From NCBI GenBank assembly GCA_963799265.1, contig CAWCWM010000016.1:66260-130259 (forward strand): 64,000 nucleotides of DNA, given 5' to 3'. Origin of the DNA: an uncultured cyanobacterium. GTDB lineage: Bacteria; Cyanobacteriota; Cyanobacteriia; Phormidesmidales; Phormidesmidaceae. Of the stretch, positions 1 through 64,000 are shown piece after piece (the stretch's first letter is position 1; every line of letters begins with the position of its first letter). The translations under genes and the position numbers were made by a program. Under the pieces are notes generated by a model, which was given only the letters and a program-made list of their open reading frames with translations, was not told the DNA's origin and ran no database searches.

Positions 1-492
1 GCGCTGGGCGCAGCGGTCGGTGGCTTTGCAGCCGGTGAGGCTGCACCCGGTGCAATAGGCACAGGCCTTGGCATATGGGCCGTCGTCAGCCTATTAATTT
101 CTCTCTTTTTAGGTGCATGGACAATGGCTTCGTCCTGCGGACCTATGAATAGCAAAACCGCAATGCTGAACGCAACGATCATGTGGGCGACCACTCTGGT
201 TATCAGCGGTTGGCTGCTAGCTAGCGGCGTCTCTGGAACTTTCGGCGTACTAGCTGCCAACGCAGGTGGCGCACTCACTCAAGTCATTGAGCCCGGTGGT
301 GCTTCCTTACCCGGATCTGATCAGGTTGCCGAGGCCGTTCCCAACATAACTGCCGCAGAAGGAGCCCAATACGCAGCTACAGCTGCAAAAGCTAGTGTCT
401 CTTTTCTAATCGGCTCTTTGCTAGGTTTGGTTGCTGCGCTCATCGGTTCTACCGTTGGTGCAAAGAAACCAAGAGCAACTGTTGTTCGATAG
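1..492 (+). CDS. 5'-partial membrane protein (cyanobacterial stress-island type, YrzE-like)
   Basis: Frame 1 is open from base 1 (ALGAAVGGFAAGEAAPGAIGTGLGIWAVVSLLISLFLGAW...) into the tracked ORF; several hydrophobic Gly/Ala-rich helices. Confidence 0.7.
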   Translation, partial: ALGAAVGGFAAGEAAPGAIGTGLGIWAVVSLLISLFLGAWTMASSCGPMNSKTAMLNATIMWATTLVISGWLLASGVSGTFGVLAANAGGALTQVIEPGGASLPGSDQVAEAVPNITAAEGAQYAATAAKASVSFLIGSLLGLVAALIGSTVGAKKPRATVVR

Positions 493-542
493 ACCGCGTG
501 TAGTTCTGTAAAGTTTCTTTTCTACAACTGAGCTAAAAAAAG

Positions 543-574
543 AGGATGATGCAGTTTTTCGCATCGTCCTTTTT
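543..574 (+). terminator. Intrinsic terminator
   Basis: Stem aggatgatgc/gcatcgtcct followed by TTTT, with an A-run on the other side. Confidence 0.7.
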
Positions 575-757
575 GCTATTTACGCTCATTCTCTTCTAGA
601 CGCTAAGAAGTCTGTGTACCGCTGATTTCATCGGGTATCTCTATATGAGTAGAAGATGAGTAGAAGAAACAACTGAATCTCTTTCTTCTATGCAATGAAA
701 ACAGAATCTGTATCACATAGACTTGATATGTAATTCACTACAAAAGAGGAAACACCC

Positions 758-1624
758 ATGCCACTTGCAAGTCTTAAAAAAACGTACCCCGACTACCGCA
801 ATACTTTTAGCGATAACAATCTTAGTCACATAGAAGACTACAGCGTATATGCAGATGGAGACGACAAGGTCGGATCTGTAGAGGATGGTCTATTCGACGA
901 TACCGATGGTCAGTTTCGATATTTGATTGTAGATACAGGTTTTTGGTTCTTTGGTAAGAAAGTGCTGCTTCCGGTTGGCCGCGCTCGGTTTGACAATGAC
1001 CAAAAGCGAGTCTATGTAGCTGGTCTAACAAAGGAGCAAGTCGAAAGCCTGCCCGAGTATGACAGCGATATGACAGTTGACTACGACTATGAAGAGAACG
1101 TACGCGGCGTCTATCGTGAAAACTCAGCTAGCCAAAGCACACCTGTAGGGACCACTGCTGCTGTAGGGGCTACTGCTGCATACGACCAAGACAGCTACAC
1201 CTATGAGAGAGACGCTGATCTGTATACAGCCGATGTAGATGACAATCATCCTATCCGGTTGTACGAAGAGCGTCTGGTTGCAGACAAGAACGTTATTAAA
1301 ACTGGCGATGTCGTGGTTGGCAAGCGAGTAGAGACCGAGACTGCTAGCGTCTCTATTCCGCTAGAGAAAGAGCGGGTAGTGATTGAGCGGACTGCGGCCA
1401 CTACAGCTGTAGCTGAGACTACTCCTCACGCCTTCAACGATGGCGAAGTAGCTCGCGTAGAGGTGTACGAAGAGCAGGCCGCTATTCGCAAAGAAACAGT
1501 GATGACTGAAGAAGTCAATGTCAGAAAAGAGAAATCGCAAGAGATGGCTACTGAACAAGCTACCATTCGCCGAGAGGAGTTGGACGTTACCTCTGACGGC
1601 AATGCAGTGATCGACAAGAAGTAA
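758..1624 (+). CDS. PRC-barrel + DUF2382 (YsnF/AvaK-like) stress protein
   Basis: N-terminal DKVGSVEDGLFDD-GQFRYLIVDTGFWFFGKKVLLPVGR PRC barrel; C-terminal IRLYEERLVADK...EEVNVRKE...IRREELDV; RBS gagga. Confidence 0.9.
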   Translation: MPLASLKKTYPDYRNTFSDNNLSHIEDYSVYADGDDKVGSVEDGLFDDTDGQFRYLIVDTGFWFFGKKVLLPVGRARFDNDQKRVYVAGLTKEQVESLPEYDSDMTVDYDYEENVRGVYRENSASQSTPVGTTAAVGATAAYDQDSYTYERDADLYTADVDDNHPIRLYEERLVADKNVIKTGDVVVGKRVETETASVSIPLEKERVVIERTAATTAVAETTPHAFNDGEVARVEVYEEQAAIRKETVMTEEVNVRKEKSQEMATEQATIRREELDVTSDGNAVIDKK

Positions 1625-1692
1625 GCTAGTCATTTTGAAGAGACTGATTGATCATACTTTGCTTTAAGCAAAGCATTAGTCACGCTCGAAAT

Positions 1693-1737
1693 AAGAAGGA
1701 AGAGGGCCAGCATATATTGCTATGGCCCTCTTCTTTT
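1693..1737. terminator. Bidirectional terminator between convergent genes
   Basis: aagaaggaagagggcca...tggccctcttctttt inverted repeat. Confidence 0.7.
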
Positions 1738-1768
1738 ACCTTTGCCTTTGAGTTTCCCTTTTTATTGT

Positions 1769-2659
1769 TCACTCACCTTCGTTTTCCAATAGGTCGAATC
1801 GCTTTGGATAGGGCAGATGGTGTCTAGCAAACTCTTTTTTTGCTCTAATTGTTAGATCCGTTTTGTAGGAAAATTCGTCTCTAGCATCTAACGGATAAGA
1901 GCGTAGCTTGTATAGGCTACCCCAGCTGTGCTCGGACATGACGACGACAATTGGCAGCTTCAGGTGTGTGTATTTACTGGTGTAGGCAATCCGATACAAG
2001 ATGTTTTCTACTTTCTCGGGGTTGACTTCATGAGCTAGATAAAACTCTGTGACTACCTGCGCCTCTAGCTCACCCATGTTGGCATTAGAGACTGCGTTGG
2101 TCCAGATATGGCTGTGTGGAACGGTAACAATATTGTCAGAAGGTGTCTTCAGACGGATGCCTCGAAGTCCATAGCTGATGACCTCGCCGTATTCGTCTGC
2201 GATCGCAATCCTATCCCCGACCCGATACGGTGCTTCAAACAGCCCCACAATGCCAGCAATGATTGAGCTGGCATAGTCCTTGAAAGCAAAGCCCAGCGCG
2301 ACTGCGACCGTACCAGTCACCGCCAGCACGTTTTCTCTTGAAAGATTTAGGAATAGGTTCATCAACAAGATGATCGTAATGGTCATCACAGTAGTCCGAA
2401 TGAACGGCTGAAACTGCTTGATACGCAGCCGGTTATGCCTGGCTACTTTTTCAGATAGCCAGATTACCAGGGCATCCACACCTTTGATCGTCAGATAAGA
2501 AATAACAACAATAATCAGCGCCTGAATAATCTTGGGCGCGGTAATTTTACCGAGTAGTTCTCTGGTCTGATTAGCGGTATCGCTGGCCGCTTTTTTCGCT
2601 GAATCTCCAGCTGTCTGAGCTATCAAGGCCCATACGGGCGATTTTATCAACCAAGTCAT
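1769..2659 (-). CDS. MscS-family mechanosensitive channel
   Basis: ALGFAFKDYASSIIAG, PYRVGDRI, IGEVISYGLRGIRLKT-SDNIVTVPHS motifs. Confidence 0.9.
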   Translation of the reverse strand: MTWLIKSPVWALIAQTAGDSAKKAASDTANQTRELLGKITAPKIIQALIIVVISYLTIKGVDALVIWLSEKVARHNRLRIKQFQPFIRTTVMTITIILLMNLFLNLSRENVLAVTGTVAVALGFAFKDYASSIIAGIVGLFEAPYRVGDRIAIADEYGEVISYGLRGIRLKTPSDNIVTVPHSHIWTNAVSNANMGELEAQVVTEFYLAHEVNPEKVENILYRIAYTSKYTHLKLPIVVVMSEHSWGSLYKLRSYPLDARDEFSYKTDLTIRAKKEFARHHLPYPKRFDLLENEGE

Positions 2660-2743
2660 CTCTTTAATCTCTTAATCTCTTGCTACCAGTGAATCTCTTA
2701 CTACTAGTGAATTTCTTTCTGCCGAGGCCAGCGCGATCGTGAG

Positions 2744-4156
2744 CTAGGACACCTCAATGATGAAGTTGTTGTTGGCGAGTTCTTTCTTCAATCGCGGATA
2801 GTGAATTGGATTTGCTTTAATCATGCCGTTTTGCTGCTCGATAATGCCCTGTTTGCGAAGGATTTGCACCTGATTATTGACAATCTGGGGAGCATCTCCC
2901 AAGCTTTCTGCCAGTGAACCAATCGTCAGATCGCCGTGAAGCATTAGCGAATATAGCAAGTACAAGTCACTCTGGCTGAGATCTGGCAAAGGTGGTAGCT
3001 TTGGAAGTTGAGCAACTATTCGGTCGCTCTTTTGCGGTTCCTCAGAGCGATCTATTTGGAGAGGTTTTGTCTGGGCGTCTTGTTCAACTGCCTTATCATC
3101 TTCTGACGGCTGATCGGCAATTTTGCGATAGCACAGAGACTTCATAAATAGCTGTAGTGCGATGATGCTAACGCCACCGGAGATATCGGCCAGGCGATCA
3201 AAATACTCACGCTTGGGGCTAGCGCCCTCTGCTTCGCTATGATCCTCATCATCGAACGTTTCTTTGACAGAGCGTAGAGAAGATTTGGCCGTTGCTGCTG
3301 CCTCCTGAGTGATTTCGGAGAGCGCTTCAATGGGCTTATTTATAGAAAGATGAATTCCCTCAAGCTGATTGAGGTCGCCTAGCCGCTTGTGTAGTGCCGC
3401 ATCGCTAAAATAAATATCAAACCGTTTGACGACAGGCTCCATCCATTCCTGTAGCTGTTCTCCAGTAATCTTTGGGATAGAAATCGTCCGATCGCAATAG
3501 GCATGAAGCTGAAGCGTAGACTCTAGGTACTCCCAGCCGATTTGTCCGCAGCCCAATACAGTAAACTGACTAGGATCGTTCATTGCCGTATCTTGCAAGT
3601 AATCAATTCCGTCTAAACCCTGAGCGCTCCGTAAGAAGCACCAGCATAAGTTAGGGATAATAGTGATCTGCTCTGGTCTGGTGCGATCTTTCTCGAAACG
3701 ATCGTTTGTAGAGCAGTCTGACTCGATCGCACCAAGCTGCTTTTCGATCTTTTTTTGAATGGTAGTGCTATCGAGCGGGCGGGCTATCCAGTCGAGCAGA
3801 TTGATGTTTAGATCGTGCTTTTCTTTGACAATCAGTTGGGATAGAGTTTCTCCTACAATTCGAGAAATTGGTGAGACAGGCTGGGCCAGAATAGCGATAG
3901 AGTTGTTGGCACTGTTGGGATTCTCTAGCCATTGTGCGATCGCAGATTTTACCGGGTCTAGCACCGCTTCTGTCTCTTGGGGATGCACCGGTAGTGCGTT
4001 TACCGCATCTCTGAGCTGATTGAAAATATCATCTGGTAGCGTAGCGAGTGAATCATCTGATTCTGGCGTGAGCTGAGCACCTTTAGCGAACCAGCCAACG
4101 CGAAAGAAGCGCTTATTGAGTAACCAGGATTTAAACTTTGAGGCTTCTAGAACCAT
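2744..4156 (-). CDS. Hypothetical protein, probably a degenerate P-loop NTPase fold with C-terminal winged HTH
   Basis: Long ORF, likely start ATG 4156; C-terminal LYLLYSLMLHGDLTIGSLAESLG...QVQILRKQGII looks like a wHTH; lies between two mscS genes. Confidence 0.6.
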   Translation of the reverse strand: MVLEASKFKSWLLNKRFFRVGWFAKGAQLTPESDDSLATLPDDIFNQLRDAVNALPVHPQETEAVLDPVKSAIAQWLENPNSANNSIAILAQPVSPISRIVGETLSQLIVKEKHDLNINLLDWIARPLDSTTIQKKIEKQLGAIESDCSTNDRFEKDRTRPEQITIIPNLCWCFLRSAQGLDGIDYLQDTAMNDPSQFTVLGCGQIGWEYLESTLQLHAYCDRTISIPKITGEQLQEWMEPVVKRFDIYFSDAALHKRLGDLNQLEGIHLSINKPIEALSEITQEAAATAKSSLRSVKETFDDEDHSEAEGASPKREYFDRLADISGGVSIIALQLFMKSLCYRKIADQPSEDDKAVEQDAQTKPLQIDRSEEPQKSDRIVAQLPKLPPLPDLSQSDLYLLYSLMLHGDLTIGSLAESLGDAPQIVNNQVQILRKQGIIEQQNGMIKANPIHYPRLKKELANNNFIIEVS

Positions 4157-4271
4157 AGTGATTAGGGCAGCGTGGCTAAGTCTGTATTGCACATGAACAG
4201 CAGGATAAGAACATACCTTGCTACTGTTAGCGCTGGCTAGCCTCATATCGCTGGCTACTATTATCTATGCA

Positions 4272-5258
4272 TTAGCTATCCCCATTTTGCTCTCGCTGTT
4301 TTTTGACCATTGCCAGCACCGAACGGGAGAGGTTGAGAGCCCTTGGCGAGTCTCCTTCTGGCTGAATAGGCCAGCCTTCTCGCTGCTTGGCTCGGTTGCC
4401 ATCGGTTTCTTCGGTCTGATCGTGAAAGAGAACTTGCTGCGTAGGAAAGGGAAGATCTATGCCAGCAGCCACTAGCTCATTGCAGACATTTTCTAGCACC
4501 CAGTCTCTAGAAGCTACCATGTCTGCCTGTCTAGGCGGTTCGATCCACCAGCGAGCCCGGATATTGATAGTGCTATCTGCCAAATCTACTACTAACGCCT
4601 CCGGTGCCGGGTCCTTGATAACATCATCGCGGCTGTTCAGCGTATTTATAATAATCTTTTTGGCTTGGGCAATATTGTCACCGTAGCCAATGCCAATGTC
4701 GTATTCCAAACGCCTGCGGTCATAAGCAGTGTTGACAGTGACCGCGTTAGTGAAAAGTTCTGCATTGGGAATGACAACTCGGCGGCCATCGTAGGTGCGA
4801 ATAGTAGTCGCTCTAGTCTGAATTTGCTCTACAGTGCCTTCATAATCATTAAAGATAATCTGATCTTCTAGCTTGAAGGGTTCTGTCAGCAAGATTAGAA
4901 TGCCCGCCAGGAAATTTTGCAGAATATCTTTAAAGGCAAAACCGATAGCAACACCTCCAATTCCTAAGGCGGCTAGGGCATCAGCAGGATTGAAGCTAGG
5001 AAAGATGACAGTCGATGCAATCAGAAAGCCTAGAATAACTAGTCCGCCCTGAGCCAACCGGCCAACCACTAGGCCCACATTGCGAGTGTCTCGGTGTTTG
5101 GTTTGTCTGCGGACAAAGGTACGAATGAACTTTCCCAAAACCCAAAAGATCAAGAAGATGATAATACCAATAATGATATTGGGTAGCAGTGCGATCGCAC
5201 CCTGCACCATACTCGATAGCGTTTCCGTTGCCGCTGAAAGTGAAATATTATTTTCCAC
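4272..5258 (-). CDS. MscS-family mechanosensitive channel
   Basis: GVAIGFAFKDILQNFLAGILIL-EPFKLEDQI, EGTVEQIQTRATTIRTYDGRRVVIPN. Confidence 0.92.
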   Translation of the reverse strand: MENNISLSAATETLSSMVQGAIALLPNIIIGIIIFLIFWVLGKFIRTFVRRQTKHRDTRNVGLVVGRLAQGGLVILGFLIASTVIFPSFNPADALAALGIGGVAIGFAFKDILQNFLAGILILLTEPFKLEDQIIFNDYEGTVEQIQTRATTIRTYDGRRVVIPNAELFTNAVTVNTAYDRRRLEYDIGIGYGDNIAQAKKIIINTLNSRDDVIKDPAPEALVVDLADSTINIRARWWIEPPRQADMVASRDWVLENVCNELVAAGIDLPFPTQQVLFHDQTEETDGNRAKQREGWPIQPEGDSPRALNLSRSVLAMVKKQREQNGDS

Positions 5259-5601
5259 TGCTTTCCTTTAAGAGTCCTGCTAAATCTGGCGGCAAAATTC
5301 TGCCAAACCTGGTCTGTAAAAGTAGAGTACAGGGTTCAACGCTACGCATCCCTCTATCCTCAGAAGGGGGCTTCAAAAGGGGGCTTCAGAAGGGGGAAGT
5401 CTCTCCCTATCGACACAGCAAAGGGTCAGATGAACCTGTGTCTCAACTGACCCCTTATTAGCTGCTTGTGCTTGACGGTTCGCCTCTGACAGCGTTTGCC
5501 TTCGATAGTGCTAGTTGACCGCTGCTATTGGCTGATACAGACTGTGCGGCCATAAGATACCGGCACCCAATCGCCAATTGAAGCCATCTAAACAGTAGAA
5601 A

Positions 5602-5964
5602 CTAAGGAGTAATTTCTTCTAGAGCTTCCTCGATATTTTCTTCTACAGAAGTAGCGCTAGAACTCTCAGGACTGTACATATCTTCTTTGTCAGCTGCACC
5701 CTGCACACCGTTGAGTCCTTCAGCAGAGTTCTTCATTACGCTCTTGCCGTCATTGTTATCAGAAAGCTTACCAGAGATAGCTTTCTCGGACTCTTTCTGC
5801 ACGCCATTTAGCTGTTCTACTCCCTTTGCAGGACTAGAGCCGCTGTTGCCAAAAGCGAGCGCTGGCGTAGCGCTGGCGAAAAGAAAGAGTGCGCAGGCCG
5901 TTGCGATCGCCAGCGGACGCAAGCTGGAAAACAGGGCAGAAAAATAGCTAAAAATCTTTTTCAT
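5602..5964 (-). CDS. Secreted/membrane-anchored cyanobacterial stress (low-temperature-induced-like) protein
   Basis: Signal-peptide-like N-terminus from ATG 5964; GLNGVQGAADKEDM motif. Confidence 0.6.
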   Translation of the reverse strand: MKKIFSYFSALFSSLRPLAIATACALFLFASATPALAFGNSGSSPAKGVEQLNGVQKESEKAISGKLSDNNDGKSVMKNSAEGLNGVQGAADKEDMYSPESSSATSVEENIEEALEEITP

Positions 5965-6099
5965 GGAAAATTCCTCCCGGGAATGTAAAAACTGAATAAG
6001 CTGAGCGACACGACTAGTACAGTAGACAGTTCGCATGACTCAACTTAAATACTAGGCTATGGAACGGTTGCTGCTTGTACGATTACTCTTTACAAAGCT

Positions 6100-6543
6100 T
6101 TAGTTAAAAAAGTCTTTGATAGATTCAACCACACCACCTGCGGCATCTTCGACATCTTCAGCAGCGTCAGCAGTAGCTCCTTTCGCCTGGCCAATGTCAC
6201 TCTTTACCTTGCCCTTAAGCTGGTCAGTAGCCCCGTCGAGCCGGTCAGCAGCGCTGTTCAAATCCACAGAGTCTTCAGCCCTGCCAATACTTCGCTTTGC
6301 TTTACCAACTGTACTATCGACAGCGCCTTCTAGCTGATCGCTAGTTCCAGCGCCAGAGACCCTGTCTAGTTCTGCTGCCGCTCGCTCGTTGATCACGTCT
6401 GCTGCGGCCTGAGAGCCTACCGCATACGCCGTAGGAACTAGACCGCCAAAAACCGCAACGGTCACCATCGCCAGACAAGCTGTCCGGACGAACCACTGCT
6501 TTAGCGTACTCAGCTGCCAATTCAGACGGTTAAGAATAGCCAT
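6100..6543 (-). CDS. CsbD-like stress protein
   Basis: N-terminal TM, then DQLEGAVDSTVGKAK and DQLKGKVKSDIGQAK CsbD-type repeats. Confidence 0.75.
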   Translation of the reverse strand: MAILNRLNWQLSTLKQWFVRTACLAMVTVAVFGGLVPTAYAVGSQAAADVINERAAAELDRVSGAGTSDQLEGAVDSTVGKAKRSIGRAEDSVDLNSAADRLDGATDQLKGKVKSDIGQAKGATADAAEDVEDAAGGVVESIKDFFN

Positions 6544-7123
6544 ACTGTATCTCCTTTGTACTACTTCTTTGTTTTGAAGTATTTGTCTGCATACTCATAC
6601 AATCGCTTTACTAATTCCGAACCCATCCATCCTACGGAAGATTCAGACGCATCTAGAGACAGAGCTGCCGAACAAGGTCTTTGGAAAAAACCTGCGAACT
6701 CTGACAGCAGGCGGCTAAAACGACATCTTTGTCTAGAGACAAAAGAGCCAGACAAGTGCCATCAAGCCAGTACTACAAGCCAGTACTATAAGCACTCTCA
6801 AAGGCAAGTGTCAGGCTGGCGTCGTAGATATCTATCCCTTTGTAAGTATGTCAAGATGAGGCATCTCTATCTCTTGTGGTGCTGGAATAGATGCGGATTC
6901 GGATAAAACTGTTTGTAGGTAGTAAAACACTATTAACAAAACCGCAGAAGCTTTGCTCAAGAAGAAGCCGTTTCTAAAAGCTGGGCAGGCGTTCTTCGAG
7001 TAAGCATTTTCCTCATGACCTATCCTACTTTGGCACAGCTCATGGGCGATAATTCCCTATATTATTCCGTCGAAAGATTTAGCCTGTCAGTATCAGACTG
7101 TCAGTAGAAGGTAGTAGGAAAAA

Positions 7124-7522
7124 ATGGAAACAACTGGACAGCGAACTGTTGGACAGATCGAAAGAGAGCTCTCTCAGAAGGTACAGGCTCTCTACAAAAA
7201 ACACATGGGACATCAGCCTAGCAAGGTGTCGTGTCAGCTATTTAGCAGTAAGCTTGTCGTTGTTCTAGAGGATTCGGTTACACAGCCAGAAAAGCTGCTG
7301 GTTGAAGAAGGTCAGACAGAGCTAGCGGAGAAAGTCCGTGCTGATCTCAATGAAGCGATGCAGCCTCAGATCAGGACATTAATCGAAAGCATACTGGGCG
7401 TTACTGTTCTGGATTTGCTGAGCGATGCAGCGCTCGATACCGGTAGAACTGGCATCATCGCGGTGCTATCGGATGCGCCCGCTGTCCGAAACCCAGAAGC
7501 CATTCCAAAGCTCAAGAAGTAG
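7124..7522 (+). CDS. DUF2294 family protein
   Basis: GQIERELSQKVQALYKKHMGHQPSKV...LEDSVTQPEKLL...DLLSDAALDTGRTG. Confidence 0.85.
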   Translation: METTGQRTVGQIERELSQKVQALYKKHMGHQPSKVSCQLFSSKLVVVLEDSVTQPEKLLVEEGQTELAEKVRADLNEAMQPQIRTLIESILGVTVLDLLSDAALDTGRTGIIAVLSDAPAVRNPEAIPKLKK

Positions 7523-7898
7523 GCTTGAGAAAAGTCAAGACTATTGAAATTGCCTGAACTGAATATATGTCAGAAGGTAGGTTTTAGCACTGGTTTTATC
7601 CTTCTATCGATTGACTGGCCCGTCAGCCGTGCCGTCTTACTATTGGCACAGCTAGAGAGGCCGATCAGAAAAAGAATAGCGATTGTTTCCTTCCGCTCTT
7701 GTTTTCCAAGGTATTTTATTTTCTTGGAAGCAATCCGGCTCTTCCGAAATTTGCCTGTCTAAGCTTTATTTCTGTGTGTGCTAATACCTGTAGATGTTTC
7801 CCCCATTGACTTACTATAGACAAAGCCTGAAAAGCAGAGTTTGAAAGTCAGTCAATTGCGGGCGACTTCTGTTCAAAAGAGTTACTGGAGCATTTTTT

Positions 7899-8687
7899 AT
7901 GACAATAGAATTAAAAGAGGATCTAGCGTATATCCTGCTTAAGAAGATGAGCGATCGCCCGGAGTCGTCCGAGCCCCTTCCTTTGAGTTTGACAGCAGCG
8001 GATTTTGTCGGTCGCAATACCGACAAGACCGAGATTCTGGCTCATCTCGACTATCTCAATCAAAAAGGCTACATCAATGCGGACTTCTCTGGAGATGCCT
8101 ACGCCAACTCTGGTCCAAATCCGCTTCCAGATAACGTCGATATTCAAGCCGTCGAACTCACGCAGAGCGGCAAAGACTTGTTCAAGCAGATGAGCGAGAA
8201 TCCTCCCAAGGAACTAGAGTCTGGGCCTAGCACGCCGATTGCGACAAAAGACATGGACTTCCTAGAGAAAGTCATGCTCAAAGGCCACATCGCCGACATC
8301 TACGACGCTAGGGACTTGACAGAAATCGTCTTCCGCACCATGCGAGACTTGATGACGACAGAGGCCGCAGGTGAGGTTGCCAGTGAACTTCACACATCCG
8401 CAGTCGATACAGACAAAAAAGCAGCGCAGGAAGAGGTCGCCGATCTTTGGAAGGACTCCAATCCGTTGGTTCGTTTTCTCAGTCAGATCCGGCCTAAGCT
8501 AAACTTTAGCGACGAGACTTTCTTCTTTAGAATTGAGAAAGAAGGCGGCTTGCCAAAGACAACTGGCCCGCACACCGTTGTGAAAGCGGTTTTCAGTGCT
8601 ACTAAGGAAGAGCTCTCTGATGAGCGAGCAGCCGAAATTGCAGAGTTCATGCCTGGCGAAGTTCGTACACTATGGGAGGAAGCATAG
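7899..8687 (+). CDS. DUF2267 family protein with N-terminal wHTH-like extension
   Basis: C-terminal DARDLTEIVFRTMRDLM...VKAVFSATKEELS-ERAAEIAEFMPG; N-terminal HLDYLNQKGYI...ELTQSG. Confidence 0.75.
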   Translation: MTIELKEDLAYILLKKMSDRPESSEPLPLSLTAADFVGRNTDKTEILAHLDYLNQKGYINADFSGDAYANSGPNPLPDNVDIQAVELTQSGKDLFKQMSENPPKELESGPSTPIATKDMDFLEKVMLKGHIADIYDARDLTEIVFRTMRDLMTTEAAGEVASELHTSAVDTDKKAAQEEVADLWKDSNPLVRFLSQIRPKLNFSDETFFFRIEKEGGLPKTTGPHTVVKAVFSATKEELSDERAAEIAEFMPGEVRTLWEEA

Positions 8688-8690
8688 ATC

Positions 8691-8993
8691 ATGGCTACCA
8701 CTGACAACAATCCAAGCGGACACGATCCTAGAGAGCCCAATGAGCCGGGCACCGAAAATATCAATCCCGGTGATAAGGAAGCGCCTCCAGGTACTTCTGT
8801 AGAAGAGAAGGGCGAAAAGACCGCCGTAGCCTATCAAGATGCTACTGGTAACCCGATCGAAGTGCCGACTTATTTCACGGTAGAAGGCGAAGAGGGTGAG
8901 AAAGAAGCGCTGCACCACGTGAAGGACGCGGAGGAAATTTCTGATGTTATCCGTCAGGCGCGTGTGGATGAAGAGGGCGATCGCAAGTGGTGA
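8691..8993 (+). CDS. Small acidic hypothetical protein
   Basis: Starts 3 nt after the upstream stop; ATG start; acidic composition. Confidence 0.6.
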   Translation: MATTDNNPSGHDPREPNEPGTENINPGDKEAPPGTSVEEKGEKTAVAYQDATGNPIEVPTYFTVEGEEGEKEALHHVKDAEEISDVIRQARVDEEGDRKW

Positions 8994-9219
8994 CAGCCCG
9001 ATTTACTGACAGATCCATCCGCAGATGCTCGACACTCGACTAGCAATGTCAAGACGATGTTCTTAGCAATAGCGTCTGATTGCTAGAATGGGCAAGGAGA
9101 CTGACGGTAGTCTGATTTTTTATAGCTCATCATAGATAGCCTGTCTAAGCGCGGGGTGTCTGTGATGGGCTTTTTAGTGGTATATACTGCCAATGGCCGT
9201 TTGAGATGGGGAATTAGGT

Positions 9220-10137
9220 ATGGATAGTTTGCTCGAGGAAGTCAAAAGTAGGCTGATCGACCTGGTGGGTCAAGCTGTTGTTGTTCTACCAGCGGTTTTC
9301 TTTGCGATCATCATATTGCTGCTCACTCGGACGATGGCAGAGCTCGTTCGCAAAGGGGTGCGCAAGGTTGCTTCTAGGACACTTACCAGTCTATCGCTAC
9401 AGTCTTTACTCATTCAGACCAGCTATGCAACGGCGCTAACGGCTGGGATCTTGTTCGCCTGTATTGTTGCCTTTCCAGATTTAGGATTTAGCGATTTAGT
9501 CGCTTTACTGGGGTTAGGTTCTGTCGCCATTGGTTTTGCTTTTCAAGATATTTTCAAAAACTTTCTATCTGGCATTTTGCTACTGCTTCAAGAGCCTTTT
9601 TCTCTAGGCGATCAAATTATCGTTGAAAGCTTTGAAGGCACTGTCGAGGAGATTGCGCTTCGCTCTACGCAGATTCGCACCTATCAGGGCGAGCTGGTAG
9701 TGGTTCCTAATTCTATTGTATTTACTAGTCCGGTGCAGGTAATGACCGGTAGACCCCATCGGCGCACTGATCTAGCGATTGGCGTAGATTACAACACACC
9801 TTTGCCTCATGCGGTTAGAACACTCACAGAAGCCGCTCGATCTGTTGAAGAAGTAGCTCCTAATCCAGCAATTGAGGTAGATATTGTCGGCTTTGGCGAC
9901 AGCGCTATTGATATGGTCGTACGCTACTGGACCCGTTCAGACCAGGGATCTGTTCGCCGGTTGAAAACGCAGATGATGCTGGCGCTCAAACAGGCCTGTG
10001 ACGAGGCAGATATCAATATTCCTTATCCTATTCGCACGGTTTATCATTTTGATCAAGAGAAGTATAGCGATAATGCTCGGATAGAAGATTTGAATGGGCG
10101 ATCGCAGACTTACGCCGCTGATACAGTCGATAGCTAA
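9220..10137 (+). CDS. MscS-family mechanosensitive channel
   Basis: GSVAIGFAFQDIFKNFLSGILLLLQEPFSLGDQI, EGTVEEIALRSTQIRTYQGE. Confidence 0.92.
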   Translation: MDSLLEEVKSRLIDLVGQAVVVLPAVFFAIIILLLTRTMAELVRKGVRKVASRTLTSLSLQSLLIQTSYATALTAGILFACIVAFPDLGFSDLVALLGLGSVAIGFAFQDIFKNFLSGILLLLQEPFSLGDQIIVESFEGTVEEIALRSTQIRTYQGELVVVPNSIVFTSPVQVMTGRPHRRTDLAIGVDYNTPLPHAVRTLTEAARSVEEVAPNPAIEVDIVGFGDSAIDMVVRYWTRSDQGSVRRLKTQMMLALKQACDEADINIPYPIRTVYHFDQEKYSDNARIEDLNGRSQTYAADTVDS

Positions 10138-10349
10138 AGCCGAGCTGTAGATAGAGCTAAATAGCGCATTGACGCATCCATGAGTCGGTTGTGAAAGCTG
10201 AGCGCTATTTTTGCTGGGGTGCTTTTTAGATAGGCTCTCGAGTTACCCTCTTTTGGCTCCTAACTTTTAAGATGTCTTATTAAGACTACTCATCTGGAAC
10301 AAGAGAACAACAATGAGACTCAAAGGCAAGCTCGTGACTCTGTTTTCGC

Positions 10350-10660
10350 AAGGTGTAGCTGCCCGCTTTTTTCGGCAGAATTTCAATCGCGGTTTCCTAT
10401 TTTAGGGGTATATCCAGGGATTTTCTAAAGTCTGGCAGAATAATTTGCTCCAGGCAGCTACTCGGATCTTTTTGGAGGAAGTTGAGCCGCACGGGTTGAC
10501 CTGCTTGCACCACAATCTGGTCGGGTGAATAGCCACCGTCGACAGTGATATCAATCGTCTGAACCCCATCAGATACCTGCGCCTTTTGAGATGTGTTTTT
10601 ACTCAACTGAGTGCTCAGAAATCGAGCCTTTGATCGAGCCTTTGAAAGTCGTATTTTCAT
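10350..10660 (-). pseudogene. Cupredoxin-domain protein, degraded
   Basis: VDGGYSPDQIVVQAGQPVRLNF-QKDPSSCLEQI; in-frame TAG at 10397 followed by ETAIEILPKKAGSYT; the expected terminal CGMNM-type Cu motif is absent. Confidence 0.75.
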
Positions 10661-10676
10661 GGGTTTATAGCTATCT

Positions 10677-10835
10677 TTAGCGAATGCCTTTGGGTTGAAA
10701 GTTTCTCAGGCGCAGGGCGTTTGTGACGACAGAGACTGAGCTAAATGCCATTGCGGCTCCGGCGATAATTGGATTCAACAGCCAGCCAAAAATAGGATAG
10801 AGAATACCGGCGGCGATTGGGATACCAGCAACGTT
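10677..10835 (-). pseudogene. 3' remnant of a Cu(I) P1B-type ATPase (CopA/PacS type); not in the ORF track
   Basis: Manual translation [46 protein letters not shown] matches the last two TM helices (N..IP.A and MxxSS motifs). Confidence 0.85.
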
Positions 10836-10850
10836 GATCACAGCCGAGAC

Positions 10851-10896
10851 AAATTCCCTTCCTTGGAGGGGGTGGCACGTAGTGATAGGGTGGGTC
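10851..10896. repeat. Single arm of the dispersed inverted-repeat family also seen at 52567-52724
   Basis: aaattcccttccttggagggggtggcacgtagtgatagggtgggtc vs aaatcccctcctcggaggggtggcacgcagtgacggggtgggtc. Confidence 0.7.
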
Positions 10897-10936
10897 TTCG
10901 ACCGGCGCTTCAGCCTTTTTGACCAGCTTCAACGGC

Positions 10937-11856
10937 TTATGAAATCTCCAAAATGCCCATCATGCCCTGATCCTCGTGGTCCAGAATGTGGCAGTGATAA
11001 ACCGTGCGACCTGTAAAGTCTTCAAATTTGACTCGGATAGTAACGGTTTCGTAGCTGCCAACGCTCACCGTATCCTTCCATGCCAGCGGGCGTTCTGGCT
11101 GACCGTTGCGTTCTATAACCTGAAAGCGGTTGGTATGTAAGTGAAAGGGATGATCCATGCTGGCTTTGTTGATGATTCGCCAGTCTTCGACCTGGCCCAG
11201 ACGAGCCTTGGTATTGACTCGATCCATTACAAAGGACTGACCGTTGATGATAAAGCCCGTTGAGCCCGCCGAGCGATCAATGCCGTGGTTCAGCACAAAC
11301 TCACGGGTTGCGTCTGGTGCAGGCAGAAGTTCGACCGGAATCAGCTGTTTGGGGAGTGGCAGTGGTTCGGTATGATGGCTCGGCGCGTAGCGAAGCGTTG
11401 CGATCGCAGCCCGCTTTGGCAGCACAACTCCCGGCATTTGCTTGACGGCCTCGCCCATCGCCTCGGCCATTTCTGTAATGCCCCGATCGTACGGCAGGCT
11501 GAAGATCTCGTAGTCGCCGGGTTCTCTTTGTCCAGGGATGAGCATTTCTGCGCGTTCACCGGGAGAAAGGAAGAGCGTTTCGAGTTCGGCAGGTGATGCG
11601 ATCGCCCGAGCTTCAAGCACAGGGCCTGGAGACTGGCCGTTATAAGTCAGCCGCTGTAGGACTGTTTAGCGATTGTTTGCGTTTGTGCTCTAGCGGTCAA
11701 AGAGAGTTCTAGCAGTCCTTCTCGACTGATAAACCGCTGCAAAGTGTTGTTATGGCTTGCGGTATTGCTATCAAGGGCACAGCGAGACAGCAAAGGGACG
11801 CTGAATGCAGTAGCCGTAAGCCCAATGAACCGGCGATTGAATTGACGACGTTTCAC
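10937..11856 (-). pseudogene. Tat-exported multicopper oxidase with frameshift and large internal deletion
   Basis: MKRRQF Tat leader; TYNGQSPGPVLEAR joined directly to AIASPAELETLFLSPGERAE; C-terminal HPFHLH and HCHILDHEDQGMM intact; N-terminal HxH motifs missing. Confidence 0.85.
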
Positions 11857-11982
11857 GAGTAACCGCTATGCCTGTACATCTATTACACCCATCATACCAA
11901 GCTCCTTATGGTCAAGCAGAATAGCAGCAGCGCATTTATCAGATCGCCATACCCCACCTGGCGCTTCCTCAAAAAGCTTTCT

Positions 11983-13599
11983 TCACTGGCGAGCGATCGC
12001 ACCATAGACATCATTACTATCACCCAACGACCCCACAGCATCATCAGCGAAGTTGTCAGAGAATACTGGCGGTTCACCCAGCGCAAGTACGCTAGCAGAC
12101 GCCGAGTCCTTTTGCTCTATTAGCGATTCTGTCATCATGAAAATCGCGCCGCCTTTACCCTGTCCAGCAGCAGAGGTTGAATCAGCCGGTTCTTTAGGTA
12201 GAGGCCCTGCCAGCGCTAGATTGTGGTCAAAGGTGACCTGATTCAAGGTCAGATGGCCCGAGCGAATAAAGATCGCACCGCCAAAGCCGCCACCGCTGCC
12301 ACCAAAACCGATACCACCGTCACCGCCACCAAACCCACCCCTGCCAGGTTGACCCAGATTACCTACCTGGCCAATCACGCTTTCAGCATCGCTCTTACCG
12401 TCGCTCTTACCGTCGCTCTTACCGTCAAAATTACCGTCAAAATTGCTGACATCACCAAAACCACCCGCACCGCCAAAACCACCCGCACCGCCGCCGCTAC
12501 CAAAGCCGCCGTTCCCACCATTGCCGCCATTGCCACCATTCGCAACTTCTGCCGTGGCATTCGCACCATTGCCGCCATTCCCCGCGTTGCCATAGCCCCC
12601 GAAGCCACCGCCACCGCCAAAGGCGATCGCACCCACGCTCCCATCTTCCTCCCACCGGCCAAAGCTGCCAAAAATACCGGTCCCACCGTCGCCGCCATCG
12701 CCGCCATTGCCACCGCTGCCGCCATTCACCCCCGCATTGCCGCCGTTGCCGCCGTTGCCACCATTCGCAAAACCACCGAAGCCACCGCCGCCGCCAAAGA
12801 CAATACTGCCGATGCCATTGACACCGACGCCGTTGACGCCTGCGATCGCGCCCCGATTCACCTCACTTTTCTCCTTTGCAGCAGCAATCTCAACCTCTAA
12901 AAAGTCTTCTGCTGACAAACCAGAAAGACTGATTCCAGTAATGCTACTCACCGCCCCTCGATTAACCCTATGCGGCATCTCTTGACCTCGAATTCGCACT
13001 TTCACTGGCGATCGCTGACTGCCGCTGCCGCCAATCGCCTGATTATCTAGAAAAGTGACGCGGACTAAACGCACTACGCCTTGATTAATCAACAGACCGC
13101 CGCCCATCCCAGCGCCGCCGCCGCTGCCATTGACGCCCGCTTTGCCCTGGGCTAGTCCATCGGCAATCGTCAGATCGCGAAAGGCGATATCGCCATCGTC
13201 AATTTGAAAGACTCGGTGACGATGACTGCCGCTAATCGTGATATTGCCATTGCCTGCTAGGGTCAAATTGCTTTTGAGCGCAGGCAATGGACTCTGGAGG
13301 GCGATCGCACCTTCAACCCGGCTAAGGTCGATCAGATCATCATCAGGTGCTGCATTCGCCCGGTCAATTGCCCAGCGCAGCGATCCAACGCCCTCGTCAG
13401 CTGTTGTTGTCACCTGAATTTGTTTTAGAGAAGACTGATTTAAAGAAGTTTCTGGAACGGCGCTAACTGTTTGTGCCACAGCAGATGGACTTTCTCGAAC
13501 CGCTGGTTTTAGGTAGCCGAGCCAGCTCCAACCGAGCAGGAAGCTAATTGCAATTACAACAGATAGAACAACATTTCGCCGTCTGTAGATGTTGCTCAT
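11983..13599 (-). CDS. Membrane-anchored glycine-rich surface protein (beta-helix-like with GGNGG tracts)
   Basis: N-terminal TM; VTTTADEGVGSLRWAI motif; GGGAGMGGGLLIN and FGGAIFIRSG flanks; long GGxGG repeats. Confidence 0.7.
   Translation of the reverse strand: MSNIYRRRNVVLSVVIAISFLLGWSWLGYLKPAVRESPSAVAQTVSAVPETSLNQSSLKQIQVTTTADEGVGSLRWAIDRANAAPDDDLIDLSRVEGAIALQSPLPALKSNLTLAGNGNITISGSHRHRVFQIDDGDIAFRDLTIADGLAQGKAGVNGSGGGAGMGGGLLINQGVVRLVRVTFLDNQAIGGSGSQRSPVKVRIRGQEMPHRVNRGAVSSITGISLSGLSAEDFLEVEIAAAKEKSEVNRGAIAGVNGVGVNGIGSIVFGGGGGFGGFANGGNGGNGGNAGVNGGSGGNGGDGGDGGTGIFGSFGRWEEDGSVGAIAFGGGGGFGGYGNAGNGGNGANATAEVANGGNGGNGGNGGFGSGGGAGGFGGAGGFGDVSNFDGNFDGKSDGKSDGKSDAESVIGQVGNLGQPGRGGFGGGDGGIGFGGSGGGFGGAIFIRSGHLTLNQVTFDHNLALAGPLPKEPADSTSAAGQGKGGAIFMMTESLIEQKDSASASVLALGEPPVFSDNFADDAVGSLGDSNDVYGAIARQ
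12397..12444. repeat. In-frame 12-bp tandem repeats (encode NFDG/KSDG)
   Basis: accgtcgctctt x2 then accgtcaaaatt x2, preceded by a partial copy. Confidence 0.85.
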
Positions 13600-13623
13600 A
13601 GGTTTGTTTTTCCGATCGCTAAT

Positions 13624-14301
13624 TTATATTCTGTTGAAGAAAAGCACCATCAGACTCAGGGCAGCTACTACGCTCACTACACCCAGCGCTTCCATCTTCC
13701 AAGAGACAGGCTGAGGGGTGGGTCGCAGCCAAAAGCCCAGCAGCCGAGTGACTAACGGCATGACCGCCCAGGTCAAGAGAGAGGAGGTAATAATATTGTT
13801 GATAATCATCGAATTCGGCATGTTCCAAGACTGCATGAAGCCTAGCGCCGCAAACACCGCAGACTGAATCATCACAGTGGGATACAGCGCCAGGATGACC
13901 GCTGCATTTTGCTTCCAGGCCGGTGGCCCAAAGCCGATTTGCTCGGTACCAGTTTCACGAGAAAACCAGCCTTCGAGCCCGGTTGAAAAAGAGATGAACT
14001 GATAAGAGGCAAACGTTTTTCGACCGCTGTTGATGAGGGCTTCGCGATCGCGCGACTTTATCCACTTGTTCAGCAGATCAGCTGATTCAAAGTGAATAAT
14101 CGAATACCACTTCATCGGCTGATTAGGCAGTTGCCCTCTCACAGGTGAGCACAGATCGGTGCGAATGTGGCCCTTGAAGCGCTTCGCCGTTCGGGTCAAC
14201 CTAGCATGCCACCAGCGAAAAGCCAGCCCCTCACCGTGAGGGACCGTATGTTCAACAACAAGGCTAGCCCCTACTGATAGACTCGCATCAAGATCACTCA
14301 T
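13624..14301 (-). CDS. Antibiotic-biosynthesis-monooxygenase (ABM)-like domain membrane protein
   Basis: IIHFES-DLLNKWIKS-DR, STGLEGWF, PPAWKQ..LALYP, two C-terminal TMs. Confidence 0.75.
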   Translation of the reverse strand: MSDLDASLSVGASLVVEHTVPHGEGLAFRWWHARLTRTAKRFKGHIRTDLCSPVRGQLPNQPMKWYSIIHFESADLLNKWIKSRDREALINSGRKTFASYQFISFSTGLEGWFSRETGTEQIGFGPPAWKQNAAVILALYPTVMIQSAVFAALGFMQSWNMPNSMIINNIITSSLLTWAVMPLVTRLLGFWLRPTPQPVSWKMEALGVVSVVAALSLMVLFFNRI

Positions 14302-14882
14302 CAGTTCTGATTCCGATGCGAATAGGCGCGATCGCTGTTTTGCTGACTGTTGCCCTGTCTGTTGCCCTGTCTGGTGTCCTGTCGATCGAACCGTAGCTGC
14401 TGGTTGATCTGCGGGTTACCGAGATAGCGATCGCCATCTGCCTGCTGTTGTCCCTGAATATCTACCGACTTCAGCGAAATCGATGATTCTGGCACCCAGC
14501 CCTCGGCATAGGGAGGATTATCAAAGCGAATGTGGTTCCAGAGCTTGCTTTGATTGTCGCTCACCTGCTCTATCACCGTGACAGCATCGCCATCGATACC
14601 GTAGCCAACCCGATTTTTTCCTTCTTCTGGCCGAAGGTAGATGGCGATTTTGGCATTAGGCTCTGGGGAGACTAAGTTGGCCGGTTGCTCTGTGGACTGG
14701 TTACCAAAAGACTGATTGCCTTGGCTACCAGACTGATTAGCCGAATAGCCTGCCGCCCAGCTTACGGTGGATAGAGACAGCCACAGGGTCGAGGCCAGAG
14801 TGAGGGCGATCGCAAATAGCATCAGCGCGTTCAATAATCGTGCGCCTGCTCTTTTGGTGAGAATCATCCAGGTTTCTAGCAT
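14301..14882 (-). CDS. Bacterial SH3-domain protein
   Basis: Signal peptide; IYLRPE...GYGIDGDAVTVIEQ...WNHIRFD..AEGWV. Confidence 0.7.
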   Translation of the reverse strand: MLETWMILTKRAGARLLNALMLFAIALTLASTLWLSLSTVSWAAGYSANQSGSQGNQSFGNQSTEQPANLVSPEPNAKIAIYLRPEEGKNRVGYGIDGDAVTVIEQVSDNQSKLWNHIRFDNPPYAEGWVPESSISLKSVDIQGQQQADGDRYLGNPQINQQLRFDRQDTRQGNRQGNSQQNSDRAYSHRNQN

Positions 14883-15044
14883 GTCGTATCGATGAGTAGT
14901 GTATCTGGCAGTTTTTAGATCAAAAAGTCGTTTCGGCTACAATCCATATACTAAGTATTCCTGTTGTATACGGTATGCACCGATAAGATAATAGTACCTC
15001 TAGGCCAATCCGATTAAATTCTCTTTTTCTTTCACTGTGATCTT

Positions 15045-15746
15045 GTGACTTCATCTATCCTTTCCGCTCGTCCCGTCGTACAGCGCCGCAAATCTCTTTA
15101 TGAACAGGTCTACATGGCCTTGCGCACCGGAATTCTGACAGGCGAATTTGAACCAGGTAGCCGCCTGATAGAAACACAGCTCACCGAATGGCTAAACGTC
15201 AGCCGTACGCCGTTGCGGGAGGCCCTGCGTCAGCTACAAAAAGAAGGACTCGTCACTACTGATACCAGCGGTCTACAGGTCGCGACTATTTCTGCGACTG
15301 ATGCGATTGAGCTATACGACTGTCGTCTGGTACTAGAAAAGCTGTCAGTAGCAGGTGCCTGCGAAAAAGCTACCAGACAGCAGCTAAAAGCGTTGGAGCA
15401 GTACGTTATTCAAGCTGAGGCTAGAGATCCAAAAGACACTGATGTACAAACGCTGCTACAGCTATTGGACCTGGACTATCAGTTTCATCATTTGATTGCC
15501 GAAAGCTCGGGCAATCGTCGGCTAGTGTCGCTGCTCGACCAGCTATTTGACGCGATGGCACTGCTGCGCATCCAGACGCTGAAGCAAAATCCGCTGGTGC
15601 TGGAAATTCGGCTAGAGCACCGTCAGGTTTATGAGGCGATCGCACAGCGAGACGCGGCCACTGCGATCGCCACTATCCAGCTACACCTACTGGCTAGCAA
15701 GTCGCGAGTAGTCAAAGAACTTCAGAGCCCTCGGCCAAAGCTTTAG
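15045..15746 (+). CDS. GntR-family regulator (FCD subtype)
   Basis: SLYEQVYMALRTGILTGEFEPGSRLIE-QLTEWLNVSRTPLREAL; DYQFHHLIAESSGN; EHRQVYEAI. Confidence 0.92.
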   Translation: MTSSILSARPVVQRRKSLYEQVYMALRTGILTGEFEPGSRLIETQLTEWLNVSRTPLREALRQLQKEGLVTTDTSGLQVATISATDAIELYDCRLVLEKLSVAGACEKATRQQLKALEQYVIQAEARDPKDTDVQTLLQLLDLDYQFHHLIAESSGNRRLVSLLDQLFDAMALLRIQTLKQNPLVLEIRLEHRQVYEAIAQRDAATAIATIQLHLLASKSRVVKELQSPRPKL

Positions 15747-15750
15747 ATAT

Positions 15751-15782
15751 AGCAAACTGCACAATGCATTGCGCAGTTTGCT
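15751..15782 (+). terminator. Hairpin after gntR
   Basis: agcaaactgc...gcagtttgct. Confidence 0.55.
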
Positions 15783-15824
15783 GAGCACTTTGCTTTGTTT
15801 GAAAAGAGTTGTAGCTATTAATCA

Positions 15825-15880
15825 TGCTGGAAGCAAAGTGCCGGAAGCAAAGTGCCGGAAGCAAAGTGCCGGAAGCAAAG
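15825..15880. repeat. 14-bp tandem repeat x4
   Basis: tgctggaagcaaag + tgccggaagcaaag x3. Confidence 0.9.
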
Positions 15881-16015
15881 TGCAGCAGAACACCCCTCTG
15901 CCAGACACGACTACTTCTAAGCCTTTGGGATGAAATTGTCCACTTGCACTAGCAGACTTTGAATTTGCTGGCTAGAATGGTATCGAAATATACAGTTTTA
16001 GTTGCGAGTTAGATT

Positions 16016-16255
16016 GTGTCAAGTCCATTCCGTTCCGTTCCTTCCGAAAACCCCAGTCAGAAAACACTTGGTCAGACGCTTCAAGCTAGTTGCAAAGCCA
16101 TTGCCAACTTCATGAAGCATCGTCCTCAGCCCTCGGCCAAGCAGTCTGGCGTTTTGCCCAAACATCGCTACGGCGCTAAGGCGGGTCTTTATCCCTACCT
16201 CCCCACTATTGAAGAAGAGCGCGACTGGCTCGAACAAGTTCATGACCTAGAGTAG
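16016..16255 (+). CDS. Small hypothetical protein
   Basis: 79-aa GTG ORF followed by a terminator-like hairpin; no recognised family. Confidence 0.35.
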   Translation: MSSPFRSVPSENPSQKTLGQTLQASCKAIANFMKHRPQPSAKQSGVLPKHRYGAKAGLYPYLPTIEEERDWLEQVHDLE

Positions 16256-16283
16256 TCAGTCAAGCCCTAGTCCAATTCAATCA

Positions 16284-16327
16284 AACAAAACGTCCCTTAG
16301 AGCTTAAGTTCTGAGGGACGTTTTGTT
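16284..16327 (+). terminator. Intrinsic terminator
   Basis: aacaaaacgtccctta...tgagggacgttttgtt. Confidence 0.65.
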
Positions 16328-16458
16328 GGGCGCTCCAGTCGATTGCCATAAAGCAAAAACTGTAGCATGAGGCACAATGATGGTTCTCCGAACTGTATAC
16401 AGTATGCAAAATTACGTGCTCGCAGGCTTAAAAAAGCCTGGATTCTCGGAGATTTCTT

Positions 16459-17904
16459 ATGACTCAGCCAAATGTAGAGCTTCAGCCGATGCCACCCGGA
16501 AAACCGCCTGGCTCGTCGCCACCTCCTTATTCGGGCTGGCAGGCCTCGGTTGCCAAGTACTTCGATTTTGAACATCATCGGACCAACTTCCGTACTGAAA
16601 TACTAGCCGGATTAACCACTTTCATGACGATGGCCTACATCCTAGTGGTGCATCCATTGATCATGTCGGATGCCGTATTCTTACAAGAATCAGGCGATCT
16701 GTTTCGTGAACTGATAGTAGTGACTGGCATTACTGCTGCTATTGGTACTCTGGTGATGGGCCTCTACGCCAAATATCCATTTGTGCTAGCACCTGGCATG
16801 GGTACCAACGCTTTCTTTGCCTATTCAGTAGTATTGGGCCTGGGCATTGACTGGCGAGTAGCGCTAGCGGCTGTGCTGATTGAGGGCCTGATTTTTATTG
16901 CCCTTACTATCACCGATATTCGTCGCCATCTGATTGCGGCTGTGCCCTCCTGCATCAAAGCATCTACCACGGTGGGGATTGGCATGTTCCTAGCCTACAT
17001 TGGCCTCAGCGGAGATACTGCAGTCGGCGGCGCGGGCCTGATTGTGGCCAATGAAGTAACCAAGACGGCGTTTGGTAGCTTTACACAGCCAGCTACTTTG
17101 CTAGCGACCTTTGGCATCTTTCTCTCTGTCTTTTTCATCATCAGACGAATCAAAGGAGCGTTGCTCTGGGGCATCGGCGGTACGGCGATTTTGGGCTGGG
17201 TGTTCGGCGTGGCCCAGGCTCCTACTGGCATCATGGCCATTCCAGAATTCCCTTCTGATCTTGTTGGTCAGGCATTTGTTGGTCTAGGTGGGATCAACGG
17301 TAGCAACATTGTCGACTTTCTTGCAGTTCTGCTGGTCTTTTTGTTTGTCGATATGTTTGACACGATTGGCACGCTGATGGGCGTAGGTACGCAGGCGGGC
17401 TATATCGACGAAAGAGGCGAGCTGCCTCGGGCGAATCAGGCACTTTCGGCTGACGCGATCGCCACTACTGCTGGCGCAATCATGGGGACTTCTACCGTTA
17501 CCACCTTTGCAGAATCCGCAGCTGGCGTCGCAGAAGGCGGACGCACCGGACTAACTGCGGTCGTCGCTGGTCTGATGTTCATTGTCGCTTTGCTGTTCGT
17601 GCCGATTTTTGAGGCGGTGCCTGCTTTTGCGACGGCTCCCGCTCTACTAATTGTGGGTGTGTTAATGATGTCTAGCGTTTCGAGCATCCGCTGGGGCGAT
17701 CTAACAGAAGCCATTCCTGCTTTTGTGACGATGTTCTTTATTCCGCTAGGCTTTTCGATTGCTGCCGGACTATCTGCGGGTCTGATTCTCTATCCTTTCA
17801 CCAAGCTAGCTGCTGGGCGCTCTCGGGAGATTCCAGTTATCACCTGGGTTCTAGCTGCTATCTTCATCTTCCGATTTGCATTTGAAGCCGTGCGTTTTGG
17901 CTAA
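16459..17904 (+). CDS. NCS2/AzgA-family nucleobase permease
   Basis: RTEILAGLTTFMTMAYI, LAPGMGTNAFFAYSVV, FVDMFDTIGTL, ESAAGVAEGGRTGLTAVV. Confidence 0.93.
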   Translation: MTQPNVELQPMPPGKPPGSSPPPYSGWQASVAKYFDFEHHRTNFRTEILAGLTTFMTMAYILVVHPLIMSDAVFLQESGDLFRELIVVTGITAAIGTLVMGLYAKYPFVLAPGMGTNAFFAYSVVLGLGIDWRVALAAVLIEGLIFIALTITDIRRHLIAAVPSCIKASTTVGIGMFLAYIGLSGDTAVGGAGLIVANEVTKTAFGSFTQPATLLATFGIFLSVFFIIRRIKGALLWGIGGTAILGWVFGVAQAPTGIMAIPEFPSDLVGQAFVGLGGINGSNIVDFLAVLLVFLFVDMFDTIGTLMGVGTQAGYIDERGELPRANQALSADAIATTAGAIMGTSTVTTFAESAAGVAEGGRTGLTAVVAGLMFIVALLFVPIFEAVPAFATAPALLIVGVLMMSSVSSIRWGDLTEAIPAFVTMFFIPLGFSIAAGLSAGLILYPFTKLAAGRSREIPVITWVLAAIFIFRFAFEAVRFG

Positions 17905-17916
17905 GAATCGTTTCGG

Positions 17917-19269
17917 CTAAAGAGACGTTTTGACCAGGGAGTCTGAAGCTGGCCCGGTGTGGCTGGCTTCGGGGTTAACTGGCTTTGAATGTTTATCGGC
18001 TTCGATATTGAGGGGCAGCGTCAGCACAAATTCTGTCCCTTGCCCCATTTTGGTATTTACTTCAATTGTTCCGGCGTGTTCTTCTACAACAATTTGCTGG
18101 GCGATCGCAAGTCCCAAGCCAGTCCCCTTACCAACCGCTTTAGTTGTGAACTGCTGGCTGAAAATTCTTTCTTTAGAAGCGTCTGGCATTCCCGTCCCGT
18201 TGTCGGCAATTGCGATCGCAATATGGTTTTGTTTGGCAGCAGTTGTAATCGTAATGTGGTTTGGGTGAGCCTGAATGTCTGCAAAGTTGAGCGCCTGACT
18301 CTTTTCATTGAGCGCATCAATTGCGTTCGCCAGGATGTTCATAAAGACCTGATTGAGCTGCCCAGGGTAGCAGCTAAGTAGTGGAACATCACCATAGTCA
18401 GCAGTCACCTTGATCTCGGGGCGGCGGTCGTCTCCCTTGAGGCGATGACGCAAGATTAGCAGCGTACTATTTATGCCTTCGTGAATGTCAAAGTCCTGTT
18501 TTTCCTCTGTATCGGTCCGAGAAAAGGTTCGCAGGCTTCTGCTGATTGCTTTGATGCGATCGCCACCGTCTTGCATAGCTCTGACCAGTTTGGGCAAATC
18601 ATCACGCAGATAATCCAGATCAATCTCTTCTATTTCGGCCTCTATCTCATCGCCAGGCTGAGGAAATTTTTCACCGTATAGCTCAATCAAATTGAACAAA
18701 TCTTCAATGTAGTCTCGCACAGCGCTGACGTTACCGACAATACAGCCAATAGGGTTGTTGATTTCGTGAGCGACGCCCGCTACTAGAGAGCCTAGTGCCG
18801 ACATCTTTTCGTGTTGAACCATTTGCAGCTGTGAGGCTTGCAGTTCTTCTTTGACCTGTGCAACTTGCTGCGAGAGCGACTGGGTGAGCTGATGCAGCTG
18901 TAGGTGGGTTCTGACCCGCGCCAAGACCTCTTTGTCGTGGAAAGGTTTGACAATATAGTCGACTGCTCCCAAATCTAAGGCTTCGACTTTGCTCTTCGCA
19001 TCGGTCAGCGCTGTCATAAAAATGACTGGGATATGACGGGTACGCTCGTTTGACTTTAAGCGTCGGCAGGTTTCAAAGCCGTCAATACCCGGCATCATCA
19101 CGTCAAGCAGAATCAAATCGGGTAGGCATCGCTCTACCTGCTGAAGGGCACGCTCGCCATTGGTTGCGATCGCAATGTCAAACCCTGCATCCCCGAGTGC
19201 ATCCGAAACTACCGCTAAGTTAATCGGCATGTCATCCACAATCAAAACTAATCCGGTCACGGTAGGCAT
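17917..19269 (-). CDS. Hybrid response regulator-histidine kinase (REC-HisKA-HATPase)
   Basis: LIVDD, LILLDVMMPGIDG, VAGVAHEINNP, NQVFMNILANAIDA, GKGTGLGL. Confidence 0.93.
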   Translation of the reverse strand: MPTVTGLVLIVDDMPINLAVVSDALGDAGFDIAIATNGERALQQVERCLPDLILLDVMMPGIDGFETCRRLKSNERTRHIPVIFMTALTDAKSKVEALDLGAVDYIVKPFHDKEVLARVRTHLQLHQLTQSLSQQVAQVKEELQASQLQMVQHEKMSALGSLVAGVAHEINNPIGCIVGNVSAVRDYIEDLFNLIELYGEKFPQPGDEIEAEIEEIDLDYLRDDLPKLVRAMQDGGDRIKAISRSLRTFSRTDTEEKQDFDIHEGINSTLLILRHRLKGDDRRPEIKVTADYGDVPLLSCYPGQLNQVFMNILANAIDALNEKSQALNFADIQAHPNHITITTAAKQNHIAIAIADNGTGMPDASKERIFSQQFTTKAVGKGTGLGLAIAQQIVVEEHAGTIEVNTKMGQGTEFVLTLPLNIEADKHSKPVNPEASHTGPASDSLVKTSL

Positions 19270-19324
19270 AGGAATATGGCGTCTATGATATTTGCTAGGG
19301 CTTGATAGTTTTGACTCGCTACAG

Positions 19325-22072
19325 CTAGAGAGTCGATTCTAAAAGACACTGTCGGATCAACTGTTCGATCTGTTCACTTTGGAACTGTTTTGCTAGCTGG
19401 CTGATCTGCTGGGCAAACGGCTGATAAAGACTATTTTTCTGCTCCAAATTTTCTACAGCCTCGACTAGCTTCTTTAGTCTGCCCTCCTGTGCTAGCTCTA
19501 GCAAAGCATTCAAATCTGCAACAGGCGGTGGAACGACTTCGCCCGGATCAGAGACAGACTCATCTGCAATTTCTTCCACTTTCCAAACCAGTTCGAGATG
19601 TTCTTCGAGCAGTTTGAATAAATCATCCGCATGTACCGGCTTAGCTAAGAAATCATCGCCCCCTGCATCCAGACTCATCTGCTGGTCGAGTTGAGCAACG
19701 GAGGCAGAAGAGACAATTACCTTGAGCGATCGCAAAGCGTCATCCGCTCGAAGCTGCTTCAACATTTCAAATCCATCCATTACCGGCATAGCCAGATCGG
19801 TGATCACAAGATCAGGAAGGGATTGTCGCATATGACTCAAGCCCGCCTGACCGTCTTCAGCTTCCTCAATAACAAAGCCAAGAGGCTCCAGCAGGTTCGA
19901 CAAAACACCCCGGTTTTCCCAGCGATCGTCTACAACCAAAATATGACGCGGTTCTCCTTCGTAACCGATGACATTACCCAGGGCTGCTGTTTGCTGCTGA
20001 CTCCAATCTGTAGCCGAAAGCAGCGAAATCTCAAAGAAAAAATCACTGCCAACGCCAAGCTGGCTTTTCACCTTAATCTGTCCTCCCATTAGCCGGACAA
20101 TCTGCTGGCTGATGGTCAGCCCCAATCCGGTTCCCTCAAACTTACGCTGCTGTTCTCCGACCTGTTCAAAAGCCTGAAACAGCTTGCTGACATCCTCCGG
20201 AGCGATGCCAACACCCGTATCGGCAACCACAAAACGAAGCGGCACCTCAACGTCTGAAGCTAGGCTGTCTGAAGCTGAGTCGAGATGTTCAACCCGCAGC
20301 GTCACGCTTCCCTTGTCTGTAAATTTAATTGCATTGCCTATGAGGTTAATCAAGACCTGACGTAGCCGCTTATCATCTACAACCACCCCAGATGGCAGAT
20401 CTGTATCTGGCTCATAGAGAAAATCGATCCCTTTTTGTTCAGCTTTGATTCGGCAGATTTCTACCACGCCCTGTAGAAAAGAGGCGAAGTGAATCGGTTG
20501 GGCCACCAGCTCTAGCTTGCGAGCTTCGATTTTAGAGAGATCTAGAACATCGTTAATCAGCGTCAGCAGATGAGCTCCGCACTGATGAATAATCTCGGTT
20601 CCGTGTCTTTCTTTTTCTGACAAAGTTTTAGAGCGTCGAAGAATCTGAGCATAGCCAAGAACACCGTTGAGCGGGGTGCGCAGCTCATGGCTCATATTTG
20701 CTAGAAACTCGCTTTTAGCTTGGTTGGCACGATCGGCTGTTTCCTTTGCTGCTTGCAGCTCTTCTGTCCGCTCTGCTACCCGGTCTTCGAGTACGGTAAA
20801 AGAAGACTTGAGCTGCGTAGCCATTTGGTTGAACGCTCGTCCTAGTCTCTCTAGCTCGTTGATACCCTTTACGTCTACGCTGCGATCTAGTTCACCATTG
20901 GCGATCGCCTCGCTTGCTCGCTGCAAGGCTAAAATAGGTTTTGTAATCCAGCGAGAAGTATAAAAGCCGAACGCGATCGCCACAGCCAAGGCCCCCAAGC
21001 ACAGCAAGATAGTGGTGCGAGTGTTTTTATTTATTTGTGCCATGAAGTCTGCTTCTGGCACAGTGACAACAATTAGCCAGTCGAGTCCATAGTCATCTTG
21101 CCAGGGACTCACTGAAGCGTAGTAATGTTCGCCTTCTAGCTGCACATCGAACAGTTTGTCTGCTGTGATGGCTGATAGGTCACCTACTTGGTTTTGTAGG
21201 GCGATCGCAACCGCCTGAGTGAGTCCATCAGTACTTTCTAAAGCGCTCAGTCTCTCAGCCGATCCCTCTACTAAGCTAAAGGGTTTTTCATTACTAGAGC
21301 TAGCTACGACATTGCCATCTCTTTCTAAAACTAAAACTTTGCCAGTTCGGCCAGTTTTGAGCTTCTGTAGAAACTGACTAATGTTGGAGAGCAAAAGATC
21401 AGACGCAACAACGCCAACTAACTGGGCTTGGTCGTCATAAACGGGCAAAGAGGCACTCATCGAGATAAATTCTGGTGCGTCTGACCAGTTATAGATCTCG
21501 CTCCAAATGGGCTTTTGCGCTTGCACAACTCTCTTATACCAATTTTCTTCTAGAGGCGCGTATTCTGATTCGTAGACAATCTTCGTACGATTACCCCGAT
21601 CGTCTGTGGCATAGGTGATGTTTCGGTTGTTTGTTCGCGGCGAAATTTCGTCAATTGTAGTACCGGCTCCCTCTAACCAACGTCCTGCTCCGCCATATTT
21701 ACCGTCCGGCAACGCATAGAAAACATAGCTAAGCTCTTTATATATCTGCATCTGTTTCCAGAAGTAGCGCCCTGTCTCTTCTACGTTCTCTAAATTCAAA
21801 AGCTGACTTTCAACAGCGTCTGCGTTGAGTTGATTGAGCTGTTGAGGTAGTTGTAAATACGCATCTAAGTGCTGATCGACCCGCTCATCAATTTCGCTCA
21901 TGAGCTGTCTAGCGAGCTGGTTAGTAGCTTTCTGCCCGTCTTTAAAAGAGAGATAGCCGACTAGCCCAACGGCGGCGAAGATTTGCAGCACAAACGGCAC
22001 AATCAACACGGTGCGTAGGGGCATCCGGTTCATTAATCGGCGCTTACCGCTTTTGGATAGAGCAATGGTCAT
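19325..22072 (-). CDS. Cache-HAMP hybrid sensor histidine kinase with receiver
   Basis: Two TMs around a dCache domain; [39 protein letters not shown]. Confidence 0.93.
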
Positions 22073-22133
22073 AGTCGTTGATGCACCTTGTAGTCAGGCA
22101 ACCGCTTTTGACAGCACAGAAACTCGACTTCAT

Positions 22134-22205
22134 CATTCCCTCATATAGACCGCTGCGCACTCCCTCATATAGACCGCTGCGCACTCCCTCATATAGACCG
22201 CTGCT
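22134..22205. repeat. 24-bp tandem repeat x3 upstream of the sensor kinase
   Basis: ca(t/c)tccctcatatagaccgctgc(g/t) x3. Confidence 0.9.
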
Positions 22206-22309
22206 ACAACCCGCGCTACGGCAACAGACGCGGCTACTTTGCTAGCACGCTCATTTCATCAATAAATCAACCTAAACCTAGGTCAGTTTCAGCTTAGAGC
22301 AGCTTTGGC

Positions 22310-24733
22310 TTAGCCAATTTTAGCAACCGTCACGCCTTTCCCACCGTCTACTTGATCGGCAGCTTCAAAACTCTCTACCTGCGGATGCAGCTTCAAATAT
22401 TCCTGGACGCCGCGCCGGAGTTTGCCAGTGCCATGTCCGTGAATCAGCCATAAGGGGCCTCTGGCGCGAGCGATCGCTTCTTCGATTACGCTTTCAGCCT
22501 CGCTCACCCGCATCCCTCTTAGGTCCACCGTATTACTTTCTGTTCTGACCATCGGCGCTTCTAGTAGGGTCTTAGCGACAGGCTGCACTTTCGGTTTTTT
22601 CTCAATAGGTTCTGCCTTCTCTCCCTTTAGCGATTCAATATCAGAGAGATCAACGGTCATTTTCATGATGCCGAAACGTACGGACACTTTGCCGTCTTCG
22701 TCGGCTTCTGCGATTACGTCGGCGACCTGACCGCCGAGGCTGGCTAAGCGCACTCTCTCACCTTCTTTAGGCCGATAGCCTTTACCGTCAGACTTGACTT
22801 TGGCTGGATGCTTACCGGTGGGCAGCCGTTTCTCTTCAATGCGGTTGAGTTCTTCTGTTGCTTTTTGAGCGTCCTGTCCGGTGAGTCCACCTTTTTGTAA
22901 TTCTCTAATTACTTTGGCGACTTCGGCGCGGGCGTGGAGCAGAGCAGTTTCTACGCTTTTTTCCTGCTGACGCTTGAGCTTTTCTTCGCGATCGCGCAAA
23001 CTCTGCGCTCTCGCCTCCACTTCCTTGTAAAACTTCTCCGCCTTCGCCACCAGCTTCTCAGCTTCAATTGCTCTCTTCTCTTGCCTTTGCCGCTGGGCTT
23101 CTAAGCCTTCGATCACCTGGTTCACATCTTCATTCGCCCCGCCCATCTGCTCCTTGGCCTGGGCCAGCACGCTTTCTTTTAATCCCAGTCGCTTGGCAAT
23201 CGATAGCGCATTAGACCGGCCAGGAATGCCCCACAGCAGGCGATAGGTTGGCGCTAGCTTTTCGTCGTCAAACTCCACCGAGGCGTTTTCGAAGCGTTCG
23301 TCTTCGTATTTGAGAGATTTGAGTTCGCCGTAGTGAGTCGTGGCCACCGTCAGCCGCGTGCTGTCTGCTAGGTGCTTTAGGAGGGCGATCGCCAAGGCAC
23401 TCCCTTCGGATGGATCGGTCCCTGCACCCACCTCGTCTAATAGCACTAGCGAGTTTGCAACCTCGTTTTCCCCTTTGAGCTGGTCAATAGTATCTAGGAT
23501 TCTACCAATTCGCTTTACATGGCCAGAGAAAGTAGACAGACTCTGTTCAATCGACTGCTCATCACCAATATCAGCTAGAACAGAATCGAACCAGGGCAGC
23601 TCAACCGGTTCTCTGGCTGGGATGAACATTCCCACTTTCGCCATCAGTGCCGTTAGACCTAGCGTCTTGAGGGTGACTGTCTTACCACCTGTGTTTGGCC
23701 CGGTAATCGCGACCACGCGCAGCTCAGGGCGTATGACTAAATCTGTTGGGACAACTTTCTCTTTCTGTTCCTTCTTTTGCTGCCACAGGAGCAAAGGATG
23801 CGTTAGCTGTCGCAAGGTGACCTGTTCTTTGTCTACAAAACGAGGGGCGTTTCCTTCCATCCACAGGCCATAGCGAGCCCGCGCCGCTGCCAAATCGAGC
23901 TTCACCACAGTCACCATCAAATGCTCTAGGTCGTCGAATACCTCCGCTACCTGATAGGTCAGCATTTGACGAATTGCTTCTGACTCGACTTCCTCCTCTT
24001 TTCGTAGGGCGCGACGCTTGTTGCCATTCTCCACGATGCTGTGCGGCTCTACGTATAAAGTAGACCCGCTAGTAGAAACATCGTGGACGATTCCAGAAAC
24101 CGCATCTTTTTGCGCTGCTTTGACAGGCAGTACGAAGCGATCGTTTCGCTGGGTGATCAAGTTCTCTTGCAGGGCTCCGCTCTGGCGCTGCATGATGTGC
24201 TGTAGCTTGCTGTAGATGCGATCGCGCACCACTTTTAGCTGCTGACGCACATTTCCCAGCTTCACACTGGCTCTATCGGCCACCTGAGCGCGATCGTCAA
24301 TACAGCGATGAATCTCTTGCTCTAGCTCAGGAAAAGTCCGCAGATCTGCCACTAGTGCCTGCAAGACTGGCAGATCTTCCTGTCCGTCTATCTGTCTACG
24401 CAGTCGCCTAGCTCCGGCAAGTGTCGTGGCAATATCGAGCAGCTCTTCTCCAGAGAGGATTCCTTGGAGGTGCGATCGCTCCAAAGCCACACCAATATCG
24501 CGAATGCCGCCAAACTGCAGTCCTCCGACCGTCGATTCTAGCTGCGTGGCCTCTACCGTCTGAGCTAGCAGCGCCTCGCTCTCTACTTGGCTAATGGGAA
24601 TCGGCAGCCGCTGCGCCGCCACATTGCCAATATTCGTCGCCGTAAACGTCGCCAAGTGACGACAGAGCCGGGGCCATTCCAGCAGATTGAGCGTTTCAGA
24701 TTGAATCAAGGGAGAGGTAATGAGAAGGTCCAA
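22310..24733 (-). CDS. mutS2: MutS2 endonuclease/ATPase
   Basis: TLNLLEWPRL, ITGPNTGGKTVTLK, DIGDEQSIEQSLSTFSGH, LLDEVGAGTDP, C-terminal Smr domain IHGHGTGKLR; start may be TTG ~24709. Confidence 0.95.
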   Translation of the reverse strand: MDLLITSPLIQSETLNLLEWPRLCRHLATFTATNIGNVAAQRLPIPISQVESEALLAQTVEATQLESTVGGLQFGGIRDIGVALERSHLQGILSGEELLDIATTLAGARRLRRQIDGQEDLPVLQALVADLRTFPELEQEIHRCIDDRAQVADRASVKLGNVRQQLKVVRDRIYSKLQHIMQRQSGALQENLITQRNDRFVLPVKAAQKDAVSGIVHDVSTSGSTLYVEPHSIVENGNKRRALRKEEEVESEAIRQMLTYQVAEVFDDLEHLMVTVVKLDLAAARARYGLWMEGNAPRFVDKEQVTLRQLTHPLLLWQQKKEQKEKVVPTDLVIRPELRVVAITGPNTGGKTVTLKTLGLTALMAKVGMFIPAREPVELPWFDSVLADIGDEQSIEQSLSTFSGHVKRIGRILDTIDQLKGENEVANSLVLLDEVGAGTDPSEGSALAIALLKHLADSTRLTVATTHYGELKSLKYEDERFENASVEFDDEKLAPTYRLLWGIPGRSNALSIAKRLGLKESVLAQAKEQMGGANEDVNQVIEGLEAQRQRQEKRAIEAEKLVAKAEKFYKEVEARAQSLRDREEKLKRQQEKSVETALLHARAEVAKVIRELQKGGLTGQDAQKATEELNRIEEKRLPTGKHPAKVKSDGKGYRPKEGERVRLASLGGQVADVIAEADEDGKVSVRFGIMKMTVDLSDIESLKGEKAEPIEKKPKVQPVAKTLLEAPMVRTESNTVDLRGMRVSEAESVIEEAIARARGPLWLIHGHGTGKLRRGVQEYLKLHPQVESFEAADQVDGGKGVTVAKIG

Positions 24734-24808
24734 GAGTGAGTATGGTTCTATTCTCTATTATAAATAAGGCAATCTTGCAAAAACACGCACCTCAGGAGGA
24801 TTCAACCC

Positions 24809-26029
24809 ACGCTACCTACCCCTCTACTCCTTCAAAAATACAGCGGCGATTCTCTAATTCCCAAGAAGCTCGCTCTCAAACCTGGTAACCTCAAAACCGC
24901 TCAGGCGCTGATTGACCTTTTTCAGTCTGCCGTCGGCAAAACTCAAGGCTACCTCGATCAGCAGCTTCAAATTGAAGAAGGCGAGGACACCGACTACCGA
25001 ATCAAACGGGGACTCGCTCACCTTTTGCGCAACAGCTTCAGCACCTTTGAGATTGTCAGTCCACTAGAGCCAGGTGAGCTGCGCGATCGCCTCTTCACTC
25101 TCTCTGCTACCACACCCTCTACGCCGTCCACCGCTACGCAGCACTTGACCACCCTTGCCGCTCAGCTCAGCTCAGAACTAGACGAGGCAGTCGAACCTGT
25201 CCATATCAAACAGGGCCTCTACGCCGATCTCAAAGAGAACCGCATTCTCACCACCTTTGACGCACCCGAGCTAGCAGCGCTGATCCACCGCTACAACCTT
25301 TCACAGGTCCAGGGCATCTTCTACAAAGCCAGCCACATGGTGATCAACCTGCACCGCAACGATCCTGGCGAATACAAGCTAATGTTCAAATACCTCAAGC
25401 TTTTTCGCCTGATGACCTATATCGAAGGCGAAGCCGACCAGGGATTTACTATCACCATCGACGGTCCTGCTAGTCTGTTCAAGCCCAGCACTCGCTACGG
25501 CGTAGATATCGCCAAACTGATCCCTGCCATTCTCCACGTCACCCGCTGGCAGCTCACCGCTACCCTCCAGTGGAAAAATCCCTACACCAAAGTCGCTCAA
25601 GAAAAGAGCTTCACGCTTACCGATAGCTGCGATCTCGTCAGCCACTATCCGCCCGGAAAGCCTTTCGACAGTATGCTAGAGCAGGCTTTTGCCGAGAAAT
25701 GGGCCAGTACTAAAACCGATTGGCGGCTAGAGCGAGAAGTTGATCTGATTCCGATTCCGGGTAGCGTGATGATCCCAGACTTTCGCATCGTCCACCCGGA
25801 TGGGCAGGTCTATCTACTGGAGATTGTTGGCTACTGGCGACCAGAGTACCTGCGCAAAAAGTTTTATCAGGTCAGACAGGCCGACTGCAAAAACTTAATA
25901 TTGGCAATATCAGAAAGGCTGAATCTGGAAAAAGCAGGGGTGGATACGACGAATACACCTGCAAAAATTGTTTGGTTCAAAGACAAACTCCAGCCAAAGT
26001 CGGTACTTGCGGCGCTTGCAGATGCCTAG
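24809..26029 (+). CDS. DUF790 family (Bax1-like) PD-(D/E)xK nuclease; probable start is ACG at 24809
   Basis: TDYRIKRGLAHLL, IDGPASLF-PSTRYG, VMIPDF...LLEIVGYW; frame open upstream of 25025 back to a TAA at 24761; AGGAGG at 24794-24799. Confidence 0.85.
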   Translation, partial: TLPTPLLLQKYSGDSLIPKKLALKPGNLKTAQALIDLFQSAVGKTQGYLDQQLQIEEGEDTDYRIKRGLAHLLRNSFSTFEIVSPLEPGELRDRLFTLSATTPSTPSTATQHLTTLAAQLSSELDEAVEPVHIKQGLYADLKENRILTTFDAPELAALIHRYNLSQVQGIFYKASHMVINLHRNDPGEYKLMFKYLKLFRLMTYIEGEADQGFTITIDGPASLFKPSTRYGVDIAKLIPAILHVTRWQLTATLQWKNPYTKVAQEKSFTLTDSCDLVSHYPPGKPFDSMLEQAFAEKWASTKTDWRLEREVDLIPIPGSVMIPDFRIVHPDGQVYLLEIVGYWRPEYLRKKFYQVRQADCKNLILAISERLNLEKAGVDTTNTPAKIVWFKDKLQPKSVLAALADA

Positions 26030-26175
26030 GTGGGCATCCTCAAAGCATTATCCACTAATCTGGCTCGATTGAATTTCTGAGGCGACTTTGCCAAATCTTC
26101 TGCCCGCTTCGGGTCCATTTTCGGACTGCAGCCGGGGCAATCTACGTGAACGCATCTGTTAAATCTCCTAAGGTC

Positions 26176-26550
26176 ATGAGCTCAGTACTAGTTGTAGATG
26201 ATAGCCCCATGCTCCGCGATATGATTTCTGGCCTGTTGAACAAGGCGGGTTGGACTACTTCTGTCGCTGAAGATGGCTTTGAAGCCCAGACCCAGATTGC
26301 TGCTAGCCCACCTGATTTAGTCGTCTTAGATGTGGTTATGCCGAATATGAATGGCTACGAACTCTGCCGCTGGATCAAAAACAACGAAGCCACTAAGAAT
26401 GTTCTAGTCATACTGTGCTCGTCAAAAAGCGAAGAGTTTGATCGCTACTGGGGGATGAAGCAAGGCGCAGATGCCTATGTGATCAAACCTTTTCGGCCTG
26501 GAGATCTTTTGGGCACGGTTAAAGCACTGCTAGCTGGAAGAGCTGCGTAG
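26176..26550 (+). CDS. Single-domain CheY-like response regulator (PilH/PixH type)
   Basis: VLVVDDS, LVVLDVVMP-MNGYELCR, FDRYWGMKQGADAYVIKPF. Confidence 0.9.
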   Translation: MSSVLVVDDSPMLRDMISGLLNKAGWTTSVAEDGFEAQTQIAASPPDLVVLDVVMPNMNGYELCRWIKNNEATKNVLVILCSSKSEEFDRYWGMKQGADAYVIKPFRPGDLLGTVKALLAGRAA

Positions 26551-26658
26551 CGTCCTTGCTCAAAATTATTGCTTACAAATCATTGCCCGAAATCTATAGC
26601 CTAAAAGTCATATCCTGATAGCCATGGTTTATCGGATTTATCTTTGGGGAATCGAAGC

Positions 26659-27642
26659 ATGTCTGCCAAACGAGCTGCTTTGCCGCCGGGTTTGATTGTC
26701 CGGGCGGGAAAGTTTGTCTGGAATGCGATGTGGCACACGATGATGTCACAAATGGCTCCGCGCAATAAAAAAGGTGACTACGTCCGCCCTGAAAGCGCAT
26801 TTCGAAGCCGGGAAGTCTCGCCGGAAGCTGACCGCTATCGGCTGATTGTCGGGATGAGCTGCCCGTGGGCACATCGAACGCTGGTGACTCGGGCGCTGAA
26901 GGGATTGGAAAGTGCGATCGCCCTAACCACCGTCTACCCATCTACTGATGAAGGCATGTGGCTATTCGATCTAGATCAGTTCGACCTTCCTTTCCCCGAC
27001 TGCCGCAGCCTGCCAGACTTTTACAGCAGCGCTGAAGCCGGGTACAAAGGCCGCGCCACCGTCCCCGTGCTCTGGGACAGCCAGACCAAAACCATCGTCA
27101 ACAACGAAAGCGCCGAAATCATCGAGCTTTTGAACAGCGAATTTGGAGACCTCGCTGCTGGCCCAGATCTATATCCCGAGTCACTCCGGCCAGAAATTGA
27201 CGCGCTCAATCAAAAAATCTACGCCACCGTCAACAACGGCGTTTATAAATGTGGCTTTGCCCAAACCCAAGTAGCCTATGACCAGGCAGTGGACCAGCTG
27301 TTCGCTACCTTGGATGAGCTAGATGGCAGACTCGCGACTAATCGCTATCTATGCGGCGAAGCGCTTACCCTAGCGGACGTTCGCCTTTTTACTACTCTGA
27401 TCCGCTTCGACGTAGCCTATCACGGCATTTTTAAGTGCAACCGTCGCCGAATTGTCGACTATCCACATCTGAGTGGCTACGTCGCAGAGATTTATCAGAT
27501 GCCTGGCATTGCTGAGACCTGCGATATCGATGCGGTCAAACGCGACTATTTTGGAAATTTGTTTCCTCTCAATCCGGGTGGAATTGTGCCGGTCGGGCCG
27601 GGGTGGGACGATCTGAAAAAGCCGCATGAAAGAGACTGTTAA
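26659..27642 (+). CDS. Glutathionyl-hydroquinone reductase / GST omega (YqjG-like)
   Basis: SCPWAHRTL, TVPVLWD, IVNNESAEII, NNGVYKCGFA, FTTLIRFD. Confidence 0.93.
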   Translation: MSAKRAALPPGLIVRAGKFVWNAMWHTMMSQMAPRNKKGDYVRPESAFRSREVSPEADRYRLIVGMSCPWAHRTLVTRALKGLESAIALTTVYPSTDEGMWLFDLDQFDLPFPDCRSLPDFYSSAEAGYKGRATVPVLWDSQTKTIVNNESAEIIELLNSEFGDLAAGPDLYPESLRPEIDALNQKIYATVNNGVYKCGFAQTQVAYDQAVDQLFATLDELDGRLATNRYLCGEALTLADVRLFTTLIRFDVAYHGIFKCNRRRIVDYPHLSGYVAEIYQMPGIAETCDIDAVKRDYFGNLFPLNPGGIVPVGPGWDDLKKPHERDC

Positions 27643-28421
27643 GGACCGGTTTGCGGTATTACTAGCTGCATAGCAGGCGTGAAAAACTGGCGGGTAATGC
27701 CGTAGGTGACTATCAGCGAAGCAATTAAGGTCGCTAGCGCCAGCATGAACATAATCAAAATCTGGTAGATTGCGGCGACTAGCGGATCTGCGCCCGCCAA
27801 AATTTGGCCGGTGATGGTTCCAGGCAAGGTCACTAGGCCCACTACCATCATGGCGTTGATGGTGGGAATTAACCCTGCTTTGATGGCGGCCTGGCGGTAG
27901 GTTGCGATCGCCTGCGCTGGCGTTGCTCCTAAACTCAAATGCGTCTCAATCTCAACGCGATTGTTCCTCAACGCTGTTACCAACCGCTCTCCGGCAATAG
28001 AAGAGGCCGTCATGGCATTGCCCAGTACGATTCCGGTCAGCGGCACTAGATAGCGCGGGTCGTACCACGGATCTAGCCGGATCACTAGCACCGTCACATA
28101 CAGCATCGTCAAGAGCCCGCTAGTGAAAATAGCTAGCCAGACCCACTTCAACAGCTTAGGCAGATCCCGATCTATTCGACCGCGAGCGACAACAGCCGCA
28201 ATGGTTGCCATCACCACTAGCACCGCCAGAATAGCCAGCGGCTGACGACTGGCAAAGATGACAGAGAGAAAAACGCCGACGAACAGCAGCTGGGTGATGG
28301 TTCTGAAGGTTGCGATCGCGAGTGTCTTTGCCAATCCTAGCTGCTGCCAGCTAGAGAGACCGATGGCGATCGCCATCATCCCAACCGCCCACAACATGCC
28401 AATTGCGCTAGGTGTGATCAT
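27639..28421 (-). CDS. fetB: Iron-export ABC permease subunit (UPF0014)
   Basis: RTITQLLFVG, PRYLVPLTGIVLGNAM, GLVTLPGTITGQILAGADP. Confidence 0.85.
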   Translation of the reverse strand: MITPSAIGMLWAVGMMAIAIGLSSWQQLGLAKTLAIATFRTITQLLFVGVFLSVIFASRQPLAILAVLVVMATIAAVVARGRIDRDLPKLLKWVWLAIFTSGLLTMLYVTVLVIRLDPWYDPRYLVPLTGIVLGNAMTASSIAGERLVTALRNNRVEIETHLSLGATPAQAIATYRQAAIKAGLIPTINAMMVVGLVTLPGTITGQILAGADPLVAAIYQILIMFMLALATLIASLIVTYGITRQFFTPAMQLVIPQTGP

Positions 28422-28543
28422 GGAGGTGTGGTGATAAGAGTTAAGGAAATATATCTACTGACCTAAACTTCCTTGTAGTTTTGTATACTAAGATGAACAG
28501 ACAGTAAAAACTGTGGTCTGACTAGTGCCACGGTAAGGCTACT

Positions 28544-30289
28544 ATGACAGAATTCAATCCCTCAGAGAACAGTTTCGATCGCGACCCTAGCGTTTACTCG
28601 AAGCGCCGTTACGATTGGAAAGAAATCGCTAAATACTACAGGCGAAGGCCTTTGGTCGTCTTGTGGCGCACGCTAACTGTCTCTTGGATGCTGGGCAGCT
28701 TTGCGATCGCCCTCTTCTTCGATCACATCCTCGGTCGCGCAACCATCAATCAGGACCGTCGCGCCATCCGTCTGCGGCAGATTTTGACCCAGCTCGGTCC
28801 CACCTTTATCAAAGTCGGACAGGCTCTCTCCACCCGCCCCGACCTGATCAAGCCCAGCTTTCTAGAAGAGCTAATCAAGCTACAAGACCAGCTGCCTCCT
28901 TTCTCTGATGAAATTGCCAGAGAGATTATCTATCAAGATTTTGATCGCACGCCAGAAGAAATCTACAGCTTCTTTGCTGCTGAACCCGTCGCTGCGGCTA
29001 GTCTTGGTCAGGTTTATAAGGCCCGTCTCTATACGGGTGAAGAAGTTGCCGTCAAGGTGCAAAGGCCCAACCTGCTGCCTATCATCTGCCGCGATCTCTA
29101 TATCATGCGCTGGGCGGCTGGCTGGGTAGGGCCTCTGCTGCCATTGAACTTAGGCCACGATCTTAGACTAATTGTGGACGAATTCGGCAGCAAGCTTTTT
29201 GAAGAAATCGACTACCTAAACGAAGGCCGAAACGCTGAGAGATTTGCCGCGAACTTTCAGGATGAGCCTCTAGTCAAGGTGCCTTCTATCTACTGGCGCT
29301 ATTGCAGTACTCACGTGCTGACAATGGAGTGGATTAACGGCTTCAAGCTCACAGATACTGAGAAAGTCAAAGCCGCTGGTCTAGCGACTAACGATCTAGT
29401 TGAAATTGGCGTTTCCTCCGGTTTGCGTCAGCTTCTAGAGTTTGGGTTCTTTCACGCTGATCCTCACCCCGGCAACCTATTTGCTATGGCTGACGGTCGC
29501 ATGGCCTATATAGACTTTGGCATGACCGACCAGCTCGATCAATCGACTAAAGAGACCCTGGTCGACTCTGTTGTTCACCTGATCAACCGTGACTACGCAG
29601 ATCTAGCTAACGACTTCGTCAAGCTCGGCTTCTTGATGCCCGACGTAGACGTTCGTCCGCTGGTCCCGGCGCTAGAGACGGTCTTTCAAGATGCGCTTGG
29701 CTCTAGCGTTGGCGACTTTAACTTTAAGTCCGTCACCGACAAATTTTCAGAGGTGATGTACGAATATCCTTTTCGCGTTCCTGCCAAGTTTGCGCTGATC
29801 ATCCGCTCTCTAGTGACGCAGGAAGGCTTGGCACTCAGCCTGGACCCGAATTTCAAGATCTTGGAAATTGCTTATCCTTATGTAGCTCGCCGCTTGCTAA
29901 CCGCTGAGACACCCGCCTTACGTCGTCGACTGATCGATGTCTTGTTCAAAGATGGGAAATTCCAATGGCAGCGCTTAGAAAATCTGCTCTTAATTGCTCG
30001 CTCTGATCAAAGCTTCGATATCATTCCGACAGCTGGACTGGGCTTTCAGTTTCTGATGACAGAAGAAGGGCAATTCCTCAGACGGCAGATCTTGCTGGCC
30101 CTAACAGAAGACAATCGCCTACATACTGAAGAAGTTCAGCGACTGTGGATGCTGGTCAAAGATGATTTGCAGCCAGAGAAGCTACTTGGTGCAGCTTGGG
30201 ATGCGATCGCAGACTTTTCTAGAGAACGCGCTGTCTCTCTAGTACCGACCGAACTAGCAGGGGCGCTACAGCTAACGAACATTCGATAA
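28544..30289 (+). CDS. ABC1/AarF/UbiB-family atypical kinase
   Basis: LGPTFIKVGQALSTRPDL, AAASLGQVY, VAVKVQRP, FFHADPHPGNL, IDFG. Confidence 0.93.
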   Translation: MTEFNPSENSFDRDPSVYSKRRYDWKEIAKYYRRRPLVVLWRTLTVSWMLGSFAIALFFDHILGRATINQDRRAIRLRQILTQLGPTFIKVGQALSTRPDLIKPSFLEELIKLQDQLPPFSDEIAREIIYQDFDRTPEEIYSFFAAEPVAAASLGQVYKARLYTGEEVAVKVQRPNLLPIICRDLYIMRWAAGWVGPLLPLNLGHDLRLIVDEFGSKLFEEIDYLNEGRNAERFAANFQDEPLVKVPSIYWRYCSTHVLTMEWINGFKLTDTEKVKAAGLATNDLVEIGVSSGLRQLLEFGFFHADPHPGNLFAMADGRMAYIDFGMTDQLDQSTKETLVDSVVHLINRDYADLANDFVKLGFLMPDVDVRPLVPALETVFQDALGSSVGDFNFKSVTDKFSEVMYEYPFRVPAKFALIIRSLVTQEGLALSLDPNFKILEIAYPYVARRLLTAETPALRRRLIDVLFKDGKFQWQRLENLLLIARSDQSFDIIPTAGLGFQFLMTEEGQFLRRQILLALTEDNRLHTEEVQRLWMLVKDDLQPEKLLGAAWDAIADFSRERAVSLVPTELAGALQLTNIR

Positions 30290-30446
30290 AGCAGCCAGCA
30301 AAAATCTCTGATCAGAAATATTTAGAGGACATGCCGATATGTTCGCTCTCAGCAGGCATAGCAACCGAGGCATCGGCCATAGCTTATAATCAGTTAGCAA
30401 TTAGCCGCGATTAGCTGCTATAAAACACTCACAAGCTCCCGCCTCT

Positions 30447-30812
30447 ATGTACTATCTTGAAACACCGCCCTACTTTTTGCTAGCGGCGGGGCTATTCATA
30501 GCTATCACCTCTGGTCTCGCCTTCTCCGCCGTCCTCAAAGAAGCCGTAGGAGACTGGTACAAAAACCGGTCTACTCGCTCCATTTCAAAGCTTCAGGGCT
30601 TTGATCTTCAGTTTCCTTTCTTAGGCATTTGTTTAGGCAGCTGCGTTTTTCTAGCTTCTGGTATGAGTATCTTCGGGTTTCCTGCCAAAATTGCCTATGC
30701 CATGGCTGCTCCGCTCGTGCTTTTAAGTGCTGGTCTAGTCTGGAAGCAGCTGAAGAACAACCTGGCTTTGCTCGAAAGTGGAAACCCACGTGCCTTTGAG
30801 CTAGACATATAG
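30447..30812 (+). CDS. Conserved cyanobacterial small membrane protein
   Basis: PPYFLLAAGLFIAITSG-AF; three TMs. Confidence 0.7.
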   Translation: MYYLETPPYFLLAAGLFIAITSGLAFSAVLKEAVGDWYKNRSTRSISKLQGFDLQFPFLGICLGSCVFLASGMSIFGFPAKIAYAMAAPLVLLSAGLVWKQLKNNLALLESGNPRAFELDI

Positions 30813-30978
30813 CGACAGACTAAGAACGCAGACCAACAAAGAACAAACCAAGACAGATCTGTCTCAGCTTCTCTATTCAGCCGGTTATACCGAGTCTTCA
30901 TTGCTTATAGCTATGTCCATTCTCTTGCTACAAGGGCAGGACATAAACGCACAATAGAAAAGGCTATAAAAATATCCT

Positions 30979-31533
30979 ATGAGACTACCCAAAAAAATAG
31001 AGACTATCTTTGAGACAATCATTTGGAACTTTCGGTTCTTCGTTCTGTTGCCAGTCATCTTCAGTCTACTTAGCGCCGTCAAGTTCTTTATCATCGGCAC
31101 TCTAGATATTTGGGCGGGGTTTAGACTGGAATTTGACATTGCCGATCCAGAAGGCGAGATCACCAACAAAATAGTCTCATATATCATTGGCGGTGTGGAC
31201 TACTACCTGATAGGCATTGTCTTACTCATTTTTGCTTTTGGAATCTACGAACTTTTCATCTCGAAAATTGACATTAGGTTTGAGCATGAGGTCAATATTC
31301 TCCAGAGCGAGTCTTTGGAAGAATTGAAAAGCAAGCTGGTGCAGGTGATTGTCGTCGCGCTAATTGTCAGCCTATTTAAAAGAATGCTTGGATTAGAACT
31401 AACACAGGCTAGTGATTTGGCCTACGGCGCACTGGCTATCCTCTTAATCTCTGTCAGCAGCTATCTCTTACAGCTACAGTACAAAAAAATGCACGGCACT
31501 GATAACGGTAATGAAGCGGAGGAACCTGTCTGA
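30979..31533 (+). CDS. YqhA (UPF0114) family membrane protein
   Basis: VDYYLIGIVLLIFAFGIYELFISKID, SLEELKSKL. Confidence 0.85.
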   Translation: MRLPKKIETIFETIIWNFRFFVLLPVIFSLLSAVKFFIIGTLDIWAGFRLEFDIADPEGEITNKIVSYIIGGVDYYLIGIVLLIFAFGIYELFISKIDIRFEHEVNILQSESLEELKSKLVQVIVVALIVSLFKRMLGLELTQASDLAYGALAILLISVSSYLLQLQYKKMHGTDNGNEAEEPV

Positions 31534-31617
31534 CACACAGCCGAGTCTAGGTCCACATAACGTACGGATGCATCCGACGCTAGCTATACGTCCATCCGCT
31601 GCTGCTTCATAATCCTA

Positions 31618-33381
31618 ATGAAAATTGCCGAGTCTGCATTCAATCCGGTGCCGTCACCATCGATTGCTAATCCCGTAGTGGCCTTCTGGTTTGGCGTAAG
31701 TCTAATCACGCCTCTTTACTACGGTTTAATCTCTTTCTTCTATGCCACCTCTTCAGCCTATATTGTTCAAGACGATGCTCGCTATCATATCGTCTGGCTA
31801 CAGCGCTTAATCGATCCAGACTTGTTTCCCAACGATGTCATGGCCGATTACTATAGCGCGATTCAGGGCGTTGGCTTTAGATCGTTCTACAGCTTAGCTG
31901 CTTCGGTGGGAATAGAGCCGCTTGCTTTCGCAAAGATTGTGCCGCTCCTGTTAGCGCTAGTCGCTACGTTCTATCTATTCTGGGTGGCGCTATATATCTT
32001 GCCAGTGCCTATCTGCGGTGCGCTGACAACCATCATCTTGAATCAAAACATCTGGATAAGGGATGATCTGAGTTCGGCATCGCCTCGTGCATTTGTGTAT
32101 CCGTTGTTCGCAGCCTTTTTGTACTATCTGCTGCGAGATTCTAAAGTCTTGTGCCTAGTTTCGCTGGGATTGCTGAGTTTGTTCTATCCACAAATGGCAC
32201 TGGTTTCTGTCGGCATTTTGACACTACGGTTAGTGCGGTGGGATGGCTTGACACCAAAGCTGCCAAAAGGGGGTCAAGAGTATAGATTTTGGCTGGTGGC
32301 GGCAGTGATGACTGGGGGTGCGCTGCTGCTATTTTCTCATCAGGTGGCGCAGCAGGCAGGGCGACTGACCTCTTTGGCGGAGATGAAGGCATGGCCAGAG
32401 TTTCAGCCTAATGGACGAGGAGCCTATTACGGGATGCCTTTCCTATCGTTCTGGTTTGATGGATTGAGCGGACTGCGGTTTCCACTCTATCCGCCGATTA
32501 TATGGCTAGGTGCGATGTTGCCCTTAGTCGTATGGAAAGTGCCTCGTTTTTTTCACAAGGCTTTTCCTCTCTCGAAGGTGATTACTACTGATGTGAGAAT
32601 ACTGGGCCAGCTGTTGGTTTCGTCAATTGGATTCTTTTTTCTTTCCCATATTATTTTTCCGACGCTGTATTTGCCTAGCCGGTACAGCTTTTACAGCACT
32701 CGGTTTCTTTTGATCGTTGCGTCTGGGGTAATGCTATCGCTGGTAATGCAGTGCTGGGTGGGCTGGCTGATACGACAGTGGCGGAGATGGCAACGGTGGA
32801 GCCTGTTTGACTTTGCTAGGATAGCGGTGAGTGTGGGATTTGCGATCGCAGTCATCGTCGCTCCCTCTATCCCTCCTATCTTTCTAAAAGGACAAAGCTG
32901 GGAAGTCGGGCAAACGCAGGAAATTTACGACCTGATAGCGCGATCTCCAAAAGACAGCATGACCGCCTCATTAGTTCGAGAGATTAACGACGATATACCC
33001 GCCTTTTCTCAACGCTCCGTGCTAGTAGGAAGAGAATTTGCCTTGCCCTACCACGTCGAGTTTTACAGCGTCATGAAGCAGCGTGCAGAAGATCTGGTCA
33101 AAGCTCAATACAGCCCGGAATTAGCAGACGTTCAATCATTTATTGAAACTTACAGTATTGACCAGTGGATTGTTGCTAAAGACTTTGCGGAAAGCGGCTA
33201 TCTAGACCGGCAAGACTGGTTGATCAACAGCTCTATGAGAGAATCTGTAGTTCAAGCAGAAAAGAGACTTGAACCGAATGCAATTCCCGCTCTCACAAGA
33301 TATCTCCCAACCTGCGCTGTGCTCTCAACAGCAGATGCCATCGTCTTAGATGCTCAATGTTTGATGAAAGTGCAGGCTTGA
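31618..33381 (+). CDS. Multi-pass membrane protein, possibly GT-C-fold glycosyltransferase
   Basis: Early QDDAR acidic loop after TM1; ~11 hydrophobic segments; soluble C-terminal domain. Confidence 0.55.
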   Translation: MKIAESAFNPVPSPSIANPVVAFWFGVSLITPLYYGLISFFYATSSAYIVQDDARYHIVWLQRLIDPDLFPNDVMADYYSAIQGVGFRSFYSLAASVGIEPLAFAKIVPLLLALVATFYLFWVALYILPVPICGALTTIILNQNIWIRDDLSSASPRAFVYPLFAAFLYYLLRDSKVLCLVSLGLLSLFYPQMALVSVGILTLRLVRWDGLTPKLPKGGQEYRFWLVAAVMTGGALLLFSHQVAQQAGRLTSLAEMKAWPEFQPNGRGAYYGMPFLSFWFDGLSGLRFPLYPPIIWLGAMLPLVVWKVPRFFHKAFPLSKVITTDVRILGQLLVSSIGFFFLSHIIFPTLYLPSRYSFYSTRFLLIVASGVMLSLVMQCWVGWLIRQWRRWQRWSLFDFARIAVSVGFAIAVIVAPSIPPIFLKGQSWEVGQTQEIYDLIARSPKDSMTASLVREINDDIPAFSQRSVLVGREFALPYHVEFYSVMKQRAEDLVKAQYSPELADVQSFIETYSIDQWIVAKDFAESGYLDRQDWLINSSMRESVVQAEKRLEPNAIPALTRYLPTCAVLSTADAIVLDAQCLMKVQA

Positions 33382-33402
33382 TACAATCGTTGTGGTCGCT
33401 CA

Positions 33403-34110
<708 letters not shown>

Positions 34111-34118
34111 CTACCAGT

Positions 34119-35812
34119 CTACTCGCTGACCGTTTCTTCTGAGTGAGCAGACTTTGTCCAAGTCAGGTTGTAGGGTTCTTGAGACAGGTATTGGGCGCCC
34201 TGCGCTTGGAGGTAAGGTCTGTAGGTTTCGTCGCCTGCTAGGTGGACTTTGAAGAAGGCAGTGTTGAGCATTTGGTGGTAGTTTTCGGCGATCGCACGAA
34301 CCCCTTCCCAGTCATTTTCCTGTCCGGTGAGGCGATCGAGGACTTCTAGCGTAATGCGAGCGTGGGGGAGCCCAGTGGTGACTGCCAGGTAGCGATCGGT
34401 TTTAGTCTCTGTGTCTGTGAGCCAGCCAAAAGCGGGAAGCTGTTCGACGACAAAGGGAGTAAGGATGTCTTTGTCGGTGGCTTCCCACAGGACAGGCCCT
34501 TCGACTTTGGCCATGCCGTCTGGTCCGTAGAGGCTGCGGCTGAAGGGGACAAAGGTGTAGATGGCTTTGATGCGATCGTCTTTTAGAGTCGCGTTGGCGA
34601 TCGCACCCTCTGGCAGTTCCAACGCCCGGCACTGATACAGCAGAGAAATATTAAACAAACTAGAGCGAGTCTCGCAAGACTGTTGTAAATGTGCCAGGTC
34701 AATCTCTGCGCCAGCTAGAGCGAGAGCCGTAGTGCCACCAAAGGAATAGCCAAAGACACCAGCACGATCTGGAGCTAGACGGTTGTTAAACTGTTCTCCG
34801 TTTAAACGAGTAAGTTCGTCGAGAATAAAACTGACGTCCAATGGTCTATCGATATATTCGGCAGGTTCAAAGTTTTCGGCTTCTAAGCCATTGTAAAAGT
34901 CGCGGAGGCGTTCGCGATCGCTTCCCGAATGATCGGGCATAGCTACAGCAAACCCGTTAGAAGCAAGATGATTGGCCAGCTCTTTGAATCGGTCTCGACT
35001 AGCCCCTAACCCGTTGGAGATAACAACGACGGGAATGGATTGTTCGGTATCTGTCGAGATAAAGTTTGGCGTGTAGAGATCGACTGGAATGGTGCGATCG
35101 CGCGCCGCATCATAGAGCGTCAGAGTCTCCATAAACACTGTGCGACTGCCTAGCTCTCTAGGATCTGGCAAAGTGCTGAAATCGACTGGCGATTCGGTCT
35201 GGGCGATCGCCTCTGTCTCTTCTGTGAGCTGCACGACCGTCTGCCGAGTCTCAGACAGCAACGATCGAAAGCCACCGCCCAAACGCAGCGCCTGACCAAT
35301 ATCTATCCGAATATCTGACGGAAACGCTTCTAAAAACTTGAGAATGGTGATCCCTTCTGGATCGGCAGCGGCCAGTGTCAGCGCTGCTCTAAGCCCTTTG
35401 AATCCGTTTAGTCCTGAGTCTGTTTGAATCAGCTCACCGATTTCTGTTAGCAGCTGTTCACCTGAGCGGGTGTAAGAAAAGCGATTGGCCAAAACCGGAT
35501 CTAGATCGTAGTTAGCCTTTAGCGCTCCTTGCAATTGACCTTGCAAGTCGGAATCTAATCGGGTCAGAATAATCTCTAGCCCACCAGAGGATTCGCCAGT
35601 TTCAGCAAAAGTCTCTAGTTCTTCTCGGGTGACCGAATCTCGACTAGACCATACCGAAATCGGATACGTTCTGCGGCCTGGGTGCTAGGGGCGATCGCTA
35701 GGGTGGAGATGAAGCCTGAAGAAAGGCTGAGCGCGATCGCACTCAGGCGTAATCTAAAGCGCAATCGAGAACTTTTCCGTAAGATTCCTAAAGACTGAAG
35801 AGGCTGAAACAT
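34119..35812 (-). CDS. DUF1400 + alpha/beta-hydrolase, split by a 1-nt frameshift near 35635
   Basis: AAERIRFRYG in the 5' ORF continues as SVTREELETFAETG in another frame; GYSFGG nucleophile motif. Confidence 0.8.
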
Positions 35813-35953
35813 CTTACCCGTAAAGGTTTTTGCTGTGATAAAGCATAGTATATCAACCCTGCTCTATAGACAAAATGTACCAGTTTTGTCAGAGGCCCAA
35901 GGAAAAACCTAAGGAAAGAAGACCAAACTCGTTTAGATTCTTGACAGGAGTTT

Positions 35954-36841
35954 TTGAGGTTTGGTGTGGAATATCTACGGTATGTTGGCTGGCAATCTAT
36001 CGCGGTTTTAGCCGCTGGTCTAGGAGCCTATCTGCTGGCCTGTATAGGGCTGTGGCGCTTTCAGACAAAGCTGATCTTTTTCCCGCCAGGGGTGGTTCAA
36101 AGTACGCCAGCCGATTTTGGCATGGCGTACGAAGATTTGAGATTAACTGCGGGAGACGGGCAGGTCCACGGCTGGTGGATTCCGGCTGAAAGTGATACGG
36201 CCAGTTCTCCAGTAATTGTCTATGCTCACGGCAACGGTAGCAATTTGAGCAATTTGGTCTCCAGGTTTCAGCAGTTTCACAATCTAGGCTTTACAGTATT
36301 GGCAATCGACTACCGGGGCTATGGGCAAAGCTCTGGGCCGTTTCCAAATGAGCAGCGGGTCTATGAGGATATAGAGGCGGCCTGGCAGTATTTGATTCAG
36401 CAGCAGGAGATCGCGGCGGACAGAATTGTGATTTATGGGCAGTCTATTGGGGGTGCGATCGCACTCAACCTAGCTGTCAACCATCCAGACGCGGCAGGAC
36501 TGGTTATGGAAAGCGCGTTCACTTCGATGCGTGACATGGTGGACTACAAATTTCCGCTGCTGCCCAAAATTACGCCGATAGATACCGTGCTGACTCAGCG
36601 GTTTGATTCTATGGGGAAGATGCGATCGCTTAAAATCCCCCTTCTACTCATCCACGGAACCGACGACGATATCGTTCCAGTTTCTATGAGTCAACAGCTG
36701 TATGGTGCGACGATAGCCAGTGGCAACGCAAACAGTACGCTGGCTTTGATTGAAGGGGGCGATCACAATAGCCTGCCGAGCTTTGGGGGCGATCGCTACA
36801 GCGAAACTGTTCAAACCTTCGTTCAAATGGCTACGGAATAA
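35954..36841 (+). CDS. Alpha/beta-fold hydrolase (ABHD13-like)
   Basis: YAHGNGSN, IDYRGYGQS, GQSIGG, IHGTDD, GGDHN. Confidence 0.9.
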   Translation: MRFGVEYLRYVGWQSIAVLAAGLGAYLLACIGLWRFQTKLIFFPPGVVQSTPADFGMAYEDLRLTAGDGQVHGWWIPAESDTASSPVIVYAHGNGSNLSNLVSRFQQFHNLGFTVLAIDYRGYGQSSGPFPNEQRVYEDIEAAWQYLIQQQEIAADRIVIYGQSIGGAIALNLAVNHPDAAGLVMESAFTSMRDMVDYKFPLLPKITPIDTVLTQRFDSMGKMRSLKIPLLLIHGTDDDIVPVSMSQQLYGATIASGNANSTLALIEGGDHNSLPSFGGDRYSETVQTFVQMATE

Positions 36842-37031
36842 AGACTTGTCTCGCTCCTCGATAACTATCAAGGCGGAGCGCAATTTCAATTAGGCTTTCA
36901 ACACACCGCTTTCGATAGTCGAGATCAATGAGCAGTCGATCAGCATTGCTAATGGTAATAACAGGTAACGAGTCTCCTGCACTTTCCTCGTGCATTCTCT
37001 GTTCTAGCGAGTCTTTCCCCTGGTGGCCTTG
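36831..37031 (-). pseudogene. C-terminal fragment of a DUF5615/PIN-like toxin
   Basis: Manual translation GKDSLEQRMHEES-GDSLPVITISNADRLL-DLDYRKRCVESLIEI...YRGARQVFIP*; no start codon. Confidence 0.55.
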
Positions 37032-37221
37032 TCAATCAATGGTAGCGTCAATAGATTCAGTTAGGCTTGTCGGCTGGCTGGCTTTCCGGACTTGGGCCAA
37101 ACACTCTAATTACTTCCTCTGCGCTGATCACAGGTGACAGCAATCCTGATTCGGCTGAAATCTTTGAAGCAGACTGTTGACCAGTTGTTCTTGCTCTTCA
37201 TATAGTCCATGCGGAGCGTTG

Positions 37222-37652
37222 TTATCTAAGTTTTAGAACTCCGGCTGACTGATCTTTCTCAAAGGCTCGAATTTCATCAGTGACTGAGCGAAAAAGCTGC
37301 TCAATCTCTTTTGTGGAACAGTTGCCCTTGCGAATCCAGATAATCTTGGGCGGAAATCCGTGCAGCAAACTTAGATCGTTGTCAAGTCAAGAATCGCGTC
37401 GTGACAATCTGTATAGCCATTTCGGGCGGCATACTGCCAAATTTGAGTATCACTAGCTGATCCATATCCATTTCTAGAAGGAAAACATGTCAGATCCGGG
37501 ATAAAGTTCAGCAACTTCGACTAAGACTCCCAAATTTGAGTATCACTATCTCGATCCATTTCTAGAAGGAAAACATGCTCAGATCCGGGATAAAGTTCAG
37601 CCAACTGGTCGACTAAGCGCGGCGACAAGTTATGGTCAAAAAGTAGCTTCAC
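37222..37652 (-). pseudogene. DUF5615-family PIN-like toxin, disrupted by an internal ~90-bp duplication and indels
   Basis: MKLLFDHNLSPRLV... and ...HGFPPKIIWIRKGNCSTKEIE; GTG overlaps the DUF433 stop; duplicated copies at ~37437-37523 and ~37530-37616. Confidence 0.8.
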
Positions 37653-37873
37653 GCAGCGATGGTGAGAATTTTTTGCTCTCTGTCGGCAGCATAGCTGAGA
37701 CAGGCAAGGATATCTGTGTTGGTCAGGTAAGGAAAATCGTCCAGAATTTCGTCATGGCTCATTCCGGCGGCTAAATACGAAAGCACATCGTAAACAGTGA
37801 TTCTCATTCCCCTGATACAGGCTTTGCCACTACGCTTACCAGGTTCTAGAGTGATGATGTCTCGGTAATCCAT
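37649..37873 (-). CDS. DUF433-family antitoxin
   Basis: IITLEPGKRSGKACIRGMRITVYDVL...EILDDFPYLT-TDI-ACL-YAA. Confidence 0.92.
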   Translation of the reverse strand: MDYRDIITLEPGKRSGKACIRGMRITVYDVLSYLAAGMSHDEILDDFPYLTNTDILACLSYAADREQKILTIAA

Positions 37874-38014
37874 ATAGACCACGACGGTACTTGATGCCTA
37901 ATTTTATACTCTTCGGGGTAGCTGGTAGCTCATAGCCATGGTGTTCGTCCGTTTTGACAAAACTCACTTCGATGAGAAGCAGTCAAAACTGTAGCGTTTG
38001 CGAAAAAATCTCTG

Positions 38015-39676
38015 ATGAAGAATCGCTTTAAATTTGATCTCCTATCTCAACATCAGCTATGGAATGGGATCGTTGTCATTCTGATTGCGCTCGGTGTGCT
38101 GTTTCGAGTGGCTGACCTCGATCGGCCTGTGTATTGGGTGGATGAGGTGGCGACTTCTATGCGGGTGTCTGGGTATACGCAGGCGGAGGTGGTGGAGCGG
38201 GTGGCGACTGAGTTGCCGCTGAGTGTGGCGGATTTGCAGCGGTTTCAAGTGATTAGGCCGGTTGAGGAAGGGTCTCCGGCAAATCGTCCGCTGGCGAATT
38301 TGATGCGGGTTTTGGCTCAAAGTCCAGAGCACGCGCCTTTGTATTTTGTGCTGGCGCACTTTTGGGCGGAGGTGTTTGGGGGGTCTGTGGTGGCGATGCG
38401 GAGTTTGCCGGTTTTGTTTGGGCTGTTGGGGATTCCGGCGATGTATGGCGCGGGGCTGACGCTGTTTAGTCAGGTGGAAGGTGGGCGGGCGATCGCACCC
38501 AATGTAGCAAGGACTGTAGCAAAGACGGCGGCGGGGCTGCTGGCGATCTCGCCTTTCTTTGTGGCCTATTCGCAGGAGGCGCGTCCGTATAGTCTGTGGA
38601 TTTTGCTGCTGCTGCTGACGACTCAGTTTTTGTGGCGATCGCTCCAAACGAACCAGCGGCGATGGTGGATAGCCTACGTCGCTTGCTTGATTCTGACGCT
38701 GTACACGTCTTTGCTGACCGTTTTGGTGGTGTTCGGTCAAGGGCTGGCGGTGCTGCTGTGGCATCGGCGGCGGCTGTCTGCCTATGTGATTGCGAGTGCG
38801 ATCGCGCTCTTCACCCTCCTACCCTGGGCCATCATCGTTTTCACCCAGTGGCAAAAACTGCAAAGCAATACGGTCTGGATGCAGATATACGCACCGATCT
38901 GGGCAACGCTGGGCACCTGGTTTTACAGTCTGGCGGTGCTGTTTTTTGATGTGCCAGTGGCAGAAGAGCCGCTAGTCTTTGGCTTGCAGGTGGTGACGGC
39001 GACGACGACAATCGCTCTAATTGGCTATGCGGTCTATGTCTTTGTGCGGCAAACGTCCCGTCAGCTTTGGGGGTTTGTGCTGGCGACGGCCTTTTCGATT
39101 CCTGGGATGCTGCTGCTAATTGATCTTTTGCGTAGCGGACAGGCGGCGGCGACGCCTCGCTACTTGATGCCGACTCATCTAGTGGTGCTGCTGGTAGTGG
39201 CTTATTTGCTGTGCGATCGCCTCTTTTTCCAATCCCATTTACCGACTCGGAAATGGCGAATAGTCACAGCCTTACTACTTAGCGTGAGCTTGATTTCTTG
39301 CCTAATTCCTCAACCGTCGCCCTATCTCAAAAGCAGAAATCTGAGCAATCCGGACCTGGCTAGGCTTTTGAATGAAGTGCGATCGCCTCAACTAGTCACC
39401 ACTCCTCACTCCATTCAAGACATAATTTCTTTGAGCTACGACTTAGAGCCCGATATTACGTTCTACGTTCTGCCCACCGAAACCGCTTCTCCTAACAACC
39501 TGCTAACAGATATCCTCAGTGAAGGAAAGGCTACTTTCCTATTCGCGCCATCAGACGAACAAAGACAGACGGTTGAAGCTAGTCAGCGCCTGAAGCTAAC
39601 TCAGATCTATCAGCCCCCGCCACTAATTTCAGGCGGGTTTGCATTGACGCTATGGAAGGTCGAGCAAGCAAGATAG
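38015..39676 (+). CDS. Glycosyltransferase family 39 (PMT/ArnT-like, GT-C)
   Basis: VYWVDEVATS, PEHAPLYFVL-HFW, SPFFVAYSQEARPYSL, PRYL; many TMs. Confidence 0.88.
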   Translation: MKNRFKFDLLSQHQLWNGIVVILIALGVLFRVADLDRPVYWVDEVATSMRVSGYTQAEVVERVATELPLSVADLQRFQVIRPVEEGSPANRPLANLMRVLAQSPEHAPLYFVLAHFWAEVFGGSVVAMRSLPVLFGLLGIPAMYGAGLTLFSQVEGGRAIAPNVARTVAKTAAGLLAISPFFVAYSQEARPYSLWILLLLLTTQFLWRSLQTNQRRWWIAYVACLILTLYTSLLTVLVVFGQGLAVLLWHRRRLSAYVIASAIALFTLLPWAIIVFTQWQKLQSNTVWMQIYAPIWATLGTWFYSLAVLFFDVPVAEEPLVFGLQVVTATTTIALIGYAVYVFVRQTSRQLWGFVLATAFSIPGMLLLIDLLRSGQAAATPRYLMPTHLVVLLVVAYLLCDRLFFQSHLPTRKWRIVTALLLSVSLISCLIPQPSPYLKSRNLSNPDLARLLNEVRSPQLVTTPHSIQDIISLSYDLEPDITFYVLPTETASPNNLLTDILSEGKATFLFAPSDEQRQTVEASQRLKLTQIYQPPPLISGGFALTLWKVEQAR

Positions 39677-39717
39677 CAGACTAAAATCTAGACATGATTT
39701 TAGTGGAGTGATTTGAT

Positions 39718-39942
39718 ATGACCCAGTTACAGTGTGATATTCCAGAAGAGACGGCTACTCGACTGCAACGAAAAGCAAAACTGATGAATTTATCGGTGTC
39801 GAGCTATTTAGCGCAGCTAATTGAAAAGGATTTGAAGGCTGGCTGGCCGGAAGGATATTTTGACCTATTTGGCAGTTGTAAGGATGCGCCTTTGGAACGT
39901 CCTTACCAAGGCGAAAATCAGATCCGCGAGACGCTTCTATAG
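39718..39942 (+). CDS. VapB-like antitoxin (ribbon-helix-helix type)
   Basis: LSVSSYLAQLI...GWPEGYFDLFGS; directly abuts vapC. Confidence 0.7.
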   Translation: MTQLQCDIPEETATRLQRKAKLMNLSVSSYLAQLIEKDLKAGWPEGYFDLFGSCKDAPLERPYQGENQIRETLL

Positions 39943-40188
39943 ATGTTTTTACTAGATACCAATGTCTGTATTCAATTTATGAATGGATCATCCCTGAGCG
40001 TTCAAGAAAACTTCAGAAGGCGTGATCCATCTGATATTTCAATATGCAGCATTGTGAAGGTCTAACTTGGTCCTAATGATCTCTTTATCGCAGCAACGGC
40101 GCTTGCCTACAGCAAGGTTTTAGTGACGAACAATACCAGAGAATTTCAACGGGTGAGCGGTCTACAGTTGGATGACTGGCAGCAGTAA
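39943..40188 (+). pseudogene. VapC PIN toxin with internal deletion and stop
   Basis: MFLLDTNVCI...ICSIVK-V* then LGPNDLFIAATALA...LVTNNTREFQRVSGLQLDDW; the central part is missing. Confidence 0.85.
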
Positions 40189-40221
40189 AGGTAGTTAAAT
40201 TCGGTTCAAGCGCCAAATCCT

Positions 40222-41481
40222 ATGAAAATTGCCATTATTAGCTCTGGTTTTCTGCCCGTTGTCGATGGCGTGACTGTCTCGCTGTTTCAGCGGGTGCGGG
40301 CGCTGAGCAAGCTGGGGCATCAGGTTTTGATTTTGTGCCCAGACTATCAGGCGGTGGCGTCGGTGTATCCGGACTGGCGCGATTATCAGGGGGAGATTCT
40401 GCCGGGGGTGCGGGTGGTAAATCTGCCGAGTGAGCCGTTTATGGGGGTGGAGTTTGAGCGGAATTTGAGCGGGAAGGCGAACCGATTGCTAAATCAGGAG
40501 CTAGCTGCCTTTGAGCCAGAGATTGTGCATGTGGATGAGCCAGACAGGATATTTCTGGGTCTGCTAAAAGCGCCGGGGGTGGCCTATGCGAAGCAGCACA
40601 ACATTCCTTGTGTGGGCTTTTATCACACGAATTTTATTGACTATATCGAAGACTTTTTGCCGCTGCCTCGATTTCTGATTGCCTTTTTGCAGTGGTTTTC
40701 GATGCTGTTCATTCGGCCTGTGTTTCACGCGTATGACGCGATTCTCGTGTCTAGTCCGGTGACGCTGGAGAAGATGCAGCAGCTAAAGGTGAAAAATGTG
40801 GTGTGCGATCGCTTTCTAGGCGTAGACCTTCAGGCATTTCAATCACAGCACCGCGATCCTGATTTTTTCTCGCGGACGTACGGAATTGAAGGGCTGAAAG
40901 ACAAGACAAAGCTGGTGTTTTTAGGGCGACTGACGCCGGATAAGGGGTGGGGGTTTACGATGCGATCGCTCACCGACTGGGCTACCGATCCGAACAATGC
41001 GCACCTGGTAGACAAAGTTGCGATTATCATCGCGGGCGATGGAGAACTGCGCACTCAAATTCTAGAAAAGCTTCAGCCGCTAGCGATCGCAACCGGTTTT
41101 TCTATCCATTTGCTTGGACGTATCGCTCCAAACGCTGTGCCCGCACTGCTCACGAACTGCGACATTCACATCACAGCCTCTGAAAAAGAGACTTTGGGAC
41201 TGACCGTGCTAGAAGCGTTTGCAGCCGGTATTCCTGCGATCGCGCCAGCAAAAGGCGGTGTGACTACCCACATTCGCGACGGGAAAAATGGCCTCTTGTT
41301 TGAGCCGCAAGATAGCAGGAGCTTTGGTCAGGCTCTGACTAGACTGGTGTCAGACGTAGAGCTACAGCACCAGCTAGGACAGCAGGGGCAGCGGGATGTT
41401 GCTGATTATGACTGGGAAAACGTTGTGTCTACACTGCTGTCCACCTGGCAGAATCAGATTTCCTCACACTCTTTGTCTTGA
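40222..41481 (+). CDS. Glycosyltransferase family 4 (SqdX/PimA-like, cd03814-type)
   Basis: FLPVVDGVT, GFYHTNF, FLGRLTPDKG, ETLGLTVLEAFAAGIP. Confidence 0.9.
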   Translation: MKIAIISSGFLPVVDGVTVSLFQRVRALSKLGHQVLILCPDYQAVASVYPDWRDYQGEILPGVRVVNLPSEPFMGVEFERNLSGKANRLLNQELAAFEPEIVHVDEPDRIFLGLLKAPGVAYAKQHNIPCVGFYHTNFIDYIEDFLPLPRFLIAFLQWFSMLFIRPVFHAYDAILVSSPVTLEKMQQLKVKNVVCDRFLGVDLQAFQSQHRDPDFFSRTYGIEGLKDKTKLVFLGRLTPDKGWGFTMRSLTDWATDPNNAHLVDKVAIIIAGDGELRTQILEKLQPLAIATGFSIHLLGRIAPNAVPALLTNCDIHITASEKETLGLTVLEAFAAGIPAIAPAKGGVTTHIRDGKNGLLFEPQDSRSFGQALTRLVSDVELQHQLGQQGQRDVADYDWENVVSTLLSTWQNQISSHSLS

Positions 41482-41535
41482 CATTACCTATCTCTCAGCA
41501 TTACTACATAGAGAAGTTCGATATGTGTCACCCGC

Positions 41536-43349
41536 ATGAGTGCCTTTAGTCCCTCTGTTAGCTCCACCGTTTCGCTTGAATCTGTTGCAATTGTCGGTAT
41601 TGGCTGTCGCTATCCAGGCGGTGCGGACACGCCGGATGCCTTTTGGCAGATGATTCGTGAGGGTGTGGACAGTGTCACGGAGGTGCCGCGATCGCGCTGG
41701 GATGTAAACCCCATCTACGACCCAGATCCGCACGCGCCCAACAAAACCAACACTCGCTGGGGCGGCTTTCTAGACCAGATAGACCAGTTCGACCCGCAGT
41801 TTTTTGGGATGGCACCGCGTGAGGTGGCTACGATGGACCCGCAGCAGCGGCTGCTGTTGGAGGTGACCTGGGAGGCGCTAGAGGATGCAGGGCAAGTTCC
41901 GGAGGCTTTGCGCGGCTCTAGGACGGGTGTGTTCATTGGGATTGGCACGCACGACTATTCGATTATGCTGTGGCAGCAGCCGGTGAATGACCCGTACGCG
42001 ACGACGGGGACGGGGAACTGCATCGCGGCGAATCGAATCTCTTATTTGTTTGACTTTAAAGGGCCGAGTCTGGCGGTGGATACGGCCTGCTCTTCGTCTT
42101 TGGTGGCGATTCATCTGGCCTGTCAAAGTCTGTGGACGGGTGAGTCGGAGATGGCGATCGCAGGCGGTGTGAATGTGCTGCTGCTGCCGACGGTGACGGC
42201 GGGCTTTTCTAAGGGCGGCTTTATGTCTGGCGATGGCCGCTGCAAGAGCTTTGATGCGAGTGCGGATGGCTATGTGCGCAGTGAGGGGGCGGGCGTTGTG
42301 GTGCTAAAGCCGCTGTCGAAGGCTTTGGCCGATGGCGATCCGGTGTATGCGGTGATTCGCGGCAGTGCGGTGAATCAGGACGGCTTTAGTCAGGGGATGG
42401 CAGCGCCGAATCCAGAGGCGCAGACGGCGGTACTGCGAGAGGCGTATCGGCTGGCGCAAGTTGATCCGGCGACGGTTAATTATATAGAGGCGCACGGGAC
42501 GGGGACGAAGCTGGGCGATCCGATTGAGGCGCAGGCGCTAGGAGCGGTGCTGTCGGCGGGGCGCGGACTTGAGCAGGCTTGTCCGATTGGGTCGGTAAAG
42601 ACTAATTTTGGTCATACGGAGACGGCGGCGGGCGTGGCGGGCGTGATTAAGGCGGCGCTGATGCTAAAGCATGGGGAAATGCCGCCGAGTTTGCACTATT
42701 CGCAGCCGAATCCGGCGATTGATTTTGCTGAGCTGAGGCTGAAGGTGCAGTCGGCGATCGCACCTCTCCCCCCTAGTTCATACATCGGCGTCAACTCTTT
42801 TGGCTTTGGTGGCACGAATGCCCACACGGTGCTAGCTACTTTCAATGAACAGAACAAAGAGACAGTCGCAGTCCCTGATTCTGCCAGAATTCTAACTATC
42901 TCTGCGAAGAACAAGACGGCTCTAAAAGCGCTGGCACAGGGCTATCTAGACTTATTAGAGAATCAAACGATAGATTTAGGCGCTTTGTGCGTGGCGGCAA
43001 ATACGAGGCGATCGCACTTCTCGCATCGGCTCGCTTGTATCACTGAATCTGTTGATCAACTAAAAGAACAGTTGAGAGACTGGCTGGCGGAGGAAGAAGA
43101 CATTGTTGGGGTTGTCTCTGGCCAGTCGGTTAAGCGTCAGCAGTCTGAAGGAATTGCCTTTCTCTTTACCGGACAGGGCTCACAGTTTATTGGCATGGGC
43201 CGCGAGCTGTACGGGACGCAGCCAGTGTTTCGAGGCGTGCTAAAGCAATGTGCTGAAATCTTGGCTAGAGAAGAAATCGACTTATTAAAGATTCTCTTTG
43301 AGGCGGAAGCGGATGCGATCGACAAACTCAGTTTACTCAGTGTTTTGTT
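41536..43349 (+). pseudogene. First, truncated copy of the PKS (KS + start of AT)
   Basis: DTACSSSL, HGTGT, FLFTGQGSQ, then breaks at the duplication junction. Confidence 0.8.
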
Positions 43350-44590
43350 AGCTCTGGTTTTCTGCCGTTGTCGATGGCGTGACTGTCTCGCTGTTTCAGC
43401 GGGTGCGGGCGCTGAGCAAGCTGGGGCATCAGGTTTTGATTTTGTGCCAGACTATCAGGCGGTGGCGTCGGTGTATCCGGACTGGCGCGATTATCAGGGG
43501 GAGATTCTGCCGGGGGTGCGGGTGGTAAATCTGCCGAGTGAGCCGTTTATGGGGGTGGAGTTTGAGCGGAATTTGAGCGGGAAGGCGAACCGATTGCTAA
43601 ATCAGGAGCTAGCTGCCTTTGAGCCAGAGATTGTGCATGTGGATGAGCCAGACAGGATATTTCTGGGTCTGCTAAAAGCGCCGGGGGTGGCCTATGCGAA
43701 GCAGCACAACATTCCTTGTGTGGGCTTTTATCACACGAATTTTATTGACTATATCGAAGACTTTTTGCCGCTGCCTCGATTTCTGATTGCCTTTTTGCAG
43801 TGGTTTTCGATGCTGTTCATTCGGCCTGTGTTTCACGCGTATGATGCCATCCTCGTGTCTAGTCCGGTGACGCTGGAGAAGATGCAGCAGCTAAAGGTGA
43901 AAAATGTGGTGTGCGATCGCTTTCTAGGCGTAGACCTTCAGGCATTTCAATCACAGCACCGCGATCCTGATTTTTTCTCGCGGACGTACGGAATTGAAGG
44001 GCTGAAAGACAAGACAAAGCTGGTGTTTTTGGGGCGACTGACGCCGGATAAGGGGTGGGGGTTTACGATGCGATCGCTCACCGACTGGGCTACCGATCCG
44101 AACAATGCGCACCTGGTAGACAAAGTTGCGATTATCATCGCGGGCGATGGAGAACTGCGCACTCAAATTCTAGAAAAGCTTCAGCCGCTAGCGATCGCAA
44201 CCGGTTTTTCTATCCATTTGCTTGGACGTATCGCTCCAAACGCTGTGCCCGCACTGCTCACGAACTGCGACATTCACATCACAGCCTCTGAAAAAGAGAC
44301 TTTGGGACTGACCGTGCTAGAAGCGTTTGCAGCCGGTATTCCTGCGATCGCGCCAGCAAAAGGCGGTGTGACTACCCACATTCGCGACGGGAAAAATGGC
44401 CTCTTGTTTGAGCCGCAAGATAGCAGGAGCTTTGGTCAGGCTTCTGACTAGACTGGTGTCAGACGTAGAGCTACAGCACCAGCTAGGACAGCAGGGGCAG
44501 CGGGATGTTGCTGATTATGACTGGGAAAACGTTGTGTCTACACTGCTGTCCACCTGGCAGAATCAGATTTCCTCACACTCTTTGTCTTGA
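43348..44590 (+). pseudogene. Second copy of the GT4 gene, 5'-truncated and frameshifted
   Basis: Lacks the first codons; C-run deletions near 43367 and 43449; extra T near 44443. Confidence 0.8.
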
Positions 44591-44644
44591 CATTACCTAT
44601 CTCTCAGCATTACTACATAGAGAAGTTCGATATGTGTCACCCGC

Positions 44645-47600
44645 ATGAGTGCCTTTAGTCCCTCTGTTAGCTCCACCGTTTCGCTTGAATCTGTTGCAAT
44701 TGTCGGTATTGGCTGTCGCTATCCAGGCGGTGCGGACACGCCGGATGCCTTTTGGCAGATGATTCGTGAGCGGTGTGGACAGTGTCACGGAGGTGCCGCG
44801 ATCGCGCTGGGATGTAAACCCCATCTACGATCCAGATCCGCACGCGCCCAACAAAACCAACACTCGCTGGGGCGGCTTTCTAGACCAGGTAGACCAGTTC
44901 GACCCGCAGTTTTTTGGGATGGCACCGCGTGAGGTGGCTACGATGGACCCGCAGCAGCGGCTGCTGTTGGAGGTGACCTGGGAAGCGCTAGAGGATGCAG
45001 GGCAAGTTCCAGAGACTTGGCGCGGCTCTAGGACGGGTGTGTTCATTGGGATTGGCACGCACGACTATTCGATTATGCTGTGGCAGCAGCCGGTGAATGA
45101 CCCGTACGCGACGACGGGGACGGGGAACTGCATCGCGGCGAATCGAATCTCTTATTTGTTTGACTTTAAAGGGCCGAGTCTGGCGGTGGATACGGCCTGC
45201 TCTTCGTCTTTGGTGGCGATTCATCTGGCCTGTCAGAGTCTGTGGACGGGTGAGTCGGAGATGGCGATCGCAGGCGGTGTGAATGTGCTGCTGCTGCCGA
45301 CGGTGACGGCGGGCTTTTCTAAGGGCGGCTTTATGTCTGGCGATGGCCGCTGCAAGAGCTTTGATGCGAGTGCGGATGGCTATGTGCGCAGTGAGGGGGC
45401 GGGCGTTGTGGTGCTAAAGCCGCTGTCGAAGGCTTTGGCCGATGGCGATCCGGTGTATGCGGTGATTCGCGGCAGTGCGGTGAATCAGGACGGCTTTAGT
45501 CAGGGGATGGCAGCGCCGAATCCAGAGGCGCAGACGGCGGTACTGCAAGAGGCGTATCGGCTGGCGCAAGTCGATCCGGCGGCGGTTAATTATATAGAGG
45601 CGCACGGGACGGGGACGAAGCTGGGCGATCCGATTGAGGCGCAGGCGCTAGGAGCGGTGCTGTCGGCGGGGCGCGGACTTGAGCAGGCTTGTCCGATTGG
45701 GTCGGTAAAGACTAATTTTGGTCATACGGAGACGGCGGCGGGCGTGGCGGGCGTGATTAAGGCGGCGCTGATGCTAAAGCATGAGGAAATGCCGCCGAGT
45801 TTGCACTATTCGCAGCCGAATCCGGCGATTGATTTTGCTGAGCTGAGGCTGAAGGTGCAGTCGGCGATCGCACCTCTTCCCCCTAGTTCATACATCGGCG
45901 TCAACTCCTTTGGCTTTGGTGGCACGAATGCCCACACGGTGCTAGCTACTTTCAATGAACAGAACAAAGAGACAGTTGCAGTCCCTGATTCTGCCAGAAT
46001 TCTAACTATCTCTGCGAAGAACAAGACGGCTCTAAAAGCGCTGGCACAGGGCTATCTAGACTTGTTAGAGAATCAAATAGATCTAGGCGCTTTATGCGTG
46101 GCGGCCAATACGAGGCGATCGCACTTCTCGCATCGGCTCGCTTGTATCACTGAATCTGTTGATCAACTAAAAGAACAGTTGAGAGACTGGCTGGCGGAGG
46201 AAGAAGACATTGTTGGGGTTGTCTCTGGCCAGTCGGTTAAGCGTCAGCAGTCTGAAGGAATTGCCTTTCTCTTTACCGGACAGGGCTCACAGTTTATTGG
46301 CATGGGCCGCGAGCTGTACGAGACGCAGCCAGTGTTTCGAGGCGTGCTAAAGCAATGTGCTGAAATCTTGGCTAGAGAAGAAATCGACTTATTAAAGATT
46401 CTCTTTGAGGCGGAAGCGGATGCAATCGATCAAACCCAGTTTACTCAGCCCGTTTTGTTCTCGTTTGAATATGCGCTGGCTAAGCTATGGCAATCTTGGG
46501 GAATTGAGCCTGCTGTGGTGCTAGGTCATAGTCTGGGTGAATATGTGGCTGCTTGCGTGGCAGGTGTGTTTAGCCCGGAAGATGGGCTGAAGCTGGTTAC
46601 GGCGAGAGGGCGGCTGATGCAGGCGTTGCCAGCAGGTGGCGCGATGCTGTCGGTGATGGCGGATGTGTCGCGGTGTGAGCGGCTGATTGCTGGGCAGGCG
46701 GCTGAGATTGCGGCGGTGAATGGGCCACAGAGTACGGTGCTGTCGGGGGATGCAGATGCGATCGCCCACCTCGCTCACCAGCTAGAACAACAGTCGATCA
46801 AATCGAAGCCGCTGGTAGTTTCTCATGCGTTTCACTCTGCGCGGATGGAGCCGATGCTGAATGACTTTCGAGCGGTAGCAGAGTCTGTTGCTTTTCGGCT
46901 GCCGACGCTGCCGATTATCTCTATGCTGACTGGGGAACTGGCCACCGCAGAGATGGCGACGGCTGACTATTGGGTGCAGCATGTGCGATCGCCTGTCCAA
47001 TTCTTTGACGCGATCAAGGCGCTTTACCAACAGGGTGAGAAGACTTTCTTAGAGATTGGATCGAAGCCAATTCTATTAGGCATGGGTCGAGGCTGCTTGC
47101 CGAACGTGGAAGACGTGCAGTGGCTAGCTAGTTTGCGTCCTAGTCTGTCAGATAAAATCGCCATTCTCAACACTTTAGCCGCGCTCTATGTTCAGGGAGA
47201 GAAGATTAGCTGGCACTCAGTAGAGCCAGAAATCAACATTAAAGGACTGCGCGTTTCGCTACCCACCTATCCCTTCCAAAGACAGCGCTACTGGTGGGAT
47301 GAGGCCAGTATTCCTAGCATGGAGCCCAAAAAGGCGCAGGCTTCGGCTCTAGAAAGAGCAACAGAGTCATCCATTACTGGGCAACTATCTACCGCTGGCT
47401 GGCTCTAAAGAGAAACATTTTCAAAGTCGGATCAGCGCTCATCCTGACTATTTGAGAGACCATTGCATTCTAGGACAGGTGGTTTTGCCGGGGGCGGCTT
47501 ATGTAGAGATGGCGATCGCTGCCGCTCAGCAGTGGCAAGACTCGATCGAACTTACCTTAAAAGAAGTAACAATCGAAAAGGCACTTACTTTTCCAACAGA

Positions 47601-50600
47601 GCACAAAGAGACCACGCTACAGATAGCATTAGTTCCAGACGGCCCGGCACAGGCGACTATTCAAATATTTAGCTTATTGTCTACGGCTGACGAAACTGCT
47701 ACGAGACATGCTAGAGCGACAGTTGTTCTTGGGAGAGCAGCAGGTGAAACAGCGACTGGCGAGAAACCTCTGCTCGCTAGCTATCAGACTGAGCTGCTGG
47801 CCTATCCTGTTGCGATCGCACCCTACTACCAAACCCTTAGCAACCAAGGCTTACATTACGGCCCCAGCTTCCAAGTCATCCAGCAGCTGTGGCAGAAACC
47901 AGGACAAGCCCTCAGCCAAATCCGGTTAGCAGAAGACAGTCTAGTCGATAAATCCTACGCCCTCCATCCCGCTCTACTAGATGGCTGCTTCCAAACCATC
48001 GGTGCTGCCGTCCAAGCAAACTCGGAAGGCACCTACCTACCCGTAGGTCTAGATCAGCTCGAGTTCTACAGTCCTTTACAGCAGTCCGGCTGGTGCGCTG
48101 TCAAGCTGCAACAGAGTAAATCGAACCAGAATGGCTCGATGTCGAAAACGCTCAAGGCCGATCTGTTCATCTGGGACGAGGTTGGAACGCTCGCCGCACA
48201 AATCACCGGCATGACGCTCAAGTACGTCAGAAATTCTACTCTACAGCGGCTTTTTGGGATTTCAAAGAATCAGCCGCTCGTCCGTCAGCCAGAGGTTGTT
48301 CAAACCAATTCGCATGGATGGCTACATGAACTCGTTTGGCAGACCGTCCCAAATACTCAATCCAGTTCGCCACCAAAACAAAGCTCGAAACAAAAGCCAA
48401 AGGTCTGGCTGCTTTTCTCGGATAAACAGGGTTCAAATAGCCAAGGCATCAGCGAGCAGCTTACAATAGAACTAGAGAAGCGAGGCGATCGCGTTCTCAA
48501 GATTGCGATCGCCAACAGCTATGCACCTGATCCCGATAGCAACACCTACGCCCTCGATCCAACAGATCCGGACTCATTCAACCAGCTTTTTACCGATCTC
48601 ATTCCCATTCTCGTCGCCGAGAACCAGGGCGAGCTAGCCTGCCAAATTGTCTATCTATGGGCATTAGACGCCAAAGAACAAACTACAGAAGCGCTTGCAG
48701 AACAAAAAAGAACCTGCGGTAGTCTGCTGCATCTCACACAGACTCTGATCCAGTTTCCCGCTTTGCGCGCGCGTTTATGGCTCTTGACTCAAAACGCACA
48801 ATTCATCGATACCCCGACGCCGCTCAATCTTCAGCAGTCGCCGCTGTGGGGACTAGCGCGCACCCTACGCCTAGAGCAGCCTGACTTGGGCTGCACATCT
48901 ATCGATTTGTCGAACTCGTTTACCACCAAGGAAATAGAGCTGCTGCTACAGGACTTCTGCCACCCCGACGCAGAAGAACAGATCGCCTACCGTCAAGATA
49001 ATCGCTTTGTCGCCAGACTCCTACCGCAGGACAAAGCACCCCAACCGCTGACAAAACCAGAAAGCTCCGCCTTTCGCCTCGGCCTTTCTAGCTATGGCGT
49101 CTTGGACGATCTCGCTTTGTTCCCTGTAGAAAGACAGACGCCCAATGCTGGGGAAATTGAGATTCAGGTGAAAGCGTCGGGCCTGAACTTTCGCGATGTG
49201 TTGAATGCGCTAGGAATGCTTCAAGACGTTTTAGAAGAGATGGGCTTTTCAGCGCCGACTGAGGTGCCCTTTGGCGGTGAGTGCGCTGGGGTGGTGACGG
49301 CGATTGGAACAGGCGTAGAGAACATCAAGGTAGGCGACGAAGTGATTGCGGCTCAGGCGGTGGGCAGCTTGCGACAGTTTGTTACTGTACCCGCAGACTT
49401 TGTTGTGGCTAAGCCGGTTTCGATGAGCTTTGCGGCAGCGGCGACGGTGCCGACGGCATTCTTGACGGCCTATTATGGCTTGGTGCACTGTGCGGGACTG
49501 AAGGCGGGCGATCGCATCCTCATCCATTCAGCCGCTGGCGGCGTCGGTCAGGCCGCTGTACAAATCGCTCAGTCTATCGGCGCTGAAGTTTTTGCCACCG
49601 CTAGCCCACCGAAATGGGATTTTTTGCAGTCGATGGGCATTCAACAGGTGATGAACTCGCGCACGCTTGATTTTGCTGAGGAAATTCTGGCAATCACCAA
49701 CGGAAAAGGCGTTGACGTTGTCTTCAACAGCCTTAATGGAGAATTCATCGACAAAAGCGTTGAAGTTTTAGCGCCGCAGGGTCGGTTTGTTGAAATTGGC
49801 AAGATCGGCATCTGGAATGCTGAAAAGATGAGTCAGGTCCGAGCTGACGTTGGTTACTTTCCTTTTGATCTGTTGGAAGTATCGACCGAACAGCCACAGC
49901 TAATTGCTCAGCTTTTGAGCGATCTGATGGCGCAGTTCGAGGCGCAGCAGTTGCGACCCTTGCCCAAGACTGTTTTTCCGATAGAATCTGCCCCTGACGC
50001 CTTTCGATACATGGCCCAGGCAAGGCACATCGGCAAAGTGGTGCTGACTTTGAGCGCGATCGCACCCCACCAACCCCTGATCAACCCGAGGCCGCTTATC
50101 TCGTAACCGGTGGACTAGGCGCATTAGGCTTAAAAGTAGCTCAGTGGCTAGCTGAACAAGGCGCGGAGCATTTGATTTTGTTGGGACGGCAATCGCCCAC
50201 CGCAGCCGCCCAGACAGCTATCGAAAAACTCCAACAGTCCGGCACGGTTGTTCAACTTGTACAGGCCGATATCGCTAATCAGTCTGATCTCAAATCCGCG
50301 CTATCGCCTTATCTCTCAGCGGATGCTAGTTTGCCACTCAAAGGCGTTTTTCATTTAGCAGGCACCTTGGAAGACGGCCTGCTGATCAATCAATCCTGGC
50401 AAAACTTTGCCAAAGTCATGAGCCCGAAGCTGACAGGCGCTTGGAATCTGCATGTGCTAACGCAGTCTTTAGACCTCGATCACTTCGTTTGTTTCTCTTC
50501 TATTGTTTCTCTGATGGGTTCACTGGGCCAAAGCAACTACGCCGCCGCCAACACGTTTCTAGACAGCCTTGCCCACCATCGTCAGAGCCTGGGCCTGCCT

Positions 50601-52540
50601 GCTCTTAGCCTAAACTGGGGACCGTGGGCGGATGCTGGCATGGTCGCCAAGCTAGACGAGCGCAGCCAAAATCGAATGGCAGACCAGGGGCTGACGCAAA
50701 TCTCGCCCGAAGTCGGACTACAGATGATGGCTGGCGCGATGACGCAATCTAGGCCACAGGTTGGCATCGTGCCGATTGACTGGGGCAAATTCATGGCATC
50801 TGCGGGTGGACAGGCCAGCGGCGCAAGCTCACCTTTGCTCTCTGCGCTCAAACCAGCGGCGGCTGAACCCACTGCCCGTAAGCATTCAGACGTATTGCAA
50901 CAGCTAGCGAGAAGTGAAGCAGGCGATCGCACCAGATGCTTGCTGCCTACTTACAATTACAGCTTGCCAAAGTGATGGGCTTTAGCTCACCCGAGGTCAT
51001 TAATCCCAACGAACAGTTTGGCGATCTGGGCATGGATTCTCTAATGGCTGTGGAGTTTAGTAATCGTCTGCAAAAGAATCTGAACTATCCCATTCCTCAG
51101 ACGTTGGCGTTTGACTATCCTACGTTAATGCTCTGGCAGTATATTTGCAGAGAAGATTTCGCCTGAGCTAGCATCTGTTGTTCAAAAGGAAACGTTAGCT
51201 CCTGAAGAAGAACCCGTGAGTTTATCTATGCCTGCTGAGCAAAGAGAGATTGCTAAAGAGAGCGACCATAACGGCAGTGGCAACGGTCAACGGCTAGTTT
51301 TTCAGGATTTGCCTACGTACGATCCACCTGCTGAGCACTACAAATTCTCTCAGATGCCTGACTATCGCCGCCTGCGTCAGGATCTCGATCGGGTAGAAGA
51401 TTTGGGCAATCCTTTCTTTGTTGTGCATGAGGGGACGGCGAAAGATACGACGCGAATTGACGGGCGATCGCTCATCAACTATGCCAGCTACAACTATCTA
51501 GGACTCTCCGGCGATCCAAGGCTGAACAAGGCGGCGCACAGCGGGCGATCGCACAATATGGCACCTCAGTCTCCGCTAGCCGTGTCGTCTCGGGTGAACG
51601 CCCCGTCCATCAACAGCTAGAGCAAGGACTAGCCAACTTCCTCGGCACCGAAGACTGCATCACCTACATCGGTGGCCATGCTACCAACGTCACCACCATC
51701 GGCCACCTCTTTCAGGAGAAAGACCTGATTTTGTACGACGCACTCAGTCACAACAGCATCCGCGAAGGCTGCAACCTCGCCGGGGCAACGGCGATGGAGT
51801 TTCCTCATAATGACTGGCAGGCTTTATCAAGATTGTTGCAGCAGCACCGACGCAACTACGAGAAAGTATTAATTGCTATCGAAGGCGTGTACAGCACCGA
51901 TGGCGACCTAGCGCCGCTGACCGAGTTCGTAAGGCTAAAGCAAGAATATAAAACCTTTCTCCTAGTAGACGAAGCGCATTCTATCGGCGTGTTGGGTAAA
52001 ACTGGGCGCGGCGTCGGTGAACATTTTGGCGTGGATTCTCAAGCCGTAGATATGTGGATGGGCACGCTGAGCAAATCTTTTGCCAGCTGCGGCGGATACA
52101 TCGCGGGCTGCTCGGAACTGGTGGAATATCTAAAGTACACCGCGCCGGGATTTGTGTTTAGCGTGGGGATGGCTCCGGCGAATGCAGCGGCGGCGCTGGA
52201 GGCCCTGCGGATCATGCAGCAGGAACCGGACCTGATTGCGCAGGTGCAACAAAAGTCGAAACTCTTCTTAACGCTGGCTCAAGAGCAAGGATTGAATACC
52301 GGAAATAGTCATGATTCGCCGGTGATTCCGGTGATTGTAGGCGAGCCGTACAAGGCGGTGCAGCTGTCGCACACGCTGTTTCAGCAGGGGATTAATGTAC
52401 AGCCCATGGTGTATCCGTCAGTGCCGTACGATGCGGCGAGGCTAAGGTTCTTCCTCAGCTCTTTGCATACGGAAGCGCAGATTCGGCAGACGGTGAAAGT
52501 GGTGGCGGATGAGCTGAGGGTGTTGAATGCGATCGCGTAA
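44645..52540 (+). CDS. Type I PKS KS-AT-DH-ER-KR-ACP fused to a C-terminal PLP-dependent alpha-oxoamine synthase (AONS/SPT family); at least 7 apparent frameshifts
   Basis: KS DTACSSSL/HGTGT/GH; AT GHSLG and HAFH; DH DHCILGQVVLP; ER IHSAAGGVG; KR VTGGLGALG and QSNYAAAN; ACP GMDSL; AOS YASYNYLGL, DALSHNS, EGVYSTDGD, DEAHS, GTLSK; protein-like sense resumes across each break after a 1-2-nt shift. Confidence 0.85.
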
Positions 52541-52558
52541 CCGTCAGATGTCGACTGG

Positions 52559-52732
52559 TAGCGTGAGTTGCGGACCCACCCCGCCCTGCGGGCACCCCTC
52601 CGAGGAGGGGATTTACTTCAGGCGATGACAGTTGGGGGATCTACCTCGACCCTCAAACATCACATAGCCGGAACAAATCCCCTCCTCGGAGGGGTGGCAC
52701 GCAGTGACGGGGTGGGTCCGCAACCTATGCTA
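52559..52732. mobile_element. Non-autonomous long inverted-repeat element (MITE/REP-like)
   Basis: ~48-50-bp arms gttgcggacccacccc...gaggaggggattt / aaatcccctcctc...ggggtgggtccgcaac around a 60-bp core. Confidence 0.65.
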
Positions 52733-52807
52733 TAGCCAATATCTCATAGCTGTCTCATAGCTGTATATACGCCACAGACGACAGCAAAAGCCTAGCGATA
52801 AGAACAA

Positions 52808-52837
52808 CAAAAAAGGAGATGACAATTGCCATCTCCT
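52808..52837 (-). terminator. Intrinsic terminator of the 52880-53245 gene
   Basis: aggagatg/catctcct stem followed by a T-run on the minus strand. Confidence 0.7.
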
Positions 52838-52879
52838 GTAATCTCCCTGCACAGAAGAAAATTTGGTGCTGTTAGCGCA

Positions 52880-53245
52880 TCACACGGGCGTTGATTCCGT
52901 GGCGGACTGAGCTTTTGGCCGCCGTCGCTCGCTCTGACGGGTACCGCCGACCATTTCGTATTCGCTGCTGTCTTTGCCGTACTTGAGCTTGACGGCGAGC
53001 AGGACGTTTTCGGCAGCTACAGACAGCTCTTTTTCTAGACTTTGGACATTGTTGGCAGCATCGTCTACTTTCGAGAGCAGTGTGTTGTAGGCTTCGACCT
53101 TCTGACGAAATTCGGTGATTTCTTTCTCGTAGGCGGCGACGGTCAGGCCGTTGCCCAGGTCGACTTTGGGATCAATAGATTTGAGGCCAGCGAGTCGCTT
53201 TTGGGCTTTGTTCAAAGTTGCAGATTGTTTCTTGCGTCTTGCCAT
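52880..53245 (-). CDS. Small coiled-coil hypothetical protein (MARRKK...LGNGLT...YGKDSSEYEMVGG family)
   Basis: Likely ATG 53245; amphipathic helices; I recall the family from cyanobacterial genomes; function unknown. Confidence 0.75.
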   Translation of the reverse strand: MARRKKQSATLNKAQKRLAGLKSIDPKVDLGNGLTVAAYEKEITEFRQKVEAYNTLLSKVDDAANNVQSLEKELSVAAENVLLAVKLKYGKDSSEYEMVGGTRQSERRRPKAQSATESTPV

Positions 53246-53495
53246 AATGCGCCTTTTGGATAGATGGATAGAAGTTGAACGGGATGTGGAATAGCGATCG
53301 CTGTTTTTATTGCGAGCAGTTGAACAGGGGGGTTCGTTGTCTGAAGCTGATGACAGCGATCGCGCTTTCACTGACATAAAGGTGCCCGATTGCTGTGACA
53401 AAAAGAACAGTGTTTTCTAAGGGCGATTACAGATAATTTTGATATCTAGAGAAATATTTTGGAGAATTGACCGTGTGATTACGGAATGGAGAAGA

Positions 53496-53894
53496 GTATT
53501 TGTGACTTTATGAGAAGTGGATCGGCGATCGCAAAAACTGGATCGGCGATCGCAAAAAGTGGATCGGCGATCGCAAAAAGTGAGTCGCTGATTGTCAGAA
53601 GTCGATCGGCGATCGCGAGGAGCAGATCGCCAGTTGCAAGCAGTGAGACGAGAAGCGCGAGAAGTGGAGCGAGGTTTGAAAGGAGTGGAGGCGCGATCGC
53701 GAGCAGCAGAACGAGGGCTGGCAATATCGCAGCTTCGAGTGAGAGAAGTGCCACGAAGACCAGCAATAGCCGCACGAAAGTGGTGAGAAGCGTCACGAGT
53801 GTAGGGAGAAGCGCTACAAAGATGGGGAATAGCGTAGGGGTGGCTGTTATCAGCGCAATGAAGGGCGTGAGATGTAGTGGCTCGAATGAATGCA
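53496..53894. repeat. Degenerate 21-nt periodic array (~19 units)
   Basis: gtggatcggcgatcgcaaaaa x3 grading into diverged units; three reading frames stay open across it. Confidence 0.8.
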
Positions 53895-54029
53895 TAGCTG
53901 AACGACCCTCGGCCCGCAGTATGCAAGGGTAATGATGACAGCCAGCGCAGTGAGACAAGGTGCCAAAGGTATAGAATCACAGCGAGGAGAAAAGCAGCAA
54001 AGGCTAAAGACAGAAGCACTTGGATAGGA

Positions 54030-54243
54030 ATTTTCTCTATCCAACGGATGCAATTAAGGCAGGAGAGCGGTCATGGCAGAACTAAAGATCTACCATGACA
54101 AAGTAGGGAATACATTGACGGTTTGGTTTGGCGCTCCGGCGATAGGGCTGTGCCTGTGAAGAAATCCAAACGAAGTAATTCTGACGAGTAAGCGAGCTGG
54201 ACAGGGAGGGCTAGGCTTTGGCAAGCTGAACTATGTTTTGTGA
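54030..54243 (+). pseudogene. Remnant toxin 3' end plus degraded DUF2283-type antitoxin
   Basis: YPTDAIKAGERSWQN* overlapping MAELKIYHDKVGNTLTVWFG... CEE..EVIL ...GFGKLNY in shifted frames. Confidence 0.6.
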
Positions 54244-55091
54244 GAGCAGCAATCTTCTACTAGCGCTGATCGCATCCAAACGCTTCGGTGATCGTAGTAG
54301 CGAATGAGGCGCGATCGCATCCCATCTTGCCTTAACCAGCCCACCTCTATCCGAAACTCAGCAGCTTGTGCGATCGCGCCAGGCACTAGACAATAAGTTC
54401 CATTAGGCAAGGTCATTAGCTTGTAGTCCAACTCTCCTTTCAAGCGCACAACGTTGCCAGCGCTGCCGCCATCGGACCCATTCTGTTCTTTCGTCAACGA
54501 CAGTTTTTCAGCAGTTTCTCCAAACGTATCTTGACAGCAAAGCGAGGCGCGATCAAAACGCCACTCGCTAGCGCCCGTCGTCATCGGCTCCATCGTGGCA
54601 TGAAGTACCGACAAGGTGCCCGTCCATTCACCCGTCATCTGGTCAAGCGTCATCGCTGGTTCGAGAAAGTGAGCGCCCTCTGTTTGAGTTTCTCGAATCA
54701 GCACGACATACTTTAGCTGAGCGCTGCCATCAACGCCGCTCTCGTACATGATCACAAAACGCGCCCGGCGATCGCCCACCGTCAAACACATCTCCGCGCC
54801 AAATTGCGCAAAGGCCGTCCACTGCGCCGACCCCTGCGTAAACGCACCGCTCTCGAAAAAGTATACGTAGGGTGCCGGTCCAGGCGCAGAAAAAGATCGC
54901 GTAGTGACCTCTGTTGTCTCACCAGGAGGCGTTCGCTTCAGCGTCAGCTGCATGGTTTTATCCGGCTCAGTTTCTTGCAACGTCAAGACGCTAGGCGTAT
55001 CTTTGACCGGTTCCCCCTCAGCAGAAAACCGGGTAAAAGAGCCATACCAGGTACCGAGATTCTGTTGAATACATCGCCATTGAGTAAGCAT
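54231..55091 (-). CDS. DUF3598 family protein
   Basis: QWRCIQQNLGTWYGSFTRFS, FFESGAFTQGS, RSRLIRYYD. Confidence 0.85.
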   Translation of the reverse strand: MLTQWRCIQQNLGTWYGSFTRFSAEGEPVKDTPSVLTLQETEPDKTMQLTLKRTPPGETTEVTTRSFSAPGPAPYVYFFESGAFTQGSAQWTAFAQFGAEMCLTVGDRRARFVIMYESGVDGSAQLKYVVLIRETQTEGAHFLEPAMTLDQMTGEWTGTLSVLHATMEPMTTGASEWRFDRASLCCQDTFGETAEKLSLTKEQNGSDGGSAGNVVRLKGELDYKLMTLPNGTYCLVPGAIAQAAEFRIEVGWLRQDGMRSRLIRYYDHRSVWMRSALVEDCCSHKT

Positions 55092-55106
55092 TAAAAACGA
55101 TAGCTT

Positions 55107-55769
55107 CTATGTGGTTACGGTTGACTGTGAATCTGTTGACTTTAGCGGCGGTCGAATAGACAGATAGAACGTGATTCCGAGCAGCGGAACTAGCGCAGCC
55201 ATCCAAAAGAGTGCCGGACTATCGAGATCGCGCTTGGCCATGTCGTCTTTTAGCAAAGGAGAGACAATAGCACACAGCATACAAAAGTCTAGGCTCATGA
55301 CGTGAATAAACCGGCTGGTTTGCCACTGCTGGGCAAAGTCGTTCCAGTCGCCGCTGGTCAGCCCGTAGATGAGCAGGACGAGACTAGCTAGTGCGATCGC
55401 CCGCCCGGTCCAAACAGCATCAACTAGCTTGAGCAAAAGCGTCTTTGGCGCGTCAAACGTTGGACTAGACTCACGCAGTGCCAGATAAGGCAGCAGCGCA
55501 AAGGCACCGACCCCAAAGCTAGCCACTACAAACGGCCAGGCTGCGATCTTTTGCGTTGCACCGTCAATCAGCGCCAAGCAAGCGTAGATCATAGGCCAAA
55601 CTCCCATGAGATTGAATAAAGCAATGACAGCAGGATTAAGACCATCCCACTGCCCAGACGAAAGCCGGACAATCAGATCAAAGGTATCTGGCCGCTGCGG
55701 AGGGGCCAGCGTAAAGGCGTAGAGGCTAAACCCAAGCCACAGCAAAGCAAAGATAAGTCTTCTAGTCAT
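55107..55769 (-). CDS. DUF2834-type membrane protein
   Basis: ALFNLMGVWP, SFGVGAFALLPYLALR, SRFIHVMSLDF. Confidence 0.8.
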   Translation of the reverse strand: MTRRLIFALLWLGFSLYAFTLAPPQRPDTFDLIVRLSSGQWDGLNPAVIALFNLMGVWPMIYACLALIDGATQKIAAWPFVVASFGVGAFALLPYLALRESSPTFDAPKTLLLKLVDAVWTGRAIALASLVLLIYGLTSGDWNDFAQQWQTSRFIHVMSLDFCMLCAIVSPLLKDDMAKRDLDSPALFWMAALVPLLGITFYLSIRPPLKSTDSQSTVTT

Positions 55770-56036
55770 AGTGATGGCTGTAGCTCGACAGCCTTTGGAT
55801 AGATTTGCAAAAAGGGTTTCTAATAGATCAGTTAAAGATTCAAAGGTATTTTTTAAGTTTTAAATGGCTATGTAAACATGCAGATGCACAAGACCTAATT
55901 AGCACGGCTGAAGATTATCTTAAGAATACAACCAAGTCTTGACGGGCTGTCGAAAAAGACCGTCCAGTGACCTAGTTTGCTAATGCCCGGATTAGAAATG
56001 CTTGAAGCACAGTGGCGAACACTTAATAGATAGCCT

Positions 56037-56867
56037 ATGCAGTTACAAGATATTTTACGTCTCTATGAAGAGGGTTTTAGAGATTTCAAGGGTCTGTCCC
56101 TAGCAGGAATAGACTTTGGTGCTCGGATTTTAGTGGACGTTAATTTTTCTAATTCAGATCTAACAGGTGCTAACTTCGGTCGTACTTTCCTGACAGACGC
56201 AAACTTTACAAAGGCAAATCTCACTCAGGCCAACTTTAGGTTTGCCAAGCTGAGCGGTGCCTGTTTCGCTGCTGCCGTATTGACCAAGGCCAGCTTGCAG
56301 GGTGCCTTCGGCGTTCGAGCGGATATGACCAAGGTCAGCGCTAGCGGAGCCAATATGAGTCACGCCAACTTGCGCGATGCCAATCTAAAGGAAGCGAACT
56401 TTAGTGGCGTAAACTTCACAGGTGCCAACTTACGTAATGCCGATCTATCGTCAGCGAATTTGGCTTGGACAACGATGAAAGGCGTACGGCTAGTCGGTGG
56501 TGCGATCGCCCAAACCACCCTTACTGGCACTGATCTTAGCCAGGCGCATTTGAATGGTCTGAACTTTGACGGAATGTCACTTAGCGGCATAGATTTCAGT
56601 GAGGCCCACCTTAGAGGTGCTAGCTTTCAACGCGCTGACTTAACCGCTGCTAGCTTCCGCGAAGCCAACCTAGAAAACAGTAGTTTCAAGTGGGCACAGC
56701 TCGCAGGCGCAGACTTTGAGCACGCTCATCTAGATCACGCTAGATTTGCTCAAGCCGATCTCCGCCGCGTAGATCTCAACCAGGACAATTGGTTAGAAGC
56801 TGATATCTCGGAAGCTTATCGGCAAGATTTAGGACTCGTACAGATGCGCATGGTCAGCGCTAGCTAG
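56037..56867 (+). CDS. Pentapeptide-repeat protein
   Basis: Continuous A(D/N)LxxA pentapeptides. Confidence 0.92.
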   Translation: MQLQDILRLYEEGFRDFKGLSLAGIDFGARILVDVNFSNSDLTGANFGRTFLTDANFTKANLTQANFRFAKLSGACFAAAVLTKASLQGAFGVRADMTKVSASGANMSHANLRDANLKEANFSGVNFTGANLRNADLSSANLAWTTMKGVRLVGGAIAQTTLTGTDLSQAHLNGLNFDGMSLSGIDFSEAHLRGASFQRADLTAASFREANLENSSFKWAQLAGADFEHAHLDHARFAQADLRRVDLNQDNWLEADISEAYRQDLGLVQMRMVSAS

Positions 56868-56893
56868 GTCTTTGCTGTAGTTGAGTCGTCAAA

Positions 56894-56920
56894 AGCCTCA
56901 AACGAGACTTGTTTGAGGCT
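56894..56920. terminator. Bidirectional hairpin between convergent genes
   Basis: agcctcaaac/gtttgaggct. Confidence 0.65.
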
Positions 56921-59692
56921 CTACACCAGTGGAATAATCACTCGGCTGAGCATGCGGCCATCTTCCATCTGGCTGAACGTGCATTCGCCGCCTAGTACCT
57001 GCATCAGCGACTGACAAACCCACAGGTGGCTATTTTGCGGCTGCATAATCGCAGCGGGTGAGAGCAGATCTTCTGAACGGCCATCTGCTAATGCCTTTAA
57101 AAGTGTAGGATCGACGCTGCCTTCGTCCGTGATCGAAACTTCTAGCCAGTTTTGGTCGATGGGGCGGCACCAGATGTCGATGCGATCGCCTACCGGAGAC
57201 CGCTTGCAGGCCGCGACCAGCAGCTCATACAGTACAAACTCAACTTTGGTCGTATCAGTTGAGATTGTCAGATTACTTTCACAATGCACCTTTGACCAGA
57301 GCTGACGCGCCTGCACCAGCGGATTTGCCCGCGCTGTGGCCCGTTTTAATACGCTGATTAGCGGTGTTGCTTGGGTCCGGATATCGATTCCCCACTTTTC
57401 AGCCTGGGTGACGTGGGTGAGCCGACTACCCAGCGTTTCCATCTTTTGCATCAGCATTTTTTGGCGCGGATCGCTCGATCCAGACTGCGACACCATCTGC
57501 TGCAAGCACTCTTCAAAGCCTCGATGAAGATCCTCGATCTGGTGCTGTTTGTACCAGTTGAGTCGAATTAGCTGCTCCTGCTGAGCCAGCATTGTCTGGG
57601 TGAGTTTGAGATGGCGACGACACCAGGCTAGCTGATTGGCAATAATCGCCAGCAGGGTAGTTTGTTCCTCAGACCATTCGCGATTAGCGCTATCGGCCAT
57701 GACCAAGATTGCAGTAGGTTCGTGCTCTGGCGCGGTTCTCAGCGCCAGAGCCAGCAGCTTTGTCCCTTCTGGGCCGCTGATCCACCGGCCTTCTGTTGGC
57801 AAATCTGCTAGTGTCAGCGTCAGCAGCCCTTCTGTTGAAACGGCCCAGTGCAGCAGTGCATCCGTCTCTATCGAAATGGGTTTGGTATCGTCTATGCGAA
57901 ATTTGTTGCTCTGTGCAAGGGTGTGGGCAACTGTGGCGGTGTCCGCTCCGTTTTCCCAGGCTACGATGCCGACTAAAGGCACATGCATCAGCTGAGAAAG
58001 TCGGTGAGTCGCAGACTGGTCTAAGGCGTCTATTTTGGCGAGTCGTTGCAGACTGCGCATGCCCCACTGAAAGGCGTCGTGTAGCTGAGCTTGCTGATCG
58101 GTCTGCTTTTGCAGGCACCACTGATGCAGAATCAGGCCAATTTGGTTACTCAGGGCTTGCAAGATCTCTCGTTCTGCGTGGTTCCAACGTCTGGTGGCTT
58201 TGTCGATGACGACGACAATTCCTTCGGGGGCATGCCCAGGTGACGTGTTGCTGACTAGCAGAGATTTTGCGCCCATGGGCTGTAGGCGCGATCGCCAGGC
58301 TGCAAATTTCAGGTCATGCGCTAGATCTTCTACGCTAGCAGGAGAATACGCTCGGCGCAGCATTTGGTCATCCACCTCGTCTAGCGGATGCCAATGGTCA
58401 GTTTGGTTGCTGATTTGAGATGCGCCCTGTCCGGTTTGATAGCACAGATTGTAGCCGCCACGTTCGGTGTTGGCGCTTAGTACCAATAGCTGATCGGTAC
58501 CGATCCGGGTCGCCAGCTGTTCAACGCACAGACCTAGTACGTGCAGCCAGTCGCGATCGCCATGAATACTTCGAGTGATGCCTGCGCTTAGTAAATGATC
58601 TGATCGCAGCTGACTGACCGCTTCATCCATTTCGGCTGTTGGCATCGCTATCCCCAATAGCTGCGCTGCCCCGCTCATATAAGCCTGTTCTACCTCGCTC
58701 CACACTCGCGGACTGCTGCCTTCTGCCGTCAAAAATCCCTGTAGCTCGTCTCGATAAAAGATAGGTGCTACCATTAGCGATCGCGCTTGCAGCTGCACCA
58801 TCAGTCGATTGGCTACACTCGCTTTCACTGAAGATTCCAGCTCGCCAACAACTAGCAGCTCATTGTTACAAAGCATCTGATATAGACTCTGGATCTCACT
58901 GACAGGCAAACTCTCTTTCTCTTTGTTTCTTCCTCTTTTCCCCTTCCCTATTCGACACCAAAAGTGCCGACCTCTAGGCTCCAACCAGTACACGCTGGTG
59001 GTGGCGTCGATGAATGTTGCACTTTCTTTGGCTACCGCTTCTAGTCTGGCATCTAGACCCGACAGACCGCCCAGCGTTTGCAGCAGCGCCAACAGCGGTT
59101 TAGCAGGCTGCTTTTCTTTCTGCCTTTGCGTTTCTAGCTGTTCTTGATGAATGACTTCTGCTAGGGCATGACTGATGGTCAGCAGCGTTGGATTTTGCAA
59201 GATTCCTGGCGTCGTACCCCACCGCCGAGAGCCAAGCACTATCAGCCCAAAGCAAACGTTCTGCCGCTGAATCGGTAGCACTACCATCCCTTGCAGTTCA
59301 AACGCTTTGGCCACCTGTGTCCAAACGCCTGCTCTCGACTCTTCTCGAATATCTGCGATCACAGCAGGCTGCTGCTGAATCACCACCTGTTCTAAAAAAT
59401 CTCCTGGCTGTAGTTCTATAGAGGTGTGCGTAAACCGCTGGGAGCCTTGGGTAAGTACGCCTCGGGTGTCAAGCTTTTGGGCGTGGCGATCGTAGAGACC
59501 GACCCATAGTAGCGAGTAGCCAAACTCAGCTTGAACCAGCTCAAGCGCTACTCGAATGGCGTCTTCTAGGGTTTCGGCAGCCAAGATCGTAGGCAGCACC
59601 TGGCCGATATCCTGCTGGCGAAGCTCTGGATCTGTCCGGCGATCGGGGATGGGCTTTGGGGTGCGGGTGGGTTTGACTTTGGGTCTGGCCAT
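56921..59692 (-). CDS. Multi-GAF sensor protein with degenerate histidine-kinase-like C-terminus
   Basis: Repeated GAF signatures (LPIQRQNVCFGLIVLG; APIFYRDELQGFL; RRWNHAE; REWSEEQ); HATPase-like tail without GxGLGL; likely ATG 59692. Confidence 0.75.
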   Translation of the reverse strand: MARPKVKPTRTPKPIPDRRTDPELRQQDIGQVLPTILAAETLEDAIRVALELVQAEFGYSLLWVGLYDRHAQKLDTRGVLTQGSQRFTHTSIELQPGDFLEQVVIQQQPAVIADIREESRAGVWTQVAKAFELQGMVVLPIQRQNVCFGLIVLGSRRWGTTPGILQNPTLLTISHALAEVIHQEQLETQRQKEKQPAKPLLALLQTLGGLSGLDARLEAVAKESATFIDATTSVYWLEPRGRHFWCRIGKGKRGRNKEKESLPVSEIQSLYQMLCNNELLVVGELESSVKASVANRLMVQLQARSLMVAPIFYRDELQGFLTAEGSSPRVWSEVEQAYMSGAAQLLGIAMPTAEMDEAVSQLRSDHLLSAGITRSIHGDRDWLHVLGLCVEQLATRIGTDQLLVLSANTERGGYNLCYQTGQGASQISNQTDHWHPLDEVDDQMLRRAYSPASVEDLAHDLKFAAWRSRLQPMGAKSLLVSNTSPGHAPEGIVVVIDKATRRWNHAEREILQALSNQIGLILHQWCLQKQTDQQAQLHDAFQWGMRSLQRLAKIDALDQSATHRLSQLMHVPLVGIVAWENGADTATVAHTLAQSNKFRIDDTKPISIETDALLHWAVSTEGLLTLTLADLPTEGRWISGPEGTKLLALALRTAPEHEPTAILVMADSANREWSEEQTTLLAIIANQLAWCRRHLKLTQTMLAQQEQLIRLNWYKQHQIEDLHRGFEECLQQMVSQSGSSDPRQKMLMQKMETLGSRLTHVTQAEKWGIDIRTQATPLISVLKRATARANPLVQARQLWSKVHCESNLTISTDTTKVEFVLYELLVAACKRSPVGDRIDIWCRPIDQNWLEVSITDEGSVDPTLLKALADGRSEDLLSPAAIMQPQNSHLWVCQSLMQVLGGECTFSQMEDGRMLSRVIIPLV

Positions 59693-59973
59693 GTGGGGGA
59701 GGAGGGAATAGGAAGGCAAAGGGTGGAAGGGTAAAGCGGAAGGCGAAGGCAGGAGATCGGCCAAATGGCTGAGCGGTTTTTTGGAGGCTCGGTGAGACTA
59801 CTGGGTGGTGATGCAGTGTTTATCGGTAGGTTGTGTGCGTATGGTTCCCTTCATATCCTCTTCATGTAACGAAGACTGAGATGAACTACGTACGGACTAT
59901 GGACTGTAGGGATGGATGTGCATTGACTAGCTTGGCTTGATATATTGCTGAGGGTGGTGATAGGTATTTTCTT

Positions 59974-61140
59974 TTGCAGCAGCTTTATCGATTTGGGGTG
60001 CGATCGCTCTTATTCAAGACCTTTCAAGCAGACCCCGAGACTGTTCATCGCCAAACCATCGATTTGCTAGCGTGGCTGGCCGCCGAACCGAATAGCGGTG
60101 CATTGTTACACCAGCCGACACGGCGTGCTGCCCAGGCGGCGCTAGTCGGTGCTTTTGGTAGTCAGCCTTCCCAGTCTGGAGCGCTTTTTCAATCTCTTTG
60201 GGGCGTCAACTTTTTTAATCCGCTGGGCCTAGCGGCTGGGTTTGATAAAGATGGCACGGCGGCTCGGGCCTGGCCAATGCTCGGGTTTGGCTTTGCGGAG
60301 CTAGGGACCGTGACATACCACGCGCAGCCTGGTAATGCCAAACCCAGGATGTTTCGCCTGCCTGCGGATAGGGCGGCGCTCAATCGGATGGGATTCAACA
60401 ACCAGGGAGCAGCGGCTTTGTCTCGCAGGCTGAGGGAGCTGTGGCCGGAGGATAACTATCCAGTGCCGATTGGCATCAATCTGGGAAAGTCGAAGATTAC
60501 GCCGTTGGATCAGGCGGCGGCAGACTATCGTCGGAGCTTTGAGCTGCTGAAGACGCAGGGAAGTTATTTTGTGGTGAATGTGTCTTCGCCGAATACGCCG
60601 GGGTTGCGATCGCTCCAGGCCAAAGAACAGCTCGCCCCTATCTTAGAAACTCTCCAAAGCGCGAATACAGACAACAAACCGCTGCTGGTCAAAATCTCTC
60701 CTGATCTGGCTACTGAAGATATCACAGAGATTGTTCAACTTGCCCAAGCGTGTAATCTAGCTGGCATCATTGCAACGAATACCACCATCGATCGCCGTTC
60801 GTTGACTACTCGCACCATCGCCACAACGGGCAAATCTGTCGCCGATGAAGCTGGCGGCATCAGCGGCGCACCCGTCGCTCGCCGTTCAACAGAAGTCATC
60901 CACCAGATCTATGCTCAAACAAACGGAACGCTGCCGATTATTGGCGTCGGCGGTATCTTCAACGCCGACGATGCCTGGGACAAGATCACAGCAGGCGCGT
61001 CGCTGCTACAAACCTATACAGGCTGGGTGTACGAAGGGCCGACGATGGTAAAAAGCATTACCAGCGGCCTAGTCAAGCGCTTGCGCAGCAGTAATTTGGA
61101 AAATATTTCCGAGGCTGTAGGCCTAGCGCATCGTTCTTGA
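59974..61140 (+). CDS. pyrD: Quinone-dependent dihydroorotate dehydrogenase (class 2)
   Basis: NPLGLAAGFDK, NRMGFNN, GINLGKSK, VVNVSSPNTPGLR, KISPDL, GGISG, IIGVGGI. Confidence 0.96.
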   Translation: MQQLYRFGVRSLLFKTFQADPETVHRQTIDLLAWLAAEPNSGALLHQPTRRAAQAALVGAFGSQPSQSGALFQSLWGVNFFNPLGLAAGFDKDGTAARAWPMLGFGFAELGTVTYHAQPGNAKPRMFRLPADRAALNRMGFNNQGAAALSRRLRELWPEDNYPVPIGINLGKSKITPLDQAAADYRRSFELLKTQGSYFVVNVSSPNTPGLRSLQAKEQLAPILETLQSANTDNKPLLVKISPDLATEDITEIVQLAQACNLAGIIATNTTIDRRSLTTRTIATTGKSVADEAGGISGAPVARRSTEVIHQIYAQTNGTLPIIGVGGIFNADDAWDKITAGASLLQTYTGWVYEGPTMVKSITSGLVKRLRSSNLENISEAVGLAHRS

Positions 61141-61242
61141 AGTCGCGGCTAGTAGCGGGCGATGGCCGGACGATGAATAGGCGATGCGCGATCGCTGTTG
61201 TTGGGAAGTCTGGACTAATGTTTCTTTGAGAAGGATTCGGTC

Positions 61243-61641
61243 TTGGCACGCTATCAGAAGCCGCAGAAGAGAAAGCCGCAGCGACATCGAAAGCAATCAG
61301 TTCCAACAATCTTTTGGCCTGTAGGGATTGCGATCGCAGTTTTCTTTCAGCAGGACATGGGCAGTCGCTTGTTGGCCAAAATAAAGCATGACTTCGCTCG
61401 ATCAACAACAGGTTCTCAAGTAGAGCCCGTTGCCGCTGACCCCGCCAGCTCAAACGCGCCTGCCGCAGCAACCAACTGCAATATCAAAGGCAACATCTCT
61501 ATCAGCTCGGGTAGAAGAATCTATCATCTTCCGGGTATGGAAGATTATGAAAACACCAAGATTGAAGCAAAGCATGGTGAAAGATGGTTTTGCTCAGAAG
61601 CAGACGCTATCTCAAACGGATGGCAGAAGGCACCGAGATAG
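61243..61641 (+). CDS. Hypothetical protein with the C-terminal CxIKGNIS...ERWFC domain found on nuclease/ExoI-like proteins
   Basis: NCNIKGNISISSGRRIYHLPG-EDYENT...GERWFCSEADA-NGW; one TM. Confidence 0.75.
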   Translation: MARYQKPQKRKPQRHRKQSVPTIFWPVGIAIAVFFQQDMGSRLLAKIKHDFARSTTGSQVEPVAADPASSNAPAAATNCNIKGNISISSGRRIYHLPGMEDYENTKIEAKHGERWFCSEADAISNGWQKAPR

Positions 61642-61827
61642 TGAATTCCTAAAAACACGCAGATAGTTTGACTACAACTAGAAACTTGTGATCCTCTCAT
61701 AGGCGGATCGCCTGATTGCCTGTACTATTGTTTGGAAAAAGTCTGTTTGGAAAAAGTTGTAACCTGCGGCTTTTGTTAATTGTGGGGAGCTAGTTTTTTC
61801 AGCTATTCCTATCAAGTAGGCCCTTCT

Positions 61828-62700
61828 ATGAGAAAAAAGGTCGGGCAGTGGTTGTCTAATCGCTCTAGGCATCAGATTATATGGCTCAGTGTGCTACTAT
61901 CCCTGCTGATTGGGGCGATTGACTATGCCGTTCGGATAGATTTATCGCTTTCATTTTTTTACCTGTTGCCGATTGTGATCGTCGCTTGGTATGCCGATCT
62001 AGCTGCCGGTATTGGTATATCTGTGCTGTGCTCTCTTGTATGGCTATGCGCTGATATCTCTGTGAAGAACTATTCGTACGTCTTTCTGCCAATTTGGAAT
62101 GCTGGCGTTCGGCTCGGCTTTTTTTTGCTGATAAGTTATTTGATGGTATTGCAGCATCAGACGCTCAAAAAAGAACGTCAGCTAGCTCGAATCGACGAGC
62201 TAACGGGTATTTACAATCGACGGTTTTTTATCGAGATTCTCAAGCTAGAAATGGAGCGATCGCGCCGCTACCGAACCCCGCTGACGTTGGCTTATCTAGA
62301 TATTGATAATTTCAAAGCAATCAACGACACATGGGGCCACCAGGAAGGCGATCGCTTGCTAAAAGCAGTTTCAAAGCTGCTTCCAGAACTGATGAGGGTG
62401 AATGACATTGTCGGTCGACTCGGCGGCGACGAGTTTGGCATTATCCTTCCACAGCTCGAATTTTCTCAGGGCTATTCTACGCTTGCCAGGATTCACGTGC
62501 AGCTCACCTCAGAGATCAGCCGTGATTGGCCAGTCGGGTTCAGCATAGGAGCCATTACCTTTTTAGAAAATCCGGCTTCTGCTGACGATGCGATCGCCCA
62601 GGCCGATCAAGTCATGTATGAGATTAAAAGAAAAGGAAAAAACGCATTAGACATTCGGATGGTAGGCTCGACCCAACCCATACAACAGCTAGAGCCGTGA
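61828..62700 (+). CDS. Membrane diguanylate cyclase (GGDEF)
   Basis: Four TMs; DELTGIYNRR, DIDNFKAINDTWGH, RVND I-site, GRLGGDEF. Confidence 0.92.
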   Translation: MRKKVGQWLSNRSRHQIIWLSVLLSLLIGAIDYAVRIDLSLSFFYLLPIVIVAWYADLAAGIGISVLCSLVWLCADISVKNYSYVFLPIWNAGVRLGFFLLISYLMVLQHQTLKKERQLARIDELTGIYNRRFFIEILKLEMERSRRYRTPLTLAYLDIDNFKAINDTWGHQEGDRLLKAVSKLLPELMRVNDIVGRLGGDEFGIILPQLEFSQGYSTLARIHVQLTSEISRDWPVGFSIGAITFLENPASADDAIAQADQVMYEIKRKGKNALDIRMVGSTQPIQQLEP

Positions 62701-62738
62701 CCCGAATGACCTGCTAAATCATATGATTGACAGTCTAT

Positions 62739-63208
62739 TCAATTCTGACAGGTTGGATTGAGCAGACAAGGAGAAGTTGCCTCCCCTAGTTCGATTTGCA
62801 GCGTGGCGTGATGATCACGATGGTGCCATTGACTTCGCCAGGATGGAACAGGCGCTGAATGGCCTCTATCGAAATGCCACCAGTGGTAATCAACAAAAAA
62901 ACAGCATTGACAAAAGCAGCCAGAATGGACGACTTGCGCCATCCGTAGGTGTATCGAGTAGAGGCACGGTGCTGAATTAATAAGCTGGCAATCCAGGCCA
63001 ACAATAAGCCCAAAACATCGCTCAGATTGTGGCCTGCATCTGCCATCAGCGCCACCGAGCTAGCCCGCCAGCCAAACCCAAATTCAATTACAACAAAAGA
63101 CACATTAAGTATCAACCCAACCACAAAAGCCCGATTGTAGTTAGCCGGTTCATGGTGATGGTCAGAATGGGCGTGAGAGTGGTGGCTATGTGATGGTGTA
63201 TGAGTCAC
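62739..63208 (-). pseudogene. CDF-family (CzcD/ZitB-like) cation transporter with large internal deletion
   Basis: His-rich N-terminus, ALMADAGHNLSDV, TM1-4, then a jump (other frame) to the C-terminal HATLQIELG..PC. Confidence 0.85.
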
Positions 63209-63387
63209 TTACATCCTTATTCTGCATCTGCACTTTGGGGTGGCCGATAGGGTGGGGTGGGCCTTGCAGCGTGTTCTAATGACCGGCTTACGCTGAACAC
63301 GTACTTCTCTTCAGTGGGAAAGGAGAGAAGCCATCCTTAGATGAAAGAAGAAAGATTGCAACGTTTCTAGGTCCAGAGATGCCGGGA

Positions 63388-63597
63388 CTTGCTCAGTCAT
63401 GCTCGGGAATCACCCCGCACCATCCGGGAATCATTTAGCTATCAACGGGACTTGCTCAGTCGCACTCGGGAACTATTCAGCACCATCCGGGAATCATTCA
63501 GTCACCAACGGGACTTGCTCAGTCGCACTCGGGAACCATTCTGCACCATCCGGGAATCATTCAGTCACCAACGGGACTTGCTCAGTCGCGCTCGGCA
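63388..63597. repeat. 21-nt periodic array (10 units) with 63-nt higher-order repeat
   Basis: Units end in cggga; A-B-C order repeated: cttgctcagtcgcactcggga / accattctgcaccatccggga / atcattcagtcaccaacggga. Confidence 0.9.
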
Positions 63598-63908
63598 TCA
63601 ACTCCGCTTTATGTCACTGTCATTCCTGCCCACGCGGACTTGACTGATCACAGAAATCGGCTTATGTTCTTTAGCTAAGGTGTTGATGCCAATCACGCCT
63701 GTTTTTCAGAACTCACTTGACTGAAGCGCCATCGGTAAGTGCTACCAACACCTACCGACGGCTAGGCTGACAAACTGAACCAGGCAGTCTGTAGCTTAAG
63801 GGTCACTGTACCTTAGCTACTCCGATTTGCAATACATTTTGCAGCGTTGCTAAGGTCATCTGAGTTCTGGTTTCCTCGTTCATTTGTCTTATTGGAGACC
63901 AGACACTC

Positions 63909-64000
63909 ATGTTTATTCCCTTCATTCAGGGCGCTGCGGCGTCCACAGAGTCAGCTGCCGAGACTTCTCCCTCATCGGTCATTCCTTCGTCCACATCACC
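63909..64000 (+). CDS. 3'-partial hypothetical protein (MFIPFIQGAAAST...)
   Basis: ATG preceded by ggag; open to the window end. Confidence 0.45.
   Translation, partial: MFIPFIQGAAASTESAAETSPSSVIPSSTS

Follow-up and report, generated by a model that had tools for sequence, protein, structure and literature searches.

Seven consecutive open reading frame (ORF) pieces on the plus strand, at 44645–52540 of the 64,000-nt DNA stretch analyzed here (the window), raise the question of whether they represent a single enzyme and what such an enzyme could produce. A sequence-only reading had proposed that they join into one protein of ~2,600 aa, a fully reducing type I polyketide synthase (PKS) fused to an α-oxoamine synthase (AOS).

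Domain organization and distribution of the PKS-AOS gene

Pfam analysis of the plus-strand pieces revealed KS, AT, DH, ER, KR, ACP, and Aminotran_1_2 domains in succession. In three-frame translation the reading frame shifted near 44771, 47367, 50083, 50936, 51122, 51147, and 51533, where the earlier reading had placed the moves. Seven small edits (Table 1) yielded one 7,896-nt ORF encoding 2,631 aa, in which the only stop codon is the terminal one. Its domain order was KS (aa 15–388), AT (541–833), DH (908–1200), structural ψKR (1280–1433), ER (1501–1800), KR (1816–1996), ACP (2106–2167), and AOS (2277–2618). Chance matches are excluded by the E-values of 1e-13 to 1e-100. All previously named catalytic motifs were present: DTACSSS, EAHGTGT, NFGHTE, GHSLGE, and HAFHS in KS and AT; HCILGQVVLP, DGCFQ, HSAAGGVGQ, TGGLGALG, and SNYAAAN in DH, ER, and KR; GMDSL, DEAHS, and TLSKS in ACP and AOS. 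The HAFH motif of AT domains is a malonyl-type signature. Neither a thioesterase nor a loading domain was found by Pfam in the read-through, in agreement with the initial description. Judged by its domain content, the gene encodes a fully reducing type I PKS of one module with an AOS covalently attached.

Table 1. Coordinates of the PKS-AOS gene, its frame breaks, and surrounding features in the window
Feature	Position	Strand	Description
α/β-hydrolase gene	35954..36841	+	Pfam Hydrolase_4/Abhydrolase_1; conserved upstream cluster member
GT39/PMT_2-like (GT-C fold) membrane glycosyltransferase	38015..39676	+	Pfam PMT_2
GT4 glycosyltransferase	40222..41481	+	Intact copy, in duplication copy A; Pfam Glyco_transf_4 and Glycos_transf_1
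Duplication copy A	40235..43349	.	GT4 minus first 13 nt, spacer, KS, first ~60 aa of AT
Chimeric ORF, 971 aa	41536..44451	+	KS and AT start joined to GT4 fragment
Duplication copy B	43345..46459	.	4 frame-breaking indels vs copy A: 43365, 43447, 44442, 44771
PKS-AOS gene	44645..52540	+	7 ORF pieces as assembled; 2,631 aa after read-through
KS domain	44687..45809	+	Cys182, His318, His357 motifs intact
Frame break 1	44771	+	Extra C, not in copy A nor relatives; edit: 1 nt removed
AT domain	46266..47144	+	GHSLGE; HAFH (malonyl-type)
Frame break 2	47367	+	Extra T, not in contigs X1 and X3; edit: 1 nt removed
DH domain	47368..48246	+	HxxxGxxxxP, DxxxQ
Structural (ψ) KR subdomain	48484..48945	+	Pfam Beta-ketacyl_N, aa 1280–1433
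ER domain	49147..50046	+	HSAAGGVGQ nucleotide-binding motif
Frame break 3	50082..50083	+	One A lost (relative: AAA), immediately 3' of GATC; edit: 1 nt added after 50082
KR catalytic domain	50091..50633	+	TGGLGALG; catalytic Tyr in SNYAAAN
Frame break 4	50936..50937	+	1 base lost, 6 nt past HIP1 site; edit: 1 nt added after 50936
ACP	50960..51144	+	Phosphopantetheine site GMDSL
Frame breaks 5 and 6	51122..51147	+	1 base lost at each, 25 nt apart, ACP C-terminus; edits: 1 nt added after 51122 and after 51147
AOS domain	51315..52537	+	His in LSHNS, DEAHS, Schiff-base Lys in TLSKS
Frame break 7	51533..51542	+	Two bases too many; both natural alleles net -2; edit: 2 nt removed at 51533
Palindromic MITE-like repeat	52559..52732	.	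Just 3' of PKS stop; inverted self-match

The sequence itself indicates that the host is a cyanobacterium, as previously assigned, since HIP1 sites occurred 109 times versus 1.9 expected and all close homologues of PKS-AOS were cyanobacterial. Intact fused genes were found at no fewer than 21 cyanobacterial genome loci (including Xenococcus PCC 7305 and Chlorogloea CCALA 695), each a single uninterrupted ORF of 2,490–2,770 aa, translated without stops and colinear with residues ~1–2630 of the read-through; the nearest were 65%–66% identical to it. The concern that relatives might hold no intact homologue therefore falls away. Plasmid p3 of Planktothrix agardhii NIVA-CYA126/8 encodes a 2,532-aa protein, annotated as "type I polyketide synthase", that matches the read-through colinearly over its whole length at 49% identity; its gene is flanked by genes for a fatty acyl-AMP ligase (FAAL), two "glycosyltransferase family 39" proteins, an α/β-hydrolase, and a glycosyltransferase.

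GT4, GT39-like, and α/β-hydrolase genes usually adjoin the intact loci, and the order α/β-hydrolase, PMT_2, GT4, PKS-AOS is common to the window and loci L007 and L009. The α/β-hydrolase has orthologues at the same position in both (55% identity), the GT39/PMT_2-like gene is 61% identical to its L009 orthologue, likewise at the same position, and GT4, a conserved neighbor in 12 loci, is 65% identical to that of L009. A lipid glycosyltransferase model, MGlcDAG synthase, also matched GT4 over its full length, but weakly. Iso_dh and PagL-like genes come after PKS-AOS in L007 and L009. In more distantly related clusters, genes for a LeuB-like dehydrogenase, a PagL-like outer-membrane protein, and an MsbA-like ABC exporter are also present; of these, the LeuB-like and PagL-like ones of L001 and L005–L009 were missing from the window. 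A VapC toxin gene adjoining the locus is degraded.

Relationship of the AOS domain to known systems

In a structure-database search the best solved relatives of the AOS domain were serine palmitoyltransferases (SPTs; 3a2b/8guh) and Thermus AONS/KBL (2.5e-68), followed by human SPTLC2. The domain scored under every NCBIfam equivalog cut-off, including those of the three SPT models (320 vs 640, 298 vs 500, and 216 vs 670). It was 53.5% identical (426 bits) to a stand-alone AOS encoded on a Pseudomonas plasmid directly 3' of a 2,497-aa PKS of the same domain order, KS-AT-DH-ER-KR-ACP. This plasmid pair is SgaAB-like by architecture only; its PKS is 32%–35% identical to that of the window and has ~400 more residues between DH and ER.

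The statement that the architecture lacks precedent is out of date, because PfSgaAB of Pseudomonas fluorescens MYb115 has been characterized: an iterative monomodular PKS and a separate AOS with SPT activity produce C24–C28 sphinganines, and in vitro PfSgaB acts specifically on L-Ser (Peters et al. 2025, Nat Commun, PMC12134224). This precedent backs the sphingoid-type aminoketone proposed from the sequence. PfSgaAB is the closest characterized system and the window gene its fused cyanobacterial counterpart, with a product predicted by analogy. In both, a fully reducing type I PKS with one module and no thioesterase passes, or would pass, the acyl chain to an SPT-like AOS. PfSgaAB consists of two proteins, whereas the window encodes one polypeptide with a ~60-aa linker between ACP and AOS. 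The Pseudomonas cluster includes a short-chain dehydrogenase/reductase (SDR, SgaC), and the plasmid also carries an SDR gene, while in the window the gene is accompanied by GT4, GT39-like, and α/β-hydrolase genes. No cyanobacterial genera appear in the supplement listing 6,101 clusters homologous to PfSgaAB (PMC12134224).

Highly reducing iterative PKSs also cooperate with AOSs to form amino-lipids in fungi, namely Fum1/Fum8 (fumonisin), SphB/SphA (sphingofungin), and MyrB/MyrA (myriocin) (PMC13612406). These sphingolipid-like toxin enzymes are separate and eukaryotic, unlike the fused cyanobacterial protein, and SphA (9pep) matched the window AOS at 7e-27 versus 2.5e-68 for bacterial SPT. Canonical bacterial SPTs (Sphingomonas, Sphingobacterium, Bacteroides, Caulobacter) share its fold and catalytic His/Asp/Lys and were among its best structural matches, but they occur as separate proteins that receive their acyl group from acyl-CoA or a small dedicated ACP. 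In SxtA, the cyanobacterial saxitoxin starter enzyme, and in RedL/PigH/TamD-type proteins, an AOS is fused in cis after a carrier protein and uses decarboxylative condensation to release the thioester. Compared by description, they share this fusion with the window gene but handle short acyl or pyrrolyl units, lack DH, ER, and KR in the module before the AOS, and yield toxin or pigment precursors, not saturated long chains. For TamD, an ACP-AOS fusion, such release has been described (PMC4698589). Stand-alone cyanobacterial ACP-AOS proteins (~545 aa; Trichodesmium IMS101, Moorena, Okeania, Pleurocapsa, Hyella) are 50%–54% identical over ACP-AOS, but carry no PKS domains in the same protein. 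Their neighbors are ~590–630-aa ORFs, an SDR, and an LpxO-like hydroxylase, with a ~530-aa ORF and GT4 at some loci; no characterized product was found for this family.

Predicted product

We infer the product, amino-acid substrate, and chain length of PKS-AOS by comparison with these systems: the enzyme probably supplies a sphingoid-type lipid base from which a glycolipid is built. Working iteratively or on a fatty-acyl starter, the PKS would assemble a long, saturated acyl chain from malonyl-CoA while holding it on its own ACP. An amino acid, most likely L-serine, could then be joined to this ACP thioester by the AOS in a decarboxylative Claisen condensation. No thioesterase would be needed for release, and the product would be a long-chain 2-amino-3-ketone analogous to 3-ketosphinganine. 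The proposed one-enzyme route thus covers the aminoketone but does not extend beyond it, since no SDR/KDSR-type 3-keto reductase was evident in the window's cluster, nor was an N-acyltransferase. The neighboring GT4, GT39/PMT_2-like, and α/β-hydrolase genes, together with the LeuB-like, PagL-like, and MsbA-like genes of distant relatives, suggest that reduction and glycosylation of the base may follow, with the cell envelope as its destination.

It is possible, though doubtful, that the enzyme functions in the population with alanine, glycine, aminomalonate, or another amino acid as substrate, in which case the aminoketone lipid would be a 1-deoxy form or differ in some other way. The AOS falls below all curated SPT equivalogs and is equally near the Thermus AONS/KBL-type enzyme; the LeuB-like β-hydroxyacid dehydrogenase that takes the place of a KDSR-type SDR in L001 and L005–L009 hints at other head-group chemistry, and aminomalonate has been discussed for fungal SphA and MyrA-type AOS (PMC13612406). 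Its similarity to the PKS-partnered Pseudomonas AOS, the several SPTs among its best solved relatives, and the strong preference of PfSgaB for L-Ser over Ala and Gly (PMC12134224) argue for serine.

Another tentative option is a non-iterative PKS: fatty-acid synthesis or a FAAL would deliver a fatty acyl chain, which the PKS would lengthen by one C2 unit before release by the AOS. This would agree with the lack of a loading domain, the FAAL in the Planktothrix cluster, and a multimodular FAAL-PKS of Chroococcus ending in KR-ACP-AOS, and the ~590–630-aa ORFs flanking stand-alone ACP-AOS genes may be such ligases; however, no FAAL was found in the window's cluster, and iterative action is reported for PfSgaA, whose set of domains is the same (PMC12134224).

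That the AOS part is a housekeeping BioF making 8-amino-7-oxononanoate for biotin is highly improbable: although TIGR00858 was its top NCBIfam match by score and several homologues are named "8-amino-7-oxononanoate synthase" by JGI, the score of 368 bits is below the cut-off of 426, E. coli BioF is a weaker structure-database match (6.5e-50) than the SPTs, the domain lies behind a fully reducing PKS and ACP, and the adjoining genes are for glycosyltransferases, not bio genes. In sequence terms the AOS is SPT-like and not housekeeping BioF.

Frame breaks and the tandem duplication

Blastn and global alignment revealed a head-to-tail 3.1-kb duplication with 98.8% identity between copies (27 substitutions, 7 gap openings, 10 gap positions). 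The sequence-only reading correctly took the 5' ORF at 44645 as part of PKS-AOS, but overlooked that it starts within copy B. Copy A, free of frame breaks, contains a frame-intact KS and the first ~60 aa of AT (41536–43344) upstream of PKS-AOS, and the duplication junction creates a chimeric ORF with ketoacyl-synt (aa 15–388), Acyl_transf_1 (542–603), Glyco_transf_4 (655–790), and Glycos_transf_1 (824–967) domains. Near the junction copy A shows surplus mismatches and a 2-nt gap, as expected for a contig end. Logan metagenome contigs break at the junction, and a 31-mer query of it gave no return. Syntenic loci L085 and L086 contain one copy only, with frame breaks at positions other than those of the window.

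All 10 frame-breaking indels lie within 43345–52540, a segment running from the duplication junction to the PKS stop. None were found in supported genes of 31 kb of flanks (20001–40000 and 52500–64000) in the same comparisons; about 24 would be expected there at the rate of this segment. At each of the seven PKS break sites the frame was restored in every covering metagenome contig (95%–99% identical), and at five of them in two samples or by two distinct alleles. The bases missing at breaks 5 and 6 are present in both natural alleles, the extra bases at 44442 and 44771 in copy B are missing from relatives, and none of the seven PKS indels occurred in any relative compared. The MITE-like repeat forms the right border of the indel-rich segment; its word depth in metagenomes was 100–300 versus ~15 for unique sequence, and many differing loose ends were found at 52567–52724.

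Differences between copies were 17 synonymous and 8 non-synonymous (16 of 25 at codon position 3, P = 0.0016), and those between the window and contig X1 were 22 and 11 (22 of 33 at position 3, P = 9e-5); the AOS region had a further 7–10 synonymous versus 3 non-synonymous differences from relatives. Of the A/B sites, X1 agrees with copy A at about 7 and with copy B at about 8. This pattern fits selected strain alleles, neither random error nor neutral decay. Because the breaks are confined to one segment, contigs restore the frame, and differences are mostly synonymous, the breaks and duplication are rather likely to be assembly artefacts at a strain-variable locus. The duplication would be an unmerged overlap of two haplotypes at a strain-mixed, highly polymorphic locus, followed by a consensus of lower quality up to the repeat at 52.56 kb, while PKS-AOS in the natural population would be intact and under purifying selection.

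A real recent pseudogene in this strain, with a true tandem duplication, seven true indels, and a functional cluster in sister strains, appears unlikely. Disruptions limited to one gene in a 64-kb window whose flanks are clean against the same relatives are also the expected picture of true recent inactivation; VapC is likewise degraded, and the locus, being strain-variable, is perhaps dispensable. The read-through has radical changes at otherwise invariant columns, e.g., L125W (in copy B; copy A retains L), L644P, and R2530L, with 6 of 505 such columns altered compared to 1–34 in intact homologues. On the contrary, substitutions are strongly biased to synonymous ones both between copies and against relatives, while a truncated, fused in-situ duplicate would be expected to diverge neutrally. 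The absence of indels from copy A, with ten to the right of the junction, better fits two sequence sources of unequal quality, the seven indels are shared by no relative, and other long-contig MAG assemblies interrupt the same gene at different places.

The joint explanation that we favor, with moderate confidence, is a fused megasynthase of PKS and SPT-type AOS, the counterpart of SgaA/SgaB, with breaks and duplication that are most likely products of assembly. The formation of sphinganine by a PKS and an AOS is already known from PfSgaAB; new here are the covalent PKS-AOS fusion and its cyanobacterial glycosyltransferase context.

The PKS-AOS gene, its relatives and its neighbourhood

The gene at 44645-52540 (+), coding for a polyketide synthase fused to an α-oxoamine synthase (PKS-AOS), was assembled in pieces whose Pfam assignments run, in order, KS start, KS-AT, DH-ER, KR, ACP, a piece without assignment, and Aminotran_1_2. 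Three-frame translation placed frame changes at ~44771, ~47367, ~50083, ~50936, ~51122, ~51147 and ~51533, and seven edits (four 1-base additions, two 1-base deletions and one 2-base deletion) gave a single 2,631-aa ORF with one terminal stop, referred to as the read-through. Both the shift positions and the possibility of joining the pieces into one protein had been stated correctly in the sequence-only reading. Its domain set was likewise borne out by Pfam, which found neither a loading domain nor a thioesterase in the read-through, and all PKS catalytic motifs, among them those that it had described as intact, were recovered by motif search: KS Cys-His-His, AT GHSxG, DH HxxxGxxxxP/DxxxQ, ER nucleotide-binding, KR Tyr and ACP Ser. 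The AT signature is malonyl-type. The KS, AT, DH, ER, KR, ACP succession is canonical and is the same in intact single ORFs of relatives. Apart from the reading frame, interrupted by seven breaks in the gene as assembled, the read-through is a type I fully reducing (HR) PKS module. Copies of the HIP1 octamer GCGATCGC number 109 in the window, versus 1.9 expected, and their density in the PKS interior is the same as outside; therefore, the PKS is native to this cyanobacterial genome rather than recently imported.

Pfam domains of the 2,631-aa read-through of the PKS-AOS gene
Domain	Residues (aa)	Source
KS	15-388	Pfam
AT	541-833	Pfam
DH	908-1200	Pfam
Structural KR	1280-1433	Pfam
ER	1501-1800	Pfam
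KR	1816-1996	Pfam
ACP	2106-2167	Pfam
AOS	2277-2618	Pfam

A family scan with the ACP-AOS alignment as query and one genome per species found more than 595 relatives; the best 80 were almost all cyanobacterial, and the top match was 78% identical. The sequence-only reading had allowed that relatives might contain no intact homologue, but at least 21 loci carry one uninterrupted ORF of 2,490-2,770 aa, colinear with residues ~1-2630 of the read-through. They include loci L005-L009 of other genomes (59-66% identical), Xenococcus PCC 7305, Chlorogloea CCALA 695, several complete Waterburya genomes, and Limnospira and Baaleninema MAGs. On plasmid p3 of Planktothrix agardhii NIVA-CYA126/8, the homologue is annotated as a 2,532-aa protein (WP_042158693.1) and shows 49% identity over its whole length. 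Since intact colinear ORFs are found at these loci and on the Planktothrix plasmid, the PKS-AOS fusion is real, old and widespread.

The gene order at the closest syntenic loci, L007 and L009, is α/β-hydrolase, PMT_2/GT39-like membrane glycosyltransferase, GT4 glycosyltransferase, PKS-AOS, LeuB-like Iso_dh and PagL-like β-barrel, and the homologous L001 cluster additionally encodes MAPEG, an MsbA-like ABC exporter and GtrA. The first four of these genes are common to the window and locus L086, both of which lack the Iso_dh and PagL-like genes. L085 and L086 have the order PMT_2, VapB, PIN, GT4, PKS-AOS, with a BFA1-like gene, a pentapeptide protein, a GAF kinase and DHODH further on. The Planktothrix PKS-AOS has FAAL, two GT39 genes, α/β-hydrolase and a GT as neighbours, while Chroococcus encodes a multimodular FAAL-PKS with a KR-ACP-AOS end.

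A second, larger family comprises stand-alone ACP-AOS proteins of ~545 aa, very widespread in cyanobacteria and present in Trichodesmium erythraeum IMS101 (L056), Moorena, including M. bouillonii (L042), Okeania and Pleurocapsales, as well as at L045, L062 and L069. Their neighbours are ORFs of ~590-630 aa, an SDR and an LpxO-like hydroxylase, and at some loci also a ~530-aa ORF and GT4. Such a layout is reminiscent of how ACP, acyl-ACP-synthetase and Spt are arranged among the sphingolipid genes of proteobacteria. No characterised product of this stand-alone family was found.

Several other features of the window were recorded. Between the GT39-like and GT4 genes, which abut or overlap in L007 and L009, the segment 39718-40185 holds a gene for a 74-aa VapB-like antitoxin, which shares 96% identity with its L086 counterpart, and the degraded remnant of a PIN/VapC toxin gene, 243 nt long with a stop inside, versus 399 nt in L086, where this toxin gene is intact (132 aa). 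The insert is polymorphic, since one contig of the related metagenome sample X1 joins 39666 straight to the GT4 start. The 1.2-kb stretch 36841-38015, from the α/β-hydrolase to the GT39-like gene, contains no ORF of ≥120 aa; the corresponding interval in L007/L009 is a ~25-nt gap or an overlap. This stretch is poorly covered by relatives and includes a 93-nt tandem duplication (37433-37617) missing from one X1 contig. About seven 21-nt tandem repeats at 53494-53703, each with a HIP1 core (GGATCGGCGATCGCAAAAAGT), lie in overlapping ORFs without a family match, and a 42-nt copy-number difference was seen in relatives (joint 53514 to 53557). The cation-efflux gene at 62786-63208 (-) stops short at ~140 aa, covering positions 2-107 of the 198 in the Pfam profile, and no other frame continues it; this truncation is common to relatives, because an X1 contig is colinear there. 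Within 63200-64000, a ~63-nt tandem repeat array (63383-63595) has a metagenome depth of 56-80 versus 12-17, and its minus-strand translation repeats the pattern SATEQVPLVTE*FPDGAE.

Tandem duplication, allelic diversity and the frame breaks

Positions 40235-43349 (copy A) and 43345-46459 (copy B) form a head-to-tail repeat with 98.8% identity, 27 substitutions and 7 gap openings. The duplicated unit extends from codon 5 of the upstream GT4 through the spacer and KS to about residue 603 in AT. At the junction, AT residue ~603 is joined to the second, start-less GT4 copy, and the chimeric ORF 41536-44451 (971 aa) is assigned by Pfam to KS, AT start and then GT4. The 5' ORF at 44645 described in the sequence-only reading does exist, but comparison of the copies identified it as the start of copy B, an origin in the 3.1-kb duplication that had been overlooked; a frame-intact KS is located upstream in copy A.

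The copies differ at 17 synonymous and 8 non-synonymous sites, 16 of the 25 being at codon position 3 (P = 0.0016). Since these differences are mostly synonymous, the copies resemble a pair of strain alleles placed in tandem. Just before the junction, copy A has additional mismatches and a gap of 2 nt within its final ~10 nt, much like a ragged contig end. Of the A/B-variable sites, X1 agrees with copy A at about seven and with copy B at about eight, and the syntenic L085 and L086 (~86% nucleotide identity) have exactly one copy each. A 111-nt junction query of a public sequencing-run index, with too few words sampled (6) to be informative, returned no runs, and Logan contigs stop short of crossing 43345. 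Two X1 joints (41861 to 43007 and 43028 to 46442) were disregarded, being anchored by 22 nt only.

The PKS-AOS/GT4 locus (43345-52540) is a diversity island, diverging from co-occurring strains by 1.4-3%, locally 5-7%, whereas the 31-kb flanks diverge by ~0.3-0.6%. A single sample contains at least two alleles of it, with mostly synonymous changes. To us, this diversity resembles that of surface-polysaccharide or antigen loci. Directly 3' of the PKS stop lies a palindromic MITE-like element of ~170 nt (52559-52732; arms GTTGCGGACCCACCCCG...CGGGGTGGGTCCGCAAC), a partial copy of which occurs at 10839-10896. In related metagenomes its words reach a depth of 100-300, versus ~15 for unique sequence, with many differing flanks, and it is a high-copy dispersed repeat.

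Three window ORFs had no match in exact-protein look-ups, and the sequencing-run index yielded related metagenomes only. The frame breaks were compared with these sediment and macroalgal metagenome runs containing closely related strains, which share 0.87 of flank words and 0.60 of PKS words. At all seven PKS break sites every covering related contig has the frame-restoring base count, and related contigs likewise restore the frame at 44442 in the copy B GT4. At the sites with two natural alleles (51122/51124, 51146/51147 and 51533 versus 51539+51542), both alleles are frame-restoring. The flanks 20001-40000 and 52500-64000, covered about 15-fold by the same runs, served as a control: no frame-breaking indel was found in their supported genes, while about 24 would be expected at the density of the segment. 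Flank indels were limited to intergenic positions, repeats, sites upstream of likely start codons, and one compensating pair in the small toxin-antitoxin insert, for which the window matches a third genome. All ten frame-breaking indels are confined to the segment that runs from the duplication junction (43345) to the PKS stop or to the repeat starting at 52559.

Substitutions between the window and X1 in the PKS are also biased, with 22 synonymous and 11 non-synonymous changes and 22 of the 33 at codon position 3 (P = 9e-5). In a 166-nt AOS stretch, 5-7% divergent, the synonymous to non-synonymous ratios against two alleles are 7:3 and 10:3. Because neither random sequencing error nor neutral decay of a truncated fused duplicate would be synonymous-biased, the differences in the PKS and between the copies represent selection-filtered alleles. 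The locus has a conserved glycosyltransferase neighbourhood and is under purifying selection in nature.

Breaks in other assemblies fall elsewhere in the gene: at aa ~987-1001 and 2386 in L085/L086 and at 577, 724 and 1920 in L001. These three loci come from one ENA metagenome assembly, where PKS-AOS is split into 2-4 called genes at positions differing per contig; in L007 and L009, from other bins of the same sample, it is intact. The differing positions indicate sporadic breakage of this 8-kb gene in long-contig metagenome assemblies, and the fusion will routinely be under-counted where the family is annotated from assemblies of this type.

The breaks in the window are probably not biological, and we consider an assembly artefact the likely source of both the breaks and the duplication. 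Most simply, the assembler left a 3.1-kb overlap of two haplotype paths unmerged at this polymorphic locus, and the path on the right-hand side of the join, as far as the high-copy palindromic repeat, would represent a poorer consensus. A genuine recent pseudogene is an unlikely source, and mixtures of the two take up the remaining probability. At 6 of 505 columns that are otherwise invariant, the read-through has a different residue (range for intact homologues, 1-34). Three or four of these changes are radical, for example L125W, where copy A retains the invariant Leu, and they are compatible with artefact and pseudogene alike. Loss of downstream partners was discarded as a sign of decay, since the LeuB-like and PagL-like genes are missing also from the closely syntenic L086 and their absence is a lineage difference. 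Basecalling errors at methylation motifs are suggested by the location of 4 of the 10 indels within 27 nt of a HIP1 site, a signal too weak to use. An old pseudogene is ruled out by the synonymous bias of the substitutions, and uniformly noisy long-read sequence by the supported flank genes, free of frame-breaking indels. Programmed frameshifting is ruled out as well, the seven sites being of mixed sign and not conserved in relatives, which have intact single ORFs. In annotation, read-level confirmation should come before the seven frameshifts or the chimeric KS-AT'-GT4 ORF are treated as biological.

The AOS domain and the SgaAB precedent

The AOS domain has the Aminotran_1_2 fold (Pfam, 3e-47) and contains the PLP-stacking His (LSHNS), Asp-x-x-His (DEAHS) and Schiff-base Lys (TLSKS). 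It matches 54 AOS structures at E < 1e-20. The top solved relatives, at 2.5e-68, are Sphingobacterium SPT (3a2b, 8guh) and a Thermus AONS/KBL enzyme; weaker ones are human and plant SPT large subunits, KBL (1e-59 to 1e-55) and BioF (6.5e-50), followed by ALAS, cysteate acyltransferase, CqsA and fungal SphA. The domain falls below every NCBIfam equivalog cut-off (BioF, KBL and three SPT models), scoring 368.4 versus 426.45 for BioF TIGR00858 and 320.5 versus 640, 298.5 versus 500 and 216.1 versus 670 for the SPT equivalogs NF047600, NF047599 and NF047603. Therefore, it represents a distinct subfamily and not a housekeeping BioF, as the sequence-only reading had considered it might; its gene context is PKS and glycosyltransferases, with no bio genes. 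By analogy, the domain may be SPT-like in action, although it is outside the three curated SPT families. The C-terminal ARLR motif is common to BioF and KBL enzymes. Prediction of the amino-acid substrate from active-site motifs was dropped, since this motif, conserved here, is non-discriminating.

The closest non-cyanobacterial relatives of the domain are stand-alone AOS genes on plasmids of Pseudomonas, Caballeronia and Paraburkholderia. In Pseudomonas sp. TMW 2.1634 the AOS (53.5% identical, 426 bits) is encoded 10 nt downstream of a 2,497-aa KS-AT-DH-ER-KR-ACP PKS, with an SDR gene a few genes further. Such a pair has been characterised in Pseudomonas fluorescens MYb115, where the iterative monomodular PKS PfSgaA and the AOS PfSgaB (KW062_RS19800) together make sphinganines of C24-C28 as well as phosphoglycerol sphingolipids (Peters et al. 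2025, PMC12134224). In purified form, PfSgaB accepts L-serine for condensation with acyl-CoA and is almost inactive with Ala and Gly, and the ketone is probably reduced by SgaC, an SDR (PMC12134224). Homologous two-gene clusters number 6,101, mainly in Burkholderia, and the supplement text searched names no cyanobacterial genera among them (PMC12134224). Their absence is expected, since a search for two genes would not pick up a fusion.

Like SgaAB, the window PKS-AOS is a monomodular HR-PKS without a thioesterase directly coupled to an SPT-like AOS, and the 53.5% identity noted above is to the AOS of an SgaAB-like pair from a strain other than MYb115. Unlike SgaAB, the coupling is by fusion, in one polypeptide instead of two proteins, and the cluster lacks a KDSR-like SDR corresponding to SgaC: no SDR was found among the scanned window ORFs, and the LeuB-like dehydrogenase that relatives carry instead is absent from the window too. 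Literature searches found no characterised cyanobacterial PKS-AOS and no paper on the cyanobacterial fusion or its product. Thus, the enzyme logic of the sequence-only reading was right, but PfSgaAB now provides a precedent; the kind itself is recently established, and what is new here is its fused, cyanobacterial, glycosyltransferase-linked form.

Proposed product and its significance

The PKS part could synthesize a saturated acyl-ACP iteratively or by extending a starter, and the AOS could condense it in cis, with decarboxylation, with an amino acid, for which serine is modestly favoured. A 3-ketosphinganine-like aminoketone would be released and then reduced. Glycosylation on the cytoplasmic side may be performed by GT4, a role assigned because it resembles lipid glycosyltransferases, and on the periplasmic side by the GT39-like GT-C enzyme, and the final lipid would be located in the envelope. 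The PagL-like, MsbA-like, LpxO-like and GtrA genes of related clusters point to outer-membrane lipid biology. Tentatively, many cyanobacteria may thus make sphingoid bases with a fused PKS-SPT and glycosylate them with GT4 and GT39-like enzymes, yielding an unrecognised glycosphingolipid-like lipid of the outer membrane encoded at a locus resembling surface-antigen islands, its alleles diverging by 2-7% versus 0.5% for the flanks.

To our knowledge, cyanobacteria are a phylum not known to make sphingolipids, and bacterial PKS-derived sphingolipids were first shown only in 2025, in Pseudomonas, with two separate enzymes. The locus is a covalently fused form of the PfSgaAB logic, a ~2,600-aa protein kept across many cyanobacterial orders beside lipid-type glycosyltransferases. 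If its product is a glycosylated sphingoid base, a self-contained enzyme leading from acyl chain to aminoketone would be usable in biocatalysis, environmental long-chain-base biomarkers would need reinterpretation, and a class of lipids not ascribed to cyanobacteria would have to be added to their repertoire.
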